In this document: piece after piece, positions 1 to 64,000 of the stretch
Position numbering within the stretch: position 1 is the first letter of the stretch
Layout of the letters: each line of letters starts with the position of its first letter
Source of the DNA: Dehalococcoidia bacterium
GTDB taxonomy: Bacteria > Chloroflexota > Dehalococcoidia > Bin125
DNA length: 64,000 nt
Assembly: GCA_963555985.3 (NCBI GenBank)
Contig: OY820591.1
Location: 512,001-576,000 of the forward strand
Direction of reading: 5' to 3'
Notes under the pieces: generated by a model
What the model saw: the letters and a program-made list of their open reading frames with translations, nothing else
Told to the model about the DNA's origin: nothing
Database searches by the model: none
Program-made: the position numbers and the translations under genes

Positions 1-1583
1 CCGTACATCCAGTTCTGCAAGCCCTCGAAGGTCGGACGCAGCACCGGGTCGGGATCGAACGGCGACTCCCACGAGAGCGTCGCGATCGTCCAGTCCTGGG
101 TCGCCAGCACGCGCGGGATGATCTCCGCCTCCGTGCCCTTGATGTACTCCATCTCCATGCCGACGTTGCGCATCTGCGAGTTGACCGGTTCGGTCACCAC
201 CGTCTGGAACTCGGCGATGTAGCTCAGGTGGATGCCCTCGATGCCGTCGCCGTAGCCGGCGGCGTCCATCAATTCATGGGCCATCTGCGGGTCGTGACCG
301 GGGTAGTAGTTCTTGTCCTTGGGCAGCGCCCAGCTTTCGACCGAGACCGGCGCGCGCGAGGGCGCGCCCAGACCTTCCCAGGCGACCTCGTTGATCGCCT
401 GTCGATCCAGCGCGTGGTTGTAAGCATGGCGCAGACGCGGATCGCGGAAGGCGTTGTAGGGCAGATCACCGGTGGGCGCATTCGGGTTCAGGTTGAACCA
501 GGTCTGCGTCCAGGTCTGGGCCGTGCCGCGGATCACTTTGCGCCCGTCCGCTTCGAGATCGGCCTGGAGATCCGCGTTGACGCCGCCGGTTGGCGCGTCG
601 ATGTCGATGTCGCCGTTGAGGAAGGCGTTCCAGGCCGTGTTCTGGTCCGGGATGATGTTCTGCACGAACCCGTCCAGGTGGACATTGTCGTTGTCCCAGT
701 AGCCGTCCCAGCGCTCGCCGACCCAGCGCTCGCCGGGCTCGTGCACGACGTGCTTGAGGTGGCCCGCCCCGACCGGATTCGTCACAGCCGTGTCGAAGTG
801 CTCCGGCGAGATCAGCAGCCCGGTACCGGGGAACTGCTGGAAGAAGGCCAGCGTCGGACCGAACGGCTCCGCGTTGACCAGCTTCCAGGTCGCGTCGTCG
901 GTTGCCTCGAAACCGGCTGCGTACTGGATGCCGCCGCGGTTGCGGGTGCCGCCCGCGAGGTCTTTCACGTCGCGGATGCGCTCCATGTTGAGCTGCACCG
1001 CGTTCGCGTCGACCGGCGCGCCGTCCTGGAAGATCGCACCCTCGCGCATCGTGAAGAGATAGGTGACATCGTCCGGAATCTCGATCGCCGAGGCCAGCAT
1101 CGGGATCACCCGCGCCTGATCGTCGAACCCCAGCAGACGGTCGTAGATATGCACCCAGTAGCCGAGCGCGTCGCCGCCCGTGATCCCGATGTGCGGGTCG
1201 AAGCCGCCCTGCGGGTCCTCGAACCAGCTGTGCTGGAGCGTGCCGCCGCGACGCGGACCGCCGCTCGCCTGAGCCGCCTGTTGCTGTTGCGCCTGCTGTT
1301 CCGCCTGCGCGACCGCAGCCTGCTGCTGCTCCTGCTGCTCCTGCTGCATCGCCTGTTGTTCGGCCTGCTGCTCCGCCTGCTCCTGCTGCATCGCCTGCTG
1401 TTGCTGCGCTTGCTGCTGCTGAGCCTGCGCCGCCGCCGGCTGATCGTCGTCGTCATCGTCGCCGCCGCAGCCGACCAACGCCAAACCCGCCGCGCCGACC
1501 CCGGCCCGCGCCGACGCCTTCAGCAGCGAGCGCCGGCTCATCGACCGACGCCGCATCCGCTGCCAATAGTTCCGCTCGCTCAT
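1..1583 (-). CDS. ABC transporter solute-binding lipoprotein (family 5, peptide/nickel type) with Tat signal; 3' end runs off the window
   Basis: Read manually on the minus strand from ATG at 1583: MSERNYWQRMRRRSMSRRSLLKASARAGVGAAGLALVGC (SRRxLLK Tat motif plus lipobox), a D/Q/A-rich linker, then RRGGTL...FDPH...IYDRL...PMLA...FTMREGAIFQDG...PVGAG...DPRLRHAYNHALDRQAI. Absent from the ORF track because it has no stop inside the window. Confidence 0.9.
   Translation of the reverse strand, partial: MSERNYWQRMRRRSMSRRSLLKASARAGVGAAGLALVGCGGDDDDDDQPAAAQAQQQQAQQQQAMQQEQAEQQAEQQAMQQEQQEQQQAAVAQAEQQAQQQQAAQASGGPRRGGTLQHSWFEDPQGGFDPHIGITGGDALGYWVHIYDRLLGFDDQARVIPMLASAIEIPDDVTYLFTMREGAIFQDGAPVDANAVQLNMERIRDVKDLAGGTRNRGGIQYAAGFEATDDATWKLVNAEPFGPTLAFFQQFPGTGLLISPEHFDTAVTNPVGAGHLKHVVHEPGERWVGERWDGYWDNDNVHLDGFVQNIIPDQNTAWNAFLNGDIDIDAPTGGVNADLQADLEADGRKVIRGTAQTWTQTWFNLNPNAPTGDLPYNAFRDPRLRHAYNHALDRQAINEVAWEGLGAPSRAPVSVESWALPKDKNYYPGHDPQMAHELMDAAGYGDGIEGIHLSYIAEFQTVVTEPVNSQMRNVGMEMEYIKGTEAEIIPRVLATQDWTIATLSWESPFDPDPVLRPTFEGLQNWMY
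1270..1460 (-). repeat. Low-complexity CAG/GAG-rich coding repeat (Q/E/A linker of the solute-binding protein)
   Basis: Repeated tgctgc/ctcctg units encoding DDDDDQPAAAQAQQQQAQQQQAMQQEQAEQQAEQQAMQQEQQEQQQAA. Confidence 0.8.
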
Positions 1584-1692
1584 CAAGTACTCGCTCTCTA
1601 CGCCGGCCAGAGACAGCCGGCAGCCCGTTCGGGGCAGTATCGCCAGTCAGGATCGGGCTTGCAACTCTGGTGAGCGGGCGTTGCGCGGATCT

Positions 1693-1717
1693 CCCGTCCC
1701 CGACTTGATCGGGGATC
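1693..1717. repeat. CGTC-tagged REP-like hairpin (family C), left of higBA
   Basis: cccgtccccgacttgatcggggatc; near-identical direct copy at 2404-2428. Confidence 0.7.
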
Positions 1718-1729
1718 TGCTCCCAGTAC

Positions 1730-1748
1730 TAACGCAATGCGTTACCAT
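1730..1748 (+). promoter_or_regulatory. Palindromic operator TAACGC-AAT-GCGTTA overlapping a -10-like TACCAT upstream of higB
   Basis: Perfect 6-bp inverted repeat at 1730-1744; TACCAT at 1743-1748, 8 nt before the GTG start. Fits toxin-antitoxin autoregulation. Confidence 0.6.
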
Positions 1749-1756
1749 CGACTCCA

Positions 1757-2035
1757 GTGAAGCGATTCCGAAACCGCGACACCCAACAGCTCTTCGAAGG
1801 GATTCACGCCCGCCGACTGCCGCCCGACATCCAGCGCCGCGCCAGGATGCGACTACAGAGGGTGGTTGCAGCCGCAGCGCTCCGCGATCTCCGAGTGCCG
1901 CCCTCGCATCGCCTCGAAGCGCTGAGCGGCGATCGCGCCGGCCAGCACAGCATCCGCATCAACGACCAGTGGCGCGTCTGCTTTACCTGGACCAACGAGG
2001 GCGCAATGGAAATCGAAGTCGTCGACTACCACTGA
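1757..2035 (+). CDS. higB: HigB (RelE/ParE superfamily) toxin
   Basis: 92 aa; LRVPPSHRLEALSGDRAGQHSIRINDQWRVCFTW...IEVVDYH signature; toxin-first gene order. Confidence 0.93.
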   Translation: MKRFRNRDTQQLFEGIHARRLPPDIQRRARMRLQRVVAAAALRDLRVPPSHRLEALSGDRAGQHSIRINDQWRVCFTWTNEGAMEIEVVDYH

Positions 2036-2045
2036 GGACAGAGCC

Positions 2046-2336
2046 ATGACCACCCCGGAAGCGATCCATCCCGGAGAACATCTCGCCGAGTTCCTGGCAG
2101 AGCTGGGCATCACCCAGTACCGGCTCGCCAAGACCATCGGCGTCCCTCAGGTCCGGATCAGCGATATCGTCCACTGCCGCCGCGCCGTCACCGCTGACAC
2201 AGCTCTGCGTCTTGGCCGCGCGCTCGATATGACGCCCGAATTCTGGCTCAACCTTCAGCGCATGTACGATCTCGACATCGCCCGCGCCACGACCGATCTC
2301 GACCACATCGTCCCCCTCGTCGCAAAGTCAGCCTGA
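2046..2336 (+). CDS. higA: HigA antitoxin (XRE HTH)
   Basis: IHPGEHL...GITQYRLAKTIGVPQVRISDIV...TADTALRL...PEFWLNLQRMYDL. Confidence 0.93.
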   Translation: MTTPEAIHPGEHLAEFLAELGITQYRLAKTIGVPQVRISDIVHCRRAVTADTALRLGRALDMTPEFWLNLQRMYDLDIARATTDLDHIVPLVAKSA

Positions 2337-2360
2337 AACAACCCAGACCAGTATTCCCCG

Positions 2361-2428
2361 CTCCCCCCTCCGCGGGGGAGACGCCGCAGGCAGAGGGGGG
2401 TTCCCCGTCCCCGACTAGATCGGGGACC
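2361..2428. repeat. REP-like hairpins (family A reverse copy plus family C copy)
   Basis: ctcccccctccgcgggggag...gcagagggggg followed by cccgtccccgactagatcggggacc. Confidence 0.65.
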
Positions 2429-2513
2429 CACACAACTACGCGCCTGGGTGATACTCTCATTCCACGATTGCTGTCCTAGAAGTGCCGCGGCAGGCACAGG
2501 TGGAGGTGTCAAA

Positions 2514-3524
2514 ATGAGTGCGACAGGATGCGTGATCTGGGGCACGGTCTGCGAGAGTAGCCGACTCGGAGACTCACACCACCTATCGGTGGTTGGATCG
2601 ATCCGTGCCGGAGGAGACTACAAGATTAGCTTGGAAGCCAAAGACTCCGTGCGGTATATCGATGATAAGGCTAAAGCACGTCTGACGACTTGGCTTGTCA
2701 ACCAGCGCAATGCTGGAGTTCACATGCCGCTCATAACGAGTGACATTGTCGAGTCCGTTACGAATTCGCAAGCACTTCTGGTTAGCGACCGTGCTAAGCG
2801 ACTACTTGCCTACTTCGTGCGAGGGACTCAAAGCATCGGGCAACCAATAGATATAGATCTACCGCCGCAGAACGTCTCAGGACTGTCATTGGAGATGATA
2901 CCTAGAGCGAGTAGGCACTTGCATGAGTGCTTGGCATGGACAGAATCGACCATAGCGCAAGAAGTGAAGGCGCTTCTAGGTTTCTTGGAGAAAAGAGGAT
3001 GGTTGAGCCAGGAACACCATCAATACAATAGTCCAGTTTTCGTGACGGTGACCGTCGAAGGCTTCCAACAACATGAGTCCGACCTGATCGATCGTGATTC
3101 CCGTCAAGCGTTCGTAGCGATGTGGTTCAACGACGCGATGAAGGAAGCCTATCTCGAGGGGATCGCACTGGCGATCGAGGAAGCTGGATATAGCGCCATC
3201 CGCGTCGACCAAGAGGAGTACATCGACAAAGTCGACGACAAGATCATTGCAGAGATTCGGCGTTCTCGATTCCTCGTCGCCGACTTCTCCCAAGGCGAGG
3301 ACGGTGCGCGTGGTGGCGTCTATTTCGAAGCTGGATTCGCCCTTGGACTGGGCATTCCGGTGATCTTCACATGCCGCAGTTCGGACATGGATGACGTCCA
3401 CTTCGACACGCGCCAGTACAACCACATCGTCTGGAATTCGTCCGAAGAACTGCGAGAAGCACTGAAGAACCGAATCCTTGCAGTCATCGGCGAAGGCCCA
3501 AACATCTCGCCAACCACTACCTGA
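2514..3524 (+). CDS. Putative defence protein with C-terminal nucleoside 2-deoxyribosyltransferase/TIR-like domain
   Basis: C-terminus QAFVAMWF...AIRVD...DDKIIAEIRRSRFLVADFS...GGVYFEAGFALGLGIPVIF...HFDTRQYNHIVW; SD ggaggtg before ATG 2514; N-terminal part visibly AT-richer than its neighbours. Confidence 0.7.
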   Translation: MSATGCVIWGTVCESSRLGDSHHLSVVGSIRAGGDYKISLEAKDSVRYIDDKAKARLTTWLVNQRNAGVHMPLITSDIVESVTNSQALLVSDRAKRLLAYFVRGTQSIGQPIDIDLPPQNVSGLSLEMIPRASRHLHECLAWTESTIAQEVKALLGFLEKRGWLSQEHHQYNSPVFVTVTVEGFQQHESDLIDRDSRQAFVAMWFNDAMKEAYLEGIALAIEEAGYSAIRVDQEEYIDKVDDKIIAEIRRSRFLVADFSQGEDGARGGVYFEAGFALGLGIPVIFTCRSSDMDDVHFDTRQYNHIVWNSSEELREALKNRILAVIGEGPNISPTTT

Positions 3525-3593
3525 GCCCCCAGCCTTTCCCTACACCCTGATACCATCCCGCTAACCGGCGCAGCGGTAGAGGAGGCCGAGCGC

Positions 3594-4265
3594 GTGACCG
3601 CTACTCCCCCCTTCGAGGGCATCTACGACCTGCCCGAGGCCGCCCGCTATCTCAAGGCCTCCGCTTCCGGCTCCGTCGTCTATCCGGTCAGCTCGGCCAA
3701 GATGATCGGCTGGATCCGTCGCGGCGTCGCCTCGCCCGATCTGGTCGATGTCTCGGGTCGCGAGTTGCTGATCGGCTTTGAGGACCTGGTCTCGATGCGC
3801 GTGATCGCCGCCCTGCGCGCTTCCGGCGTCACCTGGCCAGCTATACAGGAAGCCGAACGCTGGCTGCGTCGAGAGACGCAGTCCCAGCGCCCCTTCGCCA
3901 CCGAGACGCTCTGGACCGGTCAGCGCCAGATCTTCGTCGAGTGGCGCAAGCAGCTCATCGCTGCCAGTTCCGCCGGCCAACTCGCCTTCGAGCTGCTGAT
4001 GGACTACCTGCTGCCGGTCAACGATCTCGCGTTCAGCGAAGAGACCCGCATGGCCACGTCGTGGGAACCGAGCAACGGCGTCGTGCTGGAGCCCGCGGTT
4101 CAGTTCGGGGCGCCGTGCATCAAGGGGACGAGGGTTCCGACGCGCACGGTCGCCGGGATGATCGAAGCCGGCGACTCGCCGGAGTACGTGGCGCGAGCCT
4201 ACGAGCAGCCCATCGAAGCCATTGAGGAAGCTTGTGAGTGGGAACGACGCCTCCGAGCTGCCTAA
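3594..4265 (+). CDS. DUF433-domain putative antitoxin with N-terminal HTH
   Basis: C-terminal VVLEPAVQFGAPCIKGTRVPT...AGDSPEYVARAY...IEEA; N-terminal IYDLPEAARYL. Confidence 0.85.
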   Translation: MTATPPFEGIYDLPEAARYLKASASGSVVYPVSSAKMIGWIRRGVASPDLVDVSGRELLIGFEDLVSMRVIAALRASGVTWPAIQEAERWLRRETQSQRPFATETLWTGQRQIFVEWRKQLIAASSAGQLAFELLMDYLLPVNDLAFSEETRMATSWEPSNGVVLEPAVQFGAPCIKGTRVPTRTVAGMIEAGDSPEYVARAYEQPIEAIEEACEWERRLRAA

Positions 4266-4674
4266 TCCTCAGTTCCTGCTCGACGAATCACTGGACCCCA
4301 ACGTGGCGAAGGCCCTGGCGTTGGTCGGCCATGACATCGTGGACGTGAAGACCGCAATCGATCCGGCCGGGGAGAAGCATCGGATTCTCGACCCCGAGAT
4401 CATCGAGTGGTGTCGCGTGCATGGATCCGTCTGGATACACGCCGACGATCGCGCCCGACGAGAGCACAGAAAACAGTTGCAGACCAGCGGTATCAGGACG
4501 TTGTGGGTTCGCCGACCAGGCGGTCGCATGACCGGCCGCGAGCAGCTACGCATTCTTGCGTTTGTCATCCCCAAGCTGCTCGACAACTACGAGCAGCAGC
4601 CGCGTCGGCGGCACTACCAGACATCGGCAGCCAATCCGCGCTCCACACCGTCCCTCAGACCGGTGGATATATAG
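4234..4674 (+). CDS. PIN-like (VapC45/DUF5615-type) putative toxin
   Basis: FLLDESL...ILDPEIIEW...VWIHADDR; overlaps the end of the DUF433 gene. Confidence 0.75.
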   Translation: MSGNDASELPNPQFLLDESLDPNVAKALALVGHDIVDVKTAIDPAGEKHRILDPEIIEWCRVHGSVWIHADDRARREHRKQLQTSGIRTLWVRRPGGRMTGREQLRILAFVIPKLLDNYEQQPRRRHYQTSAANPRSTPSLRPVDI

Positions 4675-4795
4675 TTCGATCGCACGACCATCCTCAACGA
4701 AGCCGACATTGACCGAATCGTCCTCAGATCACAAGCCCCGCCTCGAGCGGATCTTGCGCGACCACGTATCCTTACCCTGCCAACGGAGACCGCCC

Positions 4796-6529
4796 ATGAC
4801 CACCTGGACCAACCAACTCTACTTCGGCGACAACCTCAACGTCCTCCGCGAGCACATCCCCTCGGAGTCGGTCGACCTGATTTATCTCGACCCGCCGTTC
4901 AACTCCAACGCGACCTACAACGTGCTGTTCAAGGAGCGGTCGGGTGAGGATTCGGCGGCTCAGATTACGGCGTTCGACGACACCTGGCACTGGACCAGCG
5001 CATCCGAACTCGCCTTTCGGGAGGTGCTCGTCGACGGCCCCGACCAGTTGGGCAAGCTGCTCAAGGCGATGCGCGAGTTCCTCGGCCAGAACGACATGAT
5101 GGCCTATCTGACGATGATGGCGCAGCGGTTGGCGGAACTGCACCGGGTGCTCAAGCCGACGGGGAGCATCTATCTGCACTGCGACCCGACGGCGAGCCAT
5201 TATCTGAAGATGCTGATGGATGCTGTGTTCGGCCCGGAGAACTTCAAAACAGAAGTCGCTTGGAAACGAACGAGTGCTCATAGCGATACAAAGCAAGGCA
5301 GGCAACAGCACGGACGTATTCACGACCTATTGCTCTACTATGCCAAATCTGCTGAATGGACCTGGAATCCCATCTATACGGACTACGACCGAGAGTACGT
5401 TGAATCTGCCTACAGGCATGTCGAAGAGGGGATTGAGCGTCGATACCGGCAAGGAGACCTCACGGCCGCGAAGCCGGGTGGCGACACCTTGTATGAGTGG
5501 CGTGTCAAGCGACCGAAGGGTGGCGGTTGGACTGCGGATCTCGATGACGAATGGCAGAATCCGCTCGACGGATTCGAGTACAAAGGAGTGCCACCGTACT
5601 CGGGTCGGTACTGGGCGTACACCAGGGAGAACATGGTTCAATATGCGAAAGAAGGGAGACTCGTTTACTCTAGCACAGGGATGCCGAATTACAAACGTTA
5701 CCTGGATGAAATGCCAGGAGTTCCTTTGCAAGATTTCTGGTCAGACATAGGCCCTGTCGGATCCCGCGCCAAAGAGCGACTCGGCTACCCGACGCAGAAG
5801 CCCGAAGCGCTGCTTGAGCGCATCATCAACGCCAGTAGCAACGAGGGTGATGTGGTGCTCGATCCGTTCTGCGGTTGCGGTACCGCCGTCGCTGTAGCCG
5901 AGCGACTCAAGCGTCGTTGGATCGGGATCGATGTGACTCATATCGCGATCTCGCTGATGAAGCATCGGCTGCATGACACGTTCGGTACGGAACTGTCCGA
6001 CTACGCGGTTATCGGCCTGCCCGAGGATGTGGCCAGCGCCCGCGCGCTGGCGACCGAGAGCGAGCACGACGGGCGTTACCAGTTCGAGTACTGGGCGCTG
6101 GGGTTGGTCGATGCGCGTCCGGCGACGGGCAAGAAGGGCGCGGATTCCGGCGTGGACGGCTACATCAACTTCTTCGACGACCAAACGGACGAGGTCAGGC
6201 GGATCATCGTCCAGGTCAAGAGCGGCAAGGTGAATCGCGGCATGATCGCGACGCTGAAGGGCGACATGGAGCGCGAAGGGGCGGCGATCGGCATTTTCAT
6301 CACGCTCCAACCGCCGACCGAACCGATGAAGCAAGAAGCGCTTGGCGCGGGTTTCTACGAATCTGAGAGTCTGGCCGCCAATCAGTATCACAAGGTGCAA
6401 ATTCTGACGATTGAAGAGTTGCTGGAGGGCGCGCAGCCGGAGTACCCGCGCTTCCGCGGTCCGCAGACGTTCAGGCGCGCGCCGCGCCGAAGACGCCGCG
6501 AAGGTGTCCAACAAACCCTCGACACCTGA
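4796..6529 (+). CDS. Amino-group DNA methyltransferase (beta class) fused to an Mrr-like PD-(D/E)xK domain
   Basis: LIYLDPPFNS (motif IV), GSIYLHCD, YPTQKPEALLERII, VLDPFCGCGT (motif I), C-terminal DSGVDG...IIVQVKSG; ATG 4796 follows ggag. Confidence 0.9.
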   Translation: MTTWTNQLYFGDNLNVLREHIPSESVDLIYLDPPFNSNATYNVLFKERSGEDSAAQITAFDDTWHWTSASELAFREVLVDGPDQLGKLLKAMREFLGQNDMMAYLTMMAQRLAELHRVLKPTGSIYLHCDPTASHYLKMLMDAVFGPENFKTEVAWKRTSAHSDTKQGRQQHGRIHDLLLYYAKSAEWTWNPIYTDYDREYVESAYRHVEEGIERRYRQGDLTAAKPGGDTLYEWRVKRPKGGGWTADLDDEWQNPLDGFEYKGVPPYSGRYWAYTRENMVQYAKEGRLVYSSTGMPNYKRYLDEMPGVPLQDFWSDIGPVGSRAKERLGYPTQKPEALLERIINASSNEGDVVLDPFCGCGTAVAVAERLKRRWIGIDVTHIAISLMKHRLHDTFGTELSDYAVIGLPEDVASARALATESEHDGRYQFEYWALGLVDARPATGKKGADSGVDGYINFFDDQTDEVRRIIVQVKSGKVNRGMIATLKGDMEREGAAIGIFITLQPPTEPMKQEALGAGFYESESLAANQYHKVQILTIEELLEGAQPEYPRFRGPQTFRRAPRRRRREGVQQTLDT

Positions 6530-6822
6530 ACCCACTCCCGGCTACAGTGAACCCAGAACAGGGGAGCAATGAACCCCGTGCCCCCTCGTACAGAACCGAA
6601 CGGAGCCGAACAAACCTGTACGCTCCGGACGCCGTTTTTTCTCACAGCGCCCAAAAGAAAAAAATCGCCCCGAACCCCAACGCCGATCACGAAACCCAGC
6701 AAAATACGGGGAATTCGCAAATCCACACGACATAACACCCTAGAGAAACCTGAACAAACCTAACCAAAACCTGAACATCCCATCCAACTCCCGCCGCGCG
6801 GACGCGGGTATGATCAGCGCCC

Positions 6823-7182
6823 ATGACCACGCACACCGACTACCAGATCGAGACCGCCGCCGAGTTTCTGATCAGGGCGCGCGTCTACCTGGCCGACGAC
6901 GACCGCTTGCAGGCGTCGGAGAAGGGCTGGAGAGCGGCGGCGCAGGCGGTCAAGGCGGTCGCGGAGGCGCGCGGCTGGGATCACAACGGTCATCGCCTGC
7001 TGCACCAGACGATCCGCCGTCTCGTCGAGGAGACCGGCCAAAGCGAGTTGCACGACCGCTTCAATGCGGCGAATACGCTCCACGCCAACTTCTACGACGG
7101 CTTTCTCGAAGCGGAAGACATCAGCGAAAATCTCGAACGTGTCGAGCGCCTCGTGGCACAGCTACGCCCGCTCGCATCCTGA
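6823..7182 (+). CDS. PaREP1-family (HEPN-like) protein
   Basis: QASEKGWRAAAQAVKAVA...HNGH...ANTLHANFY. Confidence 0.8.
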   Translation: MTTHTDYQIETAAEFLIRARVYLADDDRLQASEKGWRAAAQAVKAVAEARGWDHNGHRLLHQTIRRLVEETGQSELHDRFNAANTLHANFYDGFLEAEDISENLERVERLVAQLRPLAS

Positions 7183-7188
7183 GTCCCA

Positions 7189-8685
7189 TCAGCCCCGATA
7201 GGCCCGGTTCAGCGCCTGCCTCATCTGCAACGTCTGCGAGGCGGCGACGGCGTTCGACTTGCGGTACTCGTCCCAGCGCGCGCGCTCGCGGCGGGTCAGT
7301 TCGGGCCTCACCGAAGTCGGCACTCTGAGGCCGAGCAGCATCGAGGCGTAGCCGCTGTAGCCGAAGATGGTCGCGTTCGAGCTCAGCCGCGCCAGCAGCC
7401 TCGAGGGGCCGACCTCGGCGTAGCAATCGACCATCTCCTGAATCTGGCCCAGCGGCGACTCCGCGCGGCAGTGACGCCAGAAGGGCGTGTCTTGGTGCTC
7501 GTTGAACTTGTAGTGCAGCGCCAGAAAGTCGCGCACGTCGTCCCAGCTTGAGGCGAAGCGCTCGTTGAGCAGATAGCGCAGCGAGCCGCTGAGGATGCGG
7601 TCGGAGTCGGTCAGCGCCCAGGCCAGGTTGTAGAGCTGCTCGATGATCAGATGCAGCGAAGTCGCCTCCAGCGGCTCGACGAAGCCCGAAGCGTTGCCGA
7701 CCGCGACCACGTTCTCGACGATGTAGCGCTCGCGCCGCCCGCTGGGGAACTTGAGCAGGCGCAGCTCCGCGCCGGCAAGCTGGGGCTGGAGCGCGCGCAG
7801 CTCGAACTCCGCTTCCTCCTCCGAGCAGAACTGCGACGAATACACGTAGCCGCGCGTGACCACATCCTCAAAGTCAATCCGCCAGCACCAGCCGTGCTGC
7901 ATCGTCGTCATCGTCGTGTAGGGGCGAATCGTGTCGTCCTCGGGGAAGTCGGCGCGCGACCAGGAGCCGACCACGGCGCGGTCGCAGTAGAGCGCGTCGC
8001 GGTAGGAGCGGTACGGCTCCTCCAGCGTCTTGCCCAGCAGCAGCGAGCCGAAGCCCGAGCAGTCGACGAACAGGTCCGCCCCCAGTTCGCGCCCGCCGGC
8101 GAGCTTGAGCGACTTCACGCCGCCCGACTCGTTGCGCTCGACGCTGACTACCTGGTCGGCGATCAACTCTGCGCCCGAGGCGACCGACTTGCGCTCCAGG
8201 TAGTCGATGAAGGAGGCGTTGGGGATGTGGTAGGTCGCGCGCGGGTCGAGCGAGAGCCGGCCGTTGCGGAACGTCGCGGGCGAGCGGTCGCGGTCCATGA
8301 TCGCGTTGAACGCGCTCGCGTCGCGCATGTCGTGCAGGCAGTAGAAGGCGTTCCACTTGGGGAGTCCCTCGATCCGCTGGTCGAGGTACTTGTCGAAGGT
8401 GTAGTTGAAGTGGGGCACATCTCTCGCGCCCCACTCAAAGCGCAGGCCCAGCTTCCAGCTTGGGCGGACCTCCTTGTGGAACTCGTTGCGGTCGATGCCG
8501 AGGTGCTCGTGCAGATGGACAGGCACGGCCGGCGTGGTCGATTCGCCGACACCGATGATCGGGATATCGGGCGAGTGAACGACGGTCAGCTTGATCTGCG
8601 GGAGCATCCGCCGAAAGGTCAGGGCAGCGAGGAACCCGGCGCTGCCGCCGCCGACGACTACTGCGCTGCGAATCGGCTCAGGCAT
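7189..8685 (-). CDS. Flavin-dependent halogenase (tryptophan halogenase family)
   Basis: VVGGGSAG, IGVGEST, WKLGLRF (catalytic Lys), FVDCSG, GWCWRI (WxWxI motif), GFVEPLEAT. Confidence 0.92.
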   Translation of the reverse strand: MPEPIRSAVVVGGGSAGFLAALTFRRMLPQIKLTVVHSPDIPIIGVGESTTPAVPVHLHEHLGIDRNEFHKEVRPSWKLGLRFEWGARDVPHFNYTFDKYLDQRIEGLPKWNAFYCLHDMRDASAFNAIMDRDRSPATFRNGRLSLDPRATYHIPNASFIDYLERKSVASGAELIADQVVSVERNESGGVKSLKLAGGRELGADLFVDCSGFGSLLLGKTLEEPYRSYRDALYCDRAVVGSWSRADFPEDDTIRPYTTMTTMQHGWCWRIDFEDVVTRGYVYSSQFCSEEEAEFELRALQPQLAGAELRLLKFPSGRRERYIVENVVAVGNASGFVEPLEATSLHLIIEQLYNLAWALTDSDRILSGSLRYLLNERFASSWDDVRDFLALHYKFNEHQDTPFWRHCRAESPLGQIQEMVDCYAEVGPSRLLARLSSNATIFGYSGYASMLLGLRVPTSVRPELTRRERARWDEYRKSNAVAASQTLQMRQALNRAYRG

Positions 8686-8693
8686 CTGAGGTC

Positions 8694-9515
8694 TCAGGCG
8701 TTCGCTGCTTCAGTGACGGCCGCGGCGACTGTCTGGGCGTTGACGACGCCGTGTTCGAGGAAGTCGGTCACGACTCTCGCGTAGGCCGACGGGACCTCGC
8801 GGGGAACGCCGTGTCCGACGCGGCTGAAGACGTGCAGGGTGGCGTTGCCGAGGCGGGCGAAGTCCTTCAGGTTGGGCGTGAGCAGACCGTCGGCTGCGCC
8901 GGCGAGCAGCAGGGTGGGCGTCTGGATTTCTCCGAGGCGGTCGCCCTTGCGGTAGTTGACCATTGCGTCCCAACAACCGTCGTAGTGGCTCTCGGAGACG
9001 GAGAGTTGGCGGTCGACCTGAGCGGGCACGTCGGCGTGGGCCGACTCGCGCGGCACACCCGCCAATGATGTGCGAATCAGCAGGTCGCGCTCCTTATTCG
9101 CCCAACGTCGCCGCATTTCGGCGCGCGCGCCGGGCGGAAAGTCGATCCCGTCCGCCGGCGCCGGCGCCGACAACGACAGGCTCAGCAGTCGGTCGGGATA
9201 GGAGAGGCCGAGCTCGAAGCCGATTAAGCCGCCCATGCTCTGGCCGGCGTAGTGGAAGCGTTCGAGGCCGTGGTAGTCGGCCATACCGATCACATCGGCG
9301 GCGAGCTGCTCGATCGTGTAGCCGTCGTCGGGGTGGGCGGAGTCGCCTGCTCCGCGACAGTCCATTGCGATGCAGCGGTAGCGCTCGCTCATCCGCTCGA
9401 TCACGCCCGACCAGCCGTCGTGCGAGGCGGTGTAGCCGTGCTGAAAGATGATTGGCTCGCCAACGCCGGTGTCCTCGTAGTAGAGGTCGACGCCGTTGAC
9501 GTTTGCGATGGCCAT
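8694..9515 (-). CDS. Alpha/beta-fold hydrolase
   Basis: FQHGY, DCRGAG, GQSMGG nucleophile elbow, AGAAD, VGHG. Confidence 0.9.
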   Translation of the reverse strand: MAIANVNGVDLYYEDTGVGEPIIFQHGYTASHDGWSGVIERMSERYRCIAMDCRGAGDSAHPDDGYTIEQLAADVIGMADYHGLERFHYAGQSMGGLIGFELGLSYPDRLLSLSLSAPAPADGIDFPPGARAEMRRRWANKERDLLIRTSLAGVPRESAHADVPAQVDRQLSVSESHYDGCWDAMVNYRKGDRLGEIQTPTLLLAGAADGLLTPNLKDFARLGNATLHVFSRVGHGVPREVPSAYARVVTDFLEHGVVNAQTVAAAVTEAANA

Positions 9516-9598
9516 GTGCCCTCCGTCCTTGTGTCACGTAGGGAGCAGGCTACCTCGCGACACCCCCGCTAACGCCGTTGTTGGCAATCGTCTCTTCG

Positions 9599-9829
9599 CT
9601 AGTCGCTGCCGGGGCCTGCGGAGGCAGAGATCAGCGCCTGCACCTCGGGAACCAGATCGCAGGGGACCAGCATCACCGAATAGCCCTCGTCCTCGTACGC
9701 CGCTTCTGCCTCAGCAATGGCTTCCTCATCGGTCTGCGAGTCGTAGTAGTCGATAACGGCGCGAATCCTCGACTCCGTCCAGCCTTCGGGGAGGTCAGGA
9801 GTTTGGGTGATCTCAGCGCTTGATGCCAT
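9599..9829 (-). CDS. Small acidic hypothetical protein (antitoxin-like, no partner seen)
   Basis: LPEGWTESRIRAVIDYYDSQTDEEAIAE...VPCDLVPEVQALI; same strand as its neighbours. Confidence 0.65.
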   Translation of the reverse strand: MASSAEITQTPDLPEGWTESRIRAVIDYYDSQTDEEAIAEAEAAYEDEGYSVMLVPCDLVPEVQALISASAGPGSD

Positions 9830-9869
9830 TGCCAACTCTCAGATCCGAAGCATTGCTGCCCGAGTTTAC

Positions 9870-10649
9870 TCACCTGGCCGTGTAGCCGCCGTCGACCGGC
9901 AGGGCGATGCCGTTGACGAAGCTGGCGTCGTCGGAGGCGAGGAAGGCGGCGGCGGCGGCGATCTCTTCGGGCTGTCCCAAGCGTCCCAGCGGATGCAGCG
10001 AGGCGAGGAACTCTTCGGCTCCTTCCATCTCGCGGATTTGGGCGGTCATCGGGGTGTGGATGTAGCCGGGGCAGATCGCGTTGACCCGTACGTTGCGCGG
10101 GCCGTAGGTGACGGCGAACTGGCGGGTGATGCCGACGACGCCGTGCTTGGCGGCGACGTATGCGCCCGCGCCCTCCTCCACCTCCAGGTCAAGGTCTCGT
10201 ATCGATGGGCTGCTGAGCAGGCCGTTGAGGCCGGCGATCGAGGCGGTGTTGATGATCGAGCCGCCGCCGCGCTCGGCCAGCATCGCGGCTCCGTGGAAGG
10301 TGCCGTAGTAGACGCCGCTGAGGTTGACGGAGATGGTCTGATCCCAGCCGTACTGGGCGCCGCCGATGCCGGCGTTGTTGAAGAGCACATCGAATCCGCC
10401 GAGCACCTGAACGGTCTGGGCCAGGGCGTCCTTGACCGCATCCTCGGAGGTGACGTCGAGTTCCATCGTGGCGGAGCGTCCGCCGTGTTCGGCGATTTGG
10501 GCGGCGGTCGTCTGCGCGCCCTCCGCATTGATGTCGGCGCACATCACGGCCGCGCCTTCGGAAGCCATGCGCAGGGCGGAGGCGCGCCCGATGCCCGAGC
10601 CTGCGCCGGTGATCAGGGCGACGCGCCCTTCGAGTCGATCGATTGCCAT
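9870..10649 (-). CDS. Short-chain dehydrogenase/reductase
   Basis: TGAGSGIG, NNAGI, YVAAK, VNAICPG, LPVDGG. Confidence 0.95.
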   Translation of the reverse strand: MAIDRLEGRVALITGAGSGIGRASALRMASEGAAVMCADINAEGAQTTAAQIAEHGGRSATMELDVTSEDAVKDALAQTVQVLGGFDVLFNNAGIGGAQYGWDQTISVNLSGVYYGTFHGAAMLAERGGGSIINTASIAGLNGLLSSPSIRDLDLEVEEGAGAYVAAKHGVVGITRQFAVTYGPRNVRVNAICPGYIHTPMTAQIREMEGAEEFLASLHPLGRLGQPEEIAAAAAFLASDDASFVNGIALPVDGGYTAR

Positions 10650-10771
10650 CTCGTACTCCTGTCTGTGACTGAATGCGCGCAGGATAGAGCGAACCAGCGC
10701 GGCGCCGGGGCAGATTCGGTATCGCCGTTATCCTGTCACCGACAGCCTCACATTCACTGAAGGAGCGACTG

Positions 10772-11254
10772 ATGCCGATCGCTGCTGGAGACACCCTGCC
10801 CGACGTCAACGGGACCGTGATTGCGGACGGCCGACCGGGACCGGCCAACCTGCGCGAGCTGGTGGGCGACAAGAAGACCGTGATCTTCGGCGTGCCGGGC
10901 GCGTTCACGCCGACCTGCACGAACGATCATCTGCCGACCTTTGCCGTCGCCGCCGATCAGCTCAATGCGGCCGGGATTGAGCAGACGATCTGTATGTCGA
11001 CCAACGACATCTTCGTGCTTCAGGCCTGGAACGCGGCGCACGGGGCAGAGCACATTATGATGCTCGCCGACGGCTCGGGCGACATCACGCGGGCGCTGGA
11101 TATCGGACTGGATCTGAGCGGTCTGGGTCTGGGTTTCCGCTGCACCCGCTTCGCCATGCTGGTCGAGGGGGGCGTGGTCAAGGCCTTCCAGACGGAGCCG
11201 AATCCGGGCGCTTGCGCGATGACGTCGGCTGCCGCGATTCTTGAGCACGCTTAG
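10772..11254 (+). CDS. Peroxiredoxin (Prx5 subfamily)
   Basis: VPGAFTPTC, NDIFV, LADG, GLGFRCTRFAM; SD aaggag. Confidence 0.92.
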   Translation: MPIAAGDTLPDVNGTVIADGRPGPANLRELVGDKKTVIFGVPGAFTPTCTNDHLPTFAVAADQLNAAGIEQTICMSTNDIFVLQAWNAAHGAEHIMMLADGSGDITRALDIGLDLSGLGLGFRCTRFAMLVEGGVVKAFQTEPNPGACAMTSAAAILEHA

Positions 11255-11272
11255 CCCGGCGATGGCCGACAG

Positions 11273-11818
11273 ATGGCGGACGGAGCCGATTCGGCAGGGC
11301 TGAAGGCGGCCGCGCTGGAGCGTCTGCGCCGGCGTGATGCGGCGGCGCTTGCCCGCTACTCCGGCGTGCGCAGCGTGCATGGCTATGAGGCCTCCTGGTT
11401 CAACAACGCTACCTTTCTCTTTCCGCTGGCGGCGGCGCTGATTGCGGGGATTGTGTGGCTGGCGGCGGGCAGCGGCGAAGCGGGCGGAGCGGCGATCTTC
11501 TTCCTGGTGGTGACGGCGGCGATGCTGCCGGTGGTGTTTCTGACCTGGCAGCGGACGACGACCGCGATCGTGGTGCATGAGGCGGGGGTGACGGCGCTGC
11601 ATCAGGGTTTGGAGCAGCAGACGATCACGTGGTCGGAGTTGCGGAGCGTGCGGCGGATGGAGACGATGGGGAACGTGCGCTGGTATCTGGACGGGCCGGG
11701 TGAGGAGCACATTGCGGTTGAGGGCGAGATTGGTGAGCGGGAGGCGCTGCTTGAGGCCGCGCGTGCGGGTTTGGCGGCGAAACGGGAGGATCAGCCGCCT
11801 GCGGGCGGGACGGGCTGA
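11273..11818 (+). CDS. Hypothetical membrane protein (2 TM plus PH-like C-terminal domain)
   Basis: Two hydrophobic segments then IVVHEAGV...TITWSELRSV; its 3' end overlaps direct repeat DR1. Confidence 0.7.
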   Translation: MADGADSAGLKAAALERLRRRDAAALARYSGVRSVHGYEASWFNNATFLFPLAAALIAGIVWLAAGSGEAGGAAIFFLVVTAAMLPVVFLTWQRTTTAIVVHEAGVTALHQGLEQQTITWSELRSVRRMETMGNVRWYLDGPGEEHIAVEGEIGEREALLEAARAGLAAKREDQPPAGGTG

Positions 11819-11845
11819 GCGCCCGGATTGAGCATGGGGCGGGAC
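11791..11845 (-). repeat. 55-bp direct repeat DR1 (copy of the 3' end of gene 17863-18378)
   Basis: tcagccgcctgcgggcgggacgggctgagcgcccggattgagcatggggcgggac; 5 mismatches to DR3. Confidence 0.9.
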
Positions 11846-11859
11846 GATGGCTTCGGGGC

Positions 11860-14617
11860 TCAGGTGGAGGGGGCGTCTGAGGGGACTTGTTCGAGTTCGG
11901 GGGCGGTTTCGGGGACGACGATTGCGAACTCGGTGACGTAGGGGGTGAGGGCGCAGATTTGGTTGGGATCGTCGCTGGCGACCGGTTCGAGTCGCAGCCA
12001 GCGCCACTCCTTGTAGTCCCAGACGGCTACTTGCGCGTTGTCCGGCGCTTCATTGCGGGGCAGGCAGACCGTGAGCGGCGGGTCGAAGGGACGCTGGGCC
12101 AGGCGCACGCTGTTCATTCCTCGCTCCTCGAAGAAGTAGATGATCCAGAGATCGAGGTCGAAGATCGGGCTGGTGGGCACGGGGAAGTAGCGTTGTTCGC
12201 CCTCGGCGAAGCCGATCCGCGGGGTGTCGAGCCAACGGCGGAAGCGACGCTCCCACTCGTCCAGCGGGCCGGGCTTGGTCACGATGTAGGCGCCGACGGC
12301 GTTGTCCTGCACGTTCTGCGAGACGGCCTCATCCAGCGCGGGGAGCACGCCGTAGGTGAAGATCACGACGCCGCAGTTAGGGTTGCCGCTCTGCTCGCAG
12401 TCGTTCAGGCTCCGGGTCGGGAAGCGTAGGTCGACAGGCCCCCGCGTCGCGCCCTCGGCCCCGACTGCAGTGTCCGCGACGATCCGCGTCGGCGCGATCA
12501 GGCTGCGCAGCACGACCTCCACCGGCTCCTCTAGTTCGGCCTGCGTCTGATTGCCGCCCGGGACGATCGTCGTTCGTTTGACCGTCCAGGTCTCCGAGGG
12601 CAGCGATCCCGGCTCCGGCATCCGTCGGTCGGCGTCCCAGTCGTAGGTGGTCTCGCCGCTGCGCTTGGCCAGGATGTAGCTGTCCTTTTCGACCTCGTTC
12701 CCTTGATCATCCGTATCGATCCACTTGTCGAAGCGCATCATGAATTCGGGTGCCTGGTTCATTAGGAACTGGTCGGCCATACCTGCGTATCTGCGAATCG
12801 GGGGTAGCCAGCCCCAACTGAAGGTCGGCTCAGGCCCCAGGCCGTCGTCGTCCTGCAGCAGGTACTCGAAGATCAGCGTGTTGCTCTCGCTGCCGCTCAG
12901 GTACTTGGCCTTGACGATCTTCGTGGTCTGCTCGTCCTTCGATGTGCCGGTGGCGGTCAGGTAGGGCGCGCCGATCACCTTGACCGGCTGTTCGTAGGTG
13001 ACCGTGTAGCGGAAGCCGTTGGTCACGTTCGACTGAGCGACTGAGGTGATCTTGACGGGTAAGGTTACGTCTGCGTTGTAATCGTACTGTGCATACTGTG
13101 GATTGCCACAAATAACGGAGACAAAACCAAACGCGCCGCAAATGAATGAGTCGGTTGGCAGTTCGATCGCGTCGGATGTAACGGTCACCCAGCCGTTCGG
13201 GACCTTGTTGACGTCGTCCTGCGTCACCGTGTAGCGGAACTTGAAGATTTCGGAGGTCTGGCCCGACGAGCCGGTGTCACTATCGTAGGTCCCGTGGTAC
13301 ATCGCCTTGCGGGTGACTGATTCGGCGCCTTCGGTAATCTTGATCTCGATGTACGGCTTGTCGCCGCTGTACTTGATGTACGCGTTCGCGGTGAAGGCGA
13401 CGAAGACATCGATGGGGTAGTTCAACGTCCAGGTGCCGGTGGCGTGCATCGGGCTGGCGCGGCCCGCCTGCGGGATGCTCCCTTCGTAGGGGCTGTAGTG
13501 ATAGTTACCGAAGGAGACCCAGAGCACCCAGGGTCCGATTGGGTCGAGGTTTGTGCCCCCGCCCGAGTAGGTGGCCTCCCATCGCGGCACCTCGGGTGGT
13601 GTGGGGTTCTGCACAGCCGCGAAGCTGGAGTTGCCGCCTACGCCCCAGCTATCCGCCGTGACGCCGAGGGCCAGGGTGGCGCCGGCTGCGGTGCCGTAGG
13701 TGGGGGTGAACAAGACGCCCTTATGCACCCAGCCGTCGCGCGCCAGGCCGCTGTCCTGGAATTCGTGCTTGGTGGTGTAGTTGTAAAGGCTGCCGATGCT
13801 GCCGTTCACGGGGCCGCTGAAATCGCCCTTCGCGAAGTTGTGCGCATACAAGCCGGGGGCATGCACCCCGAGGTAGGTGAGCACATTGGTCGCCCCGGTC
13901 GCGTATTGCTCGCCGTAGAGCGGGTAGCGATCGTCGCGGTCGATCCAGTCGTTGCACTCAGTTCGTCCAGGCATGTAGGTTTCGAGCGCGCCGCGCACGT
14001 ACTGGGTGAGGCGGTACATGTCGGGTCGGTGCTTGATCTGGAAGTTGATCGTCGTCGCATCGCTCTGAACCGTCCCCGCCAGTGTGCGCAGTTCGAGCTG
14101 GTACTTCTTGTCGGGAAGCAACTGGCCGATGCGGATCGCGCTCTTGGTCCCGTAGTGGTGGAGCGTCACCAGCGAGTGATAGCGCGCGTAATCCTTGTCC
14201 TTGTTGGCTGGGTCGTTTGGATCCGGCCCAAAGGGCTCGTACTTCTCTGTCGTAGGAGCCCAGACGTAGATGCCTACGTCCCACGAGGCGCGGTAGACGC
14301 TGCCGTCCTCGTTCAGGACGCGAACGCGGTAGGCGGTCGCCGCCGGCGGGCCGGTGGGCGTGTCCCACATGAAGATCGCGCGGCCGCGAGGATCCCCAGT
14401 CAGGTAGGCAGGGCAGGCCTTCTCAGTGCTGCTGAGGTGCCTGAATCCGTGGATGCCCTGCTCGATCACTTCGAGGTTTTGGGGCGCGGCGGGCTTTTGG
14501 GCTTGGGCCGGGGCGATCAGGGCGAGGGCGCTGAGGACGGCGAGCAGGGCGCTCAGACTGAGCAGCCACAGAGGTGGTATTGCGCGGGGGGGGGGGGAGT
14601 TTTGACGTCACGCACAT
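11860..14617 (-). CDS. Large secreted surface protein A (signal peptide, FN3-like, Ig-like repeats); out of frame at a C12 tract as assembled
   Basis: The 869-aa ORF frame extends upstream to RAIPPLWLLSLSALLAVLSALALIAPAQA-QKPAAPQNLEV and meets TGA just before the tract; ATG 14617 joins this frame only with C11 or C14. Paralog of 14841-17619. Confidence 0.85.
14586..14597 (-). repeat. Homopolymer G12 (C12 on the coding strand), putative phase-variation tract
   Basis: Lies 20 nt after the start of ATG 14617, ahead of the signal peptide h-region. Confidence 0.75.
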
Positions 14618-14771
14618 CGTCCCAAAGGTGACAGATCCAGATCAGACGCACATAGGATAGTGAAATATGCGACTGCGGATCGCCCGAAGATCGCGCTGGG
14701 CCAGCATTATGGCTGGGGGCAGGGTCGATTGAGCGACGATTCAGGGGAGATTGGGGGGCGGAACGTGACGG

Positions 14772-14826
14772 TTAGCCGCCTGCGGGAGGCCTCGGTTGCG
14801 TGCCCGGATTGAGCATGGGGCGGGAC
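14772..14826 (-). repeat. 55-bp direct repeat DR2
   Basis: ttagccgcctgcgggaggcctcggttgcgtgcccggattgagcatggggcgggac; 7 mismatches to DR3. Confidence 0.9.
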
Positions 14827-14840
14827 GATGGCTTCGGGGC

Positions 14841-17619
14841 TCACGTGGAGGGGGCGTCTGAGGGGACCTGTTCGAGTTCGGGGGCGGTTTCGGGGACGAC
14901 GATCGCGAACTCGGTGACGTAGGGGGTGAGGGCGCAGATTTGGTTGGGATCGCCGCTGGCGACCGGTTCGAGTCGCAGCCAGCGCCATTCCTCGTAGTCC
15001 CAGACGGCTACTTGCGCGTTGTCCGGCGCTTCATTGCGGGGCAGGCAGACCGTGAGCGGCGGGTCGAAGGGACGCTCGGCCAGGCGCACGCTGTTCTGAT
15101 CGCGCTCGGCGTGGTGGTAGATGATCCAGAGATCGAGGTCGAAGATCGGGCTAGTGGTCACGGCGAGATAGCGTTGCTCGCCCTCGGCGAAGCCGAGCGC
15201 GCGGTTGTCGAGCCAGCGGCGGAAGCGCCGCCGCCACTCCTCGAGCGAGCCGGTTTCGGTGACGATGTAAGCGCCGTTGGCATTGTTGTAGACGGTCTGC
15301 GAGATGGCCTCGTCCAATGCGGGGAGCACGCCGTAGGTGAAGATCAGCACGCCGCAGTTGGGGTTGGCTTCGTCCTTGTCTTCGCAGTCGTACAGGCTGT
15401 GGGTTGGGAAGCGCAGATCCCTCGGTCTCCGTATCGCGTCTTCCGTGCTGCCAGCGTCTGCGCCGGGCTCGATCGCGCCGCCGCCGAGTGCCGTGGTCAA
15501 GGCGATCCGGGTGGGCGCGATCAGGCTGCGCAGCACGACCTCGACCGGCTCCTCCAGCTCCTGCGTCTGCTCGCCGACTGAGGCGGTCGCCGTCCGATTT
15601 ACCGTCCAGGTATCCGAGGGCACATTCGCCGGCATGCGCCGGTCGGCGTCCCAGTCGTAGGCGGTCTGGCCGGAGCGCTTGGCCAGGATGTAGCTGTTCC
15701 GCTCGACCTTGGTTTTGTTGCCCTGACCGTCGTCGACCTCCTCGAACCAGGGGTCGAAGCGCATCATGAATTCGGATACCCGATTGCTCAGGTTGGCGTC
15801 TAGCTGAGATAGCACGTCGTATTTGCTGCTGGCCGGCAGCCAGCCCCAGCTGAAGGTCGGCTCCGGACCCAGACCGTCGTCGTCCTGGAGCAGATACTCG
15901 AAGACCAGATTCTTGCTCTCGCTGCCGCTCTTGTACTTGGCTTTGACGACCTTCGTGGTCTGACCATCCTTCGAGGTGCCGGTGGCGGTCAGGTAGGGCG
16001 TGCCGATCACCTTGACCGGCTGCTGGTAGGTGACCGTGTAGCGGAAGCCCTTGGACACGCTCGACTGCGTGACCGAGGTGATCCTGACGGGCAGTGTGAC
16101 GTCCGCGTCGTCACTTGTGCCGCTGTCGCAATTGCTTGGTGGCGGCAACCAGGGGAAGCTGGGGCGGGGCGGTAGGCAAATGTGCGAGTCCGTTGGCAGC
16201 TGGATCGCGTCCGATGCGATCGTCACCCAGCCATTCCCGACGTTGTCCGCCACTGCGTTTGTGATCTCGTAGCGGAATCTGAAGATCTCGGATTTCCCTG
16301 GCATGGTTGGCCACTCGTCGTCGTATACCCCGTAGTACTTCGCCTGCACGGTTTCCGATTTCTCGCCTTCCGTGATTTTGAGCTCGATGTAAGGCTCGGC
16401 GCTGTCCCAAGTGATGTTCGTGTTGCTGGTGAAGGCGACGAAGACATCGATGTTGTTGTTCTCCTGCCAAGGGCCAGTGCCGTGCATTGGGCTTTCTCGG
16501 CTGTACGCAGAGTTTGCTATCCAGTAGTGCTGATAGTTGGCGAAGGCGACCCAGAGCACCCGGGGGTTGCTCGAGCCCGAGTAGGTGGCTTCCCAGCTTG
16601 CCGAGAAGCTGAGATTGGAGGTGATCCCGTCCACCGGCGCGCGCACGCCCCAGCTGTCCGCTTTGACGCCGAGGGTCAAGGTGTCGCCGGCGCTGGCGTT
16701 GCTGTCTGGGGTGAAGAGGACGCGCTTGTGTCCGGCGATCCATCGGGTCATGGTCAATGCTTGGTCCCGGAAATGGATATGCTTAGCGTCTCTGGTGTAG
16801 TCGAACACCGTGCCAATACTGTCGTTTCCCTGAATGCTGAAATCTGCCTTCTCGAAGTGGACGGGACGGTTACTCGCGTTGTCGTCGTATGTGTTCAGGA
16901 CGACGACCACCTCGGTCGGCCCGGTGACGTACTGTTCACCGTAGAGCGGGTAGCGCGCCTCACGGTCGATCCAAGACTCTGGGCCGGTGTCTTCTCTGGT
17001 GTGGTTTTCCAGCGCGAAGCGCGCGTACTGGGTGGTGCGGTACAGGCTGGGACGGTGTTTGAGTTCGACATCGGCCGTGACGCTGTCGCTCTCGGTTGTC
17101 CCTGCCACGGCCCTCAGTTCGAGCCGGTACTTCCGGTTGGGAAGCACCCACAGGTTGCCGATTCGCAGGGCGCTGGTCGCGCCGTAATCGAGCAGCATCA
17201 CGTCCGAGTTATTGGGGTGGTTGGTGAGGCAACAGTTGTAGTCCCACTCTCCGTGGGCGTAGTCGTTCGCCGGGTCGTAGGTGAAGATCGCCACATCCTT
17301 CCAGGCGCGGTACTGCGTCCAAACGATGAGGTTGCCGCTCGGATTGCCTTTCCAGAGCTTGATCTTGTATTTGGTCACGCCCGCCCCGCTGGGCGGCGTG
17401 TCCCAGGTGAAGATCGCGCGGCCGACGAGTGCCTGAGCGTAGCCGCCCGCGACGGTGTAGCCGTAGATGCCCTGTTCGATCACTTCGAGGTTTTGGGGCG
17501 CGGCGGGCTTCTGGGCCTGGGCCGTGGCGATCAGGGCGAGGGCGCCGAGGACGGCGAGCAGGGCGCTCAGGCTGAGCAGCGCCAGACGAGCTGAATTGCG
17601 GGGGGGGGGGGGCACACAT
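14841..17619 (-). CDS. Large secreted surface protein B, paralog of A; C13 tract directly after ATGTGTG
   Basis: 924-aa ORF from GTG 17615 with signal peptide LALLSLSALLAVLGALALIATAQA; ATG 17619 is in frame only with C12 or C15; last ~75 aa nearly identical to protein A. Confidence 0.88.
17600..17612 (-). repeat. Homopolymer G13 (C13 on the coding strand), putative phase-variation tract
   Basis: Same relative position as the tract in paralog A. Confidence 0.75.
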
Positions 17620-17765
17620 CCGGACTCACGTTTCAGATGAAGAGAAAGTTACGTCTGATGCATGATATGAGAATTTTTTGTTGCGGGTGGGTCGCGGCGT
17701 TGGGTTGATTGGGGGTTATGGGTAGGGCTTTTGGTCTTGCGCGGTTGTGACGGGGGTGGGGGAGC

Positions 17766-17819
17766 GGACCCCCTCTGTCGCTGCGCGACATCTCCCCCCG
17801 CACTGCGGGGGGAGAGGGG
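17766..17819. repeat. REP-like double hairpin, family A
   Basis: ggaccccctctgtcgctgcgcgacatctccccccgcactgcggggggagagggg. Confidence 0.8.
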
Positions 17820-17862
17820 AAAGGGATGATCGAGGGAGGGTTGCGGTTGGCTGGAAGTGGGG

Positions 17863-17917
17863 TTAGCCGCCTGCGGGGGGGACGGGTTGAGTGCCTGGAT
17901 TGAGCATGGGGCGGGAC
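17863..17917 (-). repeat. 55-bp direct repeat DR3 (the current 3' end of gene 17863-18378)
   Basis: ttagccgcctgcgggggggacgggttgagtgcctggattgagcatggggcgggac encodes SRPMLNPGTQPVPPAGG-stop. Confidence 0.9.
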
Positions 17918-18378
17918 TCGGCGGGGAGGACGATGGCGGCGGTTGCGAGTTCGCCATCCTCGTCGAGGATCACGGCGACGGCTGCGCCGGCCTGGATGCT
18001 TGAGGGATCGACGCGCTCCAGGCGCAGGAGGAAGGTGGAGTCTTCGCGCAGGTGGAGGACGGAGCGTCCGGTGACGGTTTCGAGGACGAGCTTGCCGCCG
18101 GAGATCGAGACGACTCGTCCGGTCAGGACCTGGCGGCCGAGCAGGCCGTCGGTGTGTCCGAAGGGGCTGAGGCCGCTGGAACCCAGGACGAGCGCGGTGT
18201 TGGGGTGGGCGGCGGGGTCGATCTCGACTTGCCGGCGTCCGGCGACGACGCTTTCGGCGATGACGAGCTCTTCGGCGCTGGGCTGGGTGGCGACGACATC
18301 GGAGCCGACGAACCAGCCGCCGAGGCCGGCTCCGCCCAGGACGGCGAGGGTGAGCAGCCAGCCGAGGATGCGTCTCAT
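17863..18378 (-). CDS. Membrane-anchored hypothetical protein with OB-fold-like C-terminal domain
   Basis: N-terminal TM; LTGRVVSISGGKLVLET...SSIQAGAAVAV; 4-nt overlap with the upstream gene. Confidence 0.75.
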   Translation of the reverse strand: MRRILGWLLTLAVLGGAGLGGWFVGSDVVATQPSAEELVIAESVVAGRRQVEIDPAAHPNTALVLGSSGLSPFGHTDGLLGRQVLTGRVVSISGGKLVLETVTGRSVLHLREDSTFLLRLERVDPSSIQAGAAVAVILDEDGELATAAIVLPAESRPMLNPGTQPVPPAGG

Positions 18379-18830
18379 TCGTCCGCTCCGCGCTCGATGG
18401 CGGCGATCGCGTCATCGCCGGTGAGGGCCTGTCCGTTGGGGATGATCACGATGCCGGTGGTGATGAAGCTGTTGACGTTGTCGTCGGTACCGCCGACGAC
18501 GATCCAGTCGCCCGGGCTGACGGCGTCGGTCCAGATTGAGCTCATGGCTTCGACGACGGCGTCGCGGGTGAAGCGGATGGGGATGGAGGTGTCGCCGTCG
18601 CGGACGATCCAGGCGTCGCCGTCGCGGGAGGTGACGAAGCCGACGACATCGCCTTGGGGGGCGCCGTCGCTGCCGATGCGGGGCTGTTCGGCGGTCTCGT
18701 AGACGCGGATGCTCTCGGTGGATTGGGGCGCGCCCCACTGGTAGCCGGCGCCGAGCATGGCGCCGAAGACGACGGCGGCGATGGGGATGATGAGGAGGCG
18801 TGAGCTCCAGCCGCTCAAGCGTTCACGCAC
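18375..18830 (-). CDS. Membrane-anchored hypothetical protein with OB-fold-like domain
   Basis: N-terminal TM; VVGFVTSRDGDAWIV...AVSPGDWIVVGG. Confidence 0.75.
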   Translation of the reverse strand: MRERLSGWSSRLLIIPIAAVVFGAMLGAGYQWGAPQSTESIRVYETAEQPRIGSDGAPQGDVVGFVTSRDGDAWIVRDGDTSIPIRFTRDAVVEAMSSIWTDAVSPGDWIVVGGTDDNVNSFITTGIVIIPNGQALTGDDAIAAIERGADE

Positions 18831-18901
18831 GTGTCGGCTCTCGTGTTTCCGGGGGTTGGTGTTGTGTTGGCGCGGTGATCATGGGGTGTTTGTGGGTGGG
18901 C

Positions 18902-18958
18902 GGACCCCCCTCTGTCGCTGCGCGACATCTCCCCCCGCGATGCGGGGGGAGAGGGGGA
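18902..18958. repeat. REP-like double hairpin, family A
   Basis: ggacccccctctgtcgctgcgcgacatctccccccgcgatgcggggggagaggggg. Confidence 0.8.
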
Positions 18959-18997
18959 GGAGGGCTGCGGAGGCCTTTGTAACACGATCTGCGCGCT

Positions 18998-19092
18998 CCG
19001 TCATTGCCGCGCTCCGCCGCGGCAATCTCGCTGTACGGGCGACGACGGTGCAGATCACGGCGAGATACCCGCGGCAAGCGCGGGTATGACGG
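18998..19092. repeat. CGTC-tagged REP doublet (REPIN-like), family B
   Basis: ccgtcattgccgcgctccgccgcggcaatctcgc-[spacer]-gcgagatacccgcggcaagcgcgggtatgacgg; copies at 33899-33997 and 39188-39286. Confidence 0.85.
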
Positions 19093-19183
19093 TCCTTTGA
19101 TTCACGCAACGGTCTCGCTGCACAGCAGAGGGCGGACCGGGGTCCGCCCTCTGGGTTTGGTTGGGTCGGTTGGCCTTTCTTGG

Positions 19184-21325
19184 TTAGGTGGCGAAGCCGG
19201 CGGCTTCGAGGGCGTCGGCGACGTCGGCGAGCTCGATTTCTTCCAGCTTGGCGCGGCTGGGGACGCAGGTGTCCACATCCCAGCCGGAGGCGTTGAGGAA
19301 GTCGGTTTCGAGGGTCTCGATGTCGAGGATGACGTCGGCGAGGGGGCCGGTCTTCTGGACGGTGCCTTCGCCGCCCCAGAGGCGGGGTGGGGCGAAGCGG
19401 GCGCGGGGGTTGTCGCCCTCGCGGACGGTGAAGGCCATGCGCAGGTTGGCGATGCGCTCGCCGGCGCGCTGGAGCTCTTCGCCGGACATGTCCCAACCGG
19501 TGACGGCGTTGATCCACTGGGGGAAGCGGTCGGTGGGGGCGGCCATCATGATGAACTGGCACATGCCGGTGGAGTTGGAGATGTGCATGTACTCAGAGGC
19601 GCCCTTGTGGTGCTCGCCGCGGTTGTCGTAGTCCTTGAAGTCGCGCGGGGCGGCGGGGTAGGCGGGTCCGCCGTAGCGGGAGTTGCCCTCGTACTGGGTG
19701 TGGCGGGCCGGGGTGGGGTCGAGCTTGTAGGTCGTCCAGTACTCCGGCTGCAACTTGGCGTCGTGCATGGGCAGTTCCTGGCCGCCGACGTCGGTGCGGA
19801 ACTCCTGGGCGCGGTCGTCGCCGTTCTTCTCGTCGATCTTGGCAGCCGCGACCTGCATCCCGTCGGCGAGCAGGTCGCCGAAGCCCTCGCGCTTGCCGAT
19901 CAGGTGGAGCATCTCCATGATGCCGTCGTCGTTGCTCCAGGTGAGTTCGACGCCGCCGGTGTCTTCGAGGTCGATCAGGCCGTTCTCGAAGCACTCGATG
20001 GCGAAGGAGATGGTGGTACCGGCGCCGATCGTGTCGAGGCCGTACTCGTTACACCAGTGGTTGGCGGCCTGCATCATGTCGATGTTGGCGGAGAGGTTCA
20101 TGGTGCCGAAGGAGGCGACGGTCTCGTACTCGGCGCGGTGGGTGTCGACCGGGTACTTGAACACGCCCTTGTCGTGTCCGGCTTCGGCGAGGCCTGGCGC
20201 GACGGTGCCATGCGGCGATTCGATCGACTCGGCGCCACAGGCCATGGGGCAGCGCCAGCAGCCGTAGCTCTTGTGGCGGACGGCCTTGCCGTTGACGTCG
20301 ACGGCGCGCGGGGCGGGGGAGTGGTTGGGGTCGATCGGGGGCATCCCCGTTGCGGGGTCGATTTCGAGTTCGGCGTGAGTCATGCGGGTGGCGTTGAACA
20401 TCATGCCGGACATGGAGTCGACTTCGGGGAAAACGTCGACGCCGACGCCGCCCCAGTTGCGGACGGGGGAGTCGCCGTTGTGGGCGGAGCCGGTGCTGAT
20501 GCCGGTGGTGCCGAAGCCGGCGAAGAAGTCGCGCAGGGGAGCGATGAACTCGTTGCGGGACTGGCGGGCCAGTTCGCGCACGCCGGTGTCGCGCGCGAGC
20601 ATGTTCTCGCGCGGGGTACCGCCGGCCTTGACGACGACGGCTTTGACTTTCTTGGAGCCCATGACCGCGCCGACGCCGGAGCGGGCGGCGAGGCGGCCGT
20701 GCTCGTTGCAGATGCCGGCGAGGTAGGAGAGTTGCTCACCGGAGGGGCCGATGCAGGCGACCGAGGTCTTTTTGCCGTAGAGCTCCTTGAAGGCGTTCTC
20801 GACCTCGATTGCGCCCATGCCCCAGTACTCGGAAGCGTCCTCGATCGAGACGTCATCGCCGTCGACCAGGATGTAGACGGGGTTCTCGGACTGACCGTAG
20901 AAGAGGATGCCGTCCCAGCCGGCGAACTTGAGGTAGGGGCCGAAGTCGCCGCCGCAGTTGGCGTCGCCCCAGCCGCCGGTGGAGGGCGACTTGCAGACGG
21001 CCTGGAAGCGGTTGCCGAAGATTGGGGTACCGGTGAGCAGGCCGGGCATGAGGCCGAGCACGTTGTCGGGGCCGAGCGGGTCGGCGCCGGCGGGGATGCG
21101 GTCGAAGAGCAGGCGCGCGCCGATGCCGTAGCCGCCGAGGTAGTCCTTGTACATCTGCTCGGGCAGGTCTTCGCGCTCGACTGCGCCCTCGCCCAGGCGG
21201 ACGTTGATGATTTTGCCGTTGTAGGCGACTTCGCTGGGACTCCACTCGCGATCCGCAAACGGATCGGTGGCTTCCGCTGCGGCGTCGTCGCCGTTGCCGC
21301 CGGGTACATTCGCCATTTCTGCCAA
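19184..21325 (-). CDS. aor: Aldehyde:ferredoxin oxidoreductase family (tungstopterin)
   Basis: YLGGYGIG, KSPSTGGWGDANCGG, CIGPSGE, AARSGVGAVMGSKKVKAV, CWRCPMAC, EYET, GLDTI, TGMCQF; alternative ATG at 21316. Confidence 0.92.
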   Translation of the reverse strand: MAEMANVPGGNGDDAAAEATDPFADREWSPSEVAYNGKIINVRLGEGAVEREDLPEQMYKDYLGGYGIGARLLFDRIPAGADPLGPDNVLGLMPGLLTGTPIFGNRFQAVCKSPSTGGWGDANCGGDFGPYLKFAGWDGILFYGQSENPVYILVDGDDVSIEDASEYWGMGAIEVENAFKELYGKKTSVACIGPSGEQLSYLAGICNEHGRLAARSGVGAVMGSKKVKAVVVKAGGTPRENMLARDTGVRELARQSRNEFIAPLRDFFAGFGTTGISTGSAHNGDSPVRNWGGVGVDVFPEVDSMSGMMFNATRMTHAELEIDPATGMPPIDPNHSPAPRAVDVNGKAVRHKSYGCWRCPMACGAESIESPHGTVAPGLAEAGHDKGVFKYPVDTHRAEYETVASFGTMNLSANIDMMQAANHWCNEYGLDTIGAGTTISFAIECFENGLIDLEDTGGVELTWSNDDGIMEMLHLIGKREGFGDLLADGMQVAAAKIDEKNGDDRAQEFRTDVGGQELPMHDAKLQPEYWTTYKLDPTPARHTQYEGNSRYGGPAYPAAPRDFKDYDNRGEHHKGASEYMHISNSTGMCQFIMMAAPTDRFPQWINAVTGWDMSGEELQRAGERIANLRMAFTVREGDNPRARFAPPRLWGGEGTVQKTGPLADVILDIETLETDFLNASGWDVDTCVPSRAKLEEIELADVADALEAAGFAT

Positions 21326-21389
21326 TTCCCTTCGCTGCGTCCCCGCCAGAGCGCCCGTGCGCGCCTGCTGCGGAGCGATGATCAGACTG

Positions 21390-21408
21390 TCCGCGCAGCC
21401 TGCGCGGA
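21390..21408. promoter_or_regulatory. Perfect 9-bp inverted repeat upstream of aor, possible operator
   Basis: tccgcgcag-c-ctgcgcgga, about 65-85 nt upstream of the start. Confidence 0.35.
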
Positions 21409-21486
21409 GACGTATCAGAGACTACAGAATTCGCGGACTGTGCGCTACGTAACGCGGGGGCGGGGCGATGGTGTGGTTGCGGCTGA

Positions 21487-21925
21487 TGGGCTTGGGGGTG
21501 TTCAGGTTGTTCAGGGAGAATTTTATTCGCTGCGCTCGGATCGCGGATTTGCTGTTGTGGACGGGAAAAGCGCGTTCGGGGTGTTCGGGCTTGTTCAGCT
21601 TTGGGTTGTGGTTGGGTGCTGGGCGTGGCGTTCTCACCCCCTCTGTCACTCCGTGACATCTCCCTCCCCGCCTGCGCGGGGACAAGCTCTCAAGGGGGAG
21701 ATTTTGGGCTTGGGGGTGTTCAGGTTGTTCAGGGAGAATTTTATTCGCTGCGCTCGGATCGCGGATTTGCTGTTGTGGATGGGAAAAGCGCGTTCAGGGT
21801 GTTCAGGTTTGTTCGGCTTTGGGTTGTGATTGAGTGCTGGGCGTGGCGTTCTCACCCCCTCTGTCACTTCGTGACATCTCCCTCCCCGCCTGCGCGGGGA
21901 CAGGCTCTCAAGGGGGAGATTTTGG
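21487..21925. repeat. Two-copy 218-bp non-coding tandem repeat, each unit ending in a family A hairpin
   Basis: ttcaggttgttcagggagaattttattcgctgcgctcggatcgcggatttgctgttgtgga begins at both 21501 and 21719. Confidence 0.92.
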
Positions 21926-22138
21926 GGTTGGGGAGTTGGGTGCTAGGCGCAGGTTTGGGGAGGGGCATTGGGTCTCCTGCCCGAGTGTTGACGATACTAA
22001 TGTTCGATAGTAGCAGGTTTGGCGGCGGAGTGGGTGTGTTGGAGGTGACAGGGGATGATGTTTCGGATTGGCGAATTATTGGGATTGGAGTAGGATTCTG
22101 CACGTGATCGGGGAATTTGAGGCCTTGCGCCGCGTCAG

Positions 22139-23530
22139 ATGAGACAGCTTCAGCAGACCTTCGCCGCGTTTGGCGTGCGTGATTTTCGCTTCATGTGGGG
22201 CGGCTCGCTGTTGTCGGTGACGGCGTTCATGACGTCGTTCTCGCTGATTCCCTCGGTCGCGTATGAGCTGACCGGCAGCTACACGGCTGCCGGGATCGCG
22301 ATGCTGGGTTCGGGCATTTCGCAGACGCTGCTGGGGCCGATCGGCGGGGTGATCGCCGACCGTTACCGGAAGAAACCGCTTGTGGTGGTTGGTCAGGCGA
22401 TGCCCGGCGTTCTGCTTGGGGCGCTGGGCACGCTGATTGTCACGGATTTGATCTCCGTGCCCCTGCTGGTGGTGGCGACGCTGGTGATGGGGGCGGGGTT
22501 CTCGCTGATGGGTCCGGCGCGGCAGGCGTGGACCGGGTTCATCGTGCCGCGACGACTGTTGCCGAATGCGGTCGCGCTGCAACAGATGTCGATGAACACC
22601 GGCCAGGTGCTGGGGCCGACGCTGATCGCCCTGTTCGGGCTGTTCATGACGCTGGAGGGGCGCAACACCGGCATTCTCTTCCTCGTGGTCGCATCGTTCT
22701 TCGCGATCGTGGTGCCATTGACGGCGTCGATTCGCACCGAAGGGCCGGCCAAGCCGATCGCCGAGCGGCGGGCGATGTCGGTCGAGTTCCTGGAGGGTCT
22801 TCGCTACCTGCGCTCCAATCCGCGGCTGCGGATTCTCTGGGTCTACTTTCTGCTGATCGTGGCCTGCGGCTGGGGTTTTCAGACCTTGCTGCCCGGCATT
22901 CTGGCGGAGGAGTTTGGCCGCGCTCCGACCGATGTCGGTCCCACGTTCCTGATCTTCGGGGTCTCTTCGCTGGTGATTAACATCCTGCTGGCCGGCGCTG
23001 TTTCAGGGCGTTGGGCTTGGCCGTTGCTGCTGATTATGGGCGCGGTGATGGCGATCGGCTTCTGGCTGGTGGCGATCGCGCCGGGCTACGGGATGTTCTT
23101 GATCCTCGGCGCATTCATCGGCGCCGGTCGTTCGGGCACGATGCTCGTTAACCAGTCGCTGATGATGGCGAACACGAGGCCGGACTACTTCGGCCGGGTG
23201 ATGTCGCTGGCGATGATGGCCTTCGGTTTCCAGGCGTTGTTCGGCCCGGTCTGGGGCGGGATCGCGGACGCGGTGGGCGGGCCTGAGACGATGGCGATGA
23301 TCGGCGTGATCGCGGCCGGGGCGACGGCGCTGATGTTCTTCGGCTGGCTGCGGACGCGGAATTTGCCGCTGGAAGCGGGAACGGCCGCCGCCAGTATGGG
23401 AGGTCGAGTGGGAACGACGGTACAGCGTCCTGTGGCGGCGGCCTCGGCCAACGGCCGGGACCCGCAGCCATCGTTCGCCAGTCAGCTCGCGCCGGTGGCG
23501 TTGATGGATCCGCAGAAGGTGCGGTCATGA
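22139..23530 (+). CDS. MFS transporter, paralog 1 of 7
   Basis: 12-TM pattern, GGVIADRYRKK motif A, GPARQAW, PDYFGRVMS; tail FASQLAPVALMDPQK. Confidence 0.93.
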   Translation: MRQLQQTFAAFGVRDFRFMWGGSLLSVTAFMTSFSLIPSVAYELTGSYTAAGIAMLGSGISQTLLGPIGGVIADRYRKKPLVVVGQAMPGVLLGALGTLIVTDLISVPLLVVATLVMGAGFSLMGPARQAWTGFIVPRRLLPNAVALQQMSMNTGQVLGPTLIALFGLFMTLEGRNTGILFLVVASFFAIVVPLTASIRTEGPAKPIAERRAMSVEFLEGLRYLRSNPRLRILWVYFLLIVACGWGFQTLLPGILAEEFGRAPTDVGPTFLIFGVSSLVINILLAGAVSGRWAWPLLLIMGAVMAIGFWLVAIAPGYGMFLILGAFIGAGRSGTMLVNQSLMMANTRPDYFGRVMSLAMMAFGFQALFGPVWGGIADAVGGPETMAMIGVIAAGATALMFFGWLRTRNLPLEAGTAAASMGGRVGTTVQRPVAAASANGRDPQPSFASQLAPVALMDPQKVRS

Positions 23531-24942
23531 GCCGGCAAGCCGGCCGTTGGGGCGGCGCGTTCGAGTCGTTTGGGCACCGCAACTACCGCTATCTCTGGGG
23601 CGGGTCGCTGCTGTCGACGACCGCCTTCATGACGACGTTTCTGCTCGTGCCGATCGTTGGGTACGAGATCACGGGTTCGTATGCGCTCTCGACGCTCGCG
23701 CAGATGGGCAGCGGGCTGTCGATGTTTTTTCTGGGGCCCTTGGGCGGGGTGATTGCGGATCGTTATCCGAAGAAACCGTTGGTGTTGGCGGGGCAGATTT
23801 TTCCGGCGCTGCTGATCGTGGCGACGGGCATCCTGATCGTGACCGGCCTGATCACGATTCCGCTGTTGTTTGCGGCCACGCTGACGATGGGCTTCGGGTT
23901 TGCGCTGATGGGTCCGGCGCGGCAGGCGTGGTTGGGCGAATTGATTCCGCGCCAGTTGCTGGCGAACGGTGTTGCGTTGCAGCAGATGTCGCAGAACATC
24001 GCGCGGGTGCTCGGGCCGATGCTGGGCGCGATCATCGTGTTCGCCGGGGTGGCTTCCGGCTGGCTCTACCTGTCGGTCGCGGGGCTGTTCCTGATCGTGG
24101 TTCCGCTGACGACGATGCTGCCCTGGACGAAGCCGCCGCGCGCGGAGGGCGATCAGCCGCGCCGATCGGCGTTTGGCGATCTGATCCACGGGTTTGGCTA
24201 TCTGCGCACGAACCGCAGGCTGCGTCTGCTCTGGCTCTACTGGATGGTGATCGTCGTCTGCGGATTTTCGATCAACGCGCTCACGCCCGGGATCATGGAT
24301 CGGGAGTTCGGGCGCGATCCACTGCAAGCCTTCATCGTCTTCCTGCCCTTTGGGATCGCCTCTGTCCTGATCAGCATTCCGCTGGCGGGGTTGATGAATG
24401 GTCGGTTTGCCTGGCCACTGTTGCTGATCTTCGGCGTCGCCTCGGCTGTGACTTTGTGGGCGTTTGCGCTTGCACCGTCGTTCACGCTGCTGATCTTGCT
24501 GGCGATTCCGGTGGGGGCGGCGACTTCCGGGGTGATGTTGATCAACATGTCGCTGATGATGACGAACTCACGCGCCGAGTATTTCGGGCGGGTGATGTCG
24601 TTCATCATGCTGGGCTACGGGATGCAGTCGGTGATGGCGCCGGTCTGGGGCGGTCTGGCGGAGTGGCTGGGCGGGCCGGAGGCGCTGATGTCGGTCGGTG
24701 TGGTGGCGTTGATTGCGACGGCGCTGATGACGGTGGGTTGGCTGAGGACGCGGCATTTGCCGTTGGAGGTTGGGACTGCGGCGGCTGAGGTCGAGCCGGA
24801 ACGGGCGCGGGTGTCGAGTCCGCGTCTGCGCCGACAGCCGGTACCCGCTTTTGCCGCGCAGGTGGCTCCGGTCGTGCTGATGGAAGGTCAGAAAGCAGGC
24901 GAAGCGACGGGCATGGGCGGGATTGTCGCAGGGGGTGACTGA
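23527..24942 (+). CDS. MFS transporter, paralog 2 of 7
   Basis: Same motifs; ATGA overlap; tail FAAQVAPVVLMEGQK. Confidence 0.93.
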   Translation: MSRQAGRWGGAFESFGHRNYRYLWGGSLLSTTAFMTTFLLVPIVGYEITGSYALSTLAQMGSGLSMFFLGPLGGVIADRYPKKPLVLAGQIFPALLIVATGILIVTGLITIPLLFAATLTMGFGFALMGPARQAWLGELIPRQLLANGVALQQMSQNIARVLGPMLGAIIVFAGVASGWLYLSVAGLFLIVVPLTTMLPWTKPPRAEGDQPRRSAFGDLIHGFGYLRTNRRLRLLWLYWMVIVVCGFSINALTPGIMDREFGRDPLQAFIVFLPFGIASVLISIPLAGLMNGRFAWPLLLIFGVASAVTLWAFALAPSFTLLILLAIPVGAATSGVMLINMSLMMTNSRAEYFGRVMSFIMLGYGMQSVMAPVWGGLAEWLGGPEALMSVGVVALIATALMTVGWLRTRHLPLEVGTAAAEVEPERARVSSPRLRRQPVPAFAAQVAPVVLMEGQKAGEATGMGGIVAGGD

Positions 24943-26369
24943 TGGGTGGGCTGCGCACGGCCTTCGCCGCGCTGGGCATGCGCAACTTCCGGCTGCTCTT
25001 CGGCGGCTCGCTGTTGAGCACGACCGCGTTCATGACGACGTTCCTGCTCGTGCCGGTGGTGGCGTATGAGATCAGCGGGTCATACGCGGCGACGGGGATC
25101 GCGCAGATGGGCAGCGGGTTGTCGATGTTCTTCCTGGGGCCGATCGGCGGGGTGATCGCCGATCGCTACGCGAAGAAGCCGTTCGTGATCTGGGGCCAGG
25201 TCTTGCCGGCGCTGCTGATTCTGGCGACCGGGGTGCTGTTGGCGACGGGGCTGCTGACGATTCCGCTGCTGTTCGGGACGACGCTGCTGATGGGGATCGG
25301 GTTCGCGCTGATGGGTCCCGCGCAGCAGGCCTGGGTGGGTGAGCTGATTCCCAGGCGATTGTTGGCCAACGGGGTCGCGCTGCAACAGATGGCGCTCAAC
25401 ATCGGACAGGTGTTGGGGCCTTCGCTGGGCGCGGTGATGCTGCTCGTGTTGGGACTCAGTTCGGGCGATCTCTATTTCCTGGTCGCGTCGTTTTTCCTGA
25501 TTGTGCTGCCGCTGACGCAAATGCTGCCGCGCACGTCTCCGCCGGCCGGCAGCGGACCACGGCGCTCGATCGTGGGCGAGCTGCGGGCCGGCTTCAGCTA
25601 CCTGCGGAGTAACTCGCGGCTGCGCAGTCTTTGGCTCTACTGGATGGTGATTGTCGTCTGCGGCTTTGCGGTGCAGACGTTGCTGCCGGGGATTCTCGAC
25701 CGCGAGTTCGGGCTGCCGCCCAATGCGGCTTTCGTGGTCTACCTGATCTTCGGGGTCGCGGCGCTGGCGATCAATGTGCCCCTGGCCGGGTTGGTCTCTG
25801 GGCGCTACGCCTGGCCGGTCTTGCTGGCGACCGGATTTCTGATGGCGTTGGGGTATGCGCTCTTGGCGGTAGCGCCGACGCTGGCGATCGTGCTGATCAT
25901 GGGCGCGATTCTGGGCGCGGGGCGGTCGGGGGTGATGCTGGTCAATCAGTCGCTGGTGATGACCAACTCACGGCCTGAGTATTTCGGGCGGGTGATGTCG
26001 TTCATCATGCTGGGCTTCGGGGCGCAATCGTTCCTCGCGCCGGTCTGGGGCGGGTTGGCGGATGTGATCGGCGGGCGGAGCGCGCTCTTGGTGGTGGGTC
26101 TGATCGCTGCGATCGCCACCGCGCTGCTGCTTGTGGTCTGGCTGCGGCTGCGACACACGCCGCTCGAACCCGGCAGCGCGGCCGCTGCGCTTCAGCATCC
26201 TGGTACGACATCCGAGCGACCTGCGGCGCCGGAACTTGCCTCCCCTCCGCTGCGCCGCCAGGCCGCGCCCGCTTTTGCCGCGCAGGTTGCGCCGGTCGCG
26301 CTGATGGAAGGCCAGAAACCGAGCGAGGCCACAGACGGCCTGAGGCGGGTCGCGGCGGGCGGTGGCTGA
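24942..26369 (+). CDS. MFS transporter, paralog 3 of 7
   Basis: Same motifs; TGATG overlap; tail FAAQVAPVALMEGQK. Confidence 0.93.
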   Translation: MGGLRTAFAALGMRNFRLLFGGSLLSTTAFMTTFLLVPVVAYEISGSYAATGIAQMGSGLSMFFLGPIGGVIADRYAKKPFVIWGQVLPALLILATGVLLATGLLTIPLLFGTTLLMGIGFALMGPAQQAWVGELIPRRLLANGVALQQMALNIGQVLGPSLGAVMLLVLGLSSGDLYFLVASFFLIVLPLTQMLPRTSPPAGSGPRRSIVGELRAGFSYLRSNSRLRSLWLYWMVIVVCGFAVQTLLPGILDREFGLPPNAAFVVYLIFGVAALAINVPLAGLVSGRYAWPVLLATGFLMALGYALLAVAPTLAIVLIMGAILGAGRSGVMLVNQSLVMTNSRPEYFGRVMSFIMLGFGAQSFLAPVWGGLADVIGGRSALLVVGLIAAIATALLLVVWLRLRHTPLEPGSAAAALQHPGTTSERPAAPELASPPLRRQAAPAFAAQVAPVALMEGQKPSEATDGLRRVAAGGG

Positions 26370-27760
26370 TGCGTGAGACGTTCGCGGCGTTTGGGGTGCG
26401 GAACTATCGCCCGCTCTGGTTCGGGTCGCTGCTGAGCACGACCGCGTTCATGACCACGTTCCTGCTCGTGCCGGTAGTGGCTTACGAGATCACGGGTTCG
26501 TATACAGCTTCCGGGATCGCCACGATGGGTTCCGGAATCTCGATGTTCTTCGTGGGACCGCTCGGCGGCGTGATTGCGGATCGCTATGCGAAGAAGCCGC
26601 TGGTGCTGGCGGGGCAGATCTTTCCGACGCTCTTGATCGTGATCACCGGCGTGCTGGTGGTGACTGGTCTGATCACGGTGTGGATGTTGTTTCTCTCGAC
26701 ATTGCTGATGGGCTTCGGCTTTGCCGTGATGGGACCTGCGCGTCAGGCCTGGCTGGGCGAGTTGGTACCGAAGCGGCTGTTGGCGAACGGGGTCGCTTTG
26801 CAGCAGATGTCGCAGAACATGGCGCGCGTGTTTGGGCCGTTGCTGGTCTCGATTCTGATCGCGGCGTTCTCCTTTAGCACCGGCTACCTCTACCTGATCG
26901 TGGCCAGTTTTTTCCTGATCGTGATTCCGCTGACGACGATGCTGCCCTGGACCAAACCGGCGCGGCGCGAGGGCGAGCCGCCGCGCGTGTTGGCGGAGAT
27001 GCGCTCCGGTGTGGTCTATGTGCTGCGGAGTCCGAGGCTGCGCATTCTCTGGCTCTTCTGGATGGTGATCGTCGTCTGCGGATTCGCTTTCAACACGCTG
27101 ATGCCCGGGTTTGTCGAGCGCGAGTTCGGGCGTCCCTCCGCCGACGCTTTCACGGTCTATCTCGTCTTTGGGGTCGCCTCCTTCCTGTTCAACATTCCGC
27201 TGGCGGGGATGGTCGGCGGGCGTTGGGGTTGGCCGCTGTTGCTGATCATGGGGTTTGGTACGGCGGTCTCATTCTTCTTGCTCGCGGGCGCGCCCGGGTT
27301 CGGGGGGATGCTGCTGATGAGCATCCTCAGCGGGGCGATGAGTTCGGGCGTGCTGCTGGTGACGATGTCGCTGATGATGGCGAACTCGCGGCCTGAGTAT
27401 TTCGGGCGGGTGATGTCGTTCATCACGCTTGGCTACGGCGCGCAGATGTTTATGGCCGGGGTTTGGGGCGGGGTCGCCGACGCGATCGGCGGACGGCAGA
27501 CGTTCGTGGTGATTGGCTTGATTGCGCTTGCGGTCACCGCGCTCATGATCGTCGGTTGGCTGCGCACTAGACGGCTGCCGATGGAGGCCGGCACCGCGGC
27601 CGCCGCGACCGAGACACCCGCCGAGCGGCGCGGGGGCATTCCGGCGCAGCGTCCTGAGCCGGTGTTCACAGCGCGGATCGCGCCGGTCGCGCTGATGGAG
27701 GCGCAGAAGCGAGAATTGGCTGGAAGCGCGTTCAGCCCCTCCACGACGGGAGGCGACTGA
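26369..27760 (+). CDS. MFS transporter, paralog 4 of 7
   Basis: Same motifs; TGATG overlap; tail FTARIAPVALMEAQK. Confidence 0.93.
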   Translation: MRETFAAFGVRNYRPLWFGSLLSTTAFMTTFLLVPVVAYEITGSYTASGIATMGSGISMFFVGPLGGVIADRYAKKPLVLAGQIFPTLLIVITGVLVVTGLITVWMLFLSTLLMGFGFAVMGPARQAWLGELVPKRLLANGVALQQMSQNMARVFGPLLVSILIAAFSFSTGYLYLIVASFFLIVIPLTTMLPWTKPARREGEPPRVLAEMRSGVVYVLRSPRLRILWLFWMVIVVCGFAFNTLMPGFVEREFGRPSADAFTVYLVFGVASFLFNIPLAGMVGGRWGWPLLLIMGFGTAVSFFLLAGAPGFGGMLLMSILSGAMSSGVLLVTMSLMMANSRPEYFGRVMSFITLGYGAQMFMAGVWGGVADAIGGRQTFVVIGLIALAVTALMIVGWLRTRRLPMEAGTAAAATETPAERRGGIPAQRPEPVFTARIAPVALMEAQKRELAGSAFSPSTTGGD

Positions 27761-29163
27761 TGGAACGCCTGCGAGTGACCTTCGCCGCGCTCGCCGTGCG
27801 TAATTTCCGCCTCCAGTGGACGTCCTCGATGCTGTCCACGGCGGCCTTCATGACGACCTTCGTGCTGGTTCCGGTGGTCGCCTACGACTTGACCGGTTCC
27901 TTCGCCGCGTCGGGACTCGCCGCGATGGGCAACGGCATTGCGATGCTGCTGCTCTCGCCCTTCGGCGGCGTGCTCGCCGACCGCTTCTCGAAGAAGCCGC
28001 TGGTGATCGCCGGGCAGTTGGCCAGCTTCGTGATCATCGCGGCGACGGGATTCCTGATCGTCACCGAGTTGATCACGGTGGCGCTGCTGTTCGTCTCCAC
28101 CTTGTTGAGCGGGGCCGCGTTCGCGCTGACGGGACCGGCGCGGCAATCGTGGGTGGCGGAACTGGTTCCGACCCGACTGCTGCCGAACGCGGTCGCGTTG
28201 CAGCAGATGGGGATCAACATCGCGCAAGTGCTGGGACCGACTGCCGCTTCGGTGGTGGTGTTGACTTCCGACCTCAACGTGGGCTGGCTCTATCTCGCGG
28301 CCGCCGCAGTCTTTGTGATCGTGCTGCCGCTCAGCCTGATTTTGCCGCGCACGCCGCCCGCATCGACGCCTGGGCGTTCGCCTGCGCGTGAGTTGCGCGA
28401 CGGCTTCGGCTATCTGCGGCGCAGTCCGCGCCTGCGCATTCTCTGGCTGTTCTGGCTGCTGATCGTGACTTGCGGGTTCTCGATTCAGACGCTGATGCCC
28501 GGGATTCTTGATCAGGAGTTTGGCCGTTCCAGCGATGAAGCAGTGGTGATCAACTCGATCTTCGGAATCGCCGCATTGGCGGTGAATCTGCCCTTGGCCG
28601 GGATCGTCTCAGGGCGGCTCGCCTGGCCGCTGCTGCTGGGTACGGCGGTGCTGATGGGGGTAGGACTGTGGATGGTGGCCTGGGCGCCGACCTACGGACT
28701 GATCTTGATCCTCTCGGCGGTGGCGGGCGCGGGACGTTCCGGGGTGATGCTGGTGAATCAGTCGATCATGATGTCGAATACCCGTCCCGAGTACTTCGGG
28801 CGGGTGATGTCGTTCGTGCTGATGGCGTTCGGGCTCTCGGCGGTGGTCGGCCCGCTCTGGGGCGTGGGCGCGGACGCGATGGGCGGTCGGGAGACGCTGT
28901 TCCTGGTCGGCGCGATTGTGCTCGGTGGGACGGTGTTGATGACGCTGGGCTGGGTGCGCGTGCGCCGTCATCCGCTGGAAGCGGGCACGGCCGCCGCAGC
29001 CGGGTTCACGGGCGAACAGGTACGGCCTCCGCGCGAACCGGCGAGCGCGGAACCAAGCGCGGCTCCGTCGCCTGCATTTAGCCCCGTCTTCGCGGCGCGG
29101 CTTGCGCCGGTTGTGCTGATGGAGGGACAGAAGCCCCGCGCCACTATCCCGAGCGGCGATTAG
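27760..29163 (+). CDS. MFS transporter, paralog 5 of 7
   Basis: Same motifs; TGATG overlap; tail FAARLAPVVLMEGQK. Confidence 0.93.
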   Translation: MERLRVTFAALAVRNFRLQWTSSMLSTAAFMTTFVLVPVVAYDLTGSFAASGLAAMGNGIAMLLLSPFGGVLADRFSKKPLVIAGQLASFVIIAATGFLIVTELITVALLFVSTLLSGAAFALTGPARQSWVAELVPTRLLPNAVALQQMGINIAQVLGPTAASVVVLTSDLNVGWLYLAAAAVFVIVLPLSLILPRTPPASTPGRSPARELRDGFGYLRRSPRLRILWLFWLLIVTCGFSIQTLMPGILDQEFGRSSDEAVVINSIFGIAALAVNLPLAGIVSGRLAWPLLLGTAVLMGVGLWMVAWAPTYGLILILSAVAGAGRSGVMLVNQSIMMSNTRPEYFGRVMSFVLMAFGLSAVVGPLWGVGADAMGGRETLFLVGAIVLGGTVLMTLGWVRVRRHPLEAGTAAAAGFTGEQVRPPREPASAEPSAAPSPAFSPVFAARLAPVVLMEGQKPRATIPSGD

Positions 29164-29173
29164 CCTGAGGCTA

Positions 29174-30583
29174 ATGAATCGTCTCCGCGTCACGTTTGCC
29201 GCGCTTGCCGTCCGCGATTACCGCCTGCTCTGGACCGGATCGCTGATGGCCACGACGGCCTTCATGACCACGTTCTACCTGGTGCCGATCGTGGCCTATG
29301 AGATCACCGGCTCCTACGCCGCCTCGGGCTTCGCCCAGGCGGGGATGGTCGCACAGCTGGTGCTGGGACCGTTCGGCGGTGTGATCGCCGACCGCTACAA
29401 GAAGAAGCCGCTCGTCTTAGGAAGTCAGGTTATCCCCTGCGCGATCATCGTCGTCACCGGCATCCTGATCGTCACTGACAACATCACGATTCCGCTGCTG
29501 TTCGGCTCCACTTTCCTGACGGGCGCGACGTTCTCATTGATGGGGCCGGCGCGGCAGTCGTGGGTGGTCGAGCTGGTTCCGCATCGGCTGCTCCCGAACG
29601 CGGTCGCGTTGCAGAACATGTCGATCAACATCGCCGCCGTGATCGGACCGGCGCTGTCGGCGATTCTCGTCGTCTCGATGGGTCTCAACTCGGGCATCCT
29701 CTACATGCTCGTGGCCATCCCGTTCGTGATTGTGATCCCGCTGACGATCATGATCAGCGGCAGCGGCCGGGCGACGCCGCCCGAGCAGCGCAAAGCGATG
29801 ACGACCGAGATGGCAGCCGGTCTGCGCTACCTGACCAGCCGCCCGCAGCTGCGCAGCCTGTGGATGTTCTGGACATTGATCGTGGTCACGGGCTTTGCCT
29901 TGCAGACGCTGGTGCCGGGGCTGCTCGACCAGGAGTTTGGCCGCCCCGAGAGCGAAGCGTTGATCGTGGGCACGATCTGGGGCGTGACGGCGTTGCCGAT
30001 CAACCTGATGCTGGCGGGGATGGTCGGCGGGCGTTGGCCCTGGCCGTTGCTGTTCCTCTCGGCCCTGGCTCTAGCCGGCGGGATCTGGCTGACGGCCTGG
30101 GCGCCGGTCTACGCGGCGCTGCTGATCGTCTCCGCGGTCGCCGGCGGCGCGCGGTCGGCGGTGATGCTGCTGAACCAGACGATCATGATGACTAACACCC
30201 GGCCGGAGTACTTCGGACGGGTGATGAGTTGGGTGTTTATGGCGTTCGGCTTGCAGGGCATCCTGGCTCCGGTCTGGGGCATCGTCGCGGACGCGGTTGG
30301 CGGTCGGGAGACGCTGTACATCGTCGGTCTGATCGTGGTCGCGGGGACGGCGCTGATGATGCTGTCGCGGGCGCGGACGCGGCGGATTCCACCGGAGCCG
30401 GGGACAGCGGCGGCGTCGATTGCGGGTGAAGAAGCGGCGGAGCCGGAGGCGTCCCCTGCGGAACCCCAGGCTGCGCCGAGCCCGGCCTACAGTCCGCTGT
30501 TTGCGGCGCGGTTGGCTCCGGTGGTGTTGATGGAGGGTCAGAAGCCGCGCGCCACAGGGACGGCGATGGCGAGCAGCGAGTAG
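29174..30583 (+). CDS. MFS transporter, paralog 6 of 7
   Basis: Same motifs; tail FAARLAPVVLMEGQK. Confidence 0.93.
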   Translation: MNRLRVTFAALAVRDYRLLWTGSLMATTAFMTTFYLVPIVAYEITGSYAASGFAQAGMVAQLVLGPFGGVIADRYKKKPLVLGSQVIPCAIIVVTGILIVTDNITIPLLFGSTFLTGATFSLMGPARQSWVVELVPHRLLPNAVALQNMSINIAAVIGPALSAILVVSMGLNSGILYMLVAIPFVIVIPLTIMISGSGRATPPEQRKAMTTEMAAGLRYLTSRPQLRSLWMFWTLIVVTGFALQTLVPGLLDQEFGRPESEALIVGTIWGVTALPINLMLAGMVGGRWPWPLLFLSALALAGGIWLTAWAPVYAALLIVSAVAGGARSAVMLLNQTIMMTNTRPEYFGRVMSWVFMAFGLQGILAPVWGIVADAVGGRETLYIVGLIVVAGTALMMLSRARTRRIPPEPGTAAASIAGEEAAEPEASPAEPQAAPSPAYSPLFAARLAPVVLMEGQKPRATGTAMASSE

Positions 30584-30600
30584 CGGGTAGCGTAGCGCGA

Positions 30601-31944
30601 ATGGAACGCCTCCGCCTCAGCTTCGCATCGCTCTCGGTGCGCGACTACCGCCTGCTCTGGTTCGGCTCGCTGATGGCCATTACGGCCTTCCTGACCACCT
30701 TCTATCTGGTGCCGATCGTCGCCTACGAGATCACGGGCTCCTACGCCGCCTCGGGCTTCGCCCTGGCCGGGATGGTCGGGCAGCTGGTGTTCGGACCGTT
30801 CAGCGGCGTGATCGCCGACCGCTATCGCAAGAAACCGCTGGCGCTCGCCAGTCAGATCGTCCCCGCTGCGATTGTCGTCCTCACCGGCATTCTGATCGCC
30901 ACCGACAACATCACGATCCCGCTGCTGTTTGGCTCCACCTTTCTCATCGCCGTGTCCTTCTCGATGATGGGACCCGCGCGTCAGGCCTGGATCGCCGAGC
31001 TGGTCCCGCGTGAATTGCTGCCCAACGCTGTCGCCTTGCAGACCACCGCGATCAACATCGCCGGCGTGATCGGACCGGCCCTCTCGGCCATCCTCGTGGT
31101 CTCGATGAACCTCGACTCCGGCATCCTCTACATGCTCATGGCGGCGCCCTTCGCGATCGCTGTGCCGCTTACCCTGATGATCGGTGGCAGTGGACAGGCC
31201 ACGCCGCCCGAACAACGCAAGTCGATGACGACCGAGATGGTCGCCGGTCTGAGCTACATCACCAGCCGACCGCAGTTGCGCAGCCTATGGCTGTTCTGGA
31301 TCTTGATCGTGGTCACCGGCTTCGCCCTACAGACGCTGGTGCCGGGACTGATCGACCAGGAATTCGGCCGGGCCGAGAACGAGGCCCTGATCGTCGGCAC
31401 GATCTGGGGCGTGACGGCGCTGCCGATCAACCTCATGCTGGCGGGCGTCGTCGGCACCCGACGCTGGCCCTGGCCATTGCTCTTCCTCTCCGCCTGCCTG
31501 TTGGCCGCCGGGATTTGGCTGACGGCCTGGGCGCCGGTCTATGGAGCGCTGCTGATCATCTCCGCCGTCGCCGGCGGTGCCCGTTCCGCCGTGATGCTGC
31601 TCAACCAGACGATCATGATGTCCAACACGCGCCAGGAGTACTTCGGTCGCGTGATGAGCTGGATCTTCATGGCGATCGGCCTGCAAGGGGTGCTGGCCCC
31701 GGTCTGGGGCGCCGTCGCCGACGCCCTCGGCGGGCGCGAAACGTTGTACCTCGTCGGCCTGCTCGTCGTCGCCGGGACCGCTCTGATGGCGATCGCCAGA
31801 GCCAGAACCCGACATATCCCGCCAGAGCCGGGCACGGCCGCCGCTGCCATTGCCGCCGAAGGATCATCCGAAGCCGAGCCCCCGGACAGCGACCAAGAAC
31901 CGCCTCCAGCCCGACCGCCCGAGTCGCCCCGGTCGCGTCGATGA
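30601..31944 (+). CDS. MFS transporter, paralog 7 of 7 (tail motif frameshifted)
   Basis: Closest to paralog 6; remnant TARVAPVASMKDQKR-stop lies in another frame at 31914-31961. Confidence 0.92.
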   Translation: MERLRLSFASLSVRDYRLLWFGSLMAITAFLTTFYLVPIVAYEITGSYAASGFALAGMVGQLVFGPFSGVIADRYRKKPLALASQIVPAAIVVLTGILIATDNITIPLLFGSTFLIAVSFSMMGPARQAWIAELVPRELLPNAVALQTTAINIAGVIGPALSAILVVSMNLDSGILYMLMAAPFAIAVPLTLMIGGSGQATPPEQRKSMTTEMVAGLSYITSRPQLRSLWLFWILIVVTGFALQTLVPGLIDQEFGRAENEALIVGTIWGVTALPINLMLAGVVGTRRWPWPLLFLSACLLAAGIWLTAWAPVYGALLIISAVAGGARSAVMLLNQTIMMSNTRQEYFGRVMSWIFMAIGLQGVLAPVWGAVADALGGRETLYLVGLLVVAGTALMAIARARTRHIPPEPGTAAAAIAAEGSSEAEPPDSDQEPPPARPPESPRSRR

Positions 31945-32061
31945 AGGACCAGAAGCGCTGAGCGATCGGGTGGTTAGTCGGCGTTGCGCACTTTGGCGTG
32001 GAGCGCTTCCGCGAGGCGGCCAACTGGTGAATGGCTTTGCCGTTGCCAGCGACGATCCCGT

Positions 32062-32355
32062 TCAGGACTCGAATCGACGGCGCAACGCGCGCATTTCCAG
32101 CAACGCCTCGTTCGCCAGTTGAATGAGGTCGTTGTGCCCCGCCTCCAAGTTCGCCATCCGCTCTGAGACCGATTCGAGAGTGGACTTCATCGACTTCAGG
32201 TCGTCATGCACGCGGGGCAGCTCGACCATCGCAAGGTCGATCACGGCTCGGGAGTCGGGCGTGCGCAGTTCGATCAGGTCGAACGCTTTGGCCAACTCCG
32301 GCTCCATGCCGGCGTTGATGAGGATTTCCGACCAGGACGTGTCCGGTGTCGTCAT
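32062..32355 (-). CDS. Small coiled-coil hypothetical protein (DUF1640-like N-terminus)
   Basis: LINAGMEPELAKAF followed by heptad repeats; TAAACT 6 nt before ATG. Confidence 0.65.
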   Translation of the reverse strand: MTTPDTSWSEILINAGMEPELAKAFDLIELRTPDSRAVIDLAMVELPRVHDDLKSMKSTLESVSERMANLEAGHNDLIQLANEALLEMRALRRRFES

Positions 32356-32364
32356 GCGTCCAGT

Positions 32365-32691
32365 TTAGCGAGCGAAGACCGCCAGCAGGCTGCCTAGCAG
32401 AGCGCCGATCGCGATCAGGGTGGTGTTGAGCATCCGCTGGATGCGGCTTTCGGACTGCATGCGTTCATCGATGATGTGAAGGTCGGCACGCATTTGGTTC
32501 ATGTCATCGCGCAGGCCGCCCAGCTGTGCGCCGTGTTCGTCCAGACGACGCAGGATGAGTTCCAGGGCCTGGGCGACCTCGGGATTGGTCTCCTGAGAAG
32601 TCGTCAACAGCTCAACGAGCGCACGCGCCTGCTTGTCGCTGAAGCCGGTGTCGACGAGGCGGTCGTAGTCGTGGAGGGTGTCTGTGGTCAC
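32365..32691 (-). CDS. DUF1640/CCDC90-like coiled-coil protein with C-terminal TM
   Basis: TDTLHDYDRLVDTGFSDKQARALV, coiled coil, TLIAIGALLGSLLAVF; SD aggag. Confidence 0.7.
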   Translation of the reverse strand: MTTDTLHDYDRLVDTGFSDKQARALVELLTTSQETNPEVAQALELILRRLDEHGAQLGGLRDDMNQMRADLHIIDERMQSESRIQRMLNTTLIAIGALLGSLLAVFAR

Positions 32692-32805
32692 GGTGGTCTC
32701 CTGTCGGAGAAGTTAGCCGTTTACTCCGCCTCCGTATCACCAGCTGAGTTTTCCGGGGACTGACCGTAGCGGTGGATTATCCAGGCTTGGGACGGAGGTC
32801 CAGAG

Positions 32806-33780
32806 CTAGTCACTCTGGGCTAGTTCGCCGAGGAAGGCTCGGGTTCGGGTGATGTGGGACTCGGCGTCGTCGACTAGGACGACAATGGCAGCGAGCATTT
32901 CATCGACTCCGTAGTCGTCGTGGAGGGTGCGGACCTTGTCTCCGACCTCGGACTCGGAGCCGCTGATGATGAGGGCGTCGGCCATGCGGTCGGTGAAGTC
33001 GCGGCCGGCGGCTTCTTCGTAGCCGGCGTCCTGGAGCATTTGGGAGTAGTAGGGGAGGCGCTGGTAGAAACCGAACTGGCGGCGGGCGGCGGCGTGGATG
33101 GCTTCGGTGTCTTCGCTGAGGATGATCGGGGTGTGCACGACCATGGCGGGTCGGTCGCGGCCGGCGAGGTCGGCTCCGGCTTGCTGGGCGGGGAGGGCGA
33201 CGTCGCGGATGTAGGGCAGGGGCGACATCCAGGAGATGCCTCCGGCGGTGATCTCGCCGCTGAGCGACCAGGCTTTCTCTCGGAGGGCGGAGATCATGGT
33301 GGAGACCTGGGTGGGGCCGCCGGGAAGTTGGGCGCGGGCGGTGATCAGTTCGCCCTCATGGTTGACCTCGCCCTCCTCAAGTAGCGCGCGGCAGATCGTC
33401 ACGTACTCGCGCAAGTGCGAGAGCGGCTTGTGAAAGGGCATACCCCAGGTGCCCTCAATGGCGGGCTTGTGGGAGGGGCCGAGGCCGAGGATCATGCGGC
33501 CCGGGGCCATCTGATCGACCGAGGCAGCGCCCTGGACCATTGAGATTGGGTGACGGGGGTAGGTGGGGACGATCGAGGTGCCGAAGGTGATCCGCTCGGC
33601 GCCGGAGAGGGCGGCGCCGACGAAGACGGCGAAGGGGTCGGGGGCGGGGCCGCCGACGGTGAGCCAGGCGGTGTCGAGGCCGTCGCGGTCGGCGGCGACG
33701 ATGCCGTCGATCAGCGACGGAGCGCTCATCATCTGGATGTTCTGGAGGGCGATGTGGACGCCGATGCGCATGTTCTTCAT
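32806..33780 (-). CDS. LLM-class flavin/F420-dependent oxidoreductase
   Basis: FGTSIVPTYPRHP, PGRMILGLGPSH, LREYV; SD aaggag before ATG 33780. Confidence 0.9.
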   Translation of the reverse strand: MKNMRIGVHIALQNIQMMSAPSLIDGIVAADRDGLDTAWLTVGGPAPDPFAVFVGAALSGAERITFGTSIVPTYPRHPISMVQGAASVDQMAPGRMILGLGPSHKPAIEGTWGMPFHKPLSHLREYVTICRALLEEGEVNHEGELITARAQLPGGPTQVSTMISALREKAWSLSGEITAGGISWMSPLPYIRDVALPAQQAGADLAGRDRPAMVVHTPIILSEDTEAIHAAARRQFGFYQRLPYYSQMLQDAGYEEAAGRDFTDRMADALIISGSESEVGDKVRTLHDDYGVDEMLAAIVVLVDDAESHITRTRAFLGELAQSD

Positions 33781-33898
33781 GGTTGCGGTCTCCTTTGAGT
33801 GGGTCGTTTGAGGGCAGGGTACTCCCAAGTGTTGCTCTCTCCTCTTCCGCACAGCACTACGAAGGCTGGTGCATCATCGTCATGCCCACCCCGCAACA

Positions 33899-33997
33899 CC
33901 GTCATACCCGCGCTTGCCGCGGGTATCTCGCCGAGCCGGGCACGGACGTTCGTGCAGCGCACAGCGAGATTACCGCGACGGAGCGCGGTAATGACGG
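33899..33997. repeat. CGTC-tagged REP doublet, family B (reverse orientation)
   Basis: ccgtcatacccgcgcttgccgcgggtatctcgc...gcgagattaccgcgacggagcgcggtaatgacgg. Confidence 0.85.
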
Positions 33998-34039
33998 AGG
34001 TAGCGGTGACGCATCGGCCTTAGTGGGGGATCGTCCCTG

Positions 34040-34885
34040 CTACTCGTAGACGGCTCCTGGAGCGAAGTCGATTCGCTTGGCTTCGGTGACTCCGGCGGTG
34101 TATTGGGTGCCAACGGTGTCGTGGCCGGGGAGGAGGAAAGCGTCGCGGTCGGCGGCGATTCTAGCGATCTTGGCGATCGAGTTGTCCCAGGCCTCGGGCA
34201 GCATGTTGACCGGGGAGGTGGCGTTCGGGTCGCCGATCGTGTCGTGGAAGTACATGGCGTCGGAGGTCAGGAGGACCCAGCCGGTCGAGTCGAGGCGGAT
34301 CAGCAGGCCCATTTGGCCGGGAGTGTGTCCGGGCAGCGAGATGCACCAGAGGTCCTTGGCGATCTCTTGATCGCCGTACATCAGCATCTGCGGCGCGCGC
34401 GAGAGGAAGTTCCAGTCGGCGCGGATGAAAAAGGCGTCGGCGGTCTCGATGTTGCCGACGCAGAAGCGCCACTCATCTTCGTGCACCACGATCTGCGCGC
34501 CGGCGTCCTCGAAGACGCGCAGGCCGCCCGCGTGGTCGGCGTGGAGGTGGCCCTGGATCACGTGCGAGAAGTCCTCGGGCGCCCAGCCGTTGGCCTGGAG
34601 CTGCGCCTCGATGCAGACCTCGGGGGTGATCCCGGAGAGGTCGACGAGGTCAGTCCAGTCGGAGAGCCACTCTTCGCTCCAGTTGGTCGAGACGCCGGTC
34701 TCGAAGGCGATCAGGCCTGCGTCGGGGTGTTCGATGATGTAGGAGAGTGAGGGGCACTGGTAGAGGCCGTTGACGATATCGCCGTCGTCGAGGCGCATCG
34801 ACGTGCGTACGCCGCCAGTCTCGAACAGCATCCCCAAGGGGACGGGGAAGCCGCCCAGTTTCAGTCCGTGAAGCTTGATTCCCAT
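34040..34885 (-). CDS. MBL-fold lactonase (N-acyl homoserine lactonase family)
   Basis: HLHADHAG, PGHTPG, TSDAMY, PGHD. Confidence 0.85.
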   Translation of the reverse strand: MGIKLHGLKLGGFPVPLGMLFETGGVRTSMRLDDGDIVNGLYQCPSLSYIIEHPDAGLIAFETGVSTNWSEEWLSDWTDLVDLSGITPEVCIEAQLQANGWAPEDFSHVIQGHLHADHAGGLRVFEDAGAQIVVHEDEWRFCVGNIETADAFFIRADWNFLSRAPQMLMYGDQEIAKDLWCISLPGHTPGQMGLLIRLDSTGWVLLTSDAMYFHDTIGDPNATSPVNMLPEAWDNSIAKIARIAADRDAFLLPGHDTVGTQYTAGVTEAKRIDFAPGAVYE

Positions 34886-34934
34886 GGCTGGTTCCTTCCT
34901 AGGTGCTGGTGCACGTGTTTGCTGGGGGCGAGTT

Positions 34935-36335
34935 TCAGTCGCCGGCTGCTTCGGCTGCGGCGGCGAGATGGGGCGCGACGGCGTTGGCGGGCGGATTGAC
35001 GACCATGCCGCCGCAGGCGTCGGCGAGTTGGGGCATACAGTCGGAGGCGAACCACTGCATCTGGTGCTCGACCTCTTCGTGCGAGTAGCCGCCGATCTCG
35101 AACCAGGTGGCGAAGAGGAAGTCCTCGTAGCCGACGCCCTCTTTGACCGCCATCATTTGCTCGACCACCTGATCCGGGGTGCCGACGATCGCGACCTGCT
35201 TGTCGATTAGGAGGTCGGCGGTGACGCGCATGTCGAGCGGGTAGGGGTCTTCGTCGGCGTCGGCGAGGACGGCGGCGAACCCGAAGGGGCCGTAGTAATC
35301 CCACTGCAGTTCGAGGCCGAGCTTGAAGCGTTCCATGTCGGCGTCGGGATCGTTGGGATCGAGCAGGTGGATGTAGCGGCAGCAGCCGTAGCCGCGCTTC
35401 TTTTCGGAGTCCCAGCCGAACTTGAAGGGGCCGCGGTCGAGGCGGTCGGGCCAGCCGGCCGCTTCGCAGGATTCGTAGTAGCGCTCGACGTTGCCGACCA
35501 GCCGCGAGGTGGGCTCCGGCACGGTGAAACAGTTCACGCCCCGTTCGGCGGCCCAGTCGATCGAGCGCGGTGAGGTGACCGGCTGCCAGACCTGTGGATG
35601 CGGCTTTTGCGCCGGCTGCGGGATCACGGAGATCTCGCGCAGCGTGGTCGTCGATGCCAGCACCGGACTGCCCATCGAGTACATGTCGGGCGGGCCGAGG
35701 TTGAGCACGTCGTCGACCGGGTGCTTGGTGCGCTCCTGCTCGAAGTAGGCGATGGTCTGCTTGTGGTTCCACTTGGTGTAGGAGGGCGGGACGCGGTAGA
35801 ACTCGCCGTGGTAGGAGAACGACGGCTCCGTCCAGGCCTTCATGATGATCTCGTAGGCCTCTTCGAAGTAGGAGCGGTTGCGCTCCTGGTCCTGGATCGT
35901 CGCGCCCATTGCGCCGCCGAGGACTTCGGCTTCGCGCGGCTGGTAGCCGCGGCCGACGCCGAATTCGAGCCGCCCGCCGGATATGACATCGAGCATCGCC
36001 GCTGATTCGGCCACCCGGATCGGGTGCCACCAGGGGAGGATGTTGGCCATCTGTCCGAGCCGGATACGGGAGGTGAGGGCGGCGATCGCGGTCTCGGTCT
36101 GGAGCGGAGCGGGCGAGAGCTCCGCTCCCTCCGGCTGGAAGTGGTGCTCGGTCATGAACCAGTAGTTGAATCCCAGCTGATCCGCGAGCACGCCCTGGCG
36201 GACTTGGTTGGCGATGATCCGCCGCCCGGACTCATGCACCTCGTCCAGATCGCCGTCGTTGACCACCACGCCTTCGTGGGTCGTGGTCAGCGGCAGGTCT
36301 GCCGCGCCGTTGTGAAAGACCGCCAATTCGAGCAT
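34935..36335 (-). CDS. LLM-class flavin-dependent oxidoreductase (luciferase-like)
   Basis: WFMTEHHF, RIRLG...LPWWHPIRVAE...LDVISGGRLEFGVGRGY, VGTPDQV; probable start MLELAVF at 36335. Confidence 0.9.
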   Translation of the reverse strand: MLELAVFHNGAADLPLTTTHEGVVVNDGDLDEVHESGRRIIANQVRQGVLADQLGFNYWFMTEHHFQPEGAELSPAPLQTETAIAALTSRIRLGQMANILPWWHPIRVAESAAMLDVISGGRLEFGVGRGYQPREAEVLGGAMGATIQDQERNRSYFEEAYEIIMKAWTEPSFSYHGEFYRVPPSYTKWNHKQTIAYFEQERTKHPVDDVLNLGPPDMYSMGSPVLASTTTLREISVIPQPAQKPHPQVWQPVTSPRSIDWAAERGVNCFTVPEPTSRLVGNVERYYESCEAAGWPDRLDRGPFKFGWDSEKKRGYGCCRYIHLLDPNDPDADMERFKLGLELQWDYYGPFGFAAVLADADEDPYPLDMRVTADLLIDKQVAIVGTPDQVVEQMMAVKEGVGYEDFLFATWFEIGGYSHEEVEHQMQWFASDCMPQLADACGGMVVNPPANAVAPHLAAAAEAAGD

Positions 36336-37879
36336 GATCCGCCCCAGTTCGTTGCACAGTTCCTCTCTGCACGGCGAGGATAGGAAGTTGCACAGGGGAT
36401 TTGTTGTATTGGCGCTGACCGACGCACGGGTTTCAGCCCTCCATGCTCGCGTGTCCACCAGTAGATGCATTTCCGGATCTCTTGTCGGCCGAAGCGGCCC
36501 ATCTGCTGGCTGGCGTTGCCTTTGCCGCGCGGCAGTACCTCGATCCGATCGCAGCGGAAGCCGGCCTGCTCCGCGAAATCGGAGAGGATCAGATCGACCG
36601 GCACTTCTTCGCCGTGGTAGCGCACGTTGTCGTTGACCATCACGACCCCGCCGCCAGGTCGCACGATCCGCCCGAGCTCGGCGATGATCACGGCCATTTC
36701 GAAGAAATAGCCTTCGAGCAGGCGAATCACGTGCCGATTGCCCAACTCGTTGGCCACGTTCCGCAGGATCTCCAAGACTTCGTGGAGTGCGCCCTGCTGG
36801 TCGTACATGTTTGTCGCGGACGCGATCGTCGGCCCGTTGTCGTATTGCGCCCACAATGACTCGCGCTTGGACTGATTTTCGACGGTCGCGGACAGCATCC
36901 GTTGCCGGAGGGCGGAGAATTGCGCCTGGTCATAACCAAGCCATGCGAGTTCGAGCGCGTAGGTGCGGGTGTAGTCGTAGCGGTTGGCGTACGGCGGCGA
37001 GGTCATCACCAGATCGCGCGAGTGCTCGTCCAGCTTCCTCAGCAGTTCGAGACTCGAACCCACGAGCAAGTCCGGGTTTCCCCCGCCGTACTGCTGTTTG
37101 AGTGGGATGATGTCCGCCGCGATTTCACCGAGCCGAACTTCCAGGGCATGGGCGAGCGGCGGGATTGGCCCCTTGTTGAGGCGCGCGCGCAGCGGTCGGC
37201 CGGAGCGATTGTCCCAGCGCAGATACTGGCCGTCTTTGCGCGTGTAGCTGACCTGTTCGAGCACGCTCAGGCAAGCGAGATCGAGCACCGAGCGGAGCTC
37301 AGGAGCCGTGACTGCGCTGATGTATTCGCGAGCGCGCGCCAGCGCTGTTTCCGTTTCCGCCGGAAAGGCGGATTCGGTGATGCGCACGTGCCGGAAGGCA
37401 TATTCCGGTCGAACCTGAGCGTCTGCATCAATATGCGCGAGTAAGCCGCGCGCGGCCTGCTCAAAGGCGTCACGTTCGAGATCGTTGGCGGTGTGCGCAA
37501 TCGCTCTGCCGGCCATGACCCCAACCGGACTGATCTCGATCCCGCTCCCGTCCAGCCCGCGGCCGGCGGCGATGAGCGGAACGGTGCCGAGTCCGGCGAA
37601 TGGATCGAGCACGGAATCGGGTTGCAGCGTGTCCAGACAGCGTTCGACCAGCGCGTGGGAAAAGCTCTCCTTGTACTTGAGCCAGCGAAAACCGGGCGCT
37701 GCTTTGTTGCCCTGGTAGGAGACCAGCTTGCGAGTCAACTCGGGATTGACTTGCAGCCGGGAGGCAAAGCGATCGTGCAGCCTGCGCCGCTCGGAAACCG
37801 GACCGCCATTGGGAGAGTCCGAGGGAGGCGCGCACTGGTCGCGCGGTATCGGGTCGATCAGGGTCTTCGATTCAGCCAT
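36287..37879 (-). CDS. Orphan site-specific DNA methyltransferase (SPPY type, likely m4C)
   Basis: RWLKYKESFS, VLDPFAGLGT, VMTSPPYANRYDY, KGNASQQMG; C-terminal run-on overlaps the LLM start. Confidence 0.88.
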   Translation of the reverse strand: MAESKTLIDPIPRDQCAPPSDSPNGGPVSERRRLHDRFASRLQVNPELTRKLVSYQGNKAAPGFRWLKYKESFSHALVERCLDTLQPDSVLDPFAGLGTVPLIAAGRGLDGSGIEISPVGVMAGRAIAHTANDLERDAFEQAARGLLAHIDADAQVRPEYAFRHVRITESAFPAETETALARAREYISAVTAPELRSVLDLACLSVLEQVSYTRKDGQYLRWDNRSGRPLRARLNKGPIPPLAHALEVRLGEIAADIIPLKQQYGGGNPDLLVGSSLELLRKLDEHSRDLVMTSPPYANRYDYTRTYALELAWLGYDQAQFSALRQRMLSATVENQSKRESLWAQYDNGPTIASATNMYDQQGALHEVLEILRNVANELGNRHVIRLLEGYFFEMAVIIAELGRIVRPGGGVVMVNDNVRYHGEEVPVDLILSDFAEQAGFRCDRIEVLPRGKGNASQQMGRFGRQEIRKCIYWWTREHGGLKPVRRSAPIQQIPCATSYPRRAERNCATNWGGSCSNWRSFTTARQTCR

Positions 37880-37920
37880 GCAGAGAGCATAGACGACACA
37901 GAACGTGCGTACGCGAGAAT

Positions 37921-39141
37921 TTAGCCGTTGTCGTAACCGTCCGTAATCGGACGATCCGTCCGCTGCCCCGACTGACCGTCGGGCGCAAAGTCGTCCACCG
38001 TCGCTCCGAGCTCCTCCCGCGATCGCGGCGGCGGGATCTCCTGCGCGCCCTCGACGCTGCTGGCCAGATGCAGCGTCCGTGTCGGGAAGGCGAACTCCAC
38101 CTGCAACTCGTTCGCCAGACGGATGATGTTGAGGTTGAAGATGTGCCGCGTGCGCAGCTCTTCGTTCCAGTCGGCGGCGCCGATGAAGGTGTAGACCATG
38201 ATGTTGAGGGCGGAGTCGCCGAAGCTGTGCAGTTCGACGATGTAGTAGTCGTGGCGCATGTCCTGGTTGGCGCGGACAATGGCGCGGATGCCTTCGACGA
38301 ACGCCTGAATCCGATCCGGATCGGTGTGATAGGCGATGCCCACGGTCGTGGAGTAGCGCCGCCAGGTACGGCGGCCCATGTTGTTGACCGAGGTGTCGGT
38401 CATGCGCGCGTTGGGCACGGTGATCAGCGAATCCGCGAAGGTACGGATGCGGGTGGAGCGGAAACCGACCTGCTCCACCGTGCCCTCGATATCGCCCACG
38501 ATCACCCAGTCGCCCACCTGGAAGGGTTTGTCCGCCAGGATCGTCGCGCCGCCGAGCAGGTTCTTGATCGTGTCCTGCGCCGCCAGCGCGACCGCCAGAC
38601 CGCCCAGTCCCAGACCGGCGATCAGCGAGGTGATGTTGATATCGAGGTTTTGCAGGACGAAGATCGCGCCGATCGCGCCGACGAAAATCTTGCCCGCCGT
38701 GCGCGCCAGCGGTACGAGCTGATCGTCAAGCTTGGAGTCGCTCTCCTCCGCGATCACCGCCCAGTAGTCGGCGGCGACATCCACGATCCGGAACCCGACC
38801 AGCACGCCCGCAAGCGTCGCCGCCATCCGCGCGAAGATGCCGACCACTTGCTCGACATCCGTGTCGAAATCGAGGACGGGAAAGCCGATCAGCAGCGTCA
38901 GCGCGGCGACCAGCAGGAGCAGCGGACGTTCGAGCCGGCGCAGTTCGCCGCGCCAGAATTCGCGGCGAGCGGGATCGGTGCGGCGTTGGAGCGCGGCCCA
39001 GGCGATCCAGATCAGCGCGTAGCGCAGCAGGAAGATGATGACCGCCAGCGCGCCGAGGCCGATGAATTGCCAGACCTCGATCCCGATCGCCGATTCGTGC
39101 AGCCAACTGAAGATGAGATTAGGAGCCAGCGTCATCAGCAC
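37921..39141 (-). CDS. mscS: Small-conductance mechanosensitive channel family protein
   Basis: GLGLGGLAVALAAQDT, DKPFQVGDW, GFRSTRIRT, TVPN, FAFPT. Confidence 0.93.
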   Translation of the reverse strand: MLMTLAPNLIFSWLHESAIGIEVWQFIGLGALAVIIFLLRYALIWIAWAALQRRTDPARREFWRGELRRLERPLLLLVAALTLLIGFPVLDFDTDVEQVVGIFARMAATLAGVLVGFRIVDVAADYWAVIAEESDSKLDDQLVPLARTAGKIFVGAIGAIFVLQNLDINITSLIAGLGLGGLAVALAAQDTIKNLLGGATILADKPFQVGDWVIVGDIEGTVEQVGFRSTRIRTFADSLITVPNARMTDTSVNNMGRRTWRRYSTTVGIAYHTDPDRIQAFVEGIRAIVRANQDMRHDYYIVELHSFGDSALNIMVYTFIGAADWNEELRTRHIFNLNIIRLANELQVEFAFPTRTLHLASSVEGAQEIPPPRSREELGATVDDFAPDGQSGQRTDRPITDGYDNG

Positions 39142-39187
39142 AATCCCACTGTTCCTCCATGCAGAGACCGGCGCCTCACCCCCACCT

Positions 39188-39286
39188 CGTCATTGCCGCG
39201 CTCCGCCGCGGCAATCTCGCCGTGAGCAGCACCGACCCTCCGCGCTCGGCTCGGCGAGATACCCGCGGCAAGCGCGGGTATGACGG
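39188..39286. repeat. CGTC-tagged REP doublet, family B
   Basis: cgtcattgccgcgctccgccgcggcaatctcgc...gcgagatacccgcggcaagcgcgggtatgacgg. Confidence 0.85.
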
Positions 39287-39335
39287 TGATGCATCAATCT
39301 CTCGCAGGGGGAACAGAGGAATCTGTAACGCCCTG

Positions 39336-39539
39336 CTAGGCGGTGGAGGGGTTGTGCTCAAAGCCGCAGGCCTTGTGCGAGCCGTCGCAGAACGGCTTCA
39401 TGTCCGAGTTGCCGCAGCGGCAGAGCGCGGCCATCGTCCCCTTCGGCGTGGGGATCGTCGAGCCGTCGTTCGCTTTCAGGGTCAGGCCCTCGGTCGAGAT
39501 CAGGATCGGCCCGTTCGCGTTGATCGTGATTTCCGCCAT
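39336..39539 (-). CDS. CDGSH iron-sulfur domain protein
   Basis: NGPIL...ALCRCGNSDMKPFCDGSH; SD ggag. Confidence 0.92.
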   Translation of the reverse strand: MAEITINANGPILISTEGLTLKANDGSTIPTPKGTMAALCRCGNSDMKPFCDGSHKACGFEHNPSTA

Positions 39540-39645
39540 GCCACTCTCCGATGCGCTGGGTGGGTGCTCTGAATGACTGGTAGTCACGGCTAGCATAACC
39601 GCCACAAGACATCTGTACCCTCACCTGCCGACAGGAGCGTCACCC

Positions 39646-40572
39646 ATGCGGCTGACCGCTGACTTTCCCTCCGTCGTCCACCGCAACGGCCCGGCCGAGA
39701 TTTCACGGTTGGCCAAGGCGATCGAAGAGATTGGCTACGACGAGATCGACATGTTCGATCATGTCGTGATGGGCCATCCCCAGCCGGACCGGGAGTCCGG
39801 GCCCTACCCGTCCAACATGCCGATCCTGGAAGCACTGGTCACGCTCGGCTACATCGCTGCGGTGACCGAGCGGGTCGGCTTGGGCACGGAGGTCCTGGTT
39901 CTGCCTCAGCGACAGCCCGTCCTGGTCGCCAAGCAGTTCAGCACGCTGGACACGCTCTCCGGCGGGCGACTGCGCGTGGGCGTGGGCGTCGGCTGGCAGG
40001 AGTCGGAATATGAGGCGCTGGGCATGGACTATCACACGCGCGGGGCCGCAATGGACGAGGCGATCGCGCTGATGAAAGCGTGCTGGACTGATTCCTCGAT
40101 CGACTTCGAAGGTGAGCACTTCGTCTCCAATGCGATGGCGATGGAACCCAAGCCGCTGCAAACAGTTGAGGGCAGAGAGATTCCGATCTGGATCGGCGGC
40201 GGTTCGAAGGCCGCTCTGCGCCGCACCGGACGGGTCGGCGACGGCTGGATGGCCTCCGGCGTGTTGGGCGATGCGGCCGTCGAGGCGATCAGCGTGATCA
40301 AGCAAGAGGCGGAGAAGGCCGGCCGCGACCCCGGTGCGCTCGAATTCCAGTGCCAGCTCGCGATGCCGCCGCGCGCCGGCGATGCGTCGACCCGCGACTT
40401 TTGGGCCCGGCCTGCGGATGTCGCGGCCACGGCTGCGGGCGCGCAGGAAGCGGGCTTTGGCTGGGCGGCGATCAATGTGACTGGCATCTTCGTCGCCGGG
40501 GCTCGCTCGATCGATGCGATGATCGAGCAGCTCGGCCTCCTGCATGACGCCATCCGCGCTGAGACGGGCTAG
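39646..40572 (+). CDS. LLM-class probable F420-dependent oxidoreductase
   Basis: MFDHVV, LGTEVLVLPQRQP, LSGGRLRVGVGVGW, PIWIGG, GDGW. Confidence 0.9.
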   Translation: MRLTADFPSVVHRNGPAEISRLAKAIEEIGYDEIDMFDHVVMGHPQPDRESGPYPSNMPILEALVTLGYIAAVTERVGLGTEVLVLPQRQPVLVAKQFSTLDTLSGGRLRVGVGVGWQESEYEALGMDYHTRGAAMDEAIALMKACWTDSSIDFEGEHFVSNAMAMEPKPLQTVEGREIPIWIGGGSKAALRRTGRVGDGWMASGVLGDAAVEAISVIKQEAEKAGRDPGALEFQCQLAMPPRAGDASTRDFWARPADVAATAAGAQEAGFGWAAINVTGIFVAGARSIDAMIEQLGLLHDAIRAETG

Positions 40573-40590
40573 AAGTCTGGACTGACGACC

Positions 40591-42021
40591 GTGCGCCGGC
40601 GCTGGCTCTCCATCTTCGTTGTCCTTCTCAGCTGCGGCATGATCCTGGCGATCGACGCCCGTGCCCAGAACGGCGATGACGAACCGCCCCTCGTCCTCGT
40701 CATGGACATCGACGGAGCGATCGAGCCGATCACCGAGCGTTACCTCAAGCGCGTGCTGGACAAAGCCGCCTCCCGCGACGCCGATGCGGTCGTGCTCCGG
40801 ATCGACACTCCGGGCGGGCTGATTACCTCGATGCGGAATCTTGCGGAGCAGCTGCTCAACACGCCGACTCCGACCATCGCCTACGTCCATCCCGCCGGCG
40901 CGCAGGCGGCTTCGGCCGGCACGATCGTGACGATCGCCGCCCATATCGCGGCCATGGCCCCGGCGACCAACATCGGCGCGGCCGCGCCCGTCTCCGGTAG
41001 CGGTGAAGACCTGCCGCCGACCTTGCGCCAGAAGGTGGACGAGGACATCACCGCGCTGATCCGCAGCATCGCCGCCCTGCGCGGGCGCAACTATGAAGCC
41101 ATCGAAGCGACCGTGCTCGTGGCCAAGGCCTACACCGCCGACGAGGCGCTGGAACTTGATGTCGTTGACTACGTGGTCACCGATCTCGACTCGCTCCTGA
41201 CCCGGATCGACGGCACGACGATCGACACGATTGACGGCCCGCACACGCTGCGAACTGCGGGAGCGCGGGTGGACGAGATCGGGCGCTCGCTGCTTGAGCG
41301 TTTTCTCGACATCCTCACCAATCCCAATGTCACCTACGCCCTGATCCTGCTCGGCACCTACGGCGTGATCTTCGAGATTCGCGATCCGGGCAATTTCGGG
41401 CCGGGCGTGCTTGGCGTCTTGGGTTTGGTGCTCGGTTTCTCCGGGATCGGGCTGCTGCCCGTCAACCTCACCGGCGTCGCGCTGATCGTCGCCGGAATTG
41501 TGCTCCTGCTGATCGAATCGCAGCTCGACGGCTTCGGCTGGGCCGGGATCGGCGCGGTGATCTGCTGGATCTTCGCCGGGTTCCTGCTCTTCGGCGAGAT
41601 CTTCCCGGAGCCGACCGCACTTGATGATCCGCTCGAGATCTCGCGTTGGGTGCTGGTGCTCTTCGCGGCTGTCACCGCCTCCGTGATCGCGCTCTTCTGG
41701 ATTCTCGGACGCGGCGGCGGCAAGTCGGAAGGGTTCATCCCTGAACACGAGCGGCGCCTGATCGCGCAGAGCGGGATGGTCGTGGATATTCTCAATCCCA
41801 GCGGCGAAATTCTGGTCGGCGACGAACAGTGGACGGCTATGACCGAAGGCGGCGACATCCCAGTCGGATCAGCGGTCGTGGTCACCGGCGTCTATGCCGG
41901 CGACGTACTCAAGGTCGTCCGGCCTGAAGATGTTCCACCGCCGCCAGTCGCGCGTCGATGGCGAGACCGCTTGGCGCGACTCTCGCTGGCAAGTCTGCTC
42001 AGAACACGAAGGGACGAATGA
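40591..42021 (+). CDS. nfeD: NfeD long form (ClpP-like serine protease, TM region, OB domain)
   Basis: IDTPGG, AASAG, MAPATNIGAAAP, C-terminal LNPSGEILVGDEQWTA. Confidence 0.92.
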   Translation: MRRRWLSIFVVLLSCGMILAIDARAQNGDDEPPLVLVMDIDGAIEPITERYLKRVLDKAASRDADAVVLRIDTPGGLITSMRNLAEQLLNTPTPTIAYVHPAGAQAASAGTIVTIAAHIAAMAPATNIGAAAPVSGSGEDLPPTLRQKVDEDITALIRSIAALRGRNYEAIEATVLVAKAYTADEALELDVVDYVVTDLDSLLTRIDGTTIDTIDGPHTLRTAGARVDEIGRSLLERFLDILTNPNVTYALILLGTYGVIFEIRDPGNFGPGVLGVLGLVLGFSGIGLLPVNLTGVALIVAGIVLLLIESQLDGFGWAGIGAVICWIFAGFLLFGEIFPEPTALDDPLEISRWVLVLFAAVTASVIALFWILGRGGGKSEGFIPEHERRLIAQSGMVVDILNPSGEILVGDEQWTAMTEGGDIPVGSAVVVTGVYAGDVLKVVRPEDVPPPPVARRWRDRLARLSLASLLRTRRDE

Positions 42022-42022
42022 C

Positions 42023-43396
42023 ATGGGCGTGATTCAGACAGTTGGCCCCAACGAGGCGCTGGTGCGATCCGGCGGCGGCGAACAGCCGAAAGTGGTCGTC
42101 GGCGGACGCACGATCGTGCTCCCCATCTTTCATCGCTCGCAGCGGCTGCCGCTGAGCGTGATGACGCTCCATGTGAAGACCGAGAACGTCTACACGGGCG
42201 AGGGCGTCGCGGTCTCGGTGGACGGCGTGGCGCAAGTCAAGGTCGCCCGCTCCGAAGAGGCGATCCGCACCGCCGCGCAGCAGTTCCTCGGCAAGACTGA
42301 GATCGAAGTGATGGATGTTCCCCTCCAAACCCTGGAGGGTCACCAGCGCGCGATCTTGGGCACGATGACGATGGAAGACATCTATCAGGATCGGGAGAAG
42401 TTCGCCGCCCAGGTGCGCACGGTCGCTTCGCCCGACCTGGCCGGGATGGGACTGGAGATCGTCTCCTTCACGATCCGCGACATTAAGGATCCGGGCGGCT
42501 ATCTCGACGCGCTCGGTGTGCGCCGCACCGCCGAAGTCCGCCGCGACGCCACGATCGGGCAGGCCGAGGCGGAGCGCGACGCCGGGATCCGTTCCGCTCA
42601 GGCCCTGCGCGAGCAGGAGGCCGCCCGCTACGAGGCTGATACCCGCATCGCCGAGTCGGAACGCGACTACAACGTCCAGAAAGCCTCCTACGACCAGGAG
42701 GTCAACGCGCGCCGCGCCGAAGCCGAGCTCGCCGACGAACTCCAGCGCGCCAAGACGCAGCAGGAGATCCGCCGCGAAGAGGTCGAGATCGACGTCGTGG
42801 AGCGGGCCAAGCAGATCGAGCTCCAGGAGCAGGAGATCCAGCGCCGCGAGCGCGAGTTGGAAGCGACCGTGCGCAAGCCGGCTGAGGCTGAGAAGTACCG
42901 CCTCGAAACCATCGCCGAGGGCAACCGCAACGCCGTCGTCGCGCAGGCCACCGCCGACGCTGAGTCCACCCGCCGCCAGGGTGAGGCCGAAGCCGATGTG
43001 ATTCGGCTGACCGGTCAGGCCGAAGCGGAAGCGATCGAGGCCAAGGGCGCAGCCGAAGCCGCCGCCATGCAACTCAAGGCCGAAGCCTGGAAACAGTACG
43101 GCGAGGCGGCGGTCGTGCAGCAAGTGCTCGAAACCTTGCCCGCCGTCGCCGAGGCGGTCTCCAAGCCGCTCGCCCAGACCGATCGGATCGTGATGTTCGG
43201 CGGAGGCGGCGACGGCGGAGGCGGCGTCAGCAAGCTGACCAACGACATCACCCGCACCGTCGGCCAGGTGCCCGAAGTGATCGAGTCACTCACCGGCATC
43301 GACATCGTGGGCAGCATCAAGAACATCCCCGGCCTCGAAAGCTCCCGTCCGCCCCAACGGGACGAGGAAGAAAACGGCAACCCACCCGCCAACTAA
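42023..43396 (+). CDS. Flotillin-family SPFH protein
   Basis: GPNEALVRSG, VDGVAQVK, TLEGHQRAILG, EA-rich coiled coil, PAEAEKY. Confidence 0.93.
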   Translation: MGVIQTVGPNEALVRSGGGEQPKVVVGGRTIVLPIFHRSQRLPLSVMTLHVKTENVYTGEGVAVSVDGVAQVKVARSEEAIRTAAQQFLGKTEIEVMDVPLQTLEGHQRAILGTMTMEDIYQDREKFAAQVRTVASPDLAGMGLEIVSFTIRDIKDPGGYLDALGVRRTAEVRRDATIGQAEAERDAGIRSAQALREQEAARYEADTRIAESERDYNVQKASYDQEVNARRAEAELADELQRAKTQQEIRREEVEIDVVERAKQIELQEQEIQRRERELEATVRKPAEAEKYRLETIAEGNRNAVVAQATADAESTRRQGEAEADVIRLTGQAEAEAIEAKGAAEAAAMQLKAEAWKQYGEAAVVQQVLETLPAVAEAVSKPLAQTDRIVMFGGGGDGGGGVSKLTNDITRTVGQVPEVIESLTGIDIVGSIKNIPGLESSRPPQRDEEENGNPPAN

Positions 43397-43419
43397 GAAA
43401 CCGCCTCCCAAACCCAATC

Positions 43420-43748
43420 CCCTCTCCCCCCGCAGTGCGGGGGGAGAGGTCGCGGAGCGACGGAGGGGGGTCCGCCCGCCTCCCAACCCAACTGTCGCCT
43501 CTGCAACACCGCGCCGACCCCAACCCCGACACCGAACGCCCGTCCGCATATCATTGCTCCCACGCAACCCCACGCCGGCAACCAACGAAACCCGCCATGA
43601 CCGCCGCAGCCCATCTGGACAAACCTGTACAAACCTGGAATTGCGCCCCAATTCCGCTCCAAGCAGCCCCAGATCAGGCAGAATCTAGCCAAATCTGGAC
43701 AAATCCGGACTACCTGCCGTCCAATTTCCCGCCCACAGCTGCAAATTC
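43420..43748 (+). repeat. ~330-bp non-coding element, copy 1 (family A hairpin plus C/A-rich body)
   Basis: Reverse complement of 51058-51391, sharing long identical blocks such as ccgcctcccaacccaactgtcgcctctgcaacaccgcgccgacc and aatctagccaaatctggacaaatccggactacctgccg. Confidence 0.9.
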
Positions 43749-43804
43749 GCCCCCCCTCGCTCGAAAATTCGCTGACCGACGAGACCCTGCCCTCCCAAAC
43801 GAGC

Positions 43805-45268
43805 TCAAGGCGAGTCCTTGAGCGTCTTCCAGGCGGATTCGAGCTGCGACATCTCCGCCCGTCCGGGCTCCCGGCCGCCGTAGCGGAAGGCGCTGAAGGC
43901 CTCCGAGATGCGGCCGGGGAGGGGGTCGTTGTAGGCGCGGCTGAGGGCGCCGGCGAACTGGAGCGGGGTGCGGTGGACGGCGCGGGTGGCGCCTCGGGAC
44001 TCGGCGTCGTCGAGCAGTTCGTAATACAGCGCGGCGATCGGCGCGTCGGGCGCGGTCTCGTCGCGCTCGCGCCGGAAGCGGGAACCCAGACCGCGCAGGC
44101 CCGCCATCAGATCGCCGAGCACATCGGCCTCGCTCCAGACCGACTCGCGCTCCTCGTCCCCGCTTGGCTCACGCCGCAGGAAGCGGCGGAAGAAGAGGAT
44201 CGCCAACCCTGTCAAAACCACCACCGCCGCAATCCCGCCCAGCACTCGCACGAGTACGATCCCCGCCGTCGGGTCGGGTTCGGCCTCTTCACTCTCAAGA
44301 TCCTCGGGCGGGAGCCCGATGCCCGCCTCGACCGTTTCGATCACCTCGGGCGGCTGCGTACCCAGGGCTTCCTTGATCTGTTCGACGAGCCAGAAGAGCG
44401 GCCAGAGGATGTACGAGATCGCCGTGATGATCGCGCGCAGGATCACGCCGAGCACGTCCAGCACCGGCTCCACTGCGCCGCTGCCCGCAATCAGGCCCAC
44501 GACTCCAGTGACCAGCAGCAGAAACAAGGTGATGCCGACCACCAGCGCGGCCAGCGTCGCCACGATCGAGAGTCCCGCCTGACCGATGCCCAGACCCTGC
44601 ACCTGATTGGGATTCGCCGCCTGCTTCAGCGCGATCGTGAACAGACCCACGACCACCCAAAGCAGCGCCAGCACGCGGTAGCTGTCTTCGATTCCGGCGT
44701 TGTCGATCAACGGGAAACTGACCGCCAGAACGAAGAAGCCCCAGATTGCATAGTTGGCGAAGTTGCGCTCCTCGATCTCGCTGCTGCCCAGGGCCACCCC
44801 GCGAAACCAGATCGGAATCAAGATCACGCCGGCGATCAGTTGATCGATCTGGCCAACTACTGGCAGCCCGCTCTCATCGATGCCGTCCTCGCGCCAGACG
44901 CCGCTGCTGGGCGAGCCGAGGTCAAGCAGCCAGGACATGTCCCAGATTCGCGCCGATTCGGAGAGATCGGCTGCGCCGATGATCTGGAGCGAGATCAGAG
45001 TGACCAGAATTCCACGCCAGACTCGCTGCCTGCCGCTCAGTTCAGGGTTGGCCAACCAGCGCGAGACCGCGAAACCCAAGACGAGCGTCCCGCCCACTGC
45101 CCAGACACTCAGGGTCTCTCCGTCAGCGCCGCCGCCCAACAGACGCGGAAGCAGCTTCGCCAGCAGGATCAGCAGCACCGCCTCGCCGAGCAGGAGCGAA
45201 GCGATGTAGGCCGCCTGCATTCGCCGTTGAGGAGCGGCACTGGTCAGCGGCGCCGTCAGCGCGGACAT
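43805..45268 (-). CDS. Multi-pass membrane protein with C-terminal DUF4129
   Basis: Many TMs; C-terminal ALYYELL...RTPLQFA...ISEAFSAFRYG. Confidence 0.8.
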   Translation of the reverse strand: MSALTAPLTSAAPQRRMQAAYIASLLLGEAVLLILLAKLLPRLLGGGADGETLSVWAVGGTLVLGFAVSRWLANPELSGRQRVWRGILVTLISLQIIGAADLSESARIWDMSWLLDLGSPSSGVWREDGIDESGLPVVGQIDQLIAGVILIPIWFRGVALGSSEIEERNFANYAIWGFFVLAVSFPLIDNAGIEDSYRVLALLWVVVGLFTIALKQAANPNQVQGLGIGQAGLSIVATLAALVVGITLFLLLVTGVVGLIAGSGAVEPVLDVLGVILRAIITAISYILWPLFWLVEQIKEALGTQPPEVIETVEAGIGLPPEDLESEEAEPDPTAGIVLVRVLGGIAAVVVLTGLAILFFRRFLRREPSGDEERESVWSEADVLGDLMAGLRGLGSRFRRERDETAPDAPIAALYYELLDDAESRGATRAVHRTPLQFAGALSRAYNDPLPGRISEAFSAFRYGGREPGRAEMSQLESAWKTLKDSP

Positions 45269-46824
45269 CAGCCGCCCCTCGGTCGCGCCCAGGGGCTGGA
45301 CGGCTGCGCCGGCGCGGCGGCCGCGCGACCGTTGCCCGCCGCCGCAGCCTCGGCTGCCCCGGCAACGCCGTTGCTCGAACCGGGATCACTCAACTCTTCC
45401 GGTTCTTCGCCGCTCACAAAGACCGGCATCTCCACATCCTCACCCGTCGCTTCCAGCCGCGGCCGGGCCTCGCCCCAGAGCCGATCCGAGCGCGCCCAGG
45501 GACCAGCCTCCCCAATCCGCTCGTAATGCAAGCCCTCCAGCGCGCGGCGGATGTCATGTACCGGCGAACCGGCGACGGTGGCAGGCGGATCGTCGATGCC
45601 GACGTAGATGATGCCGATCTCGAGTCCGTGCCGCTTGAGCCGATGGAGCGAGGCTTCGAGTCCGGGCGTAACGACGGCGGTGACGAGCGCGAGCGTGGAG
45701 CCGAAGGGGATGCGCTCCTCGGTCAGCATCCGGTCGATCCGCACCAGGGTGAAGACGTCCGCCATCGCCAACGCTTCGAGGATGCGCGTCATCTGTCCGG
45801 GCGCGCGCGAGGGCGCGACGCGGATCGCGGTGTCGTGTCCGGGCCAGGTGCAGTTAGCCAGCAGTCCGACCGGCACGCGCTGCTCGGAATAGGCGTTGGC
45901 GAGCGAGGCGGCGACGGAGACGGCGCGCTCGAAGATGTCGCCGAAGAATCCCTGCCAGGCGTGGGGCAGAGTGGAGACGTTGAGCGCCACAATTGCCACC
46001 AGATCGCTGGAGGGGTCGTAGACGCGGCTTTGCAGGCTCTGTCGGCGCGCGGTCGCTTTCCAGTCCACGCGCTTGAGCGGATCGCCGGGGCGGTAGTCGC
46101 GGATCGTCTTCAGGCGAGTTGGGTCTTCGAAGAGTTGCTGTCCGCCGCGCCGCTCGCCCTGGGGCCGCAGCTGGGGCAGGCTCAGCTGTTCCAGCGGGAT
46201 CACTTCCGGGTAGATCCAGAGCGTGTTCTCAGCCTCATCCGTGCGTTCGCGCCGATACACGCCAAGCATGTCGCCCGACTTCAGGCCGATCCGGGGCAAG
46301 TGGTAGTAGCCGCGGGTTCGCAGCGGAATCTGATAGCGCCAGGTCAGGCGCTCGTACCAGCGCAGCGCGGTGGTGCGGACGATCACACCCTCGGTCGGCT
46401 CGGCTTCGTGCTGTCTGCTGAAGGCGGCGTTGGCTGGTTCGAGGACTTCGGGCAGGTTGATTCGTACTTGCAATGCAGTCAGCGGCAGCAACTTGCGGTT
46501 CTCGATCCGCAATGCGATCTCGAGCATCTCACCGACGAAGGCGTGAGTCTGCGACAGCTTGGCGCTGGTGTAGAGGCGTTCGAGTGAGTAGCGAGTCCAG
46601 GCCCAGGCGGCCCAACCGGAGACCAGGACGGTCGCGGCAATCAGACTGACCACGATCTCGCCAACGGCGACGCCGACGACGACGATCACGACGGCAACGA
46701 ACGGCCAGATGGCGCGGATGAAGCGGTTGTTGTGCTGAAACGCAAAGATGCCACTGGTCAGCCGCTCGCGTTGGCGGTCGGCCATGTCATCGACTTGGGC
46801 TTCGAGTAGCGGTCCGCCCAGCAT
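45268..46824 (-). CDS. DUF58-domain protein
   Basis: RGYY...GDMLG...IYP, IRDYRPGDPLKRVDWKATAR, FERAVSVAASL. Confidence 0.9.
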   Translation of the reverse strand: MLGGPLLEAQVDDMADRQRERLTSGIFAFQHNNRFIRAIWPFVAVVIVVVGVAVGEIVVSLIAATVLVSGWAAWAWTRYSLERLYTSAKLSQTHAFVGEMLEIALRIENRKLLPLTALQVRINLPEVLEPANAAFSRQHEAEPTEGVIVRTTALRWYERLTWRYQIPLRTRGYYHLPRIGLKSGDMLGVYRRERTDEAENTLWIYPEVIPLEQLSLPQLRPQGERRGGQQLFEDPTRLKTIRDYRPGDPLKRVDWKATARRQSLQSRVYDPSSDLVAIVALNVSTLPHAWQGFFGDIFERAVSVAASLANAYSEQRVPVGLLANCTWPGHDTAIRVAPSRAPGQMTRILEALAMADVFTLVRIDRMLTEERIPFGSTLALVTAVVTPGLEASLHRLKRHGLEIGIIYVGIDDPPATVAGSPVHDIRRALEGLHYERIGEAGPWARSDRLWGEARPRLEATGEDVEMPVFVSGEEPEELSDPGSSNGVAGAAEAAAAGNGRAAAAPAQPSSPWARPRGG

Positions 46825-46857
46825 CGCCTTCGTCTCGTTCGTTGCGCTGTGTCTGGG

Positions 46858-47790
46858 CTAGTTGACCGCCGCCTCAATCGGGACGGGAATCTTGTTCAGC
46901 ATCTGCTCCAAGAGGGAGTCAGTCGTGGACGAGCGCAGCCGCGCATCGGCTGAGAGCGTGATCCGGTGAGGCAGCACCACCCGCGCCATTTCCTGCACAT
47001 CGTCGGGCAGTACGTAGTCGCGTCCACGAATCGCGGCCAGCGCCCGCGTCGTGCGCATCAGCGCCAGCGACGCACGCGGCGACGCGCCCAACTCAAATGC
47101 AGGTTCCTGACGGGAAGCCTGCACGATCGAGACGATGTAGCCGCGCACGGTCTCTGCGACACGGACTTGTTCGACGGATTTCGTCATCGCTCGCAGTTGC
47201 TCCGATTCGACGACCGGTTCCAACTCCTCCAGCGGTTGAGCGCGCTCGAAACGTTGGAGGATCGCATCTTCTTCGGTCGCGTCCGGGTAGCCCATACGCA
47301 AACGCAGCAGGAAGCGGTCGAGTTGGGCTTCAGGCAGGGGAAAGGTGCCTTCGAGTTCGACCGGGTTCTGGGTGGCGATCACGAGGAAGGGGCGGGGCAT
47401 CGCCATCGTCTCGCCTTCAACCGTGAGTTGACGTTCCTCCATCGCTTCGAGCAACGCGGCTTGGGTGCGGGGCGAGGCGCGGTTGATCTCGTCCGCCAGC
47501 ACCAACTGCGCCAGCAGCGGACCGGCGCGGAATTCGAATTCACTCGTCTTCTGGTTGTAGATGTTGACTCCGGTCACATCGGAGGGGAGTAGATCAGGGG
47601 TGAACTGGATGCGCCGGAAGGAGCAGCCAATCGAGCGTGCGAACGACTTCGCCAGCATCGTCTTGCCCAAGCCGGGCACGTCGTCCAACAGGATGTGACC
47701 CTCCGAGAGGATCGCCGCAAGGGTGTAGTCGAGTACCTGCTCGCGGCCCACGATCACGCGGCCGACGTTGCTGCGCACCTGCTCCGCCAT
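46858..47790 (-). CDS. moxR: MoxR-family AAA+ ATPase
   Basis: DVPGLGKT, RIQFTPDLLPSD, LADEINR, ATQNP, LPEAQLDRF, GASPR; may start at ATC 47850. Confidence 0.95.
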   Translation of the reverse strand: MAEQVRSNVGRVIVGREQVLDYTLAAILSEGHILLDDVPGLGKTMLAKSFARSIGCSFRRIQFTPDLLPSDVTGVNIYNQKTSEFEFRAGPLLAQLVLADEINRASPRTQAALLEAMEERQLTVEGETMAMPRPFLVIATQNPVELEGTFPLPEAQLDRFLLRLRMGYPDATEEDAILQRFERAQPLEELEPVVESEQLRAMTKSVEQVRVAETVRGYIVSIVQASRQEPAFELGASPRASLALMRTTRALAAIRGRDYVLPDDVQEMARVVLPHRITLSADARLRSSTTDSLLEQMLNKIPVPIEAAVN

Positions 47791-48005
47791 TGCCGCCACT
47801 TCCGAGAGCGGCGGCGCGGTCTGGTACGTCCGATCTCTGAGGGTCGTGATGGCGCACCTCCCCGATGCCGAACGCGCCCAAGGCCGACTGCGGACGCGGG
47901 CGAAGCCACAGATTGCAGGCAGGCTATCAGCCGTCCGTTGATTACCCTTCCTGCGTGCAAGCAAGGCCGCGCCCCGCCGGCGCGGCGCTCAGAAGGGGAG
48001 CGGAT

Positions 48006-49271
48006 ATGCGCGCGGAAATCATCTCAATCGGCACTGAGATCCTGATGGGCGAGATCCTGGACACGAACGCCCGCTACATGGCGCAGCGTCTGCCGGCGAT
48101 GGGGATCGATCTGTACTACATGCATCAGATCGGCGATAACCAGGAGCGGCTGGTCGAACTGATCAACACGGCGCGGCGGCGGTCGGATGTGGTCTTGCTG
48201 ACGGGCGGCCTGGGGCCGACCGAAGACGACATCACGCGTGATGCGATTGCAGAGTCGGTCGATGAGCAGGCATACGTAGTGCCGCAGCTGGAACGGCATC
48301 TGCGCAATTTCTTCGAGGGTCGCGGCGGACGGATGCCGGAGCAGAACATCAAGCAGGCGACGATCATTCCGTCGGGCGAGTCGCTGCCGAATCCGCGCGG
48401 GACTGCGCCCGGCTGGTGGGTGGACAAGGGCGGGACGATCGTTGTGGCGATGCCCGGTCCGCCGGCTGAGATGACGGGCATGTGGGAGAACGAGGTCGCG
48501 CCGCGGCTCAAGCGTCGCAGCGGGAACGAAGTACTGATCTCGCGGACGCTGAAGACGACCGGTCTGGGCGAGTCGATGCTGGACGAGTTGCTGGGTGATC
48601 TGCGGCAGTCGCCGGATCCGACCGTGGGGGTCTATCACAAGTTCGACGGGGTTCACGTGCGGATGGCCTCAAAAGCGCGCTCGGAGGAGATCGCGCGTGA
48701 GCGGATTGGGCCAATGGAGGCGCAGATCCGAACGATGCTCGGCGATGCGGTCTGGGGCGCGGACGAGGACACGTTCCAGGAGGCGGTGGGCGGATTGTTG
48801 AAGGATCGGAAGCTCTCGATTGCGGTGATGGAGTCGTGCACGGGCGGTCTGCTGGCGAGCACGATTACCGATGTGCCCGGCGCGAGCAGCTATTTTCGCG
48901 GCGGTCTGGTCTCGTACACGGCGGAGGCGAAGATTCAGTACGGCGTGGATGGGGGTGTGATCGAGGAGTTTGGCGTGGTCTCGAACGAGACTGCGGCTGC
49001 GATGGCCGGGGCGGTGCGACGGCAGTTCGATTCGGATATCGGGGTGGGGATTACGGGCGTGGCGGGTCCGGAGCCGCATGGCGGACAGCCGGTTGGGGCG
49101 GTCTGTCTGGCGGTTGAGACGCCGCTGGAGAGTTACGCGACGGGCTATACCTTCGCGCAGACGCGGGCGGCGATTAAGGCACGGGCGGTGACGTCGGCGC
49201 TGACGCTGGTGCGACGGGCGGCGCTGGGGGAGTTGATGACGGGCTCGTCGGGGGTCTATCGGCGGCTGTAG
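48006..49271 (+). CDS. cinA: Competence/damage-inducible protein CinA (MocF plus PncC domains)
   Basis: AEIISIGTEIL, TGGLGPTEDDIT, GTAPG, MPGPP, ESCTGG, GITGVAGP. Confidence 0.95.
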   Translation: MRAEIISIGTEILMGEILDTNARYMAQRLPAMGIDLYYMHQIGDNQERLVELINTARRRSDVVLLTGGLGPTEDDITRDAIAESVDEQAYVVPQLERHLRNFFEGRGGRMPEQNIKQATIIPSGESLPNPRGTAPGWWVDKGGTIVVAMPGPPAEMTGMWENEVAPRLKRRSGNEVLISRTLKTTGLGESMLDELLGDLRQSPDPTVGVYHKFDGVHVRMASKARSEEIARERIGPMEAQIRTMLGDAVWGADEDTFQEAVGGLLKDRKLSIAVMESCTGGLLASTITDVPGASSYFRGGLVSYTAEAKIQYGVDGGVIEEFGVVSNETAAAMAGAVRRQFDSDIGVGITGVAGPEPHGGQPVGAVCLAVETPLESYATGYTFAQTRAAIKARAVTSALTLVRRAALGELMTGSSGVYRRL

Positions 49272-49288
49272 TGGGAGGGCGTCTAGGG

Positions 49289-49783
49289 ATGACTTCGACT
49301 GCCGAACCTGCTCACGACGAGCACCCGCCGGGCGGCGAAGCGAGCCTGGAGGTCGCGGCTTGGCATCTGCAAGCGTTGCTCGCTGCGATCAGCGGCTTTG
49401 ACGGCAAGATCATGTTCCTGACGGCGCTCAATGTGGCGGGGATCAGTGCGTTGATTGGGGTGGCGGTGACATCCGATCCATCCACGTGGCTTCTTGCACT
49501 CGGACTCGGCATTTCGGGTATCTGTGTGATGCTCGGATTGAGCATGCTTTGGGCCCGGAATGTGCAGCAATTCCCAACACCAGAAGACGCGCTGCGCTTC
49601 GCCAAGGAGGTCGAGATGGGCAGGGACGATCTCGCCTGGCGACACTTCATCGCGCTACAGCAGGCTGTGAAGCAGGCCGACGAGACGCTTCGCTGGCGAA
49701 GTCTGGCCACGCGCACTCTGCTGGTTGCGACCCCGATTGCATTGTCGGTGGTGGTTGCTGCGGCACTCACTGCGGCGCGTTGA
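49289..49783 (+). CDS. Hypothetical 3-TM membrane protein
   Basis: ISGFDGKIMFL, two TMs, a helical linker and a C-terminal TM; AT-richer than its neighbours. Confidence 0.65.
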   Translation: MTSTAEPAHDEHPPGGEASLEVAAWHLQALLAAISGFDGKIMFLTALNVAGISALIGVAVTSDPSTWLLALGLGISGICVMLGLSMLWARNVQQFPTPEDALRFAKEVEMGRDDLAWRHFIALQQAVKQADETLRWRSLATRTLLVATPIALSVVVAAALTAAR

Positions 49784-49943
49784 CCGCTCAGATGATCGTG
49801 CGACCCGGCTTGGGATGGGGCGGCAGCTTTGCGGCCTCTTCCTCCCATCGTCGACGCGTCTTGCTCGTTGGGCGTCCAAATAGGAACCACAGGGTTAGCT
49901 CGAATGCGTTCTTTAGCCAAGCGCTCATCTTGGTCTCCTGAGT

Positions 49944-50984
49944 TCAGGATAGCCGGATCGTGAGCAGGCCGTCGGACTCGAATTCGACGGCTTCGCCTCT
50001 GGCGACGAGGGCGTCGATGTGGCCGATGACCTCGGCGAGGGCTTGCCAGAGGCGGCGGTCGGGGAGGCGCTTGAAGAGGGTGATCAGGAGCGTGTAGGGG
50101 GTGGCGGGGCCTTCTTCGAGGATGTCTCGGAGCTGGGACTGGCGGCGCTGGTGGTGGCGGCGGGTGCGGTCGATTTCGGGTTGGATGGCGTTGGTGTGTT
50201 CGCCGTGGCCGGGGTAGAGATATGACGCATTGAGGGCGTCGACCTTCGCCAAGGAGTCGGCGAAGGCGGGGAGGCTGCGGAAGCGTGAGGGCGGATCGGT
50301 GGAGAGGTCCCAGTGCCAGCCCGGGTTGGAGTTGACGCCGGGGATGAGTTGGTCGCCGCTGAAGAGGGCTCCGGTCTCGGGCTCGAAGCAGACGGCGTTG
50401 CCGGGGGTATGGCCGGGGGCTGCGAGGAGGGCCAGGGTGCGTCCGCCGACGGTGATCTCTGCGCCGTCGGGGAGGGGATCATCGGGGCGGAAGGGGGTGC
50501 CGCGAATGAGACCGGGCCAGCGCTCGCGGCGACGGCCGCCGCCGGTGAAATCCCCGGCGCGGAAGGCTTGTCTCATGCGTTCACGGTCTTCGATGAAGCC
50601 AGTGATGCGTTCTTCGGGGACGCCGACATTGCGCCAGGTTTGGAAGACGTATTGGGTTTGGTAGCCGATGATGTTGCGTCCGTGCAGGAATTGGGGGGAT
50701 TCTGCTTCCCACGCGGCGACTCGGACGCCTTGGTCCTGCCAGCGGTGAGCGAGACCGCAGTGGTCAATGTGGGCGTGAGTGATGACGACCGTGCGCACAT
50801 CGCGGATGTCGAGGCCGGCGGCGTCGAGTTGGGCGGCGAGGGCGTCCCAAGCGCCGTCGTAGTCGGGGCCGGCGTCGACCAGGATGATGCCGTCGTCGGT
50901 GGGGAGGGCGTAGGCCCAGTTGTCGCTGAGGGCGATCGGCAGGACACCGTGTTCGGTGAGCATGGACGATCCGGCTTGGGTCAC
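49944..50984 (-). CDS. MBL-fold metallo-hydrolase with C-terminal wHTH
   Basis: ILVDAG, THAHIDHCG, PGHTPG, FSGD, YPGHG; GTG 50984 follows aggag. Confidence 0.9.
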   Translation of the reverse strand: MTQAGSSMLTEHGVLPIALSDNWAYALPTDDGIILVDAGPDYDGAWDALAAQLDAAGLDIRDVRTVVITHAHIDHCGLAHRWQDQGVRVAAWEAESPQFLHGRNIIGYQTQYVFQTWRNVGVPEERITGFIEDRERMRQAFRAGDFTGGGRRRERWPGLIRGTPFRPDDPLPDGAEITVGGRTLALLAAPGHTPGNAVCFEPETGALFSGDQLIPGVNSNPGWHWDLSTDPPSRFRSLPAFADSLAKVDALNASYLYPGHGEHTNAIQPEIDRTRRHHQRRQSQLRDILEEGPATPYTLLITLFKRLPDRRLWQALAEVIGHIDALVARGEAVEFESDGLLTIRLS

Positions 50985-51057
50985 GCGGCGGTTCTCCTGT
51001 TGGAGGGGCAAGCTGGCTTACGGTAGCGCAGGTCAGGAATTTCTGAGGGCACAGGGT

Positions 51058-51391
51058 GAATTTGCGGCTGTGGGCGGGAAATTGGGCGGCAGGTAGTCCG
51101 GATTTGTCCAGATTTGGCTAGATTTTGCCGGATTACGGGGATGTTTGGAGTGGAATAGGGGGTGCGATTCCGGGTTTGTCTTGGTTTGTCCAGATGGGTT
51201 ACGGCGGTCATGGCGGGCTCTGTTGGCTGGTGACATGTGGTTGTGTGCGGGCAATGATATGCGGACGGGCGTTCGGTGGCGGGGTTGAGGTCGGCGCGGT
51301 GTTGCAGAGGCGACAGTTGGGTTGGGAGGCGGGTCGGACCCCCCTCTGTCACTTCGTGACATCTCCTCCCGCAGTGCGGGGGGAGAGGGGG
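51058..51391 (-). repeat. ~330-bp non-coding element, copy 2 (inverted relative to 43420-43748)
   Basis: Shares the identical blocks listed for copy 1, in reverse complement. Confidence 0.9.
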
Positions 51392-51410
51392 AGTTGCGTG
51401 TCGGTCTCTG

Positions 51411-52154
51411 CTAGTCGGAGTGCAAGTAGGGGCATCCTGCTTGATCTTGACTCAGGACGGCGATTGTGGTGCTGACGTCGATTTCTGCGGCGTATTTGAG
51501 GTCTTGGTGGAAGCCGAGGTCTTGGAGGCGGCGGGCGTGGGGGGAGTCGGCGAAGGCGGTGGCGGGATTGCGGTCGTAGGCGTCGTAGAGCTTGAGGGCG
51601 AGTCTGGCTCCGCCTTGCAGGGCTAGGTGGGGTGCGGCTTGATGAATGGCGTCTACGTACGCGCCGGCTGCGAAGGCGTCCTCGACCGACGGGGCGCTGC
51701 CGCCGTGATCGCCGCTGCATACGATTGCGATCCGATCCGTTGCTTGCGCCAGCGTGCGTTCGACTGCGGCGGCGCGGTTGCGCAGGCAGGCGGAGAGGGC
51801 TTGGGCAGCCTGAGCGGCCCCGAGCAGGGCGCGGGTGCCGTTGCTGGTGACGTGGACGACTTTCCAGTCGCGGACGTCGAGTGCTGCGAACTCTGTCGCC
51901 GAGTTGCCGTAATCGGCTTGGGGGGGCGGGAGCGCGTTGATCTCGCCGATCAGTTTGGCGTCTCCGAGTTTGGTCCGGAGCGCGATTCCCGCTGCGAAAT
52001 CGGCGACGGGGTAGATGCGTTGCGCTCCACCAGCGATCAGGGCGTCGTGGACAGTGGTGGCGCGGAGGATGTCGAGCACGATTACGGTCGCGCCCGCGAG
52101 TAGGTCGGGGGCTGGCGGGGTGATGTGGACCTTGATCGCGGTTTGGGTGGTCAC
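51411..52154 (-). CDS. comB: 2-phosphosulfolactate phosphatase family
   Basis: VLDILRATT, IGE, DYGNS, TSNGT, EDAFAAG. Confidence 0.88.
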   Translation of the reverse strand: MTTQTAIKVHITPPAPDLLAGATVIVLDILRATTVHDALIAGGAQRIYPVADFAAGIALRTKLGDAKLIGEINALPPPQADYGNSATEFAALDVRDWKVVHVTSNGTRALLGAAQAAQALSACLRNRAAAVERTLAQATDRIAIVCSGDHGGSAPSVEDAFAAGAYVDAIHQAAPHLALQGGARLALKLYDAYDRNPATAFADSPHARRLQDLGFHQDLKYAAEIDVSTTIAVLSQDQAGCPYLHSD

Positions 52155-52189
52155 GGGTTCAGGATATTGGAGAGGGCTGGGGGGTTCTC

Positions 52190-52626
52190 AGGCCCTCTGC
52201 TCCTTGGGGCATCTCCTTCCCCGCCTGCGGAGGCCTTTGCGAAAGTCCATCCCTGTGCATTGGAGCTTGGGGGAGCGGATCGCGGATGCAAAGTCAGCGG
52301 TACGACCAGATCTGGAAGCAGCTTCAGACTTGAGAGGTTCGAGATTCCCGCCTGCGCGGGAATGACGGAAATGGGGATCTTGCACAGGCCTTCCTGTGCG
52401 GGGACAGGCTCTCAAGGGGGAGATTGATCGTGGGCGGGTTGAGGGCTTGCCCCTTGTACCTATGGCATTTCCCTCCTCGCTTGCGCGGAGACTGGCTCTC
52501 AAAGAGGCGATCAATCGCGAGTTGGGCATCGGTCTGTTGGGGGGAGTGATCGCGAGTGACTGAGAGGACTGCGAGGCGTCTCACCCCCTCTGCCCCGTTG
52601 GGGCATCTCCCCCTCAAGGGGGAGAT
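52190..52626. repeat. Cluster of degenerate REP-like hairpins (family A and B fragments)
   Basis: gagattcccgcctgcgcgggaatgacgg at 52341-52368; gcggggacaggctctcaagggggagatt near 52398-52425; caccccctctgccccgttggggcatctccccctcaagggggagat at 52583-52626. Confidence 0.75.
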
Positions 52627-52689
52627 CAAACGTGAGTTACGCATTGGTCTCTTTTGGGGTTGGGCGGTGTTGGGGTCTACGATGGGGGC

Positions 52690-53502
52690 ATGGATTTTAG
52701 GGATCGGGTCGGGGCGGCGATGGCGGCGGCGGGTTCGCTGCTTTGTGTGGGGCTTGATCCGCAGCCGGCTCGGACTCCTGCTGATCGGTTGTTGGCTTTC
52801 AACACTGAGGTTGTGGAGGCGACGGCTGATGTCGTGTGCGCGTATAAGCCGCAATCGGCGTTTTATGAGGCGCAGGGAATGGCGGGTTGGCAGGCGCTTT
52901 TGGACACGATCGTGATGATTCGGCGGGTGGTGCCGGAGGCGCTGGTGATTCTCGATGCGAAGCGGGGAGATATTGGGAATTCGTCGTCGGCGTATGCGCA
53001 GGCGGCGTTCGATCATTTTGGGGTTGACGCTCTGACTGTGAGTCCGTACTTGGGCGGGGATTCGATTGCGCCTTTCCTCGAACGCCCGGAGCGGGGGGCG
53101 TTTTTGCTCTGCCGGACTTCGAATGCGGGCGGCGCGGAGCTCCAATCCGTGGCGACGGCCGGCGGCGATCCGCTCTATCTGACGGTTGCAGAGCGGATTC
53201 AGGAGTGGTCGGACGCACATCATGGCAACGCCGGGCTGGTGGTCGGCGCGACCTATCCGGAGGAGCTGGCGCGGGTGCGGGAGCGTTGTCCGACGCTGCC
53301 GATCCTGCTGCCCGGAATTGGCGCGCAGGGCGGCGATCTGGAGGCGTCCGTGTCTGCGGGCGTGGACGCATTCGGGCGGGGCTTGTTGGTGAGCGCGTCG
53401 CGCTCGGTGATCTACGCGGGCGACGCGGCGGCGATTCGGGCCGAAGCGCTCCGTCTGGCCGGGGCGATCAATCACGTGCGCGGATTTTCACGTGTCGGCT
53501 GA
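52690..53502 (+). CDS. pyrF: Orotidine-5'-phosphate decarboxylase (subfamily 2)
   Basis: LCVGLDP, YKPQSAFYE, ILDAKRGDIG, CRTSN, GLVVGAT, LLPGIGAQGG. Confidence 0.96.
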   Translation: MDFRDRVGAAMAAAGSLLCVGLDPQPARTPADRLLAFNTEVVEATADVVCAYKPQSAFYEAQGMAGWQALLDTIVMIRRVVPEALVILDAKRGDIGNSSSAYAQAAFDHFGVDALTVSPYLGGDSIAPFLERPERGAFLLCRTSNAGGAELQSVATAGGDPLYLTVAERIQEWSDAHHGNAGLVVGATYPEELARVRERCPTLPILLPGIGAQGGDLEASVSAGVDAFGRGLLVSASRSVIYAGDAAAIRAEALRLAGAINHVRGFSRVG

Positions 53503-54820
53503 GGCGGATCATTCGTCTCCGCCGGTATTGCCGTTGCTCCGCAACCGCAGTTTCCTCGCGCTCTGGATCGCCTCGGCGATCCAGTTGACGATCAATTCGG
53601 CGCTCCAGTTCGTGCTGCTGATTTGGGTGCTGGAGCAGACAGGCTCACCACTCGCTTCGACCGCGCTCGTGATCTGTCTCGCTGCGCCGCCGGTGGTGTT
53701 CGGCGCAGTGGCGGGCGTGCTGCTGGATCGGCTCGATAAACGCACCGTGCTGGTTGTGGCGGTGGTGATCCGTTCAGGGCTGACGGCGCTGCTGTTGCTG
53801 GCCGACAACGTTTCGGTGGGAGCGGTCTACGCGGTCGCGTTTCTGACCGCGACGGCGGGGCAGTTCGCCGTTCCGGCGGGGGCGGCGGCTTTGCCCGGTT
53901 TCGTGGCCAAGCAACAGTTGCTGTCGGCCAACTCCGCCTTTCAGCTGGCCACGATGTCGTCGCAGCTGATTGGTCTGGTGGCGCTCTCGCCGATCATGCT
54001 GAAGCTGTTCGGGTTCGACGCCTCGTATGTGGTCTCGGCGGCGCTGTTGCTTTCGACCGCTCCGTTGCTGTTGCTGCTGCCGCCGATTCCTCCGCAGATC
54101 AGGACGCCGCACCGGTTGGGCGAGGATCTTGGTCTGGTGCGGGCGGCGCTGACGACGACGGTGGCGGATATTCGCGCGACCGGAGCGATGATCTGGCGAG
54201 ATCGCCTGACCGCTTTGGCCTACGTTCAGCTGATCACCGGGGTGATGCTGCTGTTCATGTTTGCGGTGCTGGTGCCGCAATTCGTGCATGAGGTGTTGGG
54301 GCGGGCAGAGGAGGATGCGGTGTTCGTGTTCTGGCCGACCGGGATCGGGGCGCTGCTGGCGCTGTTGCTGGTGCCGCGTCTTGGCCGGCGCTTCAGCGTC
54401 AACATGATGGCGACGGCGGCGCTGGCGGTGATCTGCGTGGTGGTGACGATTCTGGGCGTGTTTGATTTTCTGCGCACCTCGACCGGCGGGAGCCAGGACT
54501 GGCTCTTGGTGGGCACGTTGATCATGGCGTTCCCGCTGGGGCTGGCCTATGCGGCTGTGAACGCGCCGGCGCAGACGCTGTTGCAAGAGCGTGCGCCGGC
54601 GGAGATGCGGGGGCGGCTATTTTCGACGCAGATGATGCTGGCGAATGCGGTCTCGATGCTGGCGCTGCTGGTGGTTGGCGGGGTGGCGGACGCGGCGGGC
54701 GTGCGGCAGAGTCTGTTTTTGCTGGGGGGAGTGTTGTTTCTGATTACGCTGGGCGCGCTTTGGTTGGGGCGCGACGGATCCGGGCGTCCGCCGCCGGCTG
54801 CGGAGAGCGCCGGGGGCTGA
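53492..54820 (+). CDS. MFS transporter (distinct from the seven-gene array; lacks its tail motif)
   Basis: AGVLLDRLDKR motif A; LLQERAPAEMRGRLF. Confidence 0.9.
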   Translation: MSAEADHSSPPVLPLLRNRSFLALWIASAIQLTINSALQFVLLIWVLEQTGSPLASTALVICLAAPPVVFGAVAGVLLDRLDKRTVLVVAVVIRSGLTALLLLADNVSVGAVYAVAFLTATAGQFAVPAGAAALPGFVAKQQLLSANSAFQLATMSSQLIGLVALSPIMLKLFGFDASYVVSAALLLSTAPLLLLLPPIPPQIRTPHRLGEDLGLVRAALTTTVADIRATGAMIWRDRLTALAYVQLITGVMLLFMFAVLVPQFVHEVLGRAEEDAVFVFWPTGIGALLALLLVPRLGRRFSVNMMATAALAVICVVVTILGVFDFLRTSTGGSQDWLLVGTLIMAFPLGLAYAAVNAPAQTLLQERAPAEMRGRLFSTQMMLANAVSMLALLVVGGVADAAGVRQSLFLLGGVLFLITLGALWLGRDGSGRPPPAAESAGG

Positions 54821-54912
54821 GTTTGCCGCCCCGCTCCGGCGCTGCGCTAATCTGAGCGTGAACGTCATGTCCCGCGTCTGCACGGGGCGGGTTTCGGGGA
54901 GGAGGATCGAGC

Positions 54913-55434
54913 ATGAAGGAAGTCACGATTGAAGCGCTGCGCGTCTCCCTGATGAACTACAACCGGGTGGTGGTGCTGAAGGAGAAGGACGCGGATCGCT
55001 ACCTGACGATCTACATCGGGGCGGCGGAGGCGGACGCGATCGCGCTGCGGTTGCAGCAGGTCAACGTTGCGCGGCCGATGACGCACGATCTGCTGACCAA
55101 CGTGATGGCCGAGCTGGGGGCGCGGGTGATCCGGGTGGTGGTGACGGAGGTCAGGAACGACACCTACTACGCGCGGCTCTACCTGGATGTGAACAACCAG
55201 GAGCTGGAGATCGACTCGCGTCCCTCCGATGCGATCGCGCTGGCGGTGCGGGCGGAGGCTCCGATTTTTGTCGAGGACGCGGTGATCGACGCGGCTGGGG
55301 TGCTGCTGGACGATCAGGGATTGGTGACGGGCGAGGAAGAGGACAAGCCGGAGCCGGTGAGGCCGGAGGAGTTGGAGAAGATGTCGGCCTTCCGGGACTT
55401 CATCGAGAGTCTGGATATGGACGATTTCGAGTAG
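54913..55434 (+). CDS. Bifunctional nuclease family protein (DUF151)
   Basis: VVVLKE...LTIYIG..EA, RPMTHDL, IDSRPSDAIALA. Confidence 0.93.
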   Translation: MKEVTIEALRVSLMNYNRVVVLKEKDADRYLTIYIGAAEADAIALRLQQVNVARPMTHDLLTNVMAELGARVIRVVVTEVRNDTYYARLYLDVNNQELEIDSRPSDAIALAVRAEAPIFVEDAVIDAAGVLLDDQGLVTGEEEDKPEPVRPEELEKMSAFRDFIESLDMDDFE

Positions 55435-55491
55435 GGGGCTTTTGTCTCTGCGGCGGTGCTGTGGGTGATGCGGCGCAGGGGCAGGGCTTTC

Positions 55492-55625
55492 GGACCCCCC
55501 TCTGCCTTCGGCATCTCCCCCCGCACTGCGGGGGGAGAGGGGAGGTGGGTTCGGGGCATTCGCTCCGCAGTGGCGGGAGAGGGTGAGGTGGGTTCGGGGC
55601 ATTCGCTCCGCAGTGTTGGGAGAGG
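55492..55625. repeat. Family A hairpin followed by a two-copy 43-bp tandem repeat
   Basis: gaggtgggttcggggcattcgctccgcagtg at 55542 and 55585. Confidence 0.8.
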
Positions 55626-55677
55626 ATCCGGAGACTTTCGGGCCTGCGTATCGTGCGACACATGGGGCTGCGGCGCG

Positions 55678-55705
55678 TTGTCGCAAGGGGACATTGTGAT
55701 ATCTT
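55678..55705 (+). promoter_or_regulatory. Possible sigma70-type promoter of the atp operon
   Basis: TTGTCG-16 nt-TATCTT with a TGn extension, about 30 nt before the first atp gene. Confidence 0.35.
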
Positions 55706-55733
55706 TCGCAAGGCTCAGGGAAGGGCCGCCCAG

Positions 55734-55984
55734 ATGAGTCAATGGCCGCCGGCCATGCAGCTCCTGGGGATCGGCTGGTACGTCGCGGTCTGCATTGTCG
55801 GCGGCGTGCTGCTGGGGCTCTGGCTTGATCGTGAGCTGGGGATATCGCCCGCCCTCACCCTGGCCGGCCTCGGGCTCGGTCTGGCTGCAGCCGGCTGGGG
55901 CGGCTACCGAATGCTGCAACAGCTCTTTGCGGCGCAGCAGCAGCGCGACTCGCGGACGGACGGCGACAGCGAAGGAAGCGGGGA

Positions 55985-55988
<4 letters not shown>
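55734..55988 (+). CDS. ATP synthase accessory protein (AtpZ/AtpI family, 2 TM)
   Basis: IGWYVAVCIVGGVLLGLWLDR...LTLAGLGLG; first gene of the operon. Confidence 0.85.
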
Positions 55989-57813
<1,825 letters not shown>

Positions 57814-57913
57814 CCACAGCCGGGGCGCGAACCGATCTGCGCGGGCTCGGCGCTGAAGTCAGATTCAGCGGCCGGGTCGCAGCAGCAGCGCACGCAGACG
57901 AACGGGGAAGCGT

Positions 57914-58417
57914 ATGGACGCACTCGGTCTCAACCTCGCCGGACTCATCACGCATTTCATCAGCTTCGGGATTCTCTTCGCGCTGCTGTTTGTGCTGCTC
58001 TACAAGCCGCTCGGGCGTGTACTCGAAGAGCGCCGCAAGCGGATCGAAGAAGGCCTGACCGCCTCGGAACGCGCGCAGGAAGCGGCGGAAGAAGCTCGCG
58101 CCGAAGCCCGCGCCGAAATTCAGCAGGGCCGCGAAGAGGCGCAGCGGCTGGTCGCTCAGGCGCAGGAGCTCGCTCAGCGGATCGAAGCGGAGGCTCGCGA
58201 AGGTGCTGTGGAGCAGGCGGAGCAGCTGATCGAACGCGCCCGCTCGGAGATCGAGCAGGAACGCGATCAGGCTGTTCAGCAGTTACGCAACGAATTCGCC
58301 GGTCTCGCCATCTCCGCCGCCGAGCGGGTGATTGGGCAGGCGCTCAACCGCGACGACCACCAGCGCCTGATCGCCGATGTGTTGGCAGAGTCCAACGCCG
58401 GCGAGCGGCGCAACTAG
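57914..58417 (+). CDS. atpF: ATP synthase Fo subunit b
   Basis: N-terminal TM, YKPL...EERRKRIEEGL, coiled coil. Confidence 0.95.
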   Translation: MDALGLNLAGLITHFISFGILFALLFVLLYKPLGRVLEERRKRIEEGLTASERAQEAAEEARAEARAEIQQGREEAQRLVAQAQELAQRIEAEAREGAVEQAEQLIERARSEIEQERDQAVQQLRNEFAGLAISAAERVIGQALNRDDHQRLIADVLAESNAGERRN

Positions 58418-58453
58418 ACTGCCGCGACGCGCAATCGCGCGAAGGAGGCGCAC

Positions 58454-59008
58454 GTGGCACAACGCGACCCCGCCGCTCGACGCTACGCCGATGCGGTCTT
58501 CGGTATCGCCAGCGACTCCGGCGATGCGGATGCGTTCGATCGCTGGCTGAGCGACCTCGACGACATCGCTCAGCTCTTTGCAGAGCCGACTGTGCGCGGC
58601 TTCCTCGTCAGCACCCGGGTGACCCAGGAACAGAAAGAGGCCGTGCTTGAGCAGGCCTTGCCGGATGTGCAGGCGGATTCGCGCAACCTGGCCAAGCTGC
58701 TGGTGCGTAAGCGCCGGGTGGCTCTGGCTGACCAGATCGGCGACGCTTTTCGCCAGCGCCTCAACGCCGTCCGCAACATTACCGAGGCCAGTGTGGTCAC
58801 GGCGGTGCCGCTCAGCGACGAGGCCCGCCGCGCCGTTGCCGAGGCTGTACACCACTACACCAACGCCGAAACGGTGCAACTGACCGAATCGGTGGATCCG
58901 GAGTTGATCGGCGGGGCGGTGATCCAAATCGGCGACCGGATCATCGACGGTTCGGTGCGCACCCGGCTCGCCACGCTCCGCCGCTCACTCGCTAGCGGAG
59001 CCGCCTAA
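58454..59008 (+). CDS. atpH: ATP synthase F1 delta
   Basis: ARRYADAVF, VDPELIGG...IGDRIIDGSV. Confidence 0.95.
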   Translation: MAQRDPAARRYADAVFGIASDSGDADAFDRWLSDLDDIAQLFAEPTVRGFLVSTRVTQEQKEAVLEQALPDVQADSRNLAKLLVRKRRVALADQIGDAFRQRLNAVRNITEASVVTAVPLSDEARRAVAEAVHHYTNAETVQLTESVDPELIGGAVIQIGDRIIDGSVRTRLATLRRSLASGAA

Positions 59009-59050
59009 CGACAGGGAGCGTCGCCAGACGCTTCGCCAAGGAGACAGAAC

Positions 59051-60577
<1,527 letters not shown>

Positions 60578-60628
60578 GGGGCGAACCCGCCCCGCGTAGG
60601 CAGGGGTCAGGGAAGGCATCAGCCGCCG

Positions 60629-61504
60629 ATGGCCAACACCCGCGAAATTCGCCGACGCATCCGCTCGGTCGAGAACACCGCCAAGATCACCAACGCGATC
60701 CAGCTCGTCGCGGCCTCGAAGATGCGCCGCGCGCAGGATCGCGCGCTTTCGGCGCGGCCCTACGCAGAGAAGATGCAGACGGTCTTGAGCCATCTCTCGA
60801 ACGTGGCCACCGATCCCGATTCCAGCCATCCCCTGCTGGAGCGGCGTGAGATCCAGGAAACCACCGTGATCCTGATCACGCCCGACCGCGGCCTCTGCGG
60901 CGGCCTGATTGCGAACCTCGAACGTCACACCGGTGAGATCGTGCTCGGTTCCGAGCGCTCCGGCGACATCTCGATGATTCCGGTCGGACGCAAGGGCGGG
61001 GACTACTTCCAGCGCTTCGGGATCAACTTTCGCGCCAGCTTCCAGGAGCTCGGCGACTACCCGGGGCTGGCGGAGACGCAGCCGATTTCCCGGATCGCGA
61101 TTGACGACTACATCAACGGCGATATCGATCAGGTGCTGCTGGTCTACGCCTCGTTCATCAACACTGTTCAGCAGGTACCGGTGACGGTCCCGATTCTGCC
61201 GGTCGAGCCGCCCGCCTCGGAGGACGGGGCCGAGGGCGGCGAAGCGCAGTACATCTTCGAGCCGTCCCCGCAGGAAGTGCTCGCTGATCTGCTGCCGCGC
61301 TACGTGGATCTGCTGGTCTACCAGGCGGTGCTGGAGGCGGCGGCCTCGGAGCAGTCGGCGCGGATGGTGGCGATGCGCAACGCGACCGACGCGGCGAACG
61401 AGATGATCGACGAGCTCACGCTCGTTTACAACAAGGCGCGCCAGGAGCAGATCACGTCCGAGCTGCTCGATATCACCGGCGGCGTGGAAGCGCTCAAGGG
61501 CTAA
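60629..61504 (+). CDS. atpG: ATP synthase F1 gamma
   Basis: KITNAIQLVAASK, DRGLCG, SEQSARMVAM, RQEQITSEL. Confidence 0.97.
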   Translation: MANTREIRRRIRSVENTAKITNAIQLVAASKMRRAQDRALSARPYAEKMQTVLSHLSNVATDPDSSHPLLERREIQETTVILITPDRGLCGGLIANLERHTGEIVLGSERSGDISMIPVGRKGGDYFQRFGINFRASFQELGDYPGLAETQPISRIAIDDYINGDIDQVLLVYASFINTVQQVPVTVPILPVEPPASEDGAEGGEAQYIFEPSPQEVLADLLPRYVDLLVYQAVLEAAASEQSARMVAMRNATDAANEMIDELTLVYNKARQEQITSELLDITGGVEALKG

Positions 61505-61507
61505 CTC

Positions 61508-62176
61508 ATGGCGGCAGCGGTGATCTTCGATATGGACGGCGTGCTGCTGGACTCGGAGCCGCTGCATTACGAAGCCGTCCGCCAGGCTCTGGCCGAGCAG
61601 GGCGTCGACTTTCCGCTTGACGACTACGCCCGCTATCTAGGCACGACGCTGACCAGCACCTGGGACGAACTCTGCGAGCGCTACCCGATTACGATGACGC
61701 TCGCCGAGTTCGAGGCGCGCTACAACGCTGACGTGCTGGCTCAGTATCAGGCCGGCGCGCCGCTAATTCGCGGGGCGCGTGAGCTTGTCCAGCAGTTGCG
61801 CGAGGCGGGCGTGCCGATTGCAGTGGCCAGCTCGTCGCATCGGATGTGGGTGGAAGCAGCGCTCACGGGTGCGGGCCTGCGCGAGTACTTTGAGCAGACC
61901 ACCGCCGGCGATGAGGTCTCGATGGGCAAGCCCTCACCTGAGATCTATCTGAAGGCTGCGGCCAAGCTCGGTTTCGCGCCGGAGGATTGCATTGCGATTG
62001 AAGACGCTCCTGCCGGGGTCGAATCAGCTACGGCTGCGGGGATGCGGGTAGTGCTGGTGCGCAGCGAACTGACGACGGACCTCAAGCTGACCTCCGACTG
62101 GGAGGTTGACGATCTGACAGAATTCGAGCTCGCATGGCTCAGCGCCGAACCGGCCGATCTGGTCGGGGCGGTCTAG
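61508..62176 (+). CDS. HAD-family phosphatase (beta-PGM/CbbY-like) inside the atp operon
   Basis: FDMDGVLLDSE, VASSS, KPSPEIY, IEDAPAG. Confidence 0.92.
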   Translation: MAAAVIFDMDGVLLDSEPLHYEAVRQALAEQGVDFPLDDYARYLGTTLTSTWDELCERYPITMTLAEFEARYNADVLAQYQAGAPLIRGARELVQQLREAGVPIAVASSSHRMWVEAALTGAGLREYFEQTTAGDEVSMGKPSPEIYLKAAAKLGFAPEDCIAIEDAPAGVESATAAGMRVVLVRSELTTDLKLTSDWEVDDLTEFELAWLSAEPADLVGAV

Positions 62177-63610
<1,434 letters not shown>

Positions 63611-63621
63611 CGCACTTCTTC

Positions 63622-63655
63622 ACCTCTCCCCCTCTGGGGGAGATTGAGAGGGGGG
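63622..63655. repeat. Short family A hairpin between atpD and atpC
   Basis: acctctccccctctgggggagattgagagggggg. Confidence 0.55.
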
Positions 63656-63658
63656 CAC

Positions 63659-64000
63659 ATGCCGCTCACGCTTGAGATCATCACCGGCGAACGCCGCCTG
63701 TTGCGTCAGGAAGACGTGGATGAAGTGATTGCGCCCGGTTCGCTCGGCGAACTCGGGATCCTGCCTAACCACGCTCCCCTGATCACCTCGCTCGCGCCGG
63801 GCGAATTGCGAGTCAAGTCCGGCGGCAACGAAGAGGAGTTCTTCGTCTCCGGCGGGTTCCTGGAGGTTCAGGCGGATGAGGTGACGGTGCTCGCCGATGC
63901 CGCCGAACACGGTGGTGAGATCGATGCCGAGCGAGCCGAGGAGGCTCGTCAGCGGGCGCTTGAGCGGCTCGAGCAAGCGAGCGACGCGGATCGCGCCCGC
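63659..64000 (+). CDS. atpC: ATP synthase F1 epsilon, truncated by the window end
   Basis: Read manually: MPLTLEIITGER...PGSLGELGILPNHAPLIT...FFVSGGFLEV...VTVLADAAE...ID. Confidence 0.95.
   Translation, partial: MPLTLEIITGERRLLRQEDVDEVIAPGSLGELGILPNHAPLITSLAPGELRVKSGGNEEEFFVSGGFLEVQADEVTVLADAAEHGGEIDAERAEEARQRALERLEQASDADRAR

Follow-up and report, generated by a model that had tools for sequence, protein, structure and literature searches.

Organization of the locus

The array lies in a 64,000-nt stretch of DNA (the window, whose numbering is used throughout) from an uncultured Dehalococcoidia bacterium with a genome of 3.33 Mb, 96% complete. Two conserved genes, X and Y, converge here, and between them stand two tandem units of ~3 kb, each holding one of the paralogs G1 and G2 and set off by copies of a direct repeat (Table 1). 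Repeat finding in the window gives a family of 3 copies, 55-58 nt in length, at 11788-11845, 14769-14826, and 17860-17917; the second and third are 81% and 90% identical, respectively, to the first, which serves as the reference, and the unit spacings between them are 2981 and 3091 nt. Unit 2 owes most of its additional length to the REP-like element, which has ~212 blast matches in the genome and a depth above 1000. The stops of G1 (11860-11862) and G2 (14841-14843) each fall 14 nt from their repeat. Repeat finding and blastn-short thus confirm the layout given in the original prediction, three repeats bracketing two paralog units, and the coordinates agree with the spacing it gave for the stops.

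Table 1. Features of the X/Y locus (positions in the window)
Feature	Position	Strand	Description
Gene X	11273..11818	+	conserved small membrane protein without Pfam family; in 59/61 family genomes
DR1	11770..11845		copy of the X/Y junction linked to X: dead Y tail (11791-11845) plus live X tail (11770-11818)
Dead Y tail in DR1	11791..11845	-	reads SRPMLNPGAQPVPPAGG and a stop
Spacer	11846..11859		14 nt between DR1 and the G1 stop
G1	11860..14617	-	secreted protein, orphan family; open frame 11860-14607; likely ATG 14615-14617
G1 poly-C tract	14586..14597	-	12 nt (G12 on plus strand); between start codon and signal peptide
Region upstream of G1	14618..14771		intergenic; last ~21 nt (14751-14771) a decayed X tail
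DR2	14772..14826		middle Y-tail copy, non-coding; translates as SRPMLNPGTQPRPPAGG and a stop
G2	14841..17619	-	G1 paralog; 924 aa from GTG 17613-17615; conserved ATG 17617-17619
G2 poly-C tract	17600..17612	-	13 nt; encodes PPPP ahead of the signal peptide
REP-like palindromic element	17769..17820		inserted upstream of G2 (alignment gap); strong inverted repeat at 17791-17815
DR3	17863..17917		last 17 codons and stop of live Y
Gene Y	17863..18378	-	conserved small protein, N-terminal membrane helix, without Pfam family; in 58/61 family genomes

The G1 and G2 products are predicted surface proteins, with an identity of about 57-63% to each other (57% by BLASTP; 63% in a genome search). G1 as originally listed (11860-14469) is truncated; its signal peptide lies upstream, out of frame with the ATG. 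The family is rare: G is absent from the 40 relatives searched, except for the C-terminal domain in two, and is absent from the GTDB representatives. A near strain carries the same two G genes.

An insertion between two conserved genes

X and Y are convergent and directly abut without an insert in 33/33 loci of other species, and the same adjacency is seen in 19/19 loci of the sister genus. They also occur together on at least three same-genus contigs (1,672, 2,422, and 2,880 nt), each too small for a cassette, and a contig from another study's run joins 11730 to 18005, although its short side is only 34 nt. These are the empty alleles that had been predicted. In relatives, the X stop is a TAG that shares two bases with the Y stop (YTAG; 11/19 loci). 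TTAG is retained in DR2 and DR3, and DR1 has TCAG. With its TAG changed to CAG, X reads on for 9 codons (QPPAGGTG and a stop), antisense to the dead Y tail. The earlier observation that DR1 overlaps the X stop is correct as far as it goes, but the X tail itself has also been copied. Homology between DR1 and DR2 extends leftward by another 21 nt of the X tail, with 15/21 positions identical, a match that is equalled or bettered at 0.0125% of window positions, and the decayed X tail beside DR2 retains the ancestral TAG at its end (..GAERDG and a stop). What was copied is therefore the junction of X and Y and not the Y tail alone. The first 6 nt of the spacer beyond DR1, GATGGC, recur in Y at 17932-17937; a match of 6 nt is weak, and these letters could belong to the Y tail beyond a slippage deletion of 14 nt.

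Since X and Y abut in relatives and the repeats copy their junction, the G1-G2 array is a lineage-specific insertion with a duplicated target, and the comparison supports insertion of a 6.1-kb block where the 3' ends of these conserved genes meet. It is because the junction is duplicated that both X and Y keep a complete tail.

The empty sites also bear on a different history, in which a two-gene element with an internal repeat entered once, or an old, vertically inherited array was precisely lost by the relatives. Recombination of DR1 with DR3 would leave a perfect empty site behind, the GC3 of G1 and G2 (0.85 and 0.84) is within the host range of 0.73-0.92, and the overall identity of G to its homolog P0003 (63-65%) is near that of Y between those lineages (about 65%), in keeping with old vertical descent. 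However, this history requires independent losses in all 33 other species and in at least three same-genus lineages, and it must accommodate the rarity of G among the relatives and GTDB representatives. In addition, the homologs P0002 and P0003 are ~96% identical over aa 17-300 (our alignment count), while X of their hosts is 86% identical, arguing for transfer and not descent. We regard a single entry or an old array as quite improbable.

Three copies of the Y tail

In the Y frame, DR3 reads SRPMLNPGTQPVPPAGG, and DR2 and DR1 end in TQPRPPAGG and AQPVPPAGG, each reading being followed by a stop. Codon by codon, DR3 differs from DR1 at 5 codons (3 synonymous, T to A, and TAA to TGA) and from DR2 at 5 codons (4 synonymous and V to R, GTC to AGG); the earlier readings and counts are reproduced exactly. 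There are 4 single-base differences between DR2 and DR3, every one at a third codon position, a placement with a chance of ~1 in 81 if random, or 0.045 when the triple codon is counted (our arithmetic). Moreover, the DR2 reading is identical as protein to the live Y tail of a same-genus relative, P0008. DR1 and DR3 are the closest pair (about 90-91%) and have V (GTC) in common, where DR2 has R (AGG). The repeats differ among themselves by 9-18%, with lineage-specific changes numbering 1-2 in DR3, 3-4 in DR1, and 5-6 in DR2. This star-like, ordered pattern fits what neutral decay and constraint would predict.

The right ~25-30 nt of DR1 and DR2 are identical, and the right 25 nt are 1 nt off DR3. 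Such conservation, together with a frame that matches G behind its stop in both units, would suit Y-tail copies retained behind G1 and G2 for a function, whether as a 3' UTR, a terminator, or a C-terminal extension made by readthrough. In the last case the TGA of G is in frame with the tail, so that G would end in ..APST, pass its stop, and continue as APKPSSRPMLNPG..PPAGG to the next stop. However, the chance of being in frame is 1 in 3, and the two units do not count as independent cases. Neither a terminator-like site nor an Rfam match turned up in the repeats, and the TGA lacks a surrounding redox motif. On the right, the identity also runs seamlessly into the G 3' end, so that one conversion tract suffices. 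A retained function deserves very little credence.

Mosaic identity of the two units

Identity between units 1 and 2 is 94% in the signal peptide, 50-65% in the N-terminal half, 87-92% at 16100-15900, and 97-98% in the final ~250 nt; the intergenic regions are 50-57% identical. Synonymous divergence follows suit, with a G1/G2 dS of 0.05 in the last 60 codons versus 0.6-1.0 in most windows of the N-terminal half. The repeats are much less diverged than the G gene bodies. The nearly identical 3' ends point to gene conversion, the middles being mosaic, and the identical right ~30 nt of DR1 and DR2 suggest that the conversion tract terminates inside the repeat. Direct paralogous units with conversion tracts are what tandem duplication with concerted evolution produces. 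In the near strain, the G1-like protein P0004 has a G2-like patch at 81% versus 98-100% elsewhere. Tandem duplication is common in this region, judging from 7 ORFs of 447-475 aa that stand in tandem at 22139-31944; both of those scanned are MFS transporters.

Possible site-specific integration and known systems

The original prediction attributed the array to two serial integrations, perhaps in an uncharacterised cassette-accretion system. In such a scheme, akin to CIME-type tandem accretion, each unit would be a circle carrying G and an attP that copies the X/Y junction, with a recombinase supplied in trans; the second circle would enter an att copy of the first, and each entry would supply a replacement tail. 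The length of the repeats and their position at a gene 3' end do fit att sites of integrative elements, and both the identity of DR2 with the live P0008 tail, single changes being synonymous only, and the low divergence of the repeats relative to the cassette bodies would follow. G segments move between species, as P0002 and P0003 indicate. P0003 and an X ortholog from another genus (P0119) each lie on a 75,200-nt contig, which hints that G is linked to the X/Y site across genera.

What is lacking is a recombinase in the element or a partner, and differing cargo. As had been noted, the locus holds neither integrase nor transposase, and none turned up on either side of it (Pfam scan of 17 different ORFs between 3594 and 34885). 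The genome-wide scan that had been proposed did find recombinases, but none near the locus: only two tyrosine recombinases (PF00589; 332 and 348 aa; 164 and 156 bits), far away, which we take to be Xer-like, and one weak large-serine-recombinase-like ORF (PF00239; C1:1052690-1054204), >500 kb from the locus. Further copies of the 55-mer, for which a scan had been proposed, are not in the genome; in blastn-short searches of all 11 contigs (3,334,195 nt), 71-nt probes match 3 places only, all other matches being at most 19 nt. Unrelated cargo or another cassette number between X and Y, also predicted, was not seen in any relative examined (0/33 loci occupied), and the near strain does not depart from the two-gene form. 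Other genes with the C-terminal domain of G are not bracketed by gene-tail repeats. Repeat-to-repeat joins are absent from the assembled contigs of 4 runs, in which rare forms are dropped. Both cassettes are paralogs from a single family, their ends have been converted, and the repeat changes are ordered as neutral decay predicts. Insertion at a gene 3' end with a duplicated tail is thus upheld by the empty sites and the junction copies, but the integration mechanism is not, and with no recombinase at the locus, no extra repeat, no other cargo, and a site that is empty elsewhere, a separate accretion system finds no support. We consider serial integration unlikely, though it deserves to be taken seriously.

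Tandem arrays with integrase-less members are known among IMEs and CIMEs and among the ssrA islands of Dehalococcoides. According to McMurdie et al. (2011; PMC3146451), ssrA islands are tandem, lie downstream of one gene, and are bounded by a direct repeat of its 3' end. They target the tmRNA gene with a 20-bp repeat and carry diverse cargo (rdhA, CRISPR); a module with a 540-aa serine recombinase (DsiB) is present in 16/31 islands, while 15/31 have no integration module, and the islands are described as a major source of strain-level differences. The array shares with them its bacterial class, tandem units, and gene-3'-end repeats, but its target is the junction of two protein genes, its repeat is 55-76 nt, and its cargo is two paralogs of one family with no recombinase module. 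An ssrA island was rejected, as there is no tRNA or tmRNA in positions 1-40000 of the window, no Rfam family in 10500-19500, and no recombinase at the locus. CIMEs, as presented in the review by Guedon et al. (2017; PMC5704250), which cites Pavlovic 2004 and Bellanger 2011, have lost their integration genes and kept attL and attR. Unlike CIME arrays, which are built by a known ICE/IME integrase usually encoded by at least one partner, the present array shows neither partner nor integrase, and each of its units spans only 3 kb and holds a single gene. Integron gene cassettes were also rejected; the only strong inverted repeat in the units belongs to the multicopy REP-like element, and there is no integrase.

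Poly-C tracts and probable phase variation

Both G genes carry a long poly-C tract at the 5' end, which the original prediction had missed. The G1 ATG is out of frame at 12 C's and in frame at 11 or 14, and the G2 ATG is out of frame at 13 C's and in frame at 12 or 15. Runs of G or C in the genome fall off from 146 (7 nt) to 20 (8 nt) and 5 (9 nt), yet there are 9 of 10-25 nt. Four of these 9 long runs (G1, G2, C1:2103836, and C1:3097255) separate a start codon from the signal or membrane helix that follows, and 2-3 others lie upstream of signal/membrane-helix genes. In homologs the tract encodes PPP (P0003), PPPP, or PPPPP (P0190), and the gene calls P0001 and P0002 are without a full signal peptide. 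Comparison of tract length among assembled contigs shows a 1-nt gap in one contig, somewhere in 14467-14769. Tracts of 12-13 nt are within the range of assembly error, so that an on or off state assigned to G1 or G2 would be provisional.

Contingency loci with 5' coding homopolymers occur, for example, in Neisseria, Haemophilus, and Campylobacter. The G genes resemble such loci in having a long, frame-setting G/C homopolymer right after the start codon, in a tract length that may vary between alleles, in a genome-wide excess of tracts that is concentrated in surface-protein genes, and in being tandem paralogs with conserved ends and variable middles. They differ in their host, an uncultured high-GC environmental Dehalococcoidia, and in that switching is predicted from sequence. 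A full-text literature search returned no paper that, judged by title, concerns homopolymeric phase variation in Chloroflexi. The G1, G2, C1:2103836, and C1:3097255 genes are probably phase-variable loci.

A model for the array

Unequal crossing-over between flanking direct repeats converts repeat-gene-repeat to repeat-gene-repeat-gene-repeat, and the ends of the units are kept similar by gene conversion. Homologous unequal recombination suffices to account for the array, whether it took place in situ or involved imported DNA. A gene G of the orphan family would first have entered the point where X and Y abut, with duplication of ~76-100 nt of the junction (55-75 nt from the tail of Y and no fewer than 21 nt from that of X), leaving each gene its end. 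Site-specific integration at a gene end typically leaves a target duplication of this size, and illegitimate insertion typically does not; thus, the first step may have used an integrase since lost. The two junction copies would then have been substrates for RecA-type unequal recombination, adding the second unit. For this step in situ duplication is a tentative choice, held at somewhat less than even odds, and recombination with a relative's DNA carrying a diverged unit is rather unlikely. The units would since have exchanged sequence with each other, by gene conversion in the signal-peptide region and the last ~300 nt, and also with other lineages' alleles; their N-terminal halves would meanwhile have diversified.

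Several features count against parts of this scheme. The intergenic regions and N-terminal halves are far more diverged than the repeats, so an origin in situ would need later conversion of the repeats or replacement of the body of one unit. Unlike in textbook tandem amplification, it is the middle repeat that diverges most, with a residue seen in the live gene of another lineage, and the bodies of the units are far older than the apparent age of the repeats. DR2 should descend from DR1 and DR3, yet these share a V that it lacks, and its match to the live P0008 tail, with single differences from DR3 confined to third positions, likewise counts against the preferred explanation, as does the 75,200-nt contig of P0003 and the X ortholog, with its hint of a link between G and this site.

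Unequal homologous recombination nevertheless remains our preferred reading. With a probability of about 0.55, the array would be a lineage-specific hypervariable surface-protein locus, built by homologous recombination and holding phase-variable genes. Slipped-strand mispairing at the 12-13-nt poly-C tracts should then switch G1 and G2 independently.

Repeats and tandem units

The direct repeats DR1, DR2 and DR3, which bound two tandem units between the convergent genes X and Y, form one family of three 58-nt copies; DR2 is 81% and DR3 90% identical to DR1. A blastn-short search with 71-nt probes through the 11 contigs of the genome (3,334,195 nt) finds no further copy, all other matches being 19 nt or shorter. 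Together with the repeat search, this establishes that the three repeats of the original prediction, made by a model from the sequence alone, are real. With the repeats as boundaries, the units measure 2981 and 3091 nt. Each contains a single long ORF, G1 or G2, whose stop lies 14 nt from the repeat, as had been stated. The two proteins are 63% identical in the genome search match and 57% by BLASTP.

A codon-by-codon comparison finds the earlier reading of the repeats exact, with DR3 as the live end of Y. Relative to DR3, five codons are changed in DR1 (three synonymous changes, T>A, and TAA>TGA) and five in DR2 (four synonymous changes and GTC>AGG, V>R). A hairpin conserved across the repeats is ruled out: the CCGCC..GGCGG quasi-palindrome of DR1 is absent from DR2 and DR3. 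A promoter and terminator consensus scan of 11600-18500 yielded nothing useful. A REP-like palindromic element near DR3 has 212 blast hits in the source genome and a depth above 1000 in aligned metagenome contigs; a similar hairpin lies in the X/Y gap of three relatives (loci L013, L019 and L025).

Coordinates of features at the locus (bare positions) and elsewhere in the source genome G000 (contig C1)
Feature	Position	Strand	Remark
X	11273-11818	plus	flanking gene
DR1	11788-11845		58-nt repeat
G1	11860-14469 (as listed)	minus	long ORF, one per unit
G1 poly-C, C12	14586-14597	coding strand	between start codon and signal peptide
DR2	14769-14826		58-nt repeat
G2	14841-17615	minus	long ORF, one per unit
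G2 poly-C, C13	17600-17612	coding strand	between start codon and signal peptide
DR3	17860-17917		58-nt repeat
Y	17863-18378	minus	flanking gene
REP-like palindromic element, ~50 nt	17769-17820 and 18928-18952		core TCTCCCCCCGC..GCGGGGGGAGA
Methylase-nuclease fusion	4556-6529		657 aa
Tandem ORF array	22139-31944	plus	seven ORFs, 447-475 aa
Poly-C tract	C1:2103836-2103848		1,443-aa FN3-repeat protein; out of frame at 13 C's
Poly-C tract	C1:3097255-3097264		458-aa membrane protein; in frame at 10
Other G/C homopolymers	C1:124706-124722, C1:1058195-1058219, C1:860035-860044, C1:1287458-1287467, C1:2017496-2017505
Serine-recombinase-like ORF	C1:1052690-1054204		504 aa
Repeated 300-nt segment	L081:1225-2695 (C1:1968224-1969694)		97% identity, 722-nt period
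Secreted protein with the C-terminal domain of G	L082:4428-5857 (C1:2455428-2456857)		~ten tandem repeats

The X/Y junction with and without the insert

X is present in 59 of the 61 genomes of the family and Y in 58 of 61. In the sister genus, the two genes abut in all 19 dissected loci: the X TAG and the Y stop overlap by two bases (YTAG) in 11, a gap of 4-62 nt lies between them in 7, and at the remaining locus the script ran past the stop. Across a second set of loci from 33 Dehalococcoidia/Chloroflexota MAG species, the X and Y matches end -28 to 144 nt apart, with no insert in any. Within the same genus, X and Y occur on contigs of 1,672 nt (P0213 and P0008), 2,422 nt (P0211 and P0217) and 2,880 nt (P0089 and P0221), a pairing that assumes equally long contigs to be one contig. 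These contigs are too short for a 3-kb unit, and thus the site is empty in these relatives, which are 88-89% identical to the X of the window and 86-88% to its Y. A contig from another study's run also joins 11730 to 18005 at a depth of 23.5, its short side being only 34 nt. The empty allele that had been predicted is therefore found, including within the same genus.

A near strain has X (96% identical), Y (99%) and both G genes on contigs of 12,142 nt, and this equal length indicates the same two-gene array; its P0001 is 95% identical to G2, and its P0004 is G1-like. Contigs of one length, 75,200 nt, carry the G homolog P0003 and the X ortholog P0119, and P0190, P0186 and P0210 likewise share a length of 9,231 nt. 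Two contigs with G homologs (9,231 and 1,981,355 nt) yielded no member of 10 large X clusters. Repeat-to-repeat joins are absent from the aligned metagenome contigs, a kind of data that cannot reveal rare circles. In several contigs of low depth the alignment jumps from the coordinates of one G gene to those of the other (12426>15476, 14382>17460 and 16103>13152 are examples). Such contigs, which could represent recombinant alleles, third alleles or chimeric assemblies, were discounted.

The repeats reveal what was copied. The ancestral TTAG persists in DR2 and DR3 and is TCAG in DR1; because of this TAG>CAG change X gains nine codons (11792-11818; QPPAGGTG and the stop) that are antisense to the dead Y tail. 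Relatives have such an extension too, in the X proteins P0088, P0090 and P0213, each complementary to its own Y-tail variant; the X and Y protein ends co-vary because their nucleotides are shared. Homology between DR1 and DR2 reaches 21 nt further into the X tail (15/21 identical, a match equalled at 0.0125% of window positions), and the DR2 remnant is still X-tail-like, ending in TAG (..GAERDG and the stop). The left flank of DR3 has no significant ungapped similarity to the X tail; with gaps it matches DR2 at ~16/23 by hand count. GATGGC, the 6 nt with which the 14-nt spacer begins, is found again in Y, 14 nt further along and past a GGAC..GGAC repeat. This weak, single 6-nt match may reflect a slippage deletion, in which case the Y-tail copy would once have been ~75 nt. 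From the X-tail and Y-tail homology, therefore, the copied piece is the X/Y junction, ~76-100 nt. The 6.1 kb from DR1 to DR3 is an insertion that leaves X and Y both whole. The original prediction was thus right about an insertion with replacement tails, since X and Y abut in relatives and their junction is duplicated here.

Poly-C tracts and the G family

The poly-C tracts of G1 and G2 are an addition to what had been noticed before. The conserved ATG of G1 (14615-14617) is out of frame with 12 C's and in frame with 11 or 14; the homologous ATG of G2 (17617-17619) is out of frame with 13 and in frame with 12 or 15. A GTG immediately 5' of the G2 tract is in frame. G/C runs of 7, 8 and 9 nt number 146, 20 and 5 in the genome, yet there are 9 runs of 10-25 nt. 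Four of these nine separate a start codon from a signal or membrane helix (in G1, G2, and the genes at C1:2103836 and C1:3097255), and two or three more are directly upstream of exported-protein genes. Tract lengths differ in homologs from other organisms (..SHSPPPARQRL.. in P0003, ..SHFTPPPPPARQRL.. in P0190), and the gene calls of P0001 and P0002 lack the full signal peptide. Judged from sequence, the G1 and G2 tracts have the anatomy of contingency loci, making both genes putatively phase-variable; their on/off state in the assembly is unreliable, 12-13-nt tracts being error-prone. The seven further homopolymers of 10-25 nt outside the window may belong to a genome-wide set of phase-variable loci. 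Among the papers listed by a full-text search, none deals with phase variation in Chloroflexi judging by title.

G, the orphan family of both proteins, has a Sec-type signal peptide (..LLSLSALLAVLGALALIATAQA/QKP). Selenocysteine or read-through at its TGA was considered and dropped as unsupported. Even at E up to 1, no Pfam family matches G1, G2, the C-terminal 220 residues of G, X, Y or the neighbour of Y. An AlphaFold2 model of G2 from a 6-row alignment consists mostly of beta strands and is poor (mean pLDDT 37.6); it was discarded as a basis for the fold. The ESM Atlas gives only weak FN3/Ig-like leads (best score 0.83).

G is an extremely rare family. A length-restricted search found 4 proteins among 5.8 billion clusters, and among 1.84 billion representatives there are 26 matches, of which only about six cover parts of the N-terminal 700 residues. 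Scanning GTDB genome contigs and JGI metagenome contigs with an alignment of G homologs gave no relative. The last ~190 residues of G form a domain common to two other secreted proteins of the genome, one with three FN3 repeats, and to ~20 other representatives. The signal peptide and this shared C-terminal module suggest that G is a surface protein. A secreted protein with the same domain, at locus L082, contains ~ten tandem repeats of 141-147 nt (47-49 aa) and has a weak beta-propeller-like Pfam match.

Exchange of segments and origin of the second unit

Nucleotide identity between the units is mosaic. The signal peptide stands at 94%, the N-terminal half and the regions upstream at 50-65%, and the stretch 16100-15900 at 87-92%; over the last ~250 nt identity reaches 97-98%. 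Between G1 and G2, dS is 0.2 for the first 60 codons and 0.05 for the last 60, against 0.34-0.67 in the middle. Most windows of the N-terminal half have a dS of 0.6-1.0, and dN/dS in that half is 0.55-0.9. The right 30 nt of DR1 equal those of DR2, so the apparent 3' conversion tract crosses the spacer and stops within the repeat. Similarity to homologs is also patchy. The N-terminal half of G1 is 58-79% identical to P0002 and P0003 versus 47-55% to G2, whereas the middle of G2 is 77-92% identical to P0003, closer than the middle of G1 is. By hand count of the alignment, P0002 and P0003 are ~96% identical over residues 17-300 and 480-640, but the X proteins of their hosts are only 86% identical; therefore, G segments move between species. 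P0004 of the near strain has a G2-like patch (alignment columns 661-720), which may be an assembly chimera.

On the origin of the second unit, the evidence is divided. If the array grew in situ and its repeats decayed, the private changes per 55-mer should follow constraint, and they do: 1-2 in DR3 (coding), 3-4 in DR1 (half now X-coding), and 5-6 in DR2 (non-coding). Conversion between the units is evident, and tandem duplication is common in this genome (the seven tandem ORFs at 22139-31944; a duplicated small gene in L081). Arrival of an already diverged unit would account for repeats that differ by 9-18% when the upstream regions are barely alignable and dS in the N-terminal half is 0.6-1.0. 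In addition, the closest repeat pair is DR1/DR3, both with GTC where DR2 has AGG; the 17 residues of DR2 are the live tail of P0008, from a relative with an empty site; and the four single differences between DR2 and DR3 are all at third positions. Had DR2 always been dead, ~5 changes at non-synonymous sites would be expected and 2 are seen, a rough hand calculation (Poisson p ~0.1) that does not decide between the two histories. Each history needs one extra step, repeat conversion or import by recombination. Both kinds of event are seen elsewhere at the locus, and neither needs a dedicated recombinase.

Recombination machinery and known systems

In agreement with the original prediction, there is no conserved hairpin in the repeats and no integrase or transposase at the locus. 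Between 3594 and 34885, a scan of 17 different ORFs turned up neither enzyme; these ORFs specify metabolic and transport proteins and one methylase-nuclease fusion, and no tRNA, tmRNA or Rfam family was found at the locus and its flanks. The fusion, which joins an N6/N4 DNA methylase to an Mrr-type restriction endonuclease and lies beside a DUF433 protein, may be a defence gene. The seven tandem ORFs, two of which were scanned and are MFS transporters (PF07690), make up another array of tandem genes, 4 kb away from the insertion. Elsewhere in the genome, which is 96% complete, there are two PF00589 proteins of 332 and 348 aa, in our judgement probably XerC/D-like from size and score. PF00239 has one weak match (29.5 bits), the large-serine-recombinase-like ORF of 504 aa, which lies more than 500 kb from the locus and may be a prophage or island integrase. 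The 25-nt poly-C tract at C1:1058195 lies ~4 kb from this ORF. Gene-tail repeats were not found around other genes with the C-terminal domain or poly-C tracts (L081-L083). At L081, where an 80-nt repeat that ends in TAG accompanies the repeated 300-nt segment, the end of a gene seems likewise to have undergone a small, recent duplication in tandem.

The nearest described system occurs in the same class. In Dehalococcoides, genomic islands stack up downstream of the tmRNA gene, and a 20-bp repeat of the 3' end of that gene bounds each island; 16 of the 31 islands described in PMC3146451 have a serine-recombinase module. The account of streptococcal IMEs and ICEs in PMC5704250 likewise describes tandem accretion onto decayed, integrase-less elements (CIMEs). 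Like these, the present locus has gene-end repeats around stacked units; unlike them, it has no associated recombinase and no varied cargo. It may work in a similar way, but for want of those two defining features it is not classed with them. Because a long stretch of target was duplicated at a gene end, the first insertion looks like the scar of site-specific integration and could have been an integrase-bearing element that has since decayed. Serial site-specific integration of both units is a live but less probable alternative.

The new cassette-accretion system of the original prediction is not established. The more economical account, to which we give a probability of about 0.55, is a hypervariable and probably phase-variable locus for surface proteins, at which homologous recombination would have built the array. 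A more doubtful proposal is that the X/Y junction is a docking site for small recombinase-less mobile cassettes. Each would consist of one phase-variable orphan surface-protein gene and a junction copy that gives X and Y replacement tails; Dehalococcoidia lineages would trade these cassettes and stack them in tandem, either through a recombinase acting in trans or by junction homology alone.

Significance

The 6-kb block is clearly polymorphic, present or absent, within an uncultured family of Dehalococcoidia that is represented only by metagenomes. It encodes two fast-diverging secreted proteins whose family has just a few relatives among 1.84 billion representative proteins, and as a phase-variable, recombining surface-protein locus it would be a new instance in an unusual host. 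Such surface variation is best known from host-associated pathogens and tends to be interpreted as an answer to phages, predators or a host. Together with the poly-C tracts, the locus suggests that surface variation here proceeds by on/off switching and by the swapping of segments between lineages. It also indicates that two convergent genes with overlapping ends can both come through an insertion unharmed when those ends are duplicated. If the docking-site proposal were true, the junction would serve an uncultured lineage as a minimal platform for surface-antigen cassettes, and the known modes of island stacking behind a gene end in Dehalococcoidia would gain a very small mobile unit that lacks a recombinase of its own.
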